Assembly: GCF_006345805.1 (NCBI RefSeq)
Contig: NW_021833025.1
Span: forward strand, 139,218-203,217
From: Octopus sinensis
Taxonomy: Eukaryota
Length of the DNA stretch: 64,000 nt
Reading direction: 5' to 3'
Every line of letters begins with the position of its first letter. The first letter of the stretch is position 1. This document shows positions 1 through 64,000 of this stretch, piece by piece. The notes beneath the pieces were generated by a model, which was given only the letters and a program-made list of their open reading frames with translations, had not been told where the DNA came from and searched no databases. Position numbers and translations under genes: made by a program.

Positions 1-114
1 AAGGCATAGAATCAATACAAGGATGCTCGCGAGTCTTCTTGGTTGAGGCAAAGGATCTCGCTCGCAATCGTGCGCGGGAACGCGCAAGCAATCCGTTCGG
101 CTGGGTTAATTTAG
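1..114 (+). mobile_element. 3' end of a CRE-like non-LTR retrotransposon (RLE C-terminus)
   Basis: Frame 1 reads RESSWLRQRISLAIVRGNAQAI, matching the RETSWLFQRISCAIVRGN terminus of the copy at 31541. Confidence 0.75.
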
Positions 115-271
115 TTATAAATTATTATGTTTTATACATTTTCGAGTTTTAAAAAAAACTTTTTTAAATTTAAGTACATGAACAAAAACTAATTTAAATC
201 AATACAAGGCATAGTTAAACTTTATAATTGGTCGATAAAAATAATATTTGTGATAATCAAAGGATTTAATT

Positions 272-338
272 TTGACATCTACTAGGTCAAAAATGTAACC
301 GGTTGCCCATGCGTAACGCGTTGCCCATGTCACATAAT
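272..338. repeat. Dispersed repeat, probable DNA-transposon/MITE end
   Basis: ggtcaaaaatgtaaccggttgcccatgcgta...gcccatgtcacataat recurs inverted at about 29633-29697. Confidence 0.55.
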
Positions 339-559
339 GCTAATTATTATTTTTTATCAATAATATTCTTTATCAAGGTCAATAAAGATTAAACTTCATT
401 GGTCGATCGACTTTCATATGTAATTTAACACATAATTTTATAAATATTATTTTATCAAAGAAAATTGACCTTAATATTATTTTTAATTAAACTGACCTTA
501 AATTCATTAAGATATTTTCATGTAAGACTACCATATTTAAAATAAATTTTTAAACGTGT

Positions 560-1906
560 TTGTTGCCCGCGCTATCTAAGTTACACCTAAGATTTTTAAT
601 GACGTCCTTAAATGATGCAAAAAACCGTTTTTCTGATATTTGGGATGACCTTTTGTCGCGAGATAGATTTGCCTACCTAAGTTGGGTGGATTCAAAATTG
701 TCCGAGTTTAAAATTTATGGAAAAATGTCATTTAGTTTGTTATATATTAATTCATTTCAGACGACCCTCAATGTCAAATTTATCCTTTGTGGATATCTCA
801 TACATTAGCTAGTTCTGTCCGACAAAGATTCGACTTGTTAATGGCTGACGATTCCATTCAAGGAAAGAAAAATACAAAGAAGAGTCTCATGTGTTTAGGT
901 TTTAAAGTTTTTTTGAATAAAATTAGATATTTTAAGAAAGGAAATCGAAAACAAGAATAAGTCTTTTAATACTCCCCAGAAACGCAATCGAATGCAGAGA
1001 AATAAAACAGACAACAAAACCCCTTGTAATTCTGACTTCAATTCTAAAAAACGTCTCAAATTTGACAATTCCGAGTCTCCAGTATTCAGTCCACTTAAAG
1101 TTACCAAAAAAACTCCTGTTAAAAATATTCTGGATCATATAAATAAACTAAATGAAATTCCAACCTCAAATCAGTGCTGTGATTTTGACTCGTATGTTAA
1201 AAAATTTGTTTCAGTTACGTCAAAAATTTCTGCTGTTTCCGAAAATAGAGATTCTAAAGACGCATCGTCTCAGGATGGCATGTTCAGTCAAAATTCGCAA
1301 AATTCTAGAAATGATTTTTGTGGGGATACAGAAAATTCTTTAGATTATAACACCTTTATTTCTTTTTTTAACTATTCGGAAAATGATACTTCAAAAACAA
1401 ATGAAACTGCCGATTCGAATGCGACTCTTACGTGTGGGAATTTTTCAGAAATTATTGGTTCACGTGAAGGAGAAGAACGTCTATTTGATTTTCCCGTTTT
1501 AGTGGATGAAACTAATCAGAATAATTTTATTTCCAACTTAGATGATATCTCAAGAACCGACGTTGTTTGTAATAAATATTCTGAATGTGAAACTAACGAC
1601 TCTATTGGAACTTATCAAACAGATTTGATTAATTTGAATAACAGGGATGATAATTCCAATATCATTGAAGATTCTTTAACCAACGCTAATTCAAACTCTT
1701 TAATGATAAACATGGACATCAACCGTCCATTTAGAATCTTTGGATCCGATGAAAAGAATACGCCAGAAACCTGTTGTTCAAAAGAATCTGAAGTTAGTGA
1801 GACAATGGATTGTGAATTTACTGGGGATTCTGATTTCCGCGAACTGGACCAATGCAACGGTAAAACTCTGATAATCGATGATACAATCAATTTTATGTCG
1901 AATTGA
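560..1906 (+). CDS. Orphan protein with a long acidic/Ser-rich tail; start uncertain
   Basis: ORFs 560-808 and 992-1906 join in frame through two tiny GT-AG introns (gtttgttatatattaattcatttcag, 26 nt; gttttaaagtttttttgaataaaattag, 28 nt). No family recognised. Confidence 0.5.
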
Positions 1907-1983
1907 CGACCTTGGTTATTAATACATTGATTTTTTTGTTATTACATCAACTCGAGTTCTATCAACGGCTGACAAATTCGAAC

Positions 1984-2700
1984 TTAATTCTTATCTAGAA
2001 GGTTACCAATACTTGGAAGTGGAGTGGCATTTAACCAGGCACCGCTGTGGGGACGACGGGCCGTCACAAAGGAGGTCAAACGATGTTGATCAAGGGATGC
2101 GCGGAATGACTTAATACGCGATTGAAGGCGAATTTCCTTCCGAGCAAATTGTTTTTGCGGAAGGTCAGAAGTTTCATAACCAAGCGAGTGCCACTTCAGG
2201 ACCGCCGATGATAACTCAGGAGGCACGTAATATTTAAAGTCAGTTGAGAGAACCGTGAGTTTCTGACATGAAGAAAGTGACGAAAGGTACGCAGGCAGTG
2301 CGACATCATTCGGGCAACGAAGTCCGAGGTCTCCGTGGCGTATAGGGAATGATGCTTGGCTCTAATCCAAAGAATCAAATTAACATTGAATATAGATTGA
2401 TCAGTGAAGATGTTTTCATGCAGAAAGCATGGTACACTTCTGATGGAGTGAAGCAATTTTGGCAGAGCAAAAAAGTTTTTGGCTAGAAACAAGCCGACAA
2501 GCACTGAGACACGCCGGGCATTTCCCGATTCAAGGGCCGCAGACGATGACTTAGTTAAGCCGGTATAAGACAAGTGAACATCCCTCTGGAAGATAAAGCA
2601 TTTCCTAGGCTTCTTCCGGGTGTTATTAGTTAAACAAATAAGGCATCGAAATGATGGAGACGAATTGGTATGGGATGGATTCATAGGATTGAAAAAGTGG
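1984..2700 (-). mobile_element. CRE-like retrotransposon fragment
   Basis: ORF 1984-2226 contains PHSGAWLNATP, the motif preceding the CRE zinc-knuckle/RLE region. The segment is GC-richer than its flanks. Confidence 0.65.
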
Positions 2701-3229
2701 TGATATGAAAGGAATTATAGAGAAGGGATTAAAGGAGAAATGAGAATTAAGAATTGGAAAGAGAAATGAGAAATTGATATTAAAAGGAATTATAGAGAAA
2801 GAAAGAATTGTTTGATATGAAAGGAAATTGGAATTGATATGAAAGAGACGGTTGCCCTACTCATCACATACGGACTTTTTATTAAATTGGATTCTCCGAT
2901 TTGAATGTCGAGCTTTCTAGTCTTTATTCGGCCGCACTACAATAAAAAGAAGCTACAAGACAAGAGTACACGGGACTTCCTACCTTGAATTTAATTAAAA
3001 TAATTAACTTTCTTGTTCTCTTGATCTCAAAAATTGTGTTTGTGAAAATAGAAGCACAAGAAAAGCTTAGTTACTTAGGTGCCCATGCCTTACCTGTAAA
3101 TATTTCCTCATGTACAAGAAAGGAAGTGTAGATTATTCCACTAATTATTGATCATTTGGAGTAATTATTTATAAGTTTGAAAAGTTATTTTCCATCTATA
3201 TTAGTTGACTCTATAATTGGGTGAGGAAT

Positions 3230-3686
3230 CAATTTGTTGAGTACGAAATAACTGAAAACGAGCTATTATTAAAAAAGGAAGAAAAACACGAGTTTATTTC
3301 AAATGACAAAACATTAGAAATGGAATATTTAAAGCGTAAAAATTGATTCGTTCTGGCTAATTGTCAAAAAAGAATATCTTATCATAGCAAACAAAGCTTT
3401 AAAAGTTTTGGTTCTGTTTTCAACGACTCATCTCTGTGAAAGTGGATTTTCTACTTTAAAAAATATAAAGCATAAAAAACGCGCCAATTTACTATATGTA
3501 GAACAAGACATGCGTTTATCCCTGTCAAGGATAAGGAGAAATATACAGAGCTATTCAAGAGACATCAGGCTCAGCATCTCACTAATTTTTGTATTAATAA
3601 ATACTGATAATTCTTAAAAACTATATGAGTTCCGTAAACCAAATAAAATGTCGTTAGGACGCTCTCTAAAAGGTTGGGAACTACTG
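3230..3686 (+). mobile_element. hAT (Buster/Charlie-like) transposase 3' remnant with terminal repeat
   Basis: FSTTHLCESGFSTLKNIK is the hAT dimerisation motif. The remnant ends in aggttgggaactactg, resembling the CAGTGGTTCCCAACCT TIR at 47436. Confidence 0.7.
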
Positions 3687-4020
3687 CATTAATGATTGAT
3701 GCGTCAACACTAATTCTTGCGCGTTCGACGTTAAATAAGAATATTATTTATGATAATGCTGTTAAAGTCATCAAAATATTTAATTAATACCGTTCAATTT
3801 TTCTTTTATTAAATAACTTCATTGTTCAAGGTTTTCCCGATGTTTATAACTAAATTATGTTTTTTTGCTGAATTTTGTCTAAAAGTATATAAAAATTCAT
3901 TAAGGTAACAGAAAACTTTTTAGCTATAGTTATGTCAAATAATAAATTTTTAAATAAATATATTAAATGTATAATATTATAAATTAATATATAAATTCTA
4001 GCCTAGTTTTAATTTAGCAT

Positions 4021-5203
4021 ATGAGTAAGGAATGTCTTAAAGAACGCTTAACCGTCTTGGTTATTAATAGCTTTGTTGCAACACTCAACGTCGGAAATTT
4101 GGCTTCTCGAACAATACTTGAGGTTGATAAGTTTTCTATATTACAAGATTATGGATATTTTAGCAGTTTGTATGCCAACTTGCTACTTTAGTCTCCACAA
4201 CGGTTTGACGCAATTAAATTAATATTTATTTAGGGTTTGGAAAAAACTTTTGTTCTGGATTTATCATCGATTCACTTTTCAAATTTTACAGAAACATCAA
4301 GCAAGAAAATTTTAACAAATTTAACTACGTTTTAATTGGTAAAATAAGTAATTTACATAATTAGGGTACTTGTACTCAAAATTAAACTTAATCGATGTCC
4401 ATAAAATTATCGAAGATATGAAATTTACTAATCCAAATATAAAAATTCGTATTGCATTTTTTAAGTTATTAGTTTGTGATCCTGTTATGGGAGACAACAA
4501 CAGATATGTATTTATTATATATAAATATTAGTACTGTCATAAAGATTTGTCGGATGCTTATATGAATGGATTTATAAAACTCTGTGATATTCTAACTCCT
4601 AATCTATTTGAGACAGAGTATGATTTTATTTAATATTGATAGAATTCTTACTGAATGTAAAATAAATAACATTCAAGAAGCATTTTTTCAAATGCAAAAA
4701 TTAATTCACATGGGCCCAAAAATCGTTATTCTTACCAGTATGGAATCATCTGATGAAAATTATTTACTTGCTCTCTTTTGTATGGCCACTAAACGTAATA
4801 TTGATTGGATTGTATTTTGAGGTGGATTTTTACAATACTTTATTAAATTTCCAAAATTTCATGCACACTTTGCAGGAACTGGAGATGTATTTTCATCTTT
4901 GTTTTTATCTTGGATAAACAATACGCAGGGCGACCCAGTTGTATTAGATTTCTAAAATTATTATTCATTTAAAGAAAGCTTTCGAGATTACTGTCAACAT
5001 TCTCCACTTTATTTTAAAGGATACATTTGATTATGCTAGAAGTTGAACTTTTTATACTTAAATCAGAGGAAGGAATTGATCCTTTCACTCTCGATTTGAG
5101 GTTGGTGGAATCCGAAAACAGGATTAGAAATCCATTTATTGTTTTTAAAGCTGTGGAATATAAAATGCCTACAATTAGTGTGATCTTTTGTAGATGTTTT
5201 TAG
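4021..5203 (+). CDS. PDXK: Pyridoxal kinase, multi-exon with tiny introns
   Basis: Spliced motifs include VGN, YVLIGY, VCDPVMGD, ILTPNLFET, MGPKIVILTS, FAGTGDVF and the C-terminal LDLRLVES. Introns are about 24-31 nt. Confidence 0.88.
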
Positions 5204-5288
5204 ATTTTAACGTGGACTGCCTCCAAAAATAGAGTTATTAGTTTACATTGTTTTGTTAAAAAATTGATTCTTTGATAAAATACTTTAA

Positions 5289-7181
5289 CTATACCATTTC
5301 CCATACTAAATGGGATTAATACCAAACTAAGTGGGATTAGCAGAAAACTAAATGGGATTAACGTCAAACTAAGTGGGATTAGCAGAAAACTAAATGGGAT
5401 TAACATCAAACTAAGTGGGAAAATGGTACAGAAGACATTTGCATAAACAGACAAGGAAGAGGACATTACGGAAAATATTCAATGGAAAAACGGAAATTGA
5501 TCATAGACACACACGATAGAGATGGAGATTGGCGCTCTTTATGCAGGTCTTTGGGAGTGAAAGAAAGGACCGCATATTATTGGATTAAAAATAAAAAAAT
5601 TGAATTACTTCCTAAAGGAGGAAAGATTTGGAGTAAAAAAAGTGAAGAAATTATATCTGCTCTATTAACTTGGATTGAATGCGATTGCCAGATCTCACTG
5701 GTCGAATGTACTGAAAAAATTCAAGCTCAATTCAATGTTACTGTTTGTGTAAATACAGTAAAAAATTGGCTTGATGGACAATTAATTTCATTGAAATCAC
5801 AATAAACATGAATACAGAGGAAAATAAAATAAAAAGAATGGAGTATTTAACACGTCTTTTGAATGCGAGATCTAAAGGAAGAACTATAATTTGGATAGAT
5901 GAGTCAAATTTTAATTTATTTTGTCGTCGTAAAGAAGGACGTTAACAAATTGGATGTCGGTCTATTGTTCTTGCACCCAGTAGCAGAGGGTCAAATTTAC
6001 ATTGTATAGCTGCAATGTCATCGTCACAAATATATAATTTTAAGTGCAGAAGAGGCTCATATACAGGGGAGTCCTGTAAAACATGGTTTAGGCAACTTAT
6101 TAATGAATGTGATGCATCAGGAGTTACACATCCAACATTCGTAATTGATAATGCTCCTATTCACAGTCAACTTGAGTCTGTAATAAATCCAGGAGAAAAT
6201 AGTGAATTATTAAGACTAGCGCCATATTCTTATTTAATCAACCCAATAGAACTTGCTTGGAGTTCATTCAAAGCTGAAGAATTCGTGAAAATATGGATGA
6301 AACACAACAACACAACGCACCGTGTGTCCGGTGTGCTTAATCTGCCCAGTGGAGTCCCACTCCATGTTTACTTCAAAAGCTCAGGAATTAGTCAGGAAAT
6401 AATTAGTTTTTTATTATCCGGCTCAATATTATTTTGCCATTGATCAAATATCCAAAGTAAATAAAATAAAAACTTTTTTGAATAAATGTTGAATAAAAAA
6501 CTAAAATTAATTAAATAATCTAAAAAATTGTGTTCCCTGATAAACTATACCATTTCCCATACTAAATGGGATTAACACCAAACTAAGTGGGATTATCAGA
6601 AAACTAAATGGGATCAACGTCAAACTAAGTAAAGAAGAGAATTCGTGAAAATATGGATATAATTATAAATTATAAAAAAAATGCAGAGGGACTGTCAATA
6701 ACCGAATTCAGAATGAGAATCTTGGAAAGGATTGCAATTGAGGCAAAAGAAGTATTAACTCCACAAAAGTTAATGGAATTCTCGAATCATGTGGAGAGAT
6801 ATTACCCCTCAGTTATTCGATGTGAAGATTTAACTGACAATTCTTTTTTGTAATAAAAATTTCTTGCAAAATAGAATTTCTCACCTGCAAAATTGGTTTT
6901 CATGACCGCAAATTTAATTTCTTGATTGGAAAATCGATTTTCCCAGTCGCAAAATTCATTTACTATTTGCAAAAATGATTTTCCTAACCGCAAACCGGAT
7001 TTCTTACATGCAAAATTGCCATTCGACAATTCCCTTAGCCACCCAATTGCTTTAAATTCTTTGTTGTGTTTTATTAAATAAATTATTTTTTTTCTAAAAT
7101 TGCCATTCTTGACTGCAAATTTAATTTCCAGATTGCAAAAATGATGTTCTCAGCTGCAAAATTGACTTGTAAATGGTATAG
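5289..7181 (+). mobile_element. Tc1/IS630-type DNA transposon, disrupted
   Basis: TIR ctataccattt at 5289 and its complement at 7171-7181, with 21-bp subterminal repeats. Transposase motifs WIDESNF, VIDNAPIH and LAPYSYLINPIELAWS. It carries stops and an insertion at 6297-6638. Confidence 0.85.
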
Positions 7182-7187
7182 TGTGTC

Positions 7188-7871
7188 GGCAATATTTCCC
7201 TGTATTCAAGAAATAAAGCCTACACAATCTTTAGACGTAATGGTTTTCATGCTATCCACAATTATTTGTTCAAGTATCCGTGTTCGATACTCTTTAATTG
7301 ATAAGCCTTCTCCCTGTTGGAATAAAATTTGGTTTTTTTTCGAAGCGATGTCTCTTTTTACGTGAGCTTTTACTTTGGACCATACGTTTTCGATGGGGTT
7401 AAGCATTGGGCTGTACGGACCGAGACGAAGAATATGAAAATCATTAAATTCTTCCAATCGAAGAACTTCTTCGATACCACTGTGAACTGGTGCATTGTCC
7501 AACACCACAATAACTGGACCACCATGTTTAATCCGTGCTTGCCTCAAACAAATTTGCCGAAATATTGCCGACATTAACATAAAATTTAAAAAAAAAGAAT
7601 TTTTTGGTGTTAATCCCATTTAGTTTGGTATTAATCCCATATTGTTTGGTATTAATCCCATATTGTTTGGTATTAATCACATATTGTTTGGTATTAATCC
7701 CATATTGTTTGGTATTAATCCCATATTGTTTGGTATTAATCCCATTTAGTTTGGTGTTAATCCCACTTAGTTTGACGCTAATCCCACTTAGTTTGATGTT
7801 AATCCCATTTAGTTTTCTGATAATCCCACTTAGTTTGGTGTTAATCCCATTTAGTATGGGAAATGGTATAG
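7188..7871 (-). mobile_element. Second Tc1/IS630-type element: transposase C-terminus fused to an expanded left end
   Basis: VLDNAPVH and LGPYSPMLNPIENVWSKVK, followed by about 12 copies of a 21-bp unit (aatcccatattgtttggtatt) and the same TIR at 7861-7871. Confidence 0.8.
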
Positions 7872-8389
7872 TTTATCAGGGAACACAATTTTTTAGATTA
7901 TTTAATTAATTTTAGTTTTTTATTCAACATTTATTCAAAAAAGTTTTTATTTTATTTACTTTGGATATTTGATCAATGGCAAAATAATATTGAGCCGGAT
8001 AATAAAAAACTAATTATTTCCTGACTAATTCCTGAGCTTTTGAAGTAAACATGGAGTGGGACTCCACTGGGCAGATTAAGCACACCGGACACACGGTGCG
8101 TTGTGTTGTTGTGTTTCATGTATAAGAGACTTAACCAAATATAAAAGCCACTTACAGTCTGTTTAAAAAAACGTGACCACTTGAAAATGTATGTTTGTTT
8201 AATTTTTGTGATTTATTTTTGAAAATTTACAGGGAATGATAAATTTAAAACCTTTCCAAACTTGTTGACTTTGACCTTGGACACCACCCTGTTCGCCTTA
8301 TACATCACTTAAATTATCTAAGATATAATGTGATATTTCTAATTTATCAACCCATTTTTCACTGTTGTTTATCATTTTTGACAATTTTC

Positions 8390-10900
8390 TGGTCATCGTT
8401 CGATTAAATCTATCGACAATTCCATGAACCCAGGAATTATTCGCCTTCCGTAGATTTGTTTGATGTTAAAATCAACGCATAGTTGTGTTATTTCTTGATT
8501 TTTGAATTCAGACCCATTTTCAGATTGAAAAAATTTGGATGATTCATTTGGGCCAGGGGTGTCAAACTCATTTCGCTTTGAGGGCCGCATTTATAATAAT
8601 TTCTCATTAAGGGAAGATTAGTTCTGATATTTATTATTAAGAGCAACTAAATTATTGAATTATCGCCCTTTAATTTTGGTGAGAGCTGCTTCCAGTGGAT
8701 TGACATCTTTTTTTAGATACAATTTTTGATATGTCAGGCTGAGCTATTCGTGTAGTTCCGACTTTTATTAAAGAGGATAAATGTTCATCAGTTAGTCTTG
8801 TTCTTTGAGCAGTTTTTGTCATTTTCATAACTGAAAAAAGCTGTTCACACACATATGTCGAACCAAACATAGCAATGATTTTTGTTGCAAACTTTTTAAA
8901 GTTTTTAAACTTTCCAGGAAGATATGAAAAGAAAGCAGGTATTCCAACCTCCAAATATTTAGCTTTAATTATAGAATCTGATTGGATTTCCAATAGTTCC
9001 ACTTGTAAACTTTCATCTGCATTGGAAACATTAAAAGAGAATGGTGATGCGAATAATGAAAATTGTTGTTCAAAAGACGAAAAATCATTAAATCTTTCTT
9101 GAAATTCCTTTAACAACGATTCTAGTTGTCTTTCATACTGAGAAAAATTCATTACATTATGTGCATCAACAGTACTCCTGAGCTTTTTGCACGTAGGAAA
9201 ATAAGATAAATCTTCATTTAATAGCTGAAACTTCCATAATTTTATTTTCGAAATAAAAAACTTGATATAATCTGACAACTAAGTTATGAGCTTGTCTTTG
9301 CCCTGCAATTCTAAATTAAGGTCGTTCATATGTGTGGTAATATCCACTGCAAATGCCAATTGTTTGATCCAAGATTGACTTTTCATTTCGTCTGTGTTTT
9401 GCCGTTTCATCTCCATAAATAAAATTATTTAAATCTTTTAACAACTTTGTGAAGTGATAACCAGCGGACTAGAGTATAAAAAGGAATGTCGCTGAACTGA
9501 TTATTAATATCTGTCAGCAATTTACTAAACTGCCGGTGGTTGAGGGAATGACCTCTGATATAGTCTACTGTTTTCGTGACCAAACTAATGGTATTTTCCA
9601 GTTTTAATATCTTTGAGCACAAATATTTCTGATGAATAATACAATTAAAAAGAGCATGCTAAATGAAATATTCGAATTTTAACAAATCAGACATTAATTG
9701 GTGTTTCAAATTGCATGCCATTTCATTAATGTGTTCGGCAACAGTGTTTCTTGTTAATGAAATATCTTTAAACAAGGTATTGCTTGATGAAATCACCATC
9801 ACAATATGATTTTCTATTTACTGCAAGCATTCTGCTGATTTCATAGCTTGCAATGACTAATGCAGTACTTCGATTATGATTTTTTGTGAAATGAGTTTGT
9901 AACACAGATAAATTTTTTCGCAATTCATTTAGCATTGAAACACTCATTGGACCTTCTTGGTTAATAAGCAACTTAAAATACCTTCGAAATAATTGTATGA
10001 TAGATGATTAGATTGATAATGCCTCTTTAGGTTGTATTCTTTCGGTATAGCGATACACATGTTACATATCAAACAATGTATTTTTCCATCAACCATTGTT
10101 CAAAAATAGAGAAGTTCCCATTTATCTTGAAACATTCTCTGTTCATCTTACAAGGAGCGCTTCTTTTTTATTCAAGAAGAAGCACGTGACATTAACAAAC
10201 ACGATTTAAAAATACAATTAAAAATTTTAATTAAATGTAAAAAATAAAAAATATATTTTTGCATTTTATAGCCATTAAATCAGACCGCACTTATGTTTGG
10301 CAAAGTACGCTGAGGGCCGCACCTATGTCTTTCGAGGGCCGCATGTTTGACACCCCTGATTTAGGCGAAACAAAGATCTGAAGTTTTGACACACTTCTTT
10401 ACCAGGTAGTCATTCAAATGTAAATCTATAAAATTAAAAAAAACCAACCTACTATAAATGTCAATGACCGTTAAAATCCATTTTAAATTTTCGTTTAGTC
10501 TTGAAAATTTTTTCAGATCGATTATATCTATTTGAAAACGTTCATTTGGACAAGAAGCGAGCACGTGGTAATTTATATCTCCAATCTACAATTAAAAAAA
10601 ATCTTGAACTTTTAAAGAACGCGAAAATTTGCAAGCTTCAAATTTCGAATGACTTTTCTGATAATCTCATGACCTTTGTCGACATTCATATTCAATTTTA
10701 TTTACTCCTCCGTGTGAAAACTCATGTAATGATTTCTCAAAAGCTCCATTCCTTTTTCATTATCGAGAGATATTCTTAACTTGGTTGATTTAAGATAAAG
10801 TCTGTAAATTTATTGCACATTTACAATATCTGTCATTGATAATGGTGAATTTCTCCATCTTCTTTATAAGTCTATATTTTCGGTGCTTCGGAAGATCTTA
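8390..10900 (-). mobile_element. Retroviral-like (rve) integrase relic, Ginger/SCAND3-like, interrupted by a hAT element
   Basis: ERFQIDIIDL..WILTVIDIYSR lies on one side of the hAT and FQSENGSEFKN on the other. Confidence 0.6.
8554..10358 (-). mobile_element. hAT (SPIN/GTF2IRD2-like) transposon with decayed transposase
   Basis: TIRs caggggtgtcaaac / gtttgacacccctg and 8-bp TSD atttgggc / atttaggc. Transposase motifs MFGSTYVCEQLFS and VRWLS. Confidence 0.9.
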
Positions 10901-11024
10901 GGAAAATTTGTCATGTAAAGCATCTTTTAACATTTGATATTCAATGCAGTCTTTTACAAAACCCTTGTAAGAAGCCATTGCAACAAAATAATCTTTAATG
11001 CTAAATATTACGCTATAAATTAAG

Positions 11025-11790
11025 GCTGTTGGCAATGTCTTCAGGAGACTAGCTGCTAAGCTCGCTTGCAGACTCGTCTCCTCTGACCTTGGGGCATTCT
11101 TCGAGCCTGTCCAACTTGGGGTTGCTGTTGGGAACGGTTGCGAAACTGCAGCTCATGCCTTGAGATCATACATCACCAGTCCTCTCCTGCTTCTTGACCT
11201 GATAAAGCCCTTCTCAAACTCGATATAAAGAACGCCTTTAACTGCATCCGTCAGGACCACTTCCTCTTGGTTTGCCACGACCACTTTCCCATTTTGTACC
11301 TCCTGGCACTCCTGTCCTAGGAAAGACCCAGCTCTCTAATGTTCGGTACCAATATCATCTCTCATGTACGGGGGTTCAACAGGGTGATCCCCTAGGACCC
11401 CTCTTCTTTGCCTTGGGAATTAATGAAATAGTCCGGTAGGTCTCCTCTGAAATGAATATTTAGTATCTGGATGACCCCACCATTGGCGGCTCCCCATACT
11501 CAATCCTCAAAGATGCTCTATCGTTGGCTTCTGCACTTTTCAAGATTGGACTGGATATTAACTGTCCAAATTTTGAATTAGTTAACCTCAACATTGGTCA
11601 CGAATGCTTGTTTCTTGTATGCATGGAGCAACTCCATTTCCTGGTCCAATAAACGGAAGATTGAGGCGAGCCTAAAAAGAGTTCCAGCACTCACGGTGCC
11701 TTGGACAAAAGGCAAGCTTTCGACTCCTACGAGCATAGAAGGCCACTTGATGGTATATGGACGATCAGATGAAGAAATGAAGACAAGGCC
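11025..11790 (+). mobile_element. CRE-like reverse transcriptase fragment
   Basis: AVGNVFRRLAAK, LDIKNAFN, GVQQGDPLGPLFFAL and YLDD, with stops. Confidence 0.8.
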
Positions 11791-12278
11791 CACATGACCA
11801 CTACGCGTGTGCCCGGGTACTCGCGAGGAAAATCGCGCCAAAATGAGGAGTCTTTTCGTGCGTGTCGGGATCACGAAATTTTTTTCTTTCTGTCCTAATT
11901 GGAAATTGCTATTTTATGTTATCAAAAAAGTTCTGTATAATCTAAAAATAATAGATTTCAGATTTAAAAAATATTTGCTCTTTAAAAAATTAACTATAAA
12001 TCTTAAAAATCTCGCACCTCCTAAATTTTTGCGCGCAGTTCCTGTATGGAACCGCTGATTTATAGGACTTACAATTCCATGGTTTTTAATAAAGTAGTCT
12101 ATTGAATCTATTCTAAACTCTTTTTTTTAAGAAAACTTTTTTGACCTAATTTCTTTTCAGATTTGAACGTAGAAAACGGTTTTTGACTTTCTCCTGATTC
12201 CATTTATCTAAAATATTTGACAATTTCATTTTCAAAAGTAGGATTTAAAACTTTTAATTACACCTTGATTTAAAGGAT

Positions 12279-12918
12279 TCCCAAACAAGCTGCTTCCCGG
12301 ATTTAAAAGCGAAAAGCGTACAGCCGTAGGGACGTTTTGGATTTTTAAGGTCGAGACCCGTCTGTTCCAGAACTGAAGAGAAACCAGCTCTTTCCAGGGC
12401 TTTACGAATTAGATTGTTAATTTCAGTGTGCCGAGAAAATCGGCTGGCACTCGTTCTACAAAACAGAGGATGGAGCCCAAGGACGTCAACTTTAGCCCCA
12501 CAACAGCGGGGTGAGGTCTGCAGACAGGGAATCCAAGGAGATTGCAGATAGCCAAACGGAGTTAATCCCTATCGAGGACAGTATCCAAAAGCGGAGAAGG
12601 AAGTACATTAAGCCAGGAGCCTGAGTATGGCTGACAGGCGGAACGGAAACAGGCCCATCTGTGTTAATCGAAAAGCGGTTCCAAGTTAGCTGAAGATCGA
12701 CGGCAAAAAATTTTGTCCCAATCCCGCTGAAAAATGACATCGGAAGGGAGTTCAGAGTTATTTTGTTTCAAAGTGAAAGGACCGAATAAATATTAGAGTC
12801 CAACAATGATTCAGTAGTTTTTTCCAGAATTTTTTGGACAAGGAGATATGATCCAGACGCCGAAGAAAGAAAGGCAGAAAGAGCCAACTGTAAAGGAGGC
12901 CCAAACCTCCGTGACTCA
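12279..12918 (-). mobile_element. CRE-like internal fragment, near-identical to about 54798-55438
   Basis: Direct sequence identity by eye over about 640 bp. Reverse strand reads TDGSRP*KSKTSLRLYAFRFKSGKQLVWD. Confidence 0.85.
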
Positions 12919-13059
12919 ATATCCGGTTCACTTAATTTTTGATATCTTTTATCAAGAAAAAATTGGCAAATTACATAGTTTTCCGATGCAGAAGTGACGC
13001 CCTTGTCAAAAATTTGAATACTTACAGAATTTGGTGAATTAAATAGTTTACTGTCCTAA

Positions 13060-13500
13060 GGTTCCTACAAATATTTGCCGACCACGTAGCTAACCAAAGG
13101 AAGAGGAGCATTAGAATCCTCATAAGCTTAACCAGGTTCAATCTGGATCCGGAAACGTACATCTACGTCTACAAAACGTGTGTACAGCCAGTCCTCACAT
13201 ATGGCTACAAGGGCTGGTACGGTACGGAGGAGAATGACTACCTTGTCGAACAGTTGGAAAAAACAAGACGTTTTGCATTGAAACTGGCTTATGGAGTACA
13301 ACTTGACGGAATGCTAGGAAGCTTGCGAGAATCCTCTGTGCCTACGATCCGGATAGTCTTGGAGAAAAGTTGTCGACACTGACTATAATTGGGGATACGC
13401 ATTAAAAGAGACACTTCGGTGCCTCGTTTAATCTCTCCGTGAACGATCTTTCCTTGTTTTCTTTCGGTTTCTGTTTTTGATCAATAAACAACATTTCATT
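13060..13500 (+). mobile_element. 3' fragment of the APE-type LINE family at 23690-25956
   Basis: Near-identical to about 25545-25940 (RFHLDPETYIYVYKTCVQPVLTYGY-type segment), with a tcaataaa tail. Confidence 0.85.
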
Positions 13501-14140
13501 CCATACTTGTAGATATATATTCTTTGAGGTAGGGAAATTTCTAAATATATCAAACTAAAAAAATACAATAAATCTCAGCCTCTAACTAAAAATAGGATAG
13601 ATAAAGTACTACTATAGAAACAACCACAAATAAATTTATTTACTCTTTAAACGGTGAAAAGTCTAATATTGGAAAAAAAGTTATCTATCTTTTTAAAATC
13701 TTTGATAAAATGACTTAAACGGCTCCCCATATTGACGTATCAACGTCATCAAGTTAGTTGAAATATGGAAGTAACTCTTCCCCATCTAGCTTTTCCTTAA
13801 TGAAAATTTTATTTTTTCAAAAATTCAAACACCTAATTTTAATTAAAATGTAGCAATTTGAAAGTCAAACATATGAAGATTTTTAGGAAAATATTTATTT
13901 ATAAAATTTAAAAAAATTATTTCAATCTTTAGATTTTAAATTTTTTCTGGATATTTCAACTGCGAACAAAGAGTTTAAAATTTGGATATTATTCAGTTAT
14001 TTTCCTTTTTAAGATTATTTGATTTTTTATTGATTGCTATTAAGATTTTGTTGAATATTTTCATAATTATTGTTCCATTACTGTGGTTACTCGAAAGAAT
14101 TTGATTTTATTAATGAAAAATTCCATTTATCACAAAATAC

Positions 14141-14844
14141 ATGAATACACTCCCAAATTGCTATGTGTCTGAAGCTGAACCCAAACCTCACAAACCTCGT
14201 TATTCAAAAATAATATCAAGAACCACCGAACTTAGGGAACGACAAACTAAGCTTTCATGTGAAATAAATGCTTATAAAAAACGCTGGCTTTATCAATATC
14301 CATATATTCCAAATGATTTTATTACAAGTAGTACTTTGAAAATATTTCTTGGTAGCGAGGAAAATTGAATACAACGATATAAAAATTCACTATAAAGAAA
14401 AATATAAGGACATGAAGGACCACAACTTTCGTCCGGTTAATATAAAAAATATTATTTTCAAGCTAAATGATTTTCTATATCCGAAATTTGAAACTTTGCC
14501 TCAGAAGGATCCTGCTAATATAATTTTTAAAAATAATAAATTGAAAGAATCAGTGGATTATGTTGAGAAGCCTACTTTTAAATATGTTTCATATGGATCA
14601 TATATGCAGTCGAATATTTACAACTCTAATCTGCCATTTGATACTCGCCCTCTTCGTCTACCAAAAGTTGACCTCAGTTTGCAGTTGAGGCGCGACAGAT
14701 ATCCTATAAAAAATTGTTCTTTCTCTGTAAACAAAATTTAAAAATATTAATGTCTAGAGATTTAAAAGAACTGACCGATCAGCATACTCAGCCTTGGTTG
14801 AACGGGCATTTAAAAAACTCGGAATCATACCTGCACAAGAATAA
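14141..14844 (+). CDS. Orphan protein with tiny introns
   Basis: ORFs 14141 and 14349 join in frame via a 28-nt intron (gtagtactttgaaaatatttcttggtag). A 31-nt intron adds a final exon RFKRTDRSAYSALVERAFKKLGIIPAQE*. Confidence 0.55.
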
Positions 14845-14999
14845 TTAATAACTTTAATAAATTTATATAAAACATATGCTTGGAGTTTACAAATTTTAAT
14901 TGAAAATATCAGAAATGGATCACTATATAACTAAATATTTGTTTATATAATCAAATTGTTATCAAACGTTGGTCGTATGAAAACAAACGTTCTGGGCCG

Positions 15000-15290
15000 G
15001 CTCCTCTGGAGGATCTGATTAATCTGAATTTCAGAATGCCGGTCTATGTTTGTGCAAAACCGTTTAGCCGCCCGGTGCGAAAAGATTAACGACAATAAGC
15101 GCATCGCAAAACCAGAGGTTTTTCATCAGAGAACAAGAAAGTTAATTATTCTAACTAGAGCTGTATCCTGAATTATTAAGTCTTTGTCTCATCAGTTTTC
15201 TTTAGTTGTTGGCAGCTGTAAGAACGCCAAGAACCTCGTGACGTCTTATCCGGTAGTCCATACATAATTGGAGTCCGTTTGTGAAGTCAT
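15000..15290 (-). mobile_element. Possible degraded RLE retrotransposon relic
   Basis: RIRRHEVL and KDLIIQDTALV resemble the RH and PD-like motifs of RLE elements; weak. Confidence 0.3.
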
Positions 15291-17330
15291 TTTAAATTTT
15301 ACTAGAAAAAAACATTTAAGTGAAATCGACCTTGTCTATGTGATAATTATTAAATTAAACAACATAAAAAAGACCGAACATAAATAAATACTTTTTGCTT
15401 CAAGAACCGCTAAAAATAGAAACTAAGTTTCAAGAATTATTCATTGAATCTGTTTAGACTTATATACTTGTTAAAATTAACTGTGTACTTAGATAGATTT
15501 CATAATGTCCCCATATACTTAAGTACTTTTATGTAATTAAGTAATATTTATCTGAAATTCGCGTTTTAATATGTTTTTATGGGACAAAAATCTCTCAAAA
15601 AATACTTCGTCCTACTCTGCAACAATCAGAGTATATGTAAAAATAATTCGACATGTTTAATAAATTTTACAAAAAAATTAAAATGGTATAAATACTGCAA
15701 GTATTTTGGTTATTAAAATAAAGATGTCGGGACTACGATTTTTTTTATATTTACAGAGGTGAAAAATGTCAATTCGCTATATTAAGAAAATATTTAGATT
15801 TGGAAAAGTTTCTTCCTTTGAATTGTTTAAAAAATATGTTATTATATTTATAAGTTACGTCGGATAAAATATTCACATCATTTTCCCAGTTAGATCTCTT
15901 GTTAGTGACTATTATCGGATTCCTGATAATTGTTATTTTTTTCTTATCGTGGCATCTGTATAAAAAGAAAAAAAATAATAAATGTAGAAATTTTTACTAA
16001 TTAATAGAAAATAACTACAAACTAAATCAGTTTATGACTGAAAATGACTGAAATCAGTTTATCTTGGAAATAATATATTCTGGATTTTTGAAACACCTAT
16101 TAATAGGTGAAATAATTAAAAATATTCTCGAAACCATTCTTGTATTCTACAAATATGCTTTCTAAAGTTTTTTTAAGTAACAGACTTTATATCTGGGTAA
16201 AAATTTTTAGTATGCCTTGTGGATTAAATCCAATTCACTTGGTAAAATGCAATATTTTTAAAGCTTCTTTCTATATTTTCTTTTAGATTATTTATTTACT
16301 TACAATTCAATAATCTATATTAGGTTCGTACTTGCACTGTCGGATTAGTTGCAACGAAAAAAAACAGAGAAAATATAAAGAATTATTGCTAGAAATTTCG
16401 CCATAAAAAGTTTTGCAAATACTGGACAACATTAGTATTTTTCTAATACGGTTAACCTCATTAGTTACGATAATCTCATTAGTTGGGAACTACGGTTAAC
16501 CACAAAAATCATCTAATTGTCAAAAAAGATCTCTGATTGTTTAAAGGGAGCTCCTCTGAACAATTTAATTTAACCCCATTTGACTATGAACAATATGAAA
16601 GAATTTTTCAACAGACATTTTCCGGGAATGCTTTCTTTTATTAATAAACTTACAGGTTTATGATTTTTTGATTAAGCGTAATAGCTCGTACCTTATTCCC
16701 GATGCCTCTCTCATATGTCTGTGGGGTCTTTGTCTAAAGAATCGGCTTCATGCTTATGAATGATTATGATTAGACAAGAAAGGATCGATTCGCCTCCTCT
16801 TCGAACATTAATAAATTAGAATTGTTAAATTACTTATCAAAAATTTTGGGTTGTGACTTTGATAAATTCGTTAAATATACAATCAATAAAGCACTTAATT
16901 AAACAAATAAAAAATATCTTTTGAAAGTGAGCTGAAAATTAATAAAAATAGAGAAGATCCCATCATAGTCTCAAAATTATTACGAAATAATTTGTAGATG
17001 TATTCGTAATAGTATTACTTTTTACACTTGAATATTATTCAATTTCTTATTTTTATAGGATAGCAGTCGATTATAGGACGGATAATTCTGAAGTATGCAA
17101 TTTTTATACAAATTAGACAATGCATGCCAAACTCATATAAAGTGTATTAAAATAATTGGTTCAATTTTATTGCTATTCATATTTTTAATAGGGAATGACA
17201 AAGAAATATAAAGGTTATCCATGATAGGCATGACGAATATAAATATTTTTGTATTAGAAATAGCTAAATAAAATAAACAATAAAATATATTAAAAAATAT
17301 TTTTATTTATTTTCAAGTCTCACTATATAT

Positions 17331-17941
17331 ATGAAGAGGTCGAAGAATAACACAGAAGGCAAGAGAAGTAATTTTGAAAAATCTTTATGATTATAGATGT
17401 TTCTAAATATGAAGAATGCTACCAAGAATTTTTTCAGTATTATATTAATAAATATCATCAATGGAAAAAAATAAATGAAAAAAATCACAAGAAAAAAAGA
17501 ATTGTATTTACTGAGACACAAATCAATGAACTTGAAAATAGATTTAACTTCAATCAATATATTAACTTGGCGGAAAGAGAGACTTTAGGAAGAAGATTAA
17601 ATTTAACTCAAGAACAAATTAGAACATGGTTTCAAAATCGTCGATACAAATTAAAAAAAGATACAAAAAACACAAATTTTTCATATTCACAACTTTCCAC
17701 AAATCAAATAATGTCCCAAGATTATTATTCTCCTAATGTGCATATAAATAATTTTTTTGAATATTATAAAGAAAATAATGAATGCTATTTTATACCCACA
17801 CCATTAAAAGCTACCGACTTTAATCAAAAAGATGAGGCCCCACATCAAAAAATCAACATTCATACAAATCCTGGAAATGATAAAAAGACTTGGACGTCAC
17901 AAGAATATGAGTATTATCCAGATTATCCAGAATTTCAATAA
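17331..17941 (+). CDS. NK-class (ANTP) homeodomain transcription factor
   Basis: Homeodomain KKKRIVFTETQINELENRF..Y...ER..L...LNLTQEQIRTWFQNRRYKLKK with the NK2/NK3-type YK. Start at ATG 17331 inferred via a 29-nt intron. Confidence 0.85.
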
Positions 17942-18109
17942 GTATAAAAACATAGTTATTTATATTATAAACCTTGACCTTAACGTATTTGAACATAATC
18001 TCTAATTCAATTTTTAATTAGGCCATGCTCAAATATAAACCTGATCAATTTTTACTAAAACAATTCCGTTTTATAAATAATATAAACAGATAATGAAAAA
18101 TTATTCACA

Positions 18110-18187
18110 ATATTTTGAACTTCGCGGAACTCCTAGAATTTTGCGGGGAACCTAAGCGTTCAGCGGAACCCAGGTTGGGAAACACTG
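18110..18187. mobile_element. hAT terminal remnant
   Basis: gcggaacccaggttgggaaacactg, the same terminus type as 48660-48709. Confidence 0.7.
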
Positions 18188-18237
18188 CTATAGAGACTTA
18201 TCGTGTGGCTATCTTTGCGGCAATGTTTTTCCTTCAC

Positions 18238-18510
18238 CTACTCTTTAGCCTCGGCTTCATAGGTTGTTTCTGCCGAGTACAAATAGAGAGAAATCTCCTC
18301 CATTGTCTCTAGAGCCTTACCCACGACTGTGTAAAATATGGCAAGATTAATAAAACTCAAAACGTCAGTTCTGCGTTGCCACCGAGGTATCTTTTTGGTC
18401 ACTCTCCGATCTGCAAGGGGGACAACACAATTCGAAGAGATATGGCTACTAAATATCTCTTTAACCTGCAATGTATTTTTAAAAAAACTATTTAAGTCTC
18501 GAAACAAAAG
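18238..18510 (-). mobile_element. Degraded R4/NeSL-like RLE element C-terminus
   Basis: CVVPLADRRVTK...FYTVVGKALETM aligns weakly to VMTWDGVVSK...IQSVVLKRTLES at 38339. Confidence 0.35.
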
Positions 18511-18921
18511 AGTTTATTTAGTTAAAAACATAGAAAAATTAGAAAGGAAATATCATCAAACCAAATTTGGCTGAAGTAACATAGTGGGTTTGAGTGCTTG
18601 GGAAAATATTTCTAATGAGTGTATTTAGAAATTCTTCCAGACAGGTTATCTTGATCCTAGATACTCATTTAAAGAGTCTTTTTGTATCATAAAAGGTTGA
18701 ATCCTCTGTTTTAACAAACTTTTGAAATGAAGAGAAATGCTGCCAATATTCTAACCAAATCTTTATTTGGAGATGTAACGGGAATAAAGATTTGTATTTT
18801 GCCGAATAAATAAATTCGTAAATAATCAGTTTTATATATTTAGCTTGTTATTATGTTCTGTTTATTATGTTCCCCACTTTTACTTTGTTATGTGCACTGC
18901 TTATATAGGGATTTTGAAATA

Positions 18922-19905
18922 CAGTGGAACTTGTCTAAACCGGACTCCGACGGGACCATGAAAATCGGCCGGTTTATACAGAGATCCGGTTTATCAAGGT
19001 TTTGAAATTTATGAACATAATCTTACCAAAAGGACTTAAAGTAAGATTCTATTTATTAAGAAAATCTGTCAAAAAAGATTTTTTAAGGTTTGATTTTTTT
19101 CACAATGGCCGTGTTGTTCAGAATCATTAATTCTTTTATTGACGGAAGGAGAGAAGGATCCTCCGTGCAAGCGAAGTGCTGTATATCTTCGAGCAATTAA
19201 CATCAGCTTTTTCACCACAAATGGAGTAGGCTTCAATGGAATAACGTGACTTCCAGTTATCTAGCCACCCATTGGATGTTTTGAAATCATCAAAGCCAAG
19301 GGATTTTGCGAATGATGTTGCTTTCGCCTGAATAATAGGCCCGGATATCATATAGTGAAGGGATCTAGCCCTCTGAAACCATTCCCAAGTGATCTTATTT
19401 AGATAATCAAACTTGCATTTATTTTCAAAACGCTTTTTCTTGCTGTTTCCATTGTCATCGTATATGTCCAGATATTTAGTAGAGTTTTTCAGAATATCCG
19501 ATACAGTGCTGGTTTCAATACCATATTTTTGGCTTAGATCTTTCTGTGTTAACTTGGGTGTGCATTGATAATCTTTTATGAGTTGAACTCTGTGGTTCAG
19601 GTCGAGTTCACAACGAGCACGTTTCATTGATATTAAGTCAAATATGAAACTTATTAACCTTTAAAATTATTATTTTTTAATTTTTAAAAATAACAGTTAT
19701 TTTTAATACCTCTTTGTCCGGTTTGCACAGTGTGAAAAAAGCCGTTGGGACTTGACATTAGGGCCGGTTTTCAGAATATAGAGGATCCGGAATAAAGAGG
19801 TGAAATTTATATTGAAAAATACTGTAAAAAATTAGGACCGGAGAAAACGGTCGGTATACGGAGAGATCCGGTATATTCAGGGGCCGGTTTAGACAAGTTC
19901 CACTG
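18922..19905 (-). mobile_element. pogo/Tigger element, internally deleted
   Basis: TIR cagtggaacttgtctaaaccgg at both ends with TA TSD. ORF 19136-19627 encodes CENP-B-type HTH domains (ISGPIIQAKA, FKTSNGWL) but no DDE domain. Confidence 0.9.
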
Positions 19906-20099
19906 TATAATTTACGTTTATAAAACCTACTCAATAAAATTTGGGCCTTCTTCCCTCTTCAAAAATATAAGCCCCGGCCTTCTAATATAAAGAACACGAT
20001 ATTTAATTTAAAAAATATTAGATATTAGTATATTGATTAAAAGAAAAAAATCTTTTTAAGGCTCTAACGAACTAGTCGACAGCGTATCATTTTTTTCAC

Positions 20100-22650
20100 T
20101 AGATGTAGAAATGGTTGATCTCAAGTTGTTTAAAGATTCTAATTTATTTCTGTCGGAATATGTATGATACCGGTATTACATTCACTTGAATCCGTTGATT
20201 TTATATTTGAATCATATTCGAGGTGTGATATAATACCAACCGTAGAATTATTTGTACTAGCCGCGAATTCATTTCCAACCTCTTGGAGATTAAAATTAGT
20301 TTGAGGCTTAAAACCAGTAAATCTGTTTTTATTTTTTAAATCTTCTTCTTGAAACAAGCTTTCAACATATTGATCTAATAAATAGTTGCACAAACAAACA
20401 GACAGTATTTGGTTGTTTGAAATATTTGAGGAGCTAAAATTTCATTTCTCAAATCGGAGATATTTCCGAAGGGAGCTTGCTTTTAACTAAGAAATGGTTT
20501 TTTACTGTGAGTTTTTTTTGAGATTTAGAATCCTTTAATTCTCCGTAAATAGGAAAATTCTTTAAAATTGGAGACTGAAAATCAATTTGAGGTGTTTTAA
20601 AAATATTTTCACTACTATCTGGCAGTAAATATATATTTTCACCATTGCTTATAGTCTTTTTGACCGATTTCGGAATGTTTTTATTAATTTTTTTGGTTCT
20701 ATCAATTATATTATTTTAGATATTTTTTTAATACATAAAATCTTCACTTGTAATTATTCTTATGTCCCAAATCTTTTTATCCACGGATGGCTGTATAGTT
20801 TTTGAACTTTTAGTGGAAGCATCCTCCATCTGTTAAAGCATACATAAAGTTAAACAAACCACTTTATCTGGAACCCCAGTACTCAATTTCTAATAAAATT
20901 AAAATTAACAAATTTTGACTTTAAATATAAGTACATCTCCTAAATCATCTGATTCAATTTTATTTGGCAACTCGAAATCCTCAAAAATTTCCTCAGTGTG
21001 ATCTATAGAATTGCAAATTTAAATTTAACTTGTTATAAGATCTTCAGATACCTGTTTTTCATCTTTTTCCTGATTCACCTTTTCCTCTAATTGAGCGATA
21101 ATATCGTTTTTTGAATTTATTATCTCAATTAGATTATCTTTTTCCAACATATTAAATTCGTACTCAAAAACTATACCAGTAGAATTTACCTGAACGTTTG
21201 TTGTATTTATTCTACGCAGTTCGCTGATTAATTCGGTCTCCTACAAAATGTAAATTATAAAAAAATTGTTGGTTATATTTTTGATTGATAATATTAAATT
21301 ATAGATTACTTTCTGTAAGCAATGTAAGCAATAAGAAGTTGCTGAACAATGTTTTTCAATCTAAATTTTATATGTTAATAATTTCTAACAATTTTTTCAA
21401 GGCGTAAATTATGTTTTCTGAGAAGATCAATCTCATCGTGATTTAAAATATTTTTTTCATTCGATTTTGAATAATCTCCTGAAGATGTTCTATTATTCTA
21501 ACCATTATGTTATTTGTGTTTATTTACCGTATTTTTTGTTTCGAAAAGGAATTTAATATTCTTGGTCAGTTCCAATATTTCGTTTGTTGCCCATAAACTC
21601 TTATGGGCCATTTCATTAACATTAATCAGATTATGAGTGTCAAGAGAATATTCAGACGAATAGAGACCTAAAATAATTAAATATTATGTATTAACAATTG
21701 TATCTATTAATGCACTTTAAAAAAGTATCAATTCGTTTTTTGAGCAAATTATTCTGCATTACTAGATTGGTTAACATTTTTATTTGGTGATTTTTAGGTG
21801 ACTCCCAAAAACAAGCTATTTCGTTTGGGCAGTTTATTTCGTTATCGGAAAAAAGATTTTGTATTATTTTCCCACCAAACATATCACTAATTTTTGTATA
21901 ATTCTGTTTTTTTAATTCAATTTTTGTATTTGTGTCGGATTCGGAAGACTAAAAATGATTTTTCATATACTATTTACATCAATCAAACGTTTTAACGTTT
22001 TATTATCAAAAACAAGATTTTTTTGTTTACGTCTCAGTTCGAATATTTCTGATGCTATTTCTTTAATCTATATTTATAAAATATAAATCATAAAAACAAC
22101 TTTTGTTTTTAATTGTGAATATATTTCAAGATTTTCGTCATTTTTTTGCTCAAAGTTAGTTTTAATAAACTCATAAATAATGGAAATTATTTTTTTCACC
22201 ATTTTTTCTGTTGTTGGATTTACCTAATTTTGTGAATATTCCAGACTTATTTGTATACTTTTAATTTAAGGGCATCTCGAATCTGATTTTCGAAAATTAG
22301 TTCAACTTCTGAATAGTTCCACTTGATTTGGGAATTTTCGAATAATTGTTTCTGTATATCTTCTACATGCTTTAACTTTTCATGATCAAACTTTAACCTA
22401 ATATTTTTTACATTGACTTTCAAAAACCCATTATTCTTATCTGCAGCTGATTTGTTTTCTATGTATTTGACATAAATGTTTCTTGATTTAAAATAGTTGT
22501 TCATTAAGGATTCAAAATCTGATAAAAGGTCATCAAATTCCCTTTTCAGAATTGAGGAATTGTGTTCATCTTTTAATTTAACCAAATCAAATTCCTAAAA
22601 TATTTTCATTTGCCAGGTTATCAAAAATTTAAAATATACCATAAAAATGT
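20100..22650 (-). CDS. Probable multi-exon orphan gene, charged/coiled-coil; boundaries uncertain
   Basis: A chain of same-strand ORF pieces (22247-22585, 21691-21882, 20139-20393) rich in K/E/N/L, separated by short GT-AG-like gaps. Confidence 0.4.
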
Positions 22651-23099
22651 CTTATATAACAACTAAGAAGGTACAATGCCTTTGATTTAATATATTGCAA
22701 TAATGAGAAAATAATTAATACTGCGGTAAAAACGACTATAACAAAAAATTAACCATTAATTTGCAGAAATGCGGCATTCTTATTATATATGGAATATAAT
22801 TATACGCAGCGCAAATGGCGAATACTTAAAAACACTCTCTAAGAGGTCTGTCAGTTTTCTTCGTGTCGCACGCTTCTCAATTTAAGGAGGGGGAATGGGA
22901 TTAAAAAAATATACACTGTCATTTAACTTAATTGAAAACATAAGAACAATAAAAATTAAAAAAGACGTCTATATCCAACAAAGTTCGAGATTTTTATGAA
23001 CAGCCGAGCTTTGGATAACCAACTATCTATATTAAATAAAAATAAACCATTCAATTCCATAACCAAGTACTGAGCCTTCGATGTTTACAAAGGGTGGCA

Positions 23100-23300
23100 C
23101 CTCACACGCCTTTCCTCTGGCTCTGTCGAGACCCCATACCCGAGAAGGTGCAGTCCAACGGCTCTCTCAGACTAAATGTCAGAGAGAGACTAGATAGGTA
23201 AGCATCAAAAGAGATACTATCCAGAGTCCTTATAAGAACAATTGACTGCACATAAGCCCTTGTGATATTTAAAGTCCAATACATCAAATGTAATAAAACA
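23100..23300 (-). mobile_element. R4/NeSL-like RLE element 3' remnant
   Basis: AYVQSIVLIRTLDSISFD matches TYIQSVVLKRTLESMM at 38339. Confidence 0.6.
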
Positions 23301-23689
23301 CGGAATTACATGGGCTTTAGACTGGTGCTTCATCATCCTTAATTATGGATCTACTTCATTATTTGACAAGGTTTGTAGTTCAATGATTATCTCAAAAAAC
23401 CTTTGAATTCATAGGAGGATATTACGGTTATTAAAAAGAGCTCAAACAATAAAATATTCTGGAAGTAATAAAAATCTCTATTTTGAAATGTTTCTTCTTA
23501 TATATCAATAGAAATAATGTATCCAGTATTTCTAAACACTAAAATCGCATTCAGTGCAGGATAAACTGGCAAGACAAATAATCACAAGCGTGATGATTAT
23601 TTTAATAAATTTAAAATAAATATTAAAAAAATTTAAAATTAACTAGATATTCAATCAAATTTTCATACCCTGTGATATTGAATTTCAAC

Positions 23690-25956
23690 CAAAAATGTGA
23701 GTTATGGATGTGAAACTACGAATATGGATGGAACTGTCCTTGAAGACTTGGCCAGTAGCTTGGGTTTTTTGGTCTTTACATCGAAAGAACTGAATCATTA
23801 TGCAGACAGAGGCAGGACTGATCGCTTGGGTCTCTTTCTATGCTCGGCATCAATTAGTCCTTTATGTTACATACCGAGGTTGGAAGCGGACATTGGCTCT
23901 GACCACGTGCCGCAAACGATGTTGATAAAGATGACTATGAATGTTACGGAGGACTTGTTCATTGGTTACAACCTCGTGAATATGAACTGGAGTTTATTCG
24001 AATCATATATGCGGGATTCTCTTCGAAATGTCGTGTTCCAGCCTCTGAGAGGCAGAGATGATATTGACAATCTCGATGATCACCTTAGATCGTCAATCAT
24101 AAAATTCCTGGATGTTTATGCATTAAAAAATGTATGGAAACCTAAAGGAACGCAAAAGCGGATGAATTCGAAACTTGTCACTTTGATCAGAACGAAAGGT
24201 ACTCTGGAAAATCGCAGGAGAAGATGTCGGGTTGAGTCAATTAAATGCCGCCTGAAATTGGAGATCGACAAGATAAAATCTACTATTGCAAAAATGGCCA
24301 AGACTGAGGTCGAAAATAAATGGAGGTCTGAATGCAGAAAACTGGATAAGCGAAACCCTAATTTCTGGAAAGCATATCAACGCCTTACCAGAAATGATGC
24401 CAAAGGATTTGAAATTTCACTAAAAGAACCAGACGGGAAATATATCTCCTCTGATCGTATCCCGGAAGTACTCAAGAACCAACTCAGTCAGGTTCAAGAG
24501 GTCGAATCTACCGTTCCACGAGGGACTTATGACCGAATTGTGAAGAAGCTTGGCTCTTCGCAATTATCGGAGGGACCATTATGTGGGGCGATAACACAGG
24601 AAGAGGTTGAAAAGGCAATTGCTGGGTTGAAGAACAAGGCGCCTGGCTTCGACTACATCCCTCAGATGTTGTTAAAGAAGGCCCCTGAAATCTTGATACG
24701 AGCACTGACTATTGTTTCACGCCAGCTGGACGTTCGGACACCTTCCATCGGCGTGGAAGCATAAGATTGTTCGAATGATTCCAAAATCTGGTAAATCGAC
24801 ACTGCTAGCAGAGAACTACCGGCCAATTAGCCTCATTTGTGCTTTCTCTAAGACAATGGAAAAGATTGTCTTTAACAGACTCTCTTGTCATATAGAATCA
24901 CAAAATTTGCTTTTACCCGAACAATGGGGATTTCGTGAAGGAAGATCCACAGGGGACTGCCTCAGGGAGTTAGAGCACCAATTATCCCGTGCTGACAGAA
25001 ATAAAGCATGGCTAACTGTGGTGTGTCTAGACCTGGCCAAAGCCTTCGATAGCGTGTGGCACCTGGGCCTACTCTCCAGAGTCCATGACACCGGAGCCGG
25101 GATAAAGACCTATCGATGGCTGGAGAGGTTCTTGTCCGCTGTGGAAACCGCCTATCGGGGTGTGTGGAACTTAGAAGGGGAGTCCCGCAGGGATCTATCT
25201 TGAGTCCACTTCTGTTCAACCTCTTCTTGGCGGACATTCCTCTGCCGTCGATACGTACTGGGAAGCTCGTCATCTATGCTGACGATATCCTGGTAATGGA
25301 TACCTCGAAAAGGATATCGCAGTTTTGGAGACGACTTAAATCATACATTGCAACGCTAAAGATGTGGACTATAGAGAAGGGTTTGACCTTAGCACCGGAG
25401 AAGAGCACCATTTCATGGTTGTGGAGAGGGAGTCGCTGTGCGGAGTCGTGTGCATATGCGATGAGTAGTTATGTGATGGATCTCTCGAAAAGCAAAAATC
25501 TTTATTACCTGGGAGCAACCATCAACTGTCGTGGCTCGTACGCAGATCATATAGCAAATCAGAGAAAGAAAAGTGTGAAGATCCTCAAAAGCTTAACCAG
25601 GTTCCATCTGGATCCGGAAACGTACATCTACGTCTACAAAACGTGTGTACAGCCAGTCCTCACATATGGCTACAAGGGCTGGTACGGTACGGAGGAGAGT
25701 GACTACCTTGTCGAACAGTTGGAAAAAACAAGAAGTTTTGCATTGAAACTGGCTTATGGAGTACAACTTGACGGAAGGCTAGAAAGCTTGCGAGAATCCT
25801 CTGTGCCTACGATCCGGATGGTCTTGGAGAATTGTTGTCAACTATGACTACAATTGGGGATACGCATGGAAAGAGACACGTGCCTTGTTTTTATCTCCCC
25901 GTTAATGATTTCTTCCTTGTTTTTCTTTTCGGTCAATAAATACTATTCTATTCTAT
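23690..25956 (+). mobile_element. APE-type LINE, 5'-truncated and frameshifted
   Basis: Endonuclease C-terminus IGSDHVP; RT motifs NYRPISL, LDLAKAFDSVWH, GVPQGSILSPLLFN and YADD. (TATTC)n tail and 15-bp TSD atattgaatttcaac at 23675-23689 and 25957-25971. Confidence 0.92.
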
Positions 25957-26239
25957 ATATTGAATTTCAACAACATATCGTCCCTTCAAGATTTCATTGA
26001 CAGCTTATTTTTTATACAACAACGCTGACCAAACAAGTTTAACAAATTACGTTGACTAGGCTCTGACCAATTTTAACATCATTGATTTCAATTCCCTCGA
26101 CCGTGCCATGTATTAATTTAACAATGAAATTCTCGAAGGAAGAAAACGTTTTGCTCAAGACGAATAATTAAAAGGCTAAATAATTAATTTGATCTACAAA
26201 AGATTTTGCTTATTAAAGAAATGAATAAACTGAAAGGAA

Positions 26240-28050
26240 AACTGGCATGGTTTCGGGCTGTATGTGGACGACTGCCTGCTCGATCTCTCTATGGAAAATT
26301 GCACGGTGGAAAGGACGGCCAAGATCCTGTCTACTATCATTTTGCAAGCTGATAAATTATTTATACCTGTCGCTTCATACAAGAAGTTCAATCCAAGATT
26401 ATCATCACAAATCCTATCACTTATCAAAGAACGGGATGCCCTGAAGAAAAACAAGTCCAATGACTCATATCATACTATACGTTCGTTGAATATCAAAATT
26501 TCTGAACTGATCCGGACTAATAACGGACTCAAGTGGAGTCGTCTCGTTGGTCGATTATGTCACAGAAATTCCTGCGCCACCTTCTGGAAAACGCTAAGAA
26601 GGATCAATTGCCTTATCGGCGAGGAGGACGGAGGAACTGAGGCCGTTGCCCACAATTCCTCGGAACCCGCTCGCAAACTTGCAAACAAGATTATGAAGTA
26701 CTACGTATCGATCAGCCATAAAGACTTCTCTCGCACTCCACATTTTGAACGGCTCGGACCGCGACCAGAACCGTATTCCACCTTCTTCACACCGGATGAT
26801 GTTGACAAGGCTATTAAATCCCTACGTCCCACCCGTGCTTGTGGCCCCGACGGGATTTGTGCTGTTCACCTCAAACACCTGGGACCCCGGGCACGGACCG
26901 TACTATCAAGACTATATAACGACTCCATCAACTTACGTACAATACCTAATATATGGAAAAACTCCCTAATTACGCCAATTCTAAAGTCTGGGAAACCAAA
27001 TGGCCCCCTCTTCATACCGCCCAATCTCAATAACTTGTATCTTATCGAAAGTACTGGAAAAGCTCGTACTAGCGCGAATCTCTCCTGTTCTACAACTGCC
27101 AGAATTCCAGCACGGTTTTAGACCAGACCGTTCTACAACGACCCACTTGTGGGCCCGTATTGACAATACTATTTCAAGATCAAGGCTACTGCCCAATGGT
27201 GTCCCACAAGGCTCCCCTTTATTTCCTCTCCTTTTTAACCTATTTCTACATGACCTACCCATTACTAAATCGCGCAAGAGGTAAATCTCCTTCTGTGGCT
27301 GTCGCAATGGTCCAGTCACACCTCAACCGTGTATGTGATTGGCTATCTGCAAACATGTTGTGTGTGTCTGCATCTAAATCCCAATTCACCCTCTTTACTA
27401 CTGATAGAAGATTCAAGAATGGACTGGAACTATTCATTGGAGACAATCCTATTCCCTCTTCGCGTACCCAGAAGATTTTTGGCGTGGTTTTCGACTCCTT
27501 AATGACGTTCTCAAGTCACGTAGAGGAGGCCCTAGCTAAAGGTCTTCGGAAGTGGAACGTCTTGAAAGCTCTGTTAAAGAAGAGTCCCTTCCCCCTGAAA
27601 GATTGTGTCAGCAAGGTCTACCAACAAGTGATTGCCCCGACGGTTGAGTATGCCTGCTCAGCCTGGAGGTTTGCAATTGCATGTTCGAAAGCGGAACGTT
27701 TGAACTCACTCAGAAGGAAGATTATGCTCCACACTGACACCTCAGTTGGCAGCCTTGCTTCCGAGGAGGCGACGCAGAAGAATGGACAGGGTTTCCTACG
27801 TTTCTGCAAGGAACTGGGAAACTCACTCAAGGAAAAGGTGGCCCATGCAGAGGAATTTCGGTCGGTTATAAAGAAATGCATTCCAATTGAGTTCTACTGC
27901 AGAAGGAAGAGAAGGCGTTTTCGGATTACGGTCGGGTCATCAGAAGATCATGTAAGGAGAGTACGGCTGTTGTTGGAGGCAGGGATCACCTAATTAGTTA
28001 GTTCTGACCTATCTTTCTCGGTGATCTTGGAGTTAATAAATAAGAGATGT
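26240..28050 (+). mobile_element. Second APE-type LINE family, RT with internal deletions
   Basis: ACGPDG, SYRPISIT, QHGFRP and GVPQGSPLFPLLFN; ends in a taaataa tail. Confidence 0.85.
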
Positions 28051-28085
28051 CAAAACTGGTATCCGACATTCCTAGACCTTAGTTT

Positions 28086-28808
28086 GAATGAATGAATGAA
28101 TTTTTTTATTAAAACGGAAAAGCCGAAAAAAGAGAGAGAAAGTTAATGAGACAACGTATGCCTCTTCTCCGTTGTTTCCCTCTTTTTTTTAATTCGAGAT
28201 TCGAGAGGAAAAGGCTCTCTCAAGAACACTTCCAACCGTTTCCGTCGCGTCTTCCATCTCTTGAGGGATGAGTTGGTCCAGCTTGAGTCCATTTGCCAAT
28301 TTGATGGCATATCGTCTCGTCTTTTCGATCTTAGCGATAATGCCATCCCTCTCAGCAGTAGGGTACCATCCCTCGAACCCGTAGGTAAGCAATGGTTCGA
28401 CGCACGTTTTATAAACATATAAAAACGTTTCCGGACAAAGGTGGAAGTGAATTATGCTCCTGAGAATTTAAGCGCATTTCCTTCTCCTCGAGTCGATGTA
28501 TCTGAAGTAAGAACCCTTGGATCCAACTTCAACTCCAAGGTATTTCAGGTTCTCCGTTACTGTAAACCCATAGAGGTTTCTCGGCGGTTTTCGTTTAGCT
28601 CCCTGTTTTCCAATCCAAGTGGCGATGCACTTTTCTTTTGCGAGCGTCAGTCCTTTTGATATGCACCACTCTTCCACTCTTGTCACGTATCCTTTTAATT
28701 TCTTCCACGAGATGTCTTTTCTCCACGAAGCATCCGTTATTAGTATGTCGTCCGCGTAGACCGAGCCTTGAGGTACCCCTCTTTTGAGATCGACAGCTTT
28801 CGACAAAT
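28086..28808 (-). mobile_element. Truncated copy of the (ATTC)n-tailed LINE
   Basis: Matches about 30660-31456, with a (gaat)n tail at 28086 and a 75-nt internal deletion. Confidence 0.88.
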
Positions 28809-28810
28809 TC

Positions 28811-29636
28811 TCCGTGCCAGTTCTACTTTGGTTGTTCATTGTCCTACCACTCAATGCTCAACTATCACTTACGCAGCAATCAAACAAACAGCAGTAAAGA
28901 TTCAACCCATAGAGCCAATCCTTCTACCGAAGATACAGATCTAGTTTGCCAACTTCCCTTACCAGCGTTTATCTATTGACTAGAGGCTGCTAATCTTGGA
29001 GACTTGCTGCGGTTATTGGTACGGCCCAAGTGACTGTTAAACTGTAACAGGCGTTTTATGAAACGTCAGGTGTACACTGGACACAGCAAAAACTGCAATG
29101 CTTTGCGGATATGATCGTAGTGATCAACATCTTCTCTTTCGCTGGCTAAACCATTTCAAGAGAAACCGACACTTTAGAAGAAAAGATAACTCTTCCCAGA
29201 ACACCTGGGACGTCCTAGAACGCCGTCCTAGACTGTTACAACAGCGTCACCGCATAAACAGCCTTCTTAGGTTCGGGAATATTAACCCTATTCCCTTTTG
29301 TACACAGGCTACACTAGCCATTTCAAATGATTTGATAACGTGCTTAGGACCGACTAACTCATGTACAATTTATGTTCACATGAAACCCTTCTCAACATAG
29401 GCCCTCAAAGTTCTCATTTGAGTAATTGCTACTACCACCAAGATCTGCACTAGCGAACAGCTCTATCAGCATTCACATGCTTGGCTTCAGTGCTACCGCC
29501 ACGTCTCTCCTACTCGTCGTAGCCTATCTTTTCTCATTAGCCAAACCCAGTCAAACTGCTACAACGGCCTAGTATAGGTCAAACGCTACAGCGCTATCCA
29601 TTTTCAAGGCCAGTTAATTCGACAGGCTAGTTATTA
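28811..29636 (-). rRNA. 28S/LSU rRNA pseudogene fragment (central region)
   Basis: Conserved LSU blocks: tccgtgccagttct, gagccaatcctt, cttcccttacc, gttcgggaatattaaccctattccc, gctactaccaccaagatctgcac and cgctatccattttca, with many substitutions. Confidence 0.88.
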
Positions 29637-29739
29637 TGTGACATGGGCGGCTGGATACGCATGGGCAACCGGTTACATTTTTTGACCTTGTAATGTCAAT
29701 TATTAATCATTGAACAACTTGAAAGAATAATGCATTTTA

Positions 29740-31456
29740 TAAGATTCGTACCGTGAAAATAGAGATAAATGATGTCGCAAAAAAACATTCAGACCTTGCT
29801 TGGAAGAGTCAATGCTCGAAACTGAATAAGAAAAACCCTCATTTTTGGAAGGTTTTCAACAGACTGAGTAATATGGAGAACAAAGGAGAAGAGATCCGAC
29901 TAAAAACAACTGAAGGAATAGATATCCCGCTCGATGAAGTTCCCTCACATCTGCGAAGTCAACTGGCAAAAGTTCAAGAGGTGGATCCGATCGACATGGT
30001 TCCGAAAGAAGTTATATGTGAGGCTCAGAGAAGTCTAAGAGCTAATTTGAGTCATACGGGACCACTGTGCAGAGACATAACGTTGGAAGAAACGTATGCC
30101 GCAATTATGAGCTGCAAGAATAATGCACCCGGCCATGACTACATTCCAATTCTGTATTCAAACATGCTCCAAATATTCTCCTACGATACTTGACCGCACT
30201 ATACAATGCAAGCTGGAGACTTGGATACGTACCGGACTCTTGGAAAAAGTCAATCGTACGTATGATTCCAAAGCCTGGAAAAATAAAGGACCATGCAGAG
30301 AACTATAGGCCGATAAGCCTAATATGCTCCGTCTCTAAAATTATGGAACGGATTGTCTTCACAAGACTTTCGAACTTCGTAGAGGAATCAGGTGCACTTG
30401 CAGTAGAGCAGTGGGGATTCCGACGAAAAAGATCCTGTGGTGATTGTTTCGGAGAACTCGAGAAAGTCATCTCGCTTAGTCTTGCTAATAATACAGCGAC
30501 TATTGCTATCTGCCTCGATGTCTCAAAAGCTTTTGACAGCGTATGGCACCTGGGCCTCTTGGAAAGTGTCGCCAAGAGCAAACCCGGGTCTAAAACGGTC
30601 AATTGGCTGAAGAGCTATTTATCAATGAGAAGGTCATACATACGATGCGGAAACCGTTTGTCGGAATCTGTCGATCTCAAAAGAGGGGTACCTCAAGGCT
30701 CGGTCTTGAGCCCCCTGCTTTTTAATATTTACGTTGCTGATATTCCAAAACCGAAAGATCCTACCAGTCGTCTCATGATCTACGCGGACGACATATTAAT
30801 AACGGATGCTTCGTGGAGAAAAGACATCTCGTGGAGGAAGTTAAAAGGATACGTGACAAGAGTGGAAGAATGGTGCATATCAAAAGGACTGTCGCTTGCA
30901 AAAGAAAAGTGCACCGCCACTTGGATTGCAAAACAAGGAGCAAAACGAAAACCGCCGAGAAACCTCTATGGGTTTACAGTAACGGAGAACCTGAAATACC
31001 TTGGGGTTGAAGTTGGATCCAAGGGTTCTTACTTCAGATACATCGACTCGAGGAGAAGGAAATGCGCTCAAATTCTCAGGAGCATAATTCACTTCCACCT
31101 TTCCCCGGAAACGTTTTTATATGTTTATAAAACGTGCGTCGAACCATTGCTTACCTACGGGGTCGAGGGATGGTATCCTACTGCTGAAAGGGATGGCATT
31201 ATCGCTAAGCTCGAAAAGACGAGGCGATATGCCATCAAATTGGCAAATGGACTCCAGTTGGACCAACCCATCCCTCAAGTGATGGAAGACGCGACGGAAA
31301 CGGTTGGAAGTGTTCTTGAGAGAGCCTTTTCTTCTCGAATTAAATTTTAAAAAAAAAAAAAAAGAGGGAAACAACGAAGAAGAGGCATACGTTGTCTCAT
31401 TAACTTTCTCCCTCTTTTTTCGGCTTTTCCGTTAATAAAAATTCATTCATTCATTC
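29740..31456 (+). mobile_element. APE-type LINE, 5'-truncated young copy
   Basis: RT ORF 30190-31350, (ATTC)n tail, 13-bp TSD ataatgcatttta at 29727-29739 and 31457-31469, and one frameshift near 30148. Confidence 0.93.
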
Positions 31457-31537
31457 ATAATGCATTTTAACAAAAAAAATTAAAATTAATCATTTTTTTT
31501 AATTGCTCAGTACTATTGAAAACAAAATCGATTGAAT

Positions 31538-32200
31538 TAATTAGTATGACCCTAGGATAGCGTGTGAATTTCCGCGGACAATTGCACACGAAATCCTCTG
31601 GAAGAGCCACGACGTCTCCCGCGGATCACCTGTTTTTTTGGTGATTAGACCACCCAATCTTCGAATGAACGAAAAACTCTCTGATCCAAAGACTCCGGAA
31701 GTCTCCACAGCGATCGGCTGGAAAAGATATCTGTCTGCCAGGAAAGAGTATTTCTTTTTCTTCAACTCTTCAGAACGTTTTGCAGCAGAGCCAGGAAAGG
31801 ATGCCGAACTTCCGAATGAAGAAGGTCCAAACGTGTCAGGGCAGGTAAAATCCCAAACAAGTGCTTTCCCTCTCGTGTACGGGTAGATAGTTACGCCATC
31901 TGGGCGTTTGCCATCCCCTCTATCGAGACCAGCTGGTTCGAGTTGAGAGTGGAATCCGGCAGCGTCCATGGCCCTTTTGTGATGTCATTGGCGGCGGAAT
32001 GTCGGGGAAAACGACCGGCGCTACGAGTGCAAGAAAGTGGGTGCCTTCCCAATGGACCAATCCTCTTTCCACATTTGCAGGGGTGTGGGGTGCACATCGG
32101 TAAGCCGAGACGTAGACATAGGCCGATCCTAATGGTATCGTCGTCCAGTTTACAGCCGGTAGACGCAATAGGACACGCTATCCTAGGGTCATCATTTTTT
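31538..32200 (-). mobile_element. CRE-like retrotransposon 3' part (zinc knuckle + RLE)
   Basis: HPCKCG..HPLSC..RH, GKRPDG, WDFTCPDT, KKKKY, PIAVETSG and QRISCAIVRGN. Confidence 0.9.
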
Positions 32201-32395
32201 TAGTCTTGTCATTGGTACCGTCCATATCTCTCCTTTAGCATATTTTATCTATTAAATAAAAATGATTAATTTACCTCGACTCGATTATTTGATAAAATGT
32301 TAATTATTTCAGCAGTCGGATAGAATGGAGACTCGAATTTATCCAACCGCAACTAAGGGTTTGTTCCATAATCTTTTTTAACTCAAACCTAATTA

Positions 32396-35300
32396 CAGTC
32401 CGACCCCCAAATGGGGCACCAAGTGCCCCAAAATGCGGGGGTGCCCCAAAAACAGGGGTTTGTTATTTTTTTAAAAATTAAACCATTAATAAACATCAAA
32501 AAACATTTTTACTAAAATATTCAGTTATTTTCTTTTTATTTGTAGACTTTTGTCTGATATTGAATGAATGAATGAATGAATTTTTTATTAACGGAAAAGC
32601 CGAAAAAAGAGGGAGAAAGTTAATGAGACAACGTATGCCTCTTCTTCGTTGTTTCCCTCTTTTTTTTTTTTTTTTTTTTAATATTTAATTCGAGAGGAAA
32701 AGGCTCTCTCAAAAACACTTCCAACCGTTTCCGTCGCGTCTTCCATCACTTGAGGGATGGGTTGGTCCAACTGGAGTCCATTTGCCAATTTGATGGCATA
32801 TCGCCTCGTCTTTTCGAGCTTAGCGATAATGCCATCCCTTTCAGCAGTAGGATACCATCCCTCGAACCCGTAGGTAAGCAATGGTTCGACGCACGTTTTA
32901 TAAACATATAAAAACGTTTCCGGGGAAAGGTGGAAGTGAATTATGCTCCTGAGAATTTGAGCGCATTTCCTCTCCTCGAGTCGATGTATCTGAAGTAAGA
33001 ACCCTTGGATCCAACTTCAACCCCAAGGTATTTCAGGTTCTCCGTTACTGTAAACCCATAGAGGTTTCTCGGCGGTTTTCGTTTTGCTCCCTGTTTTGCA
33101 ATCCAAGTGGCGGTGCACTTTTCTTTTGCAAGCGTCAGTCCTTTTGATATGCACCATTCTTCCACTCTTGTCACGTATCCTTTTAACTTCCTCCACGAGA
33201 TGTCTTTTCTCCACGAAGCATCCGTTATTAATATGTCGTCCGCGTAGATCATGAGACGACTGGTAGGATCTTTCGGTTTTGGAATATCAGCAACGTAAAT
33301 ATCTCAAGACCGAGCCTTGAGGTACCCCTCTTTTGAGATCGACAGATTCCGACAAACGGTTTCCGCATCGTATGTATGACCTTCTCATTGATAAATAGCT
33401 CTTCAGCCAATTGACCGTTTTAGACCCGGGTTTGCTCTTGGCGACACTTTCCAAGAGGCCCAGGTGCCATACGCTGTCAAAAGCTTTTGAGACATCGAGG
33501 CAGATAGCAATAGTCGCTGTATTATTAGCAAGACTAAGCGAGATGACTTTCTCGAGTTCTCCGAAACAATCACCACAGGATCTTTTTCGTCGGAATCCCC
33601 ACTGCTCTACTGCAAGTGCACCTGATTCCTCTACGAAGTTCGAAAGTCTTGTGAAGACAATCCGTTCCATAATTTTAGAGACGGAGCATATTAGGCTTAT
33701 CGGCCTATAGTTCTCTGCATGGTCCTTTATTTTTCCAGGCTTTGGAATCATACGTACGATTGACTTTTTCCAAGAGTCCGGTACGTATCCAAGTCTCCAG
33801 CTTGCATTGTATAGTGCGGTCAAGTATCGTAGGAGAATATTTGGAGCATGTTTGAATACAGAAATTGGAATGTAGTCATGGCCGGGTGCATTATTCTTGC
33901 AGCTCATAATTGCGGCATACGTTTCTTCCAACGTTATGTCTCTGCACAGTGGTCCCGTATGACTCAAATTAGCTCTTAGACTTCTCTGAGCCTCACATAT
34001 AACTTCTTTCGGAACCATGTCGATCGGATCCACCTCTTGAACTTTTGCCAGTTGACTTCGCAGATGTGAGGGAACTTCATCGAGCGGGATATCTATTCCT
34101 TCAGTTGTTTTTAGTCGGATCTCTTCTCCTTTGTTCTCCATATTACTCAGTCTGTTGAAAACCTTCCAAAAATGAGGGTTTTTCTTATTCAGTTTCGAGC
34201 ATTGACTCTTCCAAGCAAGGTCTGAATGTTTTTTTGCGACATCATTTATCTCTATTTTCACGGTACGAATCTTATCCCGAAGACGAATACGATCTATGGG
34301 GTCACTGCATCGTCTTAGCTTCTTTTCAAGGTTTCCCTTCCATTTTATAAGTTTTCCCAAAGATTCGTCAATCCGGGTTTTTCTGTTAGTATTTGACATG
34401 ATGTATTTCCTGATTGAAGATTTTCGGAGAAAGTCCAGTATAGCTTCTCTGAGAATTTTATCAAGTTTTTCAATTTGTATATTCGAAGAGATGTTTTGTA
34501 TTGGATACGGTGTCAAATGCTTTTTCATTGATACCTCAAGGTCCGACCAGATTGTCCGAGACGTATCGTATCCGATAAACAGATCTTCGCATATCGTAGA
34601 TGATGTTCGCATACACAAGGATTGAGGTAGGTGATCACTACCAATGTTTATCTCAATCCTTGGTATGCTGCATTGATGAACAAGATCTGCCGATACGAGG
34701 AAAACTCCAATACAATCCTCTCCATAACAAGAGAAGTGGTTTGGTTCTCGTGAGGTCAAAACACTAAAACCGCAGTTCTCCGATAATCTGAGGAGTATAT
34801 TACCGTCCGAATTTGTGTTGGCACATCCGTACGATGTGTGTTTTGCGTTAAGGTCTCCTATTAGAATTCCTCTATCATTGTTCTGGAAAAATTCTTCAAT
34901 AAGATTTTGATAATTCTTCATTGCTTTGGAGTACATAGCTCCGACAGATATCCATCCAAGGGATGTTAGTAGTTTCAATGTAATCAGTTCGCACAAATTT
35001 TGTTCGACGATTTTCAAGTCCCTCACCATCAGATTGTCTTTATAATATATGGATGTCCCAGTGCCAGCCACTGCGTCAGGTCGCCATGGGATATCAATCG
35101 ACTGAAAACCATGGATTTTATGATGTTGATTTCCCTTAAGCTTCGTTTCATTAACAACCAATATGTCCATGTTTACCGAGCTAACCAAGTAGGTTAGCTC
35201 CGTAGCCCGTCCATGTTTACTGTCTGATATTGTTCGTCAATTTCAGCCGAAAATCAAAAAATCTCGGAGCATACTTGTGTCAACATTAGAAATTTTTTCT

Positions 35301-36795
35301 TCTAAATTGTTAAGCAGATCTTTGTTTTTGCTACGACATTTTCACTATTTTCGGTTTCTGAATATGTATCATAAACATTATTGTTCATGTCTTCGCATTC
35401 TCCATCAATTGTTTCGTTAACAACTTGATCTAAATGTTCATCTGTTAGACAGTTTTTTGTTGCATAAGAATCACGGTTCCTGTCGATTTTCTTCCAACAA
35501 TTAACAATACTTTTAGCATCTATTTTCTCCCATCCTTTTGAAATTAGCATCATAACCTGACGCAAATTTAATTTACCAATAGAATGTGTAAAATCGTTTT
35601 CGAATCTTGAAAACATAAAAATCCATTAAGAAAGAGGAATAATAATCTTTAAAAATTTTGATTATTCCCATATCCAAAGGTTGTAAATAGGGCGTTGTAT
35701 TTTTCGGCAAAATAAAAATTCGATGTTCGAACATTCGGCAGTTTTATGGCATCCCGCATTGTCAAGTATTAATAATATTTTTCTGTTGTTTTTGCAAAAC
35801 GATTCATTTATAAGTGTAAGCCAACTCATAAAAGTCTTTCCAGTCATCCATGCATTTTGAGAAGATGATACAATAACCCAAAATCTTGAACATCAAAATT
35901 TTTTAGACACCGAGGTTTTTTATATTTTCCAATAATCAATGGATTAAGTTTTTCCCCGATTAACTGCAGCATAGAAGAACAGTGAGTCTTTCTTTCCCTT
36001 GTTTATAACCAAAACACGGTTCGCCTTGTTCAACAAATGATTTTTGAGGAGTTCTTTTTATAAAAAGCGCAGTTTCATCACATTAAATATTCTCAGGTCC
36101 ATATTTTAATACTTTCTGGTCATATTTTTCAAAATATTTTTCACATAAGATAAATCACATGAAGCTTTTTCACCACATATTGACTTGAATTGAAGTTCAT
36201 GCCGCAATTTAAATCTATCAAGCCACCCATTGGAAGCTTTAAAAGAAGTAAATCCAATTTTTGAAGCTGTAACTAAGGCAATTTTTTTCAAAATAGGGCC
36301 TGAAATCGGAATTTTATCTACGCGTAGTCTTTGAAATATTTCAAAGACTTGATCATCAATTTATCTTTATCGGCTTTAAATGTGTCATATTCCTCAGAAA
36401 TAGTATTGCCGTGTTGCAAGAAAGGTACAATATTTCGTTTTATTCTTGATATTGTTCCTTTACTTGTGTTGTACTTTTTCATTAGTTGCCTCTCAGATAA
36501 ATTTTTCTTCAAAATTTCTTTAGCAATCTTCAATTTAGTTTCGTAATCCATAACCACAACAATAAAATATAAATTGAAAATAAAACAAAAAATAATTAAT
36601 TTATTATAATTTTATTTTATTTTTAATTCCTTATAAATGATTTTATGGTGCCCCAAAAATCCATAATTTTTTATCGATTTTTATTTTTTTTCTGCCAAAA
36701 TGTACTTTTGGAATAAAGTGCCCCAAATTGCGGGGGTGCCCCAAAATCCGAGGGTGCCCCACCCCTGGGGTCTGCCCCATTTTGGGGTCGGACTG
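32396..36795 (-). mobile_element. pogo/Tigger transposon interrupted by a LINE
   Basis: TIR cagtccgacccc(c)aaatggggc at both ends with TA TSD. Transposase pieces FKASNGWLDRFK, CDETALF and LLILDNAGCH are broken by stops and frameshifts. Confidence 0.9.
32565..35220 (-). mobile_element. APE-type LINE, longest copy (endonuclease + RT), inactivated
   Basis: ORF 33287-35188 has DILVVNETKL, GDLNAKH, IGSDHLP and RT motifs. 12-bp TSD tgtctgatattg at 32553-32564 and 35221-35232. A 14-nt deletion lies at about 33302. Confidence 0.93.
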
Positions 36796-37359
36796 TATAA
36801 TTTTCTATCTAAACTTTATCTCCGACACTAAATTCGTATTTACTATTGTGGACATTCATTTTTCTATTCATTGTCTTTAGTAGGCTGAGTTTCCATCAAT
36901 CGGATTTAAATTAAATTTGATTTTTTTTGGACTTGGATAATTAGAATCGCCTAAATATAAATTCAAAGTTAAAATACTTGAATTTTCAAGTGAGCAACCA
37001 CAAATATGACCTTAAAAATATGACTTTTTTGACCTTATAATTAGAAAAGATGACCTTATTGGTTAGAAAATATGAGGTTATGGTCAGATAAATTGAGCAA
37101 TCTTTTGGCCCTTTTTCGGAGGCGGGAACCAAAAATCTGGACTAAAATTTATAAATAATCAGATTTTTTAGTAACCAACCTTATTTTTAAATTTTTTGGA
37201 CTTGTAGTTATCTAAATTAAAATAGTCAAAAATTCAAAATTTTAAATAAAATTTTCCAAGAGGCTGGGATTTTACCCGAAACCACGTAGTTCCCAGAAAA
37301 ACATGGTTAATAAATCATTCGCCTTACGTCAGTTCTAGTGGAACTTATATCATTAAGAA

Positions 37360-38260
37360 TTAAAATTTATTAAAATAACACATTAAATAAGGTTTAATAT
37401 TTTCTTTCTTGAAGTTTCTGCCTTTCGCTAAAAGTTTATTTAACATCGAGAAACTTCTTTCGACAGATAATGTGGTTCCCGGACATTTCCATAAATACAC
37501 GAATAATTCAGGAGGGAAATCTCTCAAATTAGCTTCTTGAATGCTATTCCATGGCATTGAATTTGTTCTTTTTTTTAAATATTGTGCAATCTCACATGGA
37601 TCTTCCCCAAAGTCGATAGAATTAATACATTGAATAGCATCTTTAACAGTATAAAAAGTATCTTCACATTTCTTTATTCCTTTGCTTAGACAGTTGTAAG
37701 ATGCTATGTTTGCTAGGTTCCGCTCCAGTGAATCAGAATCTATCGCCTTCTTTGCATTCAAAACAAATTTTCCATTATTCGATAACGAGAAAACAATCCT
37801 TCGGATTTTGTTCAAATGTTTTGAATAATATGTTGCAGCATTAAGCCAGCTGCACCATCTTGTGACAACAACATCTGGAGGTAGACCAAATTCTGAAAAA
37901 AGCTTTTGACGACTTTTATTTTTAAGCGTCACAATCTTTATCGATGATATTAAGAAATCGATGTCTTGATAGTGAGAACGCTTTTTAGTGCACAATTATG
38001 AAGTAAATGGGCGAAACAAGTAAGGTGAATCATATTCGGATAAAATATACGTATGCTAGTTGCGGCTGACATCATATACGGTGCAGCATCAGTTAACAAC
38101 AAAACAAAGTTTTTTCTCTCAACTTGGTAATTTCGTAAGCAATCATCAATTGTTTGACAAATTGAACTTGCATCACACGTCTCAACACAAATACAGTCAA
38201 TTAAATAAATATTGGTTGGGTTGTCAATCTTCCCAGCAATAATGTTCACATATTTTTTTA
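37360..38260 (-). mobile_element. hAT transposase fragment of the CGGBP1-related type
   Basis: LLLTDAAPYM, HLTCFAHLLHNCA, VVTRWCSW and SVERSFSM. Nearby gacctta repeat clusters at about 37005-37080 and 38860-38900. Confidence 0.75.
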
Positions 38261-38338
38261 AAGAATGTTGGGTTTCGTCTATTACTAAAAATATTTGACT
38301 CCCTTTGAAATATTCTTTAAGTTTTTCGCCTCAAGCAA

Positions 38339-38764
38339 GTGGAGGTTGAAAAGTGTCACAAGTATGATCTACTGGCAAGCGAGCTTTCGCTTCTGTATAG
38401 CTTTCAAGTAAAAATAATTCCTGAGGTTATGACATGGGATGGAGTTGTCTCGAAATGCTTCAAAAATTATATGAAGAAACTATCTATTGAAGCAGGAACG
38501 AGGACATACATCCAATCCGTTGTACTGAAAAGAACGCTCGAGAGTATGATGATCGAACACAAGCACGGAATGAAGGTATCTGGTGAAGAATACGCTTCTG
38601 CTTCCAACCGGTATGTGGAGATGGCATGCAAAGGTGAAGACAACCCAATGAATGCTAAAGAAGATGCAATGGTTGAATCAGATGTGGTAATGGGGAGTAA
38701 GAGGCAGCTGGAAGTAGGCTCTTCTTCCAAGAGAAGAAGAGTGGATATCAGCAAGCTGGAGTGA
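38339..38764 (+). mobile_element. R4/NeSL-like RLE retrotransposon 3' end
   Basis: EVEKCHKYDLLA..IIPEVMTWDGVV shows the RLE (E)K..KY and downstream motif. Confidence 0.75.
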
Positions 38765-39141
38765 GATCTGCTTAGTTTCTGATTAACTATTAATTTATTA
38801 TTGTTTGTTAAAATATATAGTTTTGATTAAATGAAAAAAAATATAACTTTATGGAAAAAATATGACCTTATGAAAAAAATATGACATTAATGACCTATAA
38901 AACTACATCGAAAGTAAATAAAAATTAATTCAAAAGTTATTCTAAGTTTTGTTGGAAAATGTCTTCATAATCACCTCAATGATCCTCGTCTCCTGGAATT
39001 TTTCTCCTCTTGGGAGAGCTTTCCACCAACGCACCATCAGCACTTTCATTCTCCGAACACAAGATTTTCCCTAAATAAAAATATAATAATAATTTAAAAT
39101 GATGGAAATAATAAACTAACAATTCTTTTTTGATATGACTT

Positions 39142-39145
39142 CTCT

Positions 39146-39178
<33 letters not shown>

Positions 39179-39510
39179 CTGAACTCGTGCATTCATTTAG
39201 TCTTAAGTGAAGCTTTCCACCCACTTTAGCTTGCACTCACAAGCAAGCCGACTCTAACGATGCTTGCAGGCATACGTACACAGTTACTACAGGCCTTTCA
39301 CCTTCTCTGGGAAGTCCATTTCGATAGAACTTGGTACCGTATACATTTCCTAATAACACTGCAAACGCCACAGTTCGTAGTTTAACTACAATTCGACGAT
39401 GGACTATTCCCAATTCATTCGCCATTACTACGGGAATCCCGGTTGGTTTCTTTTACTCCGATTAATGATATGCTTAAGTTCAGCGGGTAGTCATGCCTGG
39501 CTGAGGCTGG
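39142..39510 (-). rRNA. 28S/LSU rRNA 5' fragment (D1-D2 start), pseudogene
   Basis: Reverse strand reads acccgctgaacttaagcata ... gcgaacaagtaccgtgagggaaagttgaaaa, then stops abruptly. Confidence 0.92.
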
Positions 39511-39674
39511 TTCAAATTCACTAGCTATTTATTTCATCACCAAACATAACCAAATTGGTAGTGATTCAATAAATAACACTAAATTAGTGTAATAAATGCA
39601 AACAGTCAATACATACGCTAATCATCTTCAAATACACAGCTCGACACGTAACAATTGTTATGCCACTACAGGTA

Positions 39675-39712
39675 CACGCTCAACCAGACCATCCCACTCG
39701 GTATCCAAGCAC
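39675..39712 (-). rRNA. 3' remnant of 5.8S rRNA (rest deleted)
   Basis: Reverse strand gtgcttggataccgagtgggatggtctggttgagcgt resembles the 5.8S 3' end. The conserved gatgaagaacg core is absent between here and the SSU. Confidence 0.55.
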
Positions 39713-39868
39713 AAAAATCAAAAGGACTACCACCTGTTTGAGTCTAACAACTCTACGGTAGTCACCCTTATGGCTGGCTTTGCCTAACTTGAACTTCTCA
39801 ACAGAACCAGACACAAATTAGCTAACTGCACGCAAGCAGCAACCAGTTAAACGACTACATCGTCTCAG

Positions 39869-40472
39869 TAGTGATCCTTCTGCAGGTTCACCTTTAGAAA
39901 CCTTGTTACGACTTTTACTTCCTTTAAATGAGTAAGCTCGGGTGTCTTCTTGCATGCTATAGCACACGATCCAAAAACCTCACCAAATCATTCATCGGTA
40001 GTAGCGATGGGCGGTGTCTACAAAGAGCAGGGATGTAATTATTGCATGCTAATGACCTGCGATTATTAGGAATTCCTTGTGCACGAAGAATAATTACAAG
40101 CTGTCCTGCCACGAAAAAAATTTCAAGGCTTAGTTCGCTTTTCCAAGCAAAACCCCCCTTGCTTTCTTCATTGTAGCACGCGTGCGGCCCCGAACGTCTA
40201 AGGGCAATCACCGACATTTTATTGCTCATTTTCAAGTGTTTTTTACACTGATCCTTCTTAGTAGTCGAAAACTAGAATCGAAAGACTAGTAAGTAAGTCT
40301 GAGTTTCGTTCGTTATCGGAATAAACCAGACAAATCACTCCACCAACCAACAACGGCCATGCACCACTACCCACAGTATCAAGAAAAAGCTATCAGTTTG
40401 TCAATCCTCACTGTGTTCGGCCCGGGTGAGTTTTTCTGCGTTGAGTCAAATTGAGCCGCAAGCTCCACTCCT
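39869..40472 (-). rRNA. 18S/SSU rRNA 3' third, pseudogene
   Basis: gatccttctgcaggttcacc, aaccttgttacgactttt, gggcggtgt.tacaaag, acggccatgcaccac and gagtcaaatt.agccgca.gctccactcct; truncated upstream. Confidence 0.95.
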
Positions 40473-40739
40473 CAATTCTAAGAGCATCCACACGTCACTC
40501 AAATATCCGGTAGAAGCATTACCTGCGACTTGACCTTCTGAGGACAACTCGATTCCAAAATTTCTTGTAAAAATTTTCCTTGCAAAATTGATTTTTCCCT
40601 AAAAAAACATTTGTCTTCCACAACTTTATAAAAATTGCCTTTAATCATGCATAGCTTGACTATTTCAATATACAAATACTGCCCTACCTTCGTAGTACTA
40701 AAGACTGTAAGGCTTGTTGATGGGGTTAGTAAATAACTA

Positions 40740-41178
40740 AAGTACTATAAGATCAATCAAAACTTATAAATATCTCGAATAATTCCATTTACGCGGCATA
40801 TGAGAGCCAGGATAAAATAAACATCCACTGAAGGACAAAAAAGACGACGTTCTAAAAGTAGTTGAAAAAATACTTAAGGGCACTTAAAATATAAATGAAT
40901 GTTGACTTACTTGTCTACTGATCCAAAGTGTTAGTAGCAAATTTTCACTTCTCCAGGAATCTTTGTTCAGTTTAAAGTATAGCTGGTGTGCAGAAAGTGC
41001 TGGAAGTGAAAATAATACCTATTTATTAACTTGGGATGGGCTGATAACTCAAAAATTTCTACAATATGAACGTTTGCTTAACATCAATGAGAGAACGCAT
41101 GAATATTTTCAATCACTAACAACAAAGAAAATCCTCGATAGCATTATTGTCTTTTTTAGAAACACAGTTGAGCCGTAA
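40740..41178 (+). mobile_element. Degraded R4/NeSL-like RLE retrotransposon
   Basis: YLLTWDGLITQK...YFQSLTTKKILDSI is homologous to the 38339 copy. Confidence 0.6.
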
Positions 41179-41429
41179 GAAAGGATGTTTGAACTGGACA
41201 AAAGAAGTTTGGATTAGGTCGGTGTGTTGATCACAGTGAAGTTGAATCTTGTTTGTCTTAAATAGACGATTCTAAATTGGATAATTCTTTAGTTGGGAAT
41301 ATAAAACTGGAGCCTGTTCCTTATAAAGAACCCAAAGAAAACTGTCAAAAGCAGTTTGATAAATGGTTTCAACACTACTTTTATGAAACTAAGCTCCGTT
41401 AGAAGTTCTATTTTTATAATTCTATCTTT

Positions 41430-41773
41430 AATTCTATTTTTAACTATGAATTTAATCTTCCAGGGAGAGTACGATATCGGAGATTTGAACATCTGCCTAA
41501 ACCTGAAGTGCACAAGATTAATTCATAAAATAGCTGCATTGTGATCGTCGTACTTGTGCTCAACGCGCAAGATTGATCCATTTCCTCCAAATGTGATCAA
41601 ACATCCAATATCCTTTAGGTTTGCTGAGAAAAAAGGTTCCTCACCGAGGTCACTTGCTTTATCATCCTCAACAACAACCTGAATGCTGTTTTCTTTTTGA
41701 AAAGAGATAAACTGTTCACGAATTTTTTTGATAAAAAATTTTTAGCTCAGGGGAAAAAGACCATTGTTTTCAT
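41430..41773 (-). pseudogene. ppnK: Bacterial-type NAD kinase pseudogene (N-terminal half)
   Basis: MKTMVFFP ... IQVVVEDDKASDLGEEPFFSANLKDIGCLITFGGNGSILRVEHKY...AIL*INLVHF..ADVQISDIVLSLED. GGDGT has decayed to GGNGS; stops and frameshifts; no introns. Confidence 0.72.
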
Positions 41774-42332
41774 TGGACTTTGGCAGTTTGTCTTGAAAAA
41801 GTCTTTAAGACCTGTATAGGAATATTGTCGAGGGAAAGTCCAAATCTTTTTAACAAATCTTCATCACTACCATGCTGCACAAATTCTTAAGAAACTCCAA
41901 AGTTTTAAATGAGTAAATGAGTCAAGTCTTCTTAGACGATAAAAGATTTGATAATCAATCATATGAGACCTTGAAGTGCATTTTCTTTAATTGTAACAAT
42001 ACCTCGAGAGTTTTCAAAGTGTCTTTTCAGGAACTTTGTATCCAAAGGTTTAACAAAAATCGGGTCAATGACGGTACCATCAATGCCTTCTAACAAACAA
42101 AAGTTCGCATGTTTGCATAGCAATATTCACCATGTAACCCAGAGCTACTATCGTCAGATTTTTTTAAAAAATTTTCCCTCGCCAAAAGGAACTTGTTCGA
42201 TTGGAATCTACCTTCTTAAGTTAGGATACTGGATAGCAGTTGAAAGGTTCCATTCAAAAAGACTTTCTAGAAAAATCTTTAGCATATTCCCATCTCTAGG
42301 GTGCGTGATGACCATATTTGGCGCGGATTTAA
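41770..42332 (-). pseudogene. dxs: Bacterial 1-deoxy-D-xylulose-5-phosphate synthase pseudogene (C-terminal domain)
   Basis: APNMVITHPRDG..LESLFEW..TAIQYPN, LTIVALGYM, GIDGTVIDPIFVKPLD, IVTIKENALQG and NFGVS*EFVQHGSDEDLLKRFGL, with several stops and frameshifts. Confidence 0.82.
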
Positions 42333-43524
42333 ATTATTTAATCATCAAAATTATTTAATAAATATTTCAAATGTAGCAAGCAGCCTAGTGAGTGATTCCA
42401 GTTTTTAAATGTTTGAATTTTTCATAAAATTCATCTGTTTATATTTCTCTAAACTGTTAATCAATTAGAATAAAAACTCTTCTCTTTAAAGTTAGATTAT
42501 TTGAATTTTTTAGCATAAAACGTGTATTAGAGAAAACTGGTCATTGGCAGATAGCCAGAGTATTTCCTCTGACTATGGCTATGGATATTCTTTTGGTTAA
42601 ATACCGGTGCTCACACGGGTCGCGGGTAACCCTTTCCATTAGTGAGCCAATCCGCTGGAGCAGGCTCCGAGTAGAAGACCCGAAAATTGAAATTTGGTTG
42701 TATATATAATTACATCTTGACTAAAAATGATTATATTCCCCCTGAATTATTTTATATTTCCAAATTTAATTATCTAAATTGGCCATTAATCCCAGCAGGA
42801 ATCTGAATTAAAATTTGTACATTTTAAAATTAAAAGCAATTAGTAGTTAGTTATTTAGATCAAATGTTAAAATAACATCTATAATGTAAGTTTGTTTAAT
42901 AAAATTAAAAAATTATTATTCCTTTTTTTTAAAAATTATTATTATTCCAAATACAATTTTATATTAAAAAAAGTATAAAAAAGTAAAAATAGCATTTTAT
43001 CAGTAAAATCGTTCTACTGATAAGCATGTCATTAAAGAATATTCAACGTGTTGATTATGATTAATCATGTCATTACTAAATTCGAAATAAGATAAAATAG
43101 TTTAATTTGGCACTATTAAAGGATTCAGTTTAGATTTTTGGTATATTCTGAGGATACATCAAATTGTTGACAAACTAGGTTAAATCAATGAGACAGAAAT
43201 AATACTTTATTGATGGGGATTTGATACTAAGATCAAATTCTTTACTAAAACTGCTTTATTTATATTAATCTTTATGGAAACTCTTGTTGTTTCCCTTGAG
43301 ACTTAATTAAGTAATTAAAACTTCTGGTTCACAATCTGTGAGGCTGGGAGGGCGTCCTAAACTGCGTAGTCTTAAACAAACTTCCTCCTTTTCTAACTTA
43401 ACTTTTGTAAACAAATTTATATTTTATAAATTAATATACGATTTAATATTTAAATTATCAATAACTTGCGGTTGTCCTGGCGATGCGTGCCATATATAAA
43501 ATGTCTAATTAATACGAATTATCA

Positions 43525-46500
43525 ATGCGTGGTAGCTTCAGGAAATCGTTAAATCCAGGTAATTAATAAAAAAATTCAAGTTTAATTCAGAGACAGAAAG
43601 AACTGTTTTGTCAAACACTGGGACTCAACAGTGCACGCCATTTTGCGTAAAAGTCTACTTTTCTATTCTAGACCAACCTAATTATTACCTCAAAGTATAC
43701 GTGGTATTCATTTTTACCAATAAATATGTATGAACAATTCTCGAGGGTTTCCAACGCTTATTTTTTAGTATTAATGATTTTACAAGTTAATTAAATATTA
43801 AAATTCAGTTAATTCCGGGAATATCGTCATTATCTCCACTTACAACAATATTTCCCCTATTTATTGTGATTAGTCTGTCTGCTATAAAAGATATATATGA
43901 CGATTACGTGAGGCATAAGAACGATGACGAAGTCAATAACCGACATTGTTTAATTTTCCGTGATGGAGAATATTCCCCTGTAAAGTGGAGAGATGTGGTA
44001 GTGGGTGATATTCTCAGACTCTCAAGTGAAGAGAAAGTGCCAGTATTTTTTCACTATCTTCATTTCCAGGCTGACATTGTGTTACTTAGTACCAGCGACG
44101 ACGGAATTTGTCTTGTCGAAACAGCGGAACTTGATGGGTTGCCATTAATTAACAAATTTGTGCAGAGAAACAAACTTGAAGACTCGAAATGCTCTTCCTT
44201 CCACTGTTCAGAAGTTCGCTTCTTCTAATTTGGATGATTACCTTCTAAAAGTGTCATCAGAACTGCCAAATAAAATACTTGACAAATACGAAGGAACTCT
44301 TCAAATGCAAGACGATTCCATATTTTCATTAAGCAACGAAAATGTGGTTCTTCGTGGTTGCGTAATTCGGAACACTGCTAATGTAGTTGGAATGGTTATT
44401 TTCACTGGATGTGACACAAAAATTATGATGAACTCTGGAAAACTCCGTTTAAAGCGGACACATCTTGATATGTACGTCAATACAGTCATCATGCAGGTTT
44501 CTTTTAATTGCTATTGGCAGATACTCATTTTCCTCGTTACTTCCGTTGTTGTCCTTATCATTGGGCAGGGGATTTGGGAGAAAATTTTTGGTGTCGATTT
44601 GAGATTGTATCTTCCCTGGGCGGAGTATCTTCCGTTGAATGTCGATAGTGCAATCACAGTAAAGTCTATTTTATCTTTCTTCTCTTTTGTTATTATTATG
44701 AATGCCATAATCCCGATTTCTCTCTATGTGAGGTCTGTTTTAATATCCATTTTCGTAGTGTTGAATTCATTCGTTTTTGGCAGTCACTTTTTATTAACTG
44801 GGACTTGAGAATGTGTGATTCTAACACGGGGACTTTCGCCAAAGCCCGAAGCACTAACCTTATTGAGGAATTGGGGCAGATTCAGTATATTTTCAGCGAC
44901 AAGACCGGCACCCTAACTCAAGTTTGGCTATTTGGAAAATATTTTAAGAATTTGATGAAATTTAGACAATGTTCTATTAAAGGTGTCAAATATATGGAAT
45001 TTCAGGTTTTTCTTTGCATTTACCATGGTAGGAAAAGGAACTGCGGGATCAAATTCTGGGAAATGATGATACAACTAGGCTTTTTATGGAAATACTGTCA
45101 ATCTGTCATACTGTCATGGTTGGGAACGTTAATTACGGTATTGAATTTATTGTGTTTTTAGATAGTACTCCTAATTTTCAGGCACAGTCGCCTGACGAGG
45201 GAGCTCTAGTTGAGGCAGCATGCTATTATGGATTCATATTTAAGGTTTTAGCACAAAAACAACTTTAGAGTCGAAAGAATGGTATAATTGAAATCGAAGT
45301 CAACGGGACTTCACTTTATTTCGAAATATTGGCAATCCTTGACTTTGACAATTTCCGAAAAAGAATGTCTGTTGTAGTCCGTAGAAATGGGAAAATCACG
45401 TTATTCTCGAAAGGAGCCGACACTACGATATTTCAGGTTCTATCCTCATCCAATTCCGAGTCACTTCGTAGCACTACAGAACAACACTTAAATGTAATAG
45501 TTAATGTAATTTGGAGGACTTTGCTTGTTCTGGACTCAGGACTCTTTGCTTTGCCTATAAGGAGATTAAAATAGAGGATTGGAATCGATGGTTTAGTGAC
45601 TATTCTGCTGCCAGTTTGTCTTTGACTGACAGATCTGGGATGATAAATCACTGTATCATGGAACTAGAGAAGGACCTGATTCTTTTGGGTGCCACGGGAA
45701 TCGAGGACAGATTACAAGACAACGTGGCCGATACTATTTCGTCAATTACTGCTGCAAAAATTAGAATTTGGGTACTCACGGGAGACAAATTGGGTTGCTA
45801 ACCTACTCTTTACAACTCAGAGACCGCTGTAAATATCGGGCATTCTTGCAGTTTGTTAACAAATGATATGTACGGAGTCTTCATGCTGGACAGTGAATTT
45901 AGGGATGAGGTTAAATCAAAACTGGATGGTTTTATAAACAACATCCATCACTCTCTAATGAAAATGGATATTGATTATTACCAATTCCGAGATGCATATA
46001 ACACTTTTTCGACGTGTTTTGACGGATTCCTAGGTTTTTCCCTGGTAATCACAGGCCAGGCATTGGTTTGCCCAGATTAAACTGATTCTTTTTAGGATAT
46101 TGCTCTCAGTAATTATGCCCAACTATTTGTTGAATTGACCAGTTGTTGCAAAACAGTGATTTGCTGCAGAGTCACGCCCCTACAAAAGTCACAAGTAGTC
46201 TGCTTGATCAAAAAACACAAGAAAGCGATAACACTTTCTATCGGAGATGGGGCCAATGATGTCAGCATGATCAAAGGTGTTGCGAGAGTTGAATTTACTT
46301 TAGCTGCCGATATTGGAGTTGGTATATCTGGTAAGGAAGGAAGACAGGCAGTGTTAGCTTCAGATTATTCTATCAGCCAATTCTGCTTTCTCAAGTATCT
46401 CCTCTTGTATCATGGACGTCTCTCATATTTTCGGATGTCAGCTTTTTTGTCATATTTTTTCTACAAGAGTTTCAGTTTTGCATTTGCCCAGTTCATTTAT

Positions 46501-47359
46501 GCATTTTTTTCCGCCTTCAGTGCTCAAGTCTGGAGGTTTTGTGATTTTGTAGATCTTCTATCATGTTATTTTTATGGCAACCTACAATTTGGTTTATACT
46601 TCGGTTCCCGTGCTTGTCATGGCTATTCTGGACAAGGTATATTGTGCTCAATTATCTTTCTGGATGTTCTTAACCCAGAAATGGCCACTGATCCAAAATT
46701 GTACGATTCAGGTCTAAGAAATCGGCTCTTTAACAAAAAAATATTTTTTCTGTCGGCATTTGAGGGCTGTGTGACTTCACTGGTTATCACTCTCTTCACA
46801 TACCTTGCCTTCAATGACGGGGTCGATTTAAGCGGGAAAACAATAGATGATCTCTACACAGTTCAACACGTGGGAATGACTTTACTCACTTTCGTGGTCA
46901 CATTTAGAGTTTTTTTGGATATTTGATTATAGTGTGCTTTGTACATGAGTTCTTGGACTTTTTTTCATCATTCTACAATATGGCTGTCAATTCTAGCTTA
47001 TTTCGTGGTCGTTCTTTTCCTCAGTGGGGATATTGTAAAGAGTACCGCTATTGGAGCAGCCTTCACAGTCTTGCAATCTCCTATTTTTTGGTTTTTGCTA
47101 CCATTGGTAATGACTTGTCTGCTTATGCCTGTTGCTGCTTATAAGTATCTTATTTTTTCTATTTGTGAAAGGGCTGTTCATTCTCACTTCCATCCTTCAT
47201 ATGCACGCGAGTTAGTGATGAATCCTAAAAGGAAGATACCGAAGACGACATGGAGTCGGCGTCGCGGATATGCCTTCTCTCAGGAAGAAGTATTGGCAGT
47301 TTTGGTTATATTCTTAGACTGCTATTGGAAAAAAATATATTAAGAATTCGGCTTGCTAG
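43525..47359 (+). CDS. ATP8B: P4-type ATPase (phospholipid flippase), ATP8B-like, many tiny introns
   Basis: TSKY, YEQF, DGETNLK (across a 28-nt intron), [71 protein letters not shown] and YFFYK. Confidence 0.95.
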
Positions 47360-47435
47360 TTATTAGATATTTATGATATTAAACTCTTATTTTTTATTGA
47401 AAAATTTATTTTAAATTAATTTAGTATATTTAAGG

Positions 47436-48709
47436 CAGTGGTTCCCAACCTTAAGGTGCTCGCGGAACCCTTTTGGCTAATTTATTTTTTGCGGAACCCT
47501 TCCAATTCAATTATTATAATTTCACTTAAAACATAATAGTAATAACCAAAAACAATTTTAATGTGAACATTGAGGTAATTTTTTATCATAGCATAGTTGT
47601 GTAACGTTAGGAGTTATTGTTGACAACTGTATCCTCATATCAGCGGAAGCATTAAGTTTATTTCTATATTTTGTTTTGGTGGATGTATATATTGAAAACC
47701 TTGGTACAAATCCGGAAATTTTTCCGATCATACATTTAGCTCCATCGCTACAAACATCCACACATTTATTCCAATTTATGTTTTTTGCAAAAAAATAATT
47801 TTTAATAGTGTTACTCTCCAACGATTCGCTCATTAACATGTCTTCTTCAATAATATCGTCAAAAGGGTATCGAACGAAAACCAATAAAACTGCCAATCCT
47901 TCAACATCAGTAGATTCATCAATTTGAATAGCGAAACCATTCGAATTATTCAAACGAATTAGTAACTGTGTTTCAATATTTTTCGAAAGTTCCTGAATTC
48001 GCCTTGAAATAGTATTATTTGACAAAGGAACAAGATCCAGTTTCTTAGACATTTGTTCGCCATAAATACACTCGATGATTTTTTTTGAACATGGCTTTAT
48101 AAGATTTTCGGCAATTGTATGTGCCTCTCCACAACGTGCTACAAGATAACTCACCTGTTTGATTAAAATAATTATATACTTCATAAGATGTTCTGGTCGA
48201 TTTTAAATTGTCGTCTTTCGCAAAATTGGACATTTCCAACTTGCACCTTGTAGATGCATTTAATTTGTTTTGAAAAAAGAAAATATCTTTATCCTTTAAA
48301 TGAGGATTCTTCATCAATAAATGTCTTGATAGTTTGGCAGGAACAAGAGATGTGTTAGGCATTATATGATGGCATATTACACATTCTGCCGTATGTGGTA
48401 AATCAGATCCATTCTGAGAAAACATATATGAGAGGTAGCTTTCATCATATTTTCTTTTCTAAAATTATAATTATAAAAAAACCTTTTTTTGAATATTTTT
48501 TGGAATCTCTTATGCAATTATTGTTTCTCATTAAAAATCTTATAAAATTAACCAACTAACTCAAAAGAGAAACAAGATATGAGCGTGGATGTTTAATATA
48601 TTTTAATAATTAAAAACTATTATTAAATAAATATAATAAATTTCGCGGAACCCCAAAACTGTCTCTGCGGAACCCTGGGGTTCCGCGGACCCCAGGTTGG
48701 GAACCACTG
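47436..48709 (-). mobile_element. hAT Buster-type element, internally deleted, recent insertion
   Basis: Perfect 16-bp TIR cagtggttcccaacct and perfect 8-bp TSD atttaagg. ZBED5-like ORF pieces (C2H2 BED, PLSNNTISRRI, AIQIDESTD, VCSDGA). Confidence 0.93.
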
Positions 48710-48774
48710 ATTTAAGGTATTTGGAGTTTATAGGGATGCCTACAAATTAAAAATAATGAATAGAGTTATAGCAC

Positions 48775-48930
48775 CGGGCAGTTGAATAATCGAGTATCCG
48801 TTGCTAACTTTATTGGTTCTGGGTTTAATTCCCACAGACTGCCCGTGCCGGAAATTCCAATCGCGTCTGACGGGTGGCGTCCTCATAAACATCTCATCAC
48901 ATGCGGATTCAAGTAACAAAATTTAGTTTT
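48775..48930 (+). other. tRNA-like head, possible SINE
   Basis: Stem gggcagt/actgccc encloses tgggtttaattccca, a degenerate T-arm/B-box. Confidence 0.3.
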
Positions 48931-49189
48931 TTGATAAGACGTCATAAGTTTCTAGTCTTTACAGCTCTAAGCCAATAAAAATAAAACTTTAAATACAAGA
49001 GAAACTCATTCATGGCTCAATTCGGAATTAATAAACTTGTTTTCTAATTATTTCGGACAAATCAATTAGGACCTGTCGAAATAATAAATGGACATAATAT
49101 GTCGGGTGAACTGAATTAATCCTGTCAAGTATGTAATCCTAGTGTCAGCGTGGGCCTCGACATAATAATACTGAGCACATGAAAAAATC

Positions 49190-49712
49190 GCACATGAAAA
49201 AATCGAGGATTACCTGTCAAAATACAAGATATCGATTGGTTGGCTTCAAGAGACTAAAATATCAGACGGGATAGAAGAACTGCATGGTGATTATAGACTA
49301 ATAATTTTTTTAAAAGATTCTAAACACTGAGTTCGATTCCGAAGGAGGCAGTTTTCATCCTGGGGCCAATTCTCGTTATCGTTCCCCTGCCCGTGAGGCA
49401 ACGAGTACTTCTGGCACGACACAGTTGGAAATGGGGATCTCTTATCTTCCTTCCGGTCTTAGCGTGGCGTTATGGGTTCCACCATGTCAGTTGGAAAATT
49501 CCATTCGGATATGGCAACGCTCAGGAGGCACTTAATGCCTACCGAAAAAGGACTTCTAGATCTCAGACCCTGGGACATCGTCGTCTCAGGCCGATCATGC
49601 GGGCAGGATCGAACCTTTCAGTAGGATCTCCCTCGTTCGGATCGGCGATCACGGGAATTATTATAATTAACTGGCTTACCCGTCTTTGGTCTTTAATAAA
49701 TAAATAAAATAA
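49190..49712 (+). mobile_element. Internally deleted LINE relic
   Basis: KIEDYLSKYKISIGWLQETK resembles the start of an APE domain, followed by a GC-rich segment and a (TAAA)n tail. Confidence 0.45.
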
Positions 49713-49727
49713 ACACTAAGAAATGGC

Positions 49728-50187
49728 GGTACTTTTGTCGAAGTGGTCGCAGTTTTTTTTGAAGATAATTAAAATTAATTAATTTTTCTTTTGTCGAAGT
49801 GGTCGCAGTTTTTTTAGGCCTTTTAAAAAATCTAATAATTTTTGAGGTGGAATATATTATATTTTATTTAAGTCGCTCTATCAATAATTTAAAATATTAT
49901 TAAATTTTTTACTAATTTATTTTCTAATTTTGTTAATATTATGGCGAGCATGTACCTAATATTGATATAAACTGGCACTATAGGTCACATGGAAAATTCT
50001 GTTGTGGACTTATGCAACATCAAATCCGACAGCTCCCAATAAGTAAGGAGGATGCAGTGCATTTTCTGTTAATAATATTTTAAATTATTGATAGAGCGAC
50101 TTAAATAAATATAATATATTCCACCTCAAAAATTATTAGATTTTTTAAAAGGCCTAAAAAAACTGCGACCACTTCGACAAAAGTACC
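49728..50187. mobile_element. Fold-back MITE, Merlin-like
   Basis: TIR ggtacttttgtcgaagtggtcgcag, about 110-bp inverted arms, and 8-bp TSD gaaatggc. Confidence 0.8.
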
Positions 50188-50735
50188 GAAATGGCTTTGT
50201 TGTAAGAAACAACACAGCTCACAAAATCTACCGCTACTAGACTATCAACGTCAGGACCTGGAAAGATATTTGTTCTCCTAAAGAATAGAGTCGGCTAGAC
50301 TCGTGCCTTCGTTAGATTCTTACATTAACAAAACATTTCATTACACACCAGAACAAATAGATCCACATTTATGGCATTTTTTAAAAAATTTGGCATACAA
50401 CATTGCATCGACAAAAAATTCACCTCCGAGTAAATAGAAAACGAAGGAACAGCCAATGAAATTATATATTTCATACATGAATAGAAATACTTCATTCAGA
50501 ATTTTAGGTGGAAAGAATGTGAGGTCGGAAATGAGGCTTCAATACCGATCAGAACATTAAGAAAAGAAAATTAGAATCATTTTAATTACGAAAAACTATT
50601 CGTAATGAAAGAAAAACTTTCACAAACTAGAATAAGGATAGAAAACGATAATAATAAAAAATAGTTTTATAGTCAATTTAATAAGTTAAAATTCCGTACT
50701 GAATCAAAAATTGAAAGAACCGCCGTAATTTAGCC

Positions 50736-51860
50736 CTATAAGTTCTCTATCATAGCATATCCGAAACGCACTATCCCGACAAACGACTCTCTCCGCATCC
50801 ATGGAATGGCGCTCTTCTCAGGTACTATGGTCAAGACCTTCTCTACTGTCAACTTCTTTAGCATTGCAATGTATGACTCAAGTCGTCTCCAAGACCAGGA
50901 AATCCTATTTAAGGTATCCATGATCAAAATGCCATCAGCATATATGATGAGTTTTCCAGTACGTATGTCAGCCAGAACGAAGTTGAAAAGAAGTGGACTC
51001 AAGACCAATTCATGTGGGACGCCCCTTCTAAATTCTACACACCCTGATAGGCATTCCCCGCAGCAAACAAAAAATTTCCTTTCAGACAAATAGCTCTCCA
51101 GGCATCGATAGATCTTCATTTTTGCTCCGGTTTCATAAACTCCCGCAAGTAGGCTTGGGTTCCACACGTTATCAAAAGCTTTCGCGAGGTCCAAACACAC
51201 CACAGTTACCAAGCTTTATTACTGTAAGCACGGGATAGTTGGTCCTTTAAATCCTTCGGGGAATCGCTATTGTATGGGTGAAAACAAATTTTGTGATTCC
51301 ACATAACAAGAAAATTTGTTACAGACAATCTTTTCCATTGTTTTAGAGAAAGCACAAATAAGATTAATTACTCCTAACAGTGTCGATTTACCCGATTTTT
51401 GTATCATTCGAACGATTGTATGCTTCCATGCTAGTAGAACGTATCCAAACGTCCAACTAGCGTCAAACATCATAGTCAATGCTCGTATCAGAAGTTCAGA
51501 GGCCCTTTTTAACAATATCTGAGGGATGTAGACGAAACTAGGTGCCTTGTTCTTCAACCCGGCAATTACCTTTTCGACCTCTTCTGCGTTATCTCCCACA
51601 AAAGATTCATCCAACAAATGCCAAAAGTCAAGTTTTTTCACAGGTCCTTCGTGAAACAGTAGATTCGACCTCTTTAACTTGACTGAGTTGATTCCTGAGT
51701 GCGTCCAGAACACGATCGGAGCAGATATATTTTCCATCTGGTCCTTTGAGTGAAATTTCAACTCCTTTGACATTATTTCTGCTAAGGGGTTGGAATGGTT
51801 TCCAGAAGTTAGGATTTTGTTTATCTAGTTTTTTGCATTTCGACTTTCATTTACTTTCGA
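50736..51860 (-). mobile_element. Degraded LINE of the 23690 family
   Basis: LKNKAPSFVYIPQ, LDLAKAFDNVW, RRGVP..LSPLLFN and YADG. Confidence 0.85.
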
Positions 51861-51953
51861 TCTCAGCCTTATTTTAAAATTTAATATTTATTAATATTTT
51901 GGATTCAATATCTTTATTTTTAAATTTATTCATTCATTTGAATTCAATGCTTT

Positions 51954-52286
51954 ATGCAAGACCTTACAAATTTAAAATTTGAGGAGCAAGTATATAAAAT
52001 AACTAAGCAAATACCAATTGGAAAAGTGTCAACATATAAATTAGTTGCTGAGACTCTTGGACGCCCTAAAGCTTTCCGTGCAGTTGGACAAGCGTTGAAA
52101 AAGAACCCATATGCACCCGCAGTTCCATGCCATCGTGTTATTAAATCCGACTTTTCATTGGGGGGATTTAATGGAAATCTCAGTGGACCATTTCTTCAAA
52201 AAAAGATAGAACTTTTAAAATCCGAAGGAGTATCGTTTTTAAATGGTAAAGTAAACTCTAAATTTGTTCATGATTTTAAAGATTGA
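51954..52286 (+). CDS. ogt: Single-domain O6-alkylguanine-DNA alkyltransferase (Ogt/MGMT family), intronless
   Basis: Intact 110-aa ORF with IPIGKVSTY, RAVGQAL..NP and the active-site VPCHRVI; no N-terminal domain. Confidence 0.92.
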   Translation: MQDLTNLKFEEQVYKITKQIPIGKVSTYKLVAETLGRPKAFRAVGQALKKNPYAPAVPCHRVIKSDFSLGGFNGNLSGPFLQKKIELLKSEGVSFLNGKVNSKFVHDFKD

Positions 52287-52392
52287 ATTTTTCAACACTT
52301 ATATTTTGACATTAAGTTGCATTTTTTTAATAAAAAGAAACTAATTAACTAATCAATTGTCTAACCAAGTCTTGAGCTTCAAAATGTAAGGG

Positions 52393-52790
52393 GTGGCATT
52401 CTACACATTTTCGTCCTTTCTTCCTCTTCAGGAAAAGAGTGGATCGGCGAGCATCAAAGGAGATACTTTTCCATTCAGCAAGGGGAAGTGTCTCGTCTGG
52501 GATGTAAGTTGTGCGGACACCTTTGCTCCGGGGACCGTAACCCAGTTTGCGTCGTGTCCTGGCTTCGCGTCTCGCTGGGCCGAGGAAAACAAACGGAGGA
52601 AGTACGCGTCGCTTTCTGACGCGTACCACTTCGTCCCAATCGCCGTAGAGACGATCGGCGTGATTGGGCCCGAGGGGATGAGGATTCTTTCGTTGATCGG
52701 GAAGCTCAATGGAAAAAAGACTAATTACTCCCGGAAACCAGTTGGCTGTATCAGAGGGTTTGATAGCAATCTTGCGGGATAACTCGTTTG
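52393..52790 (+). mobile_element. CRE-like RLE fragment
   Basis: VWDVSCADT, KRRKY and FVPIAVETIG. Confidence 0.85.
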
Positions 52791-52808
52791 CTATCCTGAT
52801 TTGATTAA

Positions 52809-53233
52809 TTATTTACACCAAACTGTTTTAAGTACAACTTTTGGTATTTGGGGACCAGTCATCACACACGGAATGACATGGATTTTACACATGTGTATCA
52901 GCTTAAACTCGTTTGCAAGGAAGTCATATTTCCTGCTTTTTTCCACACGTGATACCATCTCGACGATAACAATCTCCCGGTGAAGGGAGATCCCTGGGGT
53001 ACTCCGTTGGACAGGAGTCGAGACGTGCATTTCCGGCACACCCTTCCCATTCTTCCACTTAGAAGGTTGGTTATCCATAGTTTAAATTTCGGCGGAAATT
53101 CAGTTTGGAATATCTTCCTTGATAGGAGCTTCCTCGAGACAGAGTCGAAGGCTTTGTGAATGTCTACGGGGCAAAGCACTGTCTTTTGGTGCTTTGGTTT
53201 GCTTGAAAAACCAGTACAAATGAATTCCGTCAA
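52809..53233 (-). mobile_element. Fused relics: APE-LINE RT piece and R4/NeSL-like RLE piece
   Basis: VDIHKAFDSV..NGVPQGSP, then VEKSRKYDFLANE..VIPCVMT. Confidence 0.65.
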
Positions 53234-53524
53234 TGACTGTATTTATGAAGAGGTAGACTTCGACTTCTTGAACCAAAAAGAGTGTGAATTTTCCAAATTC
53301 CAGTTCTTACAAGAAACGTGATTTCAAGTTAATAGCGAAATGTTTCGGAGAAAAACATTTTACTTTATTGATGCATATAAACTATTAAGTGACATTAAGT
53401 TGGTGGTCTGAAACTATCGGCAAAAATATACGACGGATAAAATAACACAAAGTATCATTTAGAATTAAAAACACCAATCAATGAATTTATTAGTTTTAGA
53501 TAATAACCGAATCATGTTAAAATA

Positions 53525-54052
53525 TTAGTTGACAGGCTTAACTCCTGACTTATACCATGGAAGATCGTCGACTGTCGTCTCAAATTCATTAAGCTGGCTT
53601 TCCTCCCCACTTAACTCGTCATCACTCTTTCCTGATTCGGTACCAGAATATTTGCTAATAGAATCGGGATCAATGCCACAGTATTTGTCACCCAATTGAA
53701 TGCCTAATAAATAATTAATACAATGAACTTTTTGTAAATTTTGGAGTATTGAAGGTAGTCAGATCTTCGTCCTTTATGTTGAACTGTAATTTCAATTTCG
53801 AGATTCTAGTTTGGAGATCATTGTAAGCATTCTTGTCAAGGGTTTCGAATCCACCAGATTGACTAAAAAATTTGTAATGAATAGACTATACAGAAGGGAC
53901 CGAACTTCTTTTATTTTATCTACAAATAGCTGTTGAATTGGATCTTTAGACTTTTGATACATTGGATATGAGATTCCAATATTTTGTTTCAGTGAGTGGT
54001 AAATAAAACTTAAAGGTAGAGACTTGGATAGCAGCATTCTTAAACCAAGCAT
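53525..54052 (-). CDS. ATP5PF: Mitochondrial ATP synthase coupling factor 6, with a possible acidic C-terminal exon
   Basis: NIGIS..KDPIQQLFVDKIKE, then QSGG...DLQTRISKLK..DLTTFNTPKF. It ends at 53715 if the last intron is retained, or at 53525 if the 25-nt intron 53704-53728 is spliced. Confidence 0.85.
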
Positions 54053-54389
54053 TTGACCACCAGAAGACTAAGCACAACTCAAATAAAATATAATTGATAT
54101 CATTAATGTGAATTATTATTAAAAAACCATAAACTATAAAATTTATATTAACAACATTTACAAACGAGAATTATTTTTTCATACATTTTAAACAAGATTT
54201 CCTGGGTTTTCTTTCCGGAAAATCACACTTAAACTCGGAGACTATGGGACACCAAACACTACTGGTTTCCGACCTGATCGCTTAAGAAGAATATTATACC
54301 TCTTGCGACTTTCGAGCGTAATATGTGATTGAAACAATAACTTTTATTTAGTAAAACCCTTTTAGATAAAAAAAGGGAGTTTAAATAGT

Positions 54390-56830
54390 TAAAGGCTTTA
54401 CGGAGACGCTCGGCCAGCCTTGTGGATTACAGCAATCGATAGACCTTCTAAGAACCAATCATATCTATCGACTCCCTCGAGTCGTGTCTTATCCTTGATA
54501 TTCTTTGGCCGAGCGAGTACAGGGCATCAGCGAGGCCAGGGCTATCTGTATGATAACGTTGAGTTTGAATATAAATTCCCTGGGATCTCTGGAGCAATGG
54601 GTGCACAGAGCAATGGGTGCACAGACGGCCAAGCTTCTCTAGATGAGCAAGCCCCTTAGTCTCAGCGGCAATTGCCCAAAAGCAAAAGCGATCGCAAAAA
54701 TCATCGTATTTCGTCATTCGGTTTTCTCGGCTGACGAACCGGGTCGACTAGGAATGGAATTCAAGGCTCCCTTGGCAAAAGAGTCGGCACAGGTCACGTC
54801 CCAAACAAGCTGCTTCCCGGATTTAAAAGCGAAAAGCGTACAGCCGTAGGGACGTTTTGGATTTTTAAGGTCGAGACCCGTCTGTTCCAGAACTGAAGAG
54901 AAACCAGCTCTTTCCAGGGCTTTACGAATTAGGTTGTTAATTTCAGTGTGCCGAGAAAATCGGCTGGCACTCGTTCTACAAAACAGAAGATGGAGCCCAA
55001 GGACGTCAACTTTAGCCCCACAACAGCAGGGTGAGGTCTGCAGACAGGGAGTCCAAGGAGATTGCAGATAGCCAAACTGAGTTAATCCCTATCGAGGACA
55101 TTATCCAAAAGCGGAGAAGGGAGTACACTAAGCCAGGAGCCTGAGTATGGCTGACAGGCGGAACAAAAACAGGCCCATCTGTGTTAATCGAAAAGCGGTT
55201 CCAAGTTAGCTGAAGATCGACGGCAAAAAATTTTGTCCCAATCCCGCTGAAAAATGACATTGGAAGGGAGTTCAGAGTTATTTTGTTTTAAAGTGAAAGG
55301 ACCGAATAAATATTAGAGTCAAACGATGATTCAGTAGTTTTTTCCAGAATTTTTTGGACAAGGAGATATGATCCAGATGCCAAAGAAAGAAAGGCAGAAA
55401 GAGCCAACTGTAACGGAGGCTCAGACCTCCGTGACTCACAGGAAGTTTAGCTTGACACCAGGCAATATCATCAAAACGTACATTAAGAATTTTCTCAGCA
55501 GAACTCAGAACCAGAGAATCATGAGATTCCAGGACGTGCGTAACATAAAACAAGGAGACCTCCTCAGGATATAAATGATTTTTGGGATCAAAAGATAGTT
55601 TTTGAGAATGTAGAATGAAGAATGAGGATCAATGACAGAAAGTTTTTCATATAAAGATGCGATAAGATTTTTTTGGCAAGGAGGATTCGTGTAGCTGAAT
55701 CGGCAAGAATTGGTGACCCCAAAATTTCCAGATCAAAGGTGTCTGTCTCAACTGAGGAAGGAGTCCGCAGAAAAGAGAGAAGGAGTTCTTTAACAGTAAT
55801 GGGTCAACAGAGAGATTGACAATCTCAGACTTACTGGAAATAATGACCATACCAATGTTAGACAACGTCGGAATTAGAGTGGCTAAGTCTTTCAACAAAA
55901 CATCAGGCAGACCGCCCAGGGTACAATCGTCGAGATACCAGCAATTTAGAGGTGATTCATTTAGCAGGGAAATAAAATCCACGGCAAGAGCAAACAATAA
56001 AGGGCCTAAAGGATCACCCTGTTGGACGCCACAAAAAGAAATGAAAGAACTGCTGGCGATTTAAAGAGATTGAAGCGAGTATGAAAGCGAGATAAAGGGA
56101 AGTAAATGTGGAGCACGGGCTTGACAGACCTCCAACAAATGGCCACAGTCTAGAGAATTGAATGCATTAGTTACATTCAGTTTCAATAAGGTAAGGGGAA
56201 TGGATCGAATGGGAACGTCAATGAAACAACGACAGGCATGGACAGAAAACTCGCAGCATCCAACTGAATGGGCTGCAGTTGCACACTAATAGAATGGATA
56301 ACGGACTTACAGCAGACTTTTGCGAATAAACGACGAAAGACATTTCCAACAGCAATAGGCCTGATGCCACCATCTTTCTTGCCTAGGGCTGTAAGATTCG
56401 CGGAAAAAACAGAATTCTAGCATGATCAGAAATTTTGCCACTTAGGAATAAATTGCAAGCATTCAAGAGGCGATTCCCGGTATCACCAGTTGCGGAAATT
56501 AAGTCTCTCGAATGAATAGGGCGGAGATACCCCCACTCCTGTTATCCCTAAAAGAATTTAGGGCATCCGAAAGTTGTTTGGAAGAAACAGAAAAAGGCAA
56601 ACAGGACGAATGCGCCATATCAAAGGTTATTGGTTTTCCAATAGGGCGCAACATCGGAGGTGATTGTAAGGACAGAATCAGAAGACACCAGGAGAAGAAC
56701 AGCCGTGCTGACACCTGCGACATTAAACATGAATTAATCCGAGACCGTAAGAAAAACCGAACGAGAGAGCCATTCATAGATATTCTTTTTCCGAATGGCC
56801 ATCGTGAAAATAAAGTCGTGTATTAATGCA
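54390..56830 (-). mobile_element. CRE-like retrotransposon, most complete copy (RT + RLE), decayed
   Basis: GGIRPIAVGNVFRRLFAK, QQGDPLGPLLFAL, WYLDD, WCQAKLPVSHGGL, VWDVTCADS and ETKG. Confidence 0.88.
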
Positions 56831-56939
56831 GATCTTTTTTCTCTGTTTTTCAGAAGGATTTTTCAACAGAGTTTTTTTTAGATCAGCACAGGTAACACGT
56901 ATTGTCCTTTTTTTTGGGTTTTGCAAAGATTGTGTGCCA

Positions 56940-58000
56940 AGTGGTAAGTAGCCGAAGAGTTATCTAAAAATTAGAGCTCAGCATTTCAAAATAATCAGCG
57001 ATGGGCAGAATTTTTGTTTCCCAATGGAGGTGATCAACATCCGGTTATCGTTCTAAGCTCAGCAAGGCGAGGCATAGTTCATTGTTGTTTGAGTGAATTG
57101 TTTGTATATGAGTTTGAAACTTTTCTTGGTTTTTCCGAAAGAATAACCAGAGATTGCACGTAGTGCGTTCAGTTTGCGCTTGACTTTAGTACATATTGTA
57201 TTCATGTGAATAGAGTAACTCTGAGATTGATCATAGGTGACATCCAGATTTTGGGGGTTTTTCGTTATGGGTAAAAGATTTCTAAGTACAAAGAGTGAGA
57301 TTCATGATTGAATTTACGATTTTTCGGAGTGAAGAGCGTTGACGTCAATTTAAATGGTGAGATGGATAGCTGGTAGATGGTAAACCAGGCAGCAATTGAA
57401 TTCAGATGGGATTGATAATGGTTGGTTGCTGTTTATATATTGCTATCTCTTGATGCAATAATTATTTCGTTTGCGTATGAGAATAGTAATGTATTTTTGG
57501 TAACTGGTGCATCACTTAAATTGAAGTTGAAGAGAAGCGGCGATAGCACTGAGCCCCGTGGGACTCCATTGAAAGCGAGACTTATATCCTATAACCTCTG
57601 TTTTGCATAAGCGGCCCGATAAAAAAGTTGCTAACCAACGTTTAAAATATCGGTCATTGGAATATCGGTCATAGCAAATTTATTATTCAGAACAAGTCTT
57701 AGTGAGATCGACCGATACAAGTATAGTTTTTGAGGAGGTTTAAAATTGTTAGATACGTCTTGGATAAATTGAGTTAAGGTTGTTTGATGTGTTGTGGTGG
57801 AATAGTGCGGACGAAAACCATGCTGTGATTTCGCAAATGGAAAAAGAAGATAGATTTGATTTTGTCCTTGAGTCAATAAACGAGATAAAAGAATTCCAGT
57901 ATCTGAGAATTTCAGTTTCTGATTATTAACAGTTTTCTGATGTGAAATATGCATTCTATTTGTATTGTTCAGATTGGTGATATCTTCTTGGTAGGTCACG
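56940..58000 (-). mobile_element. Degraded APE-type LINE RT
   Basis: QHGFRPHYSTT, GVPRGSVLSPLLFNF and KRKLNALRAI. Confidence 0.75.
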
Positions 58001-59340
58001 CCTGGTTTTCTCGCATTTGTAGTTGATACTCATCCCATCTTCTATGCTTGTAGAACCGGTCTACGAGGGAAAAGTACTTTTGGAGCTTTCGATCTTCTGC
58101 TCTTTTTGGGAGAGAACCTGCTTCAGAGGCGGACCCTAGAATTGCAAAAAACGCAAACGTATCGGAGCATGTAGCATCTCAAACAAATGGTTTTCCACAC
58201 TTGTATGGGAAGTGCGACACAGCGTCGGGTCTTTTCCCGTCGTCTCTTGAGAAGTCGGGTTGTTCGAGCTGCAAAAAGGCTCCAGAGGCCTCTAGGGCGT
58301 GCTTAACAATGTTGTTCAGTCCAGAATGGTGTGGGAGTCGGCCTGCACTCATCTGGCAAAAGAGAGGATGTAGGCCCTTTACGTCGACAATATCCCCGCA
58401 TCGGCATCCGTGAGGGGTGCAAATGTTCAAACCGAGACACGGAAAGATCCCGATTCTGAAGCACACGGAGTCTAAAAAGTTTCCGATTTTGCATGGCGGG
58501 AACGCATTCAGCCAGGCACCGCTCCGTGAGACGCGCCGGAAAGCAGACAGGACGTCTGTGTTGGTCTTCAAGGCAACCGAAAGAATTCGAGGAGATAATG
58601 TTTATCCAGTTCTTTGACAAGCAAAGGTCGGATGCGTCTTAAGGCCACCGGAGATCCGAATGGAACTTGCAGTAGAAAACCCTACGTCCGGGATCGATTC
58701 AAAGGAGGGAGAGAGAATCTTGAGGACAAAAAGTTTGCACAGGGAATTCGATGAAAAAAATGATGGTAAGGCGAGGATGAATAGTGTTTAAGAACCAATC
58801 CCGCCATGTTTAATAGGTCGTCAAAAGAAAAATTACAGATTTCAGAGAGCAAATTTTTTAGGAGTTTGTCAAATAGCTCAAGCTCCTTTGGAAAGACGTG
58901 AAAAGGGGGGAAAAGAAGGAAATACTGTAGGCGCGGATACGCTAGAAAGTATTTGAGGAGGTAAAATGCGATATTAGGATCTATTGGCGGCAGTAAAGAG
59001 AAACTTTCTGCCATATTGGAGAGCTTTTGGTTAAGGAGACGAGGCAGGGCGAAATGATATGGATCGAAGTTAGACGAGAGTTGAATGAGGAAACATTATG
59101 ACTTTCAAAGAGCGTGGGCTCACAGGAGATGTTAAAGATTTCAGATTTGATAAGATTAACAGATAGACCGAGAGAGGAGTGGGAAGGAATGGTGTTATCA
59201 ATGTCCTCAAGAACTATATGTAAAGGGGCAGCGATAATGGGATCGTCGAGGTGCCACACATGGAGTTCAGAGAGACATTTCTGGGCAATTTGGTCGATAG
59301 AAAGAGAGAACGACAATGGTCCGAGTGGATCATACATAAA
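57990..59340 (-). mobile_element. CRE-like retrotransposon fragment
   Basis: DPLGPLSFSL, WHLDD, SGAWLNAFP, HGCRCG..LHPLFC and GKRPDA. Confidence 0.85.
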
Positions 59341-59661
59341 GATGTAGTTATAACTTCACTATGATTGATGTGAGTTCAATGTGGATGTCTTGGTTCAGTA
59401 GGGAACAGATAAAGCTGGAGATTAATATCTTGCAATTACGCGGTGTCATCGATCATAACAAACAAAGCATTTGCAGCACAATAGGTAAGATCCCTGAAAT
59501 GTTCGAAACAAATAGTTGTGTTCGAGCATGTTCGACAGCTACACTTTAAGTGTCCACAGATACAAGCTCAGACCAAAGACAGTCTATAATCTCAATTAGA
59601 TTTTGATCATATTCACTTGAGATTGTAAACAATTTATTTCTAAAAAATGAAAATAGAAAAA

Positions 59662-60645
59662 TCAAATTTGGCCATCATGACTTAGATGCTTAATCAACCC
59701 AAATGAATCAAAGGCATCATACAGGAACAAATTCTCTGATCCTCTAATAGTTCCCTGCAAAACCTGAAAGGCTTCACTAAATTCAAAATACCTCAAAAAT
59801 TTTCTGAGATATCAAACCACCCAAGACCGAACAAACGGGGTTAAATAGTCCGAGGGAATGTTTATACCACCCAAATTCCTTTTGATCTTGTGACAAATGG
59901 CCAAAATTGTTACAAATCAGTCGATATTCCACCTCAGTCTCTTCCGGAGACAAATCTTTTGGTAATTTATTAATAACTAGCATGTTATTCGACATTATTA
60001 CTCAATAAATAATATAAAATGCGTAAATATTTCCATTTTCTACTTGAAATTGGGCTATTCAAAACCTTTTCAAACAATTCGTGATCCAGACAGCAAAAAT
60101 CCAATTCCTAAGAAAATACATGTGAGAATAATAACTTTATTTTCATCACTAAAATTATATAAAATAATAAAACTACAAATTATGTCCAAGGTCGACAAAG
60201 AAGTAAGAAAATGCACCAAAAATATTCCCACAAATAAAGGGAACCTCTAGTTCACGTGCCCATTTGTTGGTGGTGGCACATTCAGAAATATCACTGCTTA
60301 TTAAGCATATTATTTTTGGCATTCTATGCTGACAAAATGTCACGGGAGTATATTTTTGAGTATCAACGATTTCAATTTGAACGTTGCGATTTAAATTGGT
60401 AAGGAATATTCTATCCTTCTCGTCAAAGTCTGTGTAAAATATAAAGAGGTGTCTTATTCCAGCTAAAATCAGGTTCTTGGAGATTTCGAATCCAGGACTT
60501 TGATATCCAATTAATAAAACATCGGCGTTTTTGAGTCTATGTATCATTATATCATTTAATACTTTATCTGTCCATCTTGTCCCCATAGACGTATCTGCCT
60601 ATCATAAAGTGAAGATTCTTCTGTCGTTAAAAGTCGGTCACACAT
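59662..60645 (-). CDS. SAE1: SUMO-activating enzyme subunit 1 (Aos1), compact
   Basis: Spliced start MCDRLLTTEESSLYDRQIRLWGQDGQ (26-nt intron), then EISKNLILAGI, FGAFSYFFVDLG, PVCSVLGGLISQ and NLFLYD (after a 28-nt intron). Confidence 0.88.
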
Positions 60646-60741
60646 AATACATTTAAACAATGAGTTTTTTAATGATTTTTATTATACCAATATTAAAAAT
60701 ATTAAGTTCAATTCATTAAAAATATTTAAAGATGTCTATTA

Positions 60742-62809
60742 TCTTAAAATCTTAATAATAAAATGGTATGGTGTGTGTCTGTCTGTCTGTCTGTGTGTCT
60801 GTCTGTGTGTCTGTCTGTCTGTCTGTGTGTGCACACCAACTTCAAATTGGCAATACGATGTCCTCGACTTACATGATGAGGTCCTTAAAACCTTCCCCCC
60901 AAAAAAATAAAAAAAAAATTTTCTGCATTTTGGTTAAAATGAACACACTACAATGTCCTCGACTTACATGATGAAGTCCTTAAAACCTTCCCCCCAAAAA
61001 AATTAAAAAAAATTTTCTGCATTTTGGTTAAAATGAACACTAAAATGTCCTCGACTTACACGATGAAGTCCTTAAAACCTTCCCCCCAAAAAAATAAAAA
61101 AAAATTTTCTGCATTTTGGTTAAAATGAACAACTACAATGTCCTCGACTTACATGATGAAGTCCTTAAAACCTTCCCCCCAAAAAAATTAAAAAAAAATT
61201 TTCTGCATTTTGGTTAAAATGAACAACTACAATGTCCTCGACTACATTCAATGATGAAGTCCTTAAAACCTTCCCCCCAAAAAATCAAAAAATTATTTTC
61301 TGCATTTTGATTAAAATGAACAACGCGAATGTCCTCGACATTCATGATGAGGCCATTAAAACCTTCAAGGCAAAAATCTCACTTATTAAGAATATCCTTG
61401 ATGAAAACGACAGCGAGAATATTAACAATGATGAACTCCCAATTATCGCGATAAGAAATTCAATTCATCCTATGTTTTTCTCTTTAAAATTAAATGCATA
61501 TATCATTATCGACCATGTGAACAAATTAAAGCTATTATCATATTTGACTTTGACCGAATGTGCAATCACAGATTGCACGACTTTGAATAGGTGTGCAATT
61601 AACAATTTTGAAAACCACTTTGATAGTTGAAACCACATTAGCACAATCATTAACACAATTTACCACCAATTTGACGCACGACCTTGAATAGAGTGTGCAA
61701 TTAACAGATTTTGAAAAACACTTTGGTTAAAATGAACAACTACAATGTCCTCGACTTACATGATGAAGTCCTAAAACCTTCCCCCCAAAAAATCAAAAAT
61801 TATTTTCTGCATTTTGATTAAAATGAACAACGCGAATGTCCTCGACATTCATGATGAGGTCCATTAAAACTTCAAGGCAAAAATCTCACGTATTAAGAAT
61901 ATCCTTGATGAAAACGACAGCGAGAATATTAACAATGATGAACTCCCAATATTTCGCGATAAAGAAATTCAATTCATCCTATGTTTTTGCTCTTTAAAAT
62001 TAAATGCATATATCATTATCGACCATGAATCAAAATTAAAGCTATTATCATATTTGACTTTGACAGAATGTGCATCTTTGATTGACAGAATGTGCAATCT
62101 TTGATAGTTGAAACCACATTAGCACAACCATTAACACATTACACATTTACCACCAATTGACAGCGCAATCAGAAGAATTTGCGTAAAAATTTAACTATTT
62201 ACTTGAGTTTTTCGTAAAGATAGAATTTATTTCGGTATGCCTCTTTTCCTAAACTTTTTTATTATTCAAAAATAATTTTTTAAATAGATAACCGAAGGAG
62301 GAAAAACGAAGCTGAAGAAAAAACGGTCAGCTTAATAAGGTAATTAATTAAATCTTTTTTGTGTGTCGCTTTCTTGCCTGCCGCATCTCCCCCTGCCCCA
62401 TTTCCGCCAGTAAAAAACAAAAAAATAAAAAAGAAAAAAAAGGAATTACAAAGGAAAAATGAAAAAATTAAATATAAAAAAAATAGACCACAAAAAATGA
62501 AAAAAAAAGTTTGCAATGACAATAAACAAGGCCCAGGGACGTCATTAAAGGTAGTTGGGTTATTTTTAGAGAGTGAGTGCTTTTCACATGGACAGCTGTA
62601 TGTGGGATGCTCGAGGGTAGGCAGAAGAGAAAATTTATTCATATATGCCAAGGAAGGACGGACGACAAACATCGTTTATCAACAGGCGATAGAATAGGGT
62701 TACATTAAACCAGGTAGTTTTATACATCTACATAAACTTATAGTTGTTTGATGAAACAGGCCCTCCGCAGGAGCTAGGTCGCGGTGAGCGAAGCGAGCTG
62801 CCGAGCTAG
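60742..62809 (+). mobile_element. Non-autonomous Helitron
   Basis: 5' A|TC at 60742 or 60750 followed by a (TGTC)n microsatellite. Helicase C-terminus FSHGQLYVGCSRVG...TNIVY. 3' GC-rich hairpin-like region and CTAG|T at 62806-62810. Confidence 0.85.
60858..61330 (+). repeat. About 93-bp minisatellite, five copies plus a partial
   Basis: The unit atgtcctcgacttacatgatga.gtccttaaaaccttcccccc... starts at 60858, 60953, 61045, 61138 and 61232. A roughly 450-bp block (61240-61700) is then repeated at about 61745-62160. Confidence 0.9.
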
Positions 62810-62899
62810 TATATTTATAAGATTTTAAGAAATTTTTGTCCGAACTACCCTACATCACATTTTCCAGAAAATGGCGTAATATTAAGTCTTTTCTTTTGG

Positions 62900-63290
62900 T
62901 ACAATGGCTTATAATTTTTCTTTCTGGAAAGGAACTTTTATTAACAACATCGACCATTCCCAGAATTCGCCAAACAGGATTTCACAATGATTAGCTTTGT
63001 TCCCTACTTCATTCAACATGCATTTAATAATTTAAATCAACCTGAGACTATTTTGACTTTTATCAATACTAAATTTTAAATTTCAAACTACTTCTCCCAC
63101 AGTTTTTGGTTTTTACAAAGCACCCTTATCAATTCAATTACAAATTCAATTCCAAAATCACTCCCCGAATTTTCAATCAACTTCTGGTTGTTGTAAAATT
63201 CTTCAAAATCATGGCGTTGTTTTTTTACCAATTCATTTCCTATACGAGCTAATGTAACTAAAACCAGATAAACACTAAATGACATGCTTA
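62900..63290 (-). mobile_element. Possible rve-integrase relic
   Basis: GSDFGIEFVIELIRVLC resembles SDNGxEF; weak. Confidence 0.3.
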
Positions 63291-63719
63291 TAATTTTAAA
63301 AGATATTTTTCAAAAAATCTAAAGATATTAGGTACAAATTTACAAAAAACTACTTAGCATATCATTTATGCTTCCCCCTTTTCATGGTAACTATCAATTT
63401 ATTAGTACAGCATTTTCAAGCTATATAAATATTGAATTAGATGTTGCCCGTCACTTTTTCTACAAGATTTATGGGAGGCGCCCAGGCATTGTAGCGAGAT
63501 GCTTTAATTTATCATAGTACAGCGCAACCTCGATTTGCTGCGGACCTTCTCATTAAGGCACATCTATTCTTGTGGCATTCCTAGGTTTTGGGGCGATTTG
63601 AAAACTAGTTTATTTGTATACTTTCCAGATTTGGAAATTACCTGAGCCTCTTAGTGGGGAATTTGACTTTTTAATTAAATTTATATAAATCTTGCAATTT
63701 ATATAAAGTCTCGCAGTTA

Positions 63720-63875
63720 ATCAAGATTGTTTTGAAATTAAAAGGAGTAAAGAAAAAGATACTATTCTTTTGTCTGTCAATGCTTGTGGAGAAAAATTGA
63801 AGCCATTATTAGTAGGAAAATATAAATCCCACCTTTTATGAAAAATTTTGATCCTGGAAAGCACGAAGTTTTATA
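63720..63875 (+). mobile_element. pogo/Tigger DDE_1 fragment
   Basis: RSKEKDTILLSVNACGEKLKPLLVGKYKSP. Confidence 0.7.
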
Positions 63876-64000
63876 TTCGTTTTCCTATTTCAGAAAAATA
63901 AATAAGTTTGTTTTTAATATAATTCTGAATAGAAACTTTTTTAATGGTCAACCTCTGTAAGAGTTAGCCACGAAGTGCGGGAGTATGCTTTACCATGATT

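Follow-up and report, generated by a model that had tools for sequence, protein, structure and literature searches.

We report the remains of a chlamydial chromosome fragment inside a eukaryotic contig that is filed as Octopus sinensis. The window analyzed here is a stretch of 64,000 nucleotides, the last 64 kb (139218-203217) of the 203,217-bp contig VCDQ01008158.1 (GCA_006345805.1); an exact protein match places it on this contig, and 6.3 kb of the VCDQ01008158.1 record is identical to window positions 48954-55286. The bacterial DNA totals about 1.15 kb and lies in two blocks, the first holding the end of dxs and the beginning of nadK and the second a piece of an adjoining gene (Table 1). 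Judged from its sequence, the donor is a Simkania-like chlamydia of the family Simkaniaceae (Chlamydiota). Our preferred account, which we hold to be probable, is that a single Simkaniaceae fragment was inserted in the germline of a small marine animal, most likely a dicyemid, and then decayed neutrally.

Table 1. Features in and around the bacterial relic, in window coordinates. L087 is the metagenomic contig of a near relative of the donor.
Feature	Position	Strand	Basis or extent
Decayed eukaryotic rDNA fragment	39146-40476	-	Rfam SSU_rRNA_eukarya 357 + 105 bits, LSU 147 bits
Transposable-element protein tail relic, adjoining the end of the bacterial DNA	41023-41151	+	tblastx to 38426-38554
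Chlamydial hypothetical-protein gene relic (block 2)	41190-41409	+	~codons 168-241 of 672-aa ORF, blastn to L087
Internal deletion junction	41410-41420		two collinear blastn blocks
nadK 5'-part relic (block 1)	41416-41773	-	~codons 1-119 of 280
dxs/nadK ATGA overlap	41770-41773	-	nadK ATG 41773-41771, dxs TGA 41772-41770
dxs 3'-end relic (block 1)	41770-42345	-	~codons 434-630 of the 630-codon L087 dxs
Transposable-element protein C-terminal relic	42550-42687	-	tblastx 50% over 46 aa to ORF 31541-31969
P4-ATPase (flippase) gene, apparently intact	43597-47343	+	homologue search, spliced translations

Remnants of a dxs-nadK operon

The original prediction described a fossil dxs-ppnK operon with a coupling overlap at 41430-42332. 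Pfam and NCBIfam matches and the ATGA at 41773-41770 bear out the operon, and the limits are near-exact for block 1 (41416-42345); the bacterial DNA continues to about 41190, in a second block that had been missed. Block 1 (42345-41416, minus strand) comprises the last ~195 dxs codons and the first ~119 nadK codons, that is, the last third of one gene and the first 40% of the other. All of the peptides quoted in the prediction are found on the minus strand, with MVITHPRDG..WNLSTAIQYPN at 42315-42208, VIDPIFVKPLD inside 42123-41959, and VQHGS..TAKVQ, ending in the stop, at 41880-41770.

When its pieces are stitched across frames, with X at stops, the dxs relic matches positions 435-613 of the 616-position NCBIfam profile TIGR00204 (E 5.7e-23). 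At 81 bits, the score for the whole protein falls far short of the 466-bit cut-off because only one third of the gene is present. The same piece matches Pfam Transketolase_C (PF02780, E 2.7e-16). Homology begins at about codon 434, and dxs 5' sequence, which would encode the N-terminal thiamine-diphosphate and pyrimidine-binding domains, was found nowhere in the 64 kb. The dxs piece is a gene relic and not a DXS. The nadK relic matches NCBIfam NF002984 at positions 16-110 of 277 (E 4.9e-9) and is 68% identical in amino acids to protein P0122; its match to Pfam NAD_kinase (E 4.8e-4) scores 20.9 bits and so does not reach the 25.5-bit gathering score. The C-terminal domain of NAD kinase (PF01513/PF20143 architecture) is deleted from the relic, and the GGDG motif, which is invariant across 25 bacterial sequences, reads GGNG.

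As predicted, both genes are riddled with lesions, amounting to 8-9 premature stops and 4 frameshifts. The dxs relic keeps its natural stop (TGA 41772-41770) and has acquired TAG 42210-08, TGA 41961-59, TAA 41934-32, TAA 41907-05, and TAA 41889-87; an additional TAA (42336-34) is located at the homology edge, giving 5-6 premature stops in this gene. The three in nadK are TGA 41749-47, TGA 41525-23, and TAA 41454-52. Frameshifts are found at ~42165 (-7) and ~42097 (+1) in dxs and at ~41724 (-1) and ~41497 (-1) in nadK, and dxs has also lost 9 nt in frame at ~42205.

The donor is a Simkania-like chlamydia

The stitched pseudo-DXS has a single match in the protein database, P0001, at 55%. The contig encoding P0001 (L001, from a bacterial metagenome) has the gene order xseA-xseB-dxs-nadK and the same GTCCAATGAAAACAAT junction between the last two genes. 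On this '2x' metagenome contig, dxs and nadK (1908-4462) are each broken into two or three called genes, which are probably low-coverage long-read frameshifts and not true pseudogenes. When prokaryotic species were scanned with a single genome for each, Simkania metagenome-assembled genomes (MAGs) matched best and other Chlamydiae next. All non-chlamydial matches were at 40% or less, and the best non-chlamydial DXS match is at most 32% identical in amino acids. A neighbor-joining tree of the DXS C-terminus groups the window with three Simkania MAGs in 100/100 bootstrap replicates, and the NadK N-terminal tree places it within the same Simkaniaceae-like clade at 65%, for a short piece.

We searched for a near relative of the donor by scanning metagenomes with a degenerate 37-nt pattern spanning the operon junction, which returned one contig, L083 (JGI Ga0180433_10000305). 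A second contig, L087 (ENA ERZ27256773, 85.7 kb), belongs to the same organism and carries a complete dxs. The NadK of L087/L083 is 87% identical to that of S. negevensis Z. Positions 7404-8338 of L087 correspond to window 42333-41416 at 82.9% DNA identity (blastn), compared with only 66% between the relic and S. negevensis Z and only 68.7% between the relic and locus L088. The chlamydial donor named in the original prediction can thus be narrowed to the Simkaniaceae by the DXS tree and the ~83% DNA identity to L087. That this donor lived as an endosymbiont, as was also proposed, is a supposition that we share.

The operon junction itself points to the same group. Its ATGA stop/start overlap is, as read from the sequence, a bacterial translational-coupling junction, and GTCCAATGAAAACAAT is identical in L001, L083, and L087. 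The 4-nt overlap of dxs and nadK is present in the gene coordinates of S. negevensis Z, L087, and L088, and by sequence in L001. The adjacency of the two genes in relatives, which the prediction had proposed to check, is general: nadK directly follows dxs in all 19 chlamydial loci extending far enough, at a distance of 0-45 nt in 18 of them and 137 nt in the nineteenth (L017). In non-chlamydial loci nadK is 0.9-1.4 kb from dxs, or absent. The motifs named in the prediction as chlamydial also hold, AIRYPN and DPIFVKPLD occurring in 21 of the 21 chlamydial loci fetched, with the caveat that IFVKPLDE was among the scan patterns that fetched these loci, so that the DPIFVKPLD count is biased; AIRYPN is absent from the non-chlamydial loci.

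The xseA-xseB-dxs-nadK cluster of S. negevensis Z (FR872582.1) and related Simkaniaceae has gene order, the ATGA overlap, and signature motifs in common with the relic. Unlike that cluster, the copies in the window are partial and dead, and their closest identity is to the L087 lineage. An origin from an apicoplast or plastid-type eukaryotic DXS was considered and is ruled out by the bacterial operon junction and the collinear neighboring gene described below.

A second block and an internal deletion

In L087 and L083, nadK is followed on the opposite strand by an ORF of 672-680 aa (L087 8837-10855, minus strand; L083 1060-3102). It has no Pfam domain that we could find, and it is bordered by nadK on one side and by a run of Legionella_OMP-family genes on the other. 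Block 2 derives from this gene: L087 10132-10347 corresponds to window 41405-41206 at 82.4% DNA identity (blastn), and the relic peptide, GLGRCVDHSEVESCLS followed by a stop and then IDD..LVGNIKL..KQFDKWF, aligns with L087. The stop is a premature TAA, and the block also holds a 16-nt deletion. Since S. negevensis Z and L088 have no such gene after nadK, we regard the 672-aa gene as lineage-specific and as a marker of the donor.

The two blocks keep the order and orientation that they have in L087, where 1793 nt separate them; in the window they are about 10 nt apart. The missing ~1.79 kb corresponds to about L087 8339-10128, comprising what is left of nadK together with the 3' portion of the adjoining gene. 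Because the blocks are collinear in L087 but lie 1.79 kb apart there, the insert must once have spanned at least 3 kb of donor chromosome, the middle of which was lost later. The rest of the 64-kb window gave no further match to 18.8 kb of L087 and the chlamydial loci.

The relic decayed under host mutation

The window differs from L087 about evenly at codon positions 1, 2, and 3, by 18.9, 12.9, and 16.5% (chi-square p 0.12). The corresponding figures for two live genomes, L087 and S. negevensis, are 18.1, 7.7, and 54.2% (chi-square p 9e-42). Block 2 is similarly even, at 12.1, 10.4, and 10.4%. When changes are polarized with S. negevensis, the window lineage accounts for 105 and that of L087 for 25, 15 of the latter at third positions. 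GC>AT changes outnumber AT>GC changes by 94 to 28, and the GC content of the relic is 35.2% against 42.9% for L087, the flanks being at roughly 30-33%. The even spread over codon positions, the GC>AT bias, and the lesions together indicate neutral decay inside a eukaryotic genome rather than a contaminating read. By this sequence evidence, which agrees with the decay after integration put forward in the original prediction, the relic DNA appears to have decayed neutrally once integrated and to have no present function.

Third positions are no more divergent from L087 than the others, an oddity in DNA that has changed at about 16% of its sites. The donor and L087 would therefore have been nearly identical at synonymous sites, and the host would mutate far faster than the bacterium, or an extra mutational process would be at work. 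We considered decay driven by CpG methylation and rejected it, as C>T changes are no more frequent at CpG (23%) than at CpT or CpC; the CpG observed/expected ratio of the window is 0.92. C>T changes affect 31 of 133 TpC sites (23%) versus 21 of 167 ApC or GpC sites (12-13%) in the comparison of 41416-42333 with L087 7404-8338 (Fisher p = 0.02). This excess might reflect either sampling noise or a mutational process that depends on context. Paired with its near-donor, the relic provides a clean sample of the neutral mutation spectrum of the host, which is strongly GC to AT and without a CpG effect.

The insert is flanked by eukaryotic sequence

Eukaryotic sequence begins within 0.2-1.3 kb of the relic on either side of the same contig, and both junctions are known from one PacBio-based contig, VCDQ01008158.1. 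A retroelement relic and an intron-containing flippase locus had been described as the flanks, and both are present; the low-coordinate side additionally holds a decayed rDNA fragment that was not mentioned. This fragment has the same strand as the relic, whose end is 0.7 kb away. It consists of an 18S 3' part (40476-39877), a spacer of ~320 nt in which no 5.8S match was found, and a 28S 5' part (39555-39146), and some of its normally invariant positions bear substitutions.

No DNA-level repeat of the flanking sequence (38000-43900) occurs elsewhere in the window. A Pfam search of both strands of 40477-41460, and of 42340-43870 on the minus strand, found no domain. Carriage of the fragment by a transposon could therefore not be shown.

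Transposable elements are plentiful further away. Several copies of LINEs in the window encode endonuclease and reverse-transcriptase domains. Two are copies of one LINE in opposite orientation (29753-31350, plus strand; 33287-35188, minus strand), and they have long identical peptide stretches in common, which suggests that the family was recently active. Two more 28S rRNA fragments lie inside the LINE cluster at 28792-29436 on the minus strand (Rfam positions 1456-1888 and 1909-2343) and could be rDNA carried by an rDNA-targeting retrotransposon.

The contig most likely belongs to a dicyemid

The flippase gene starts about 1.2 kb from the relic and its reading frame is clean, which indicates that the local sequence quality is good. 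It is interrupted by four GT..AG introns of 23 nt (43786-43808), 28 nt (44138-44165), 23 nt (45494-45516), and 25 nt (46528-46552). Splicing these out restores conserved P4-ATPase motifs, namely LQ/LIPGIS, LDG/ETNLK, HLN followed across the junction by ten residues not printed here, and FSAQ/IFYH..YNLVYTS (a slash marks the junction). A gene model chosen for the fewest introns and no stops gave misleading introns of 33-56 nt, and we set it aside in favor of junctions checked by homology. At full length, no match exceeds 46-48% identity, and the best ones are those of dragonfly, shark, nematodes, rotifer, and human. There is no mollusc among the 120 best matches listed, nor was a near-identical protein found in the public read assemblies searched.

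Among 51 metazoan genomes, introns of less than 30 bp are on record only in myxobolid myxozoans and Dicyema japonicum (PMC13644364). The median intron is 27 bp in Dicyema sp. (PMC6543705) and the mean is 38 bp in D. japonicum, which was collected from O. sinensis and whose genome has many LINE copies and a repeat content of 49% (PMC6736024). The introns of 23-28 nt and the lack of a close mollusc match therefore make a dicyemid the most likely source of the contig. Judging by these features, it is most likely DNA of a dicyemid kidney parasite of O. sinensis that was carried into the octopus assembly. The assignment is indirect, being drawn from intron length, divergence from molluscs, and sample ecology. 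The original prediction of an animal chromosome accordingly holds in that eukaryotic flanks are found on the same contig, with the qualification that the contig filed as O. sinensis is most likely a dicyemid one. The 203 kb RefSeq O. sinensis contig is very probably mislabeled parasite DNA, and if so, its flippase, homeobox, and MGMT-like genes are wrongly attributed to the octopus in RefSeq.

Proposed history and alternative explanations

We propose that at least 3 kb of a Simkania-like chromosome would have been inserted once in the germline, starting in the middle of dxs, taking in nadK, and reaching into the gene that follows. The insertion site is an intergenic stretch rich in transposons, ~1.2 kb upstream of the flippase gene. 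By analogy with Wolbachia-type transfers, insertion may have occurred by end-joining at a break and the donor would have been intracellular in this host. The insert would have become fixed in the germline. As the fragment was truncated at both ends from the outset, it would never have been able to make DXS. It would then have drifted under the AT-biased mutation of the host, gaining stops and frameshifts and losing 1.8 kb from its middle. What remains would be functionless and would mark a past (or present) close association with the bacterium.

A read from a live Simkania-like bacterium might have been misjoined into a eukaryotic contig, with long-read errors passing for lesions: the assembly is PacBio-based, going by the title of Li et al., 2020, a contig from a minor organism may have low coverage, and low-coverage contigs of the L001 type show frameshifts in these same genes. 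Such a misjoin would, however, have to account for only 1.15 kb of bacterial DNA that carries a 1.8 kb internal deletion and is enclosed by eukaryotic sequence lying no more than about 1 kb away on either side. The changes are mostly substitutions, biased 94:28 from GC to AT and even over codon positions, unlike the indel-rich profile of long-read errors, and the flippase gene 1.2 kb away is clean through four exact GT..AG introns. We therefore judge an assembly artefact to be very improbable. A role for the fragment after insertion, as promoter-proximal regulatory DNA or as a non-coding RNA for the flippase, would fit its position upstream of that gene and antisense to it. The neutral-like substitution pattern at all three codon positions, the deletions, and the drift toward the AT content of the flanks speak so strongly against co-option that we give it hardly any credence.

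The remaining alternatives accept the insert and differ on the host. Octopus genomes are rich in LINEs and hAT-type elements, like the window in its LINE content, and the contig was deposited and annotated as O. sinensis, so that it might be genuine octopus nuclear DNA. Orthologues from O. bimaculoides or O. sinensis itself would then be expected at high identity, but no mollusc is among the 120 best flippase matches listed and the best of these reach 46-48%; introns of 23-28 nt are moreover reported among animals only for dicyemids and myxobolids. An octopus host is thus highly unlikely. Another small-intron associate of the octopus, such as a myxozoan or an unsampled parasite, is a somewhat more serious candidate, given that myxobolids too have introns below 30 bp and that the dicyemid identity was reached indirectly, but we still regard it as unlikely. 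The window has a homeodomain protein (E 1.5e-18), abundant LINEs, and an animal-type P4-ATPase, and D. japonicum, collected from this very octopus species, matches it in repeat content and LINE load. A dicyemid bearing a neutrally decayed Simkaniaceae insert thus remains our preferred reading.

Relation to known bacterial inserts

The relic resembles the nuclear Wolbachia inserts, or 'genomic fossils', of nematodes and insects, including those of Dictyocaulus viviparus (PMC4046930) and filarial nematodes (PMC12693587), which are likewise dead fragments of an intracellular bacterium with stops and frameshifts that attest to a past association. It differs from them in its Simkaniaceae donor, its apparent dicyemid host, and its size, a single relic of ~1.15 kb compared with up to megabases. 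Chlamydia-derived genes of plants and algae (PMC2376095) are another case of chlamydial DNA in eukaryotic nuclear genomes. Those genes are ancient, expressed, and functional, with plastid roles, whereas the relic is non-functional, fairly recent, and in an animal. The kind of fossil insert is thus already known, and the combination of donor and host is unreported: in the literature searched, we found no paper linking dicyemids with chlamydiae or Simkaniaceae with octopus.

Fossils of bacterial DNA are a known route to detecting past symbioses, and a living relative of the donor lineage can be identified here. Because nearly all differences between the relic and the intact 85 kb metagenomic contig come from the decay of the former, the donor lineage would still be extant. 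We suggest tentatively that dicyemids might carry, or might fairly recently have carried, an intracellular Simkania-like chlamydia whose DNA entered the germline. Were this so, more such relics would be expected in the dicyemid genome, it should be possible to detect Simkaniaceae in dicyemids or the renal sacs of octopus, and a three-level association of bacterium, parasite, and cephalopod would await description. For dicyemids, a parasite phylum of which little is known, the relic would give the first indication of a chlamydial partner.

Other genes in the window

A single-exon homeodomain ORF of 184 aa is located at 17387-17941 on the plus strand (Pfam Homeodomain, E 1.5e-18) and is very rich in N, K, and Y. 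Exact-sequence matches were found neither for this ORF nor for a 96-aa ORF over the relic. Further along, an intact intronless ORF of 110 aa (51954-52286, plus strand) consists of only the catalytic/DNA-binding domain of O6-methylguanine methyltransferase (PF01035, E 1.2e-28), including PCHRV. The usual MGMT proteins of animals are much longer than this ORF, which the NCBI record lists as a gene.
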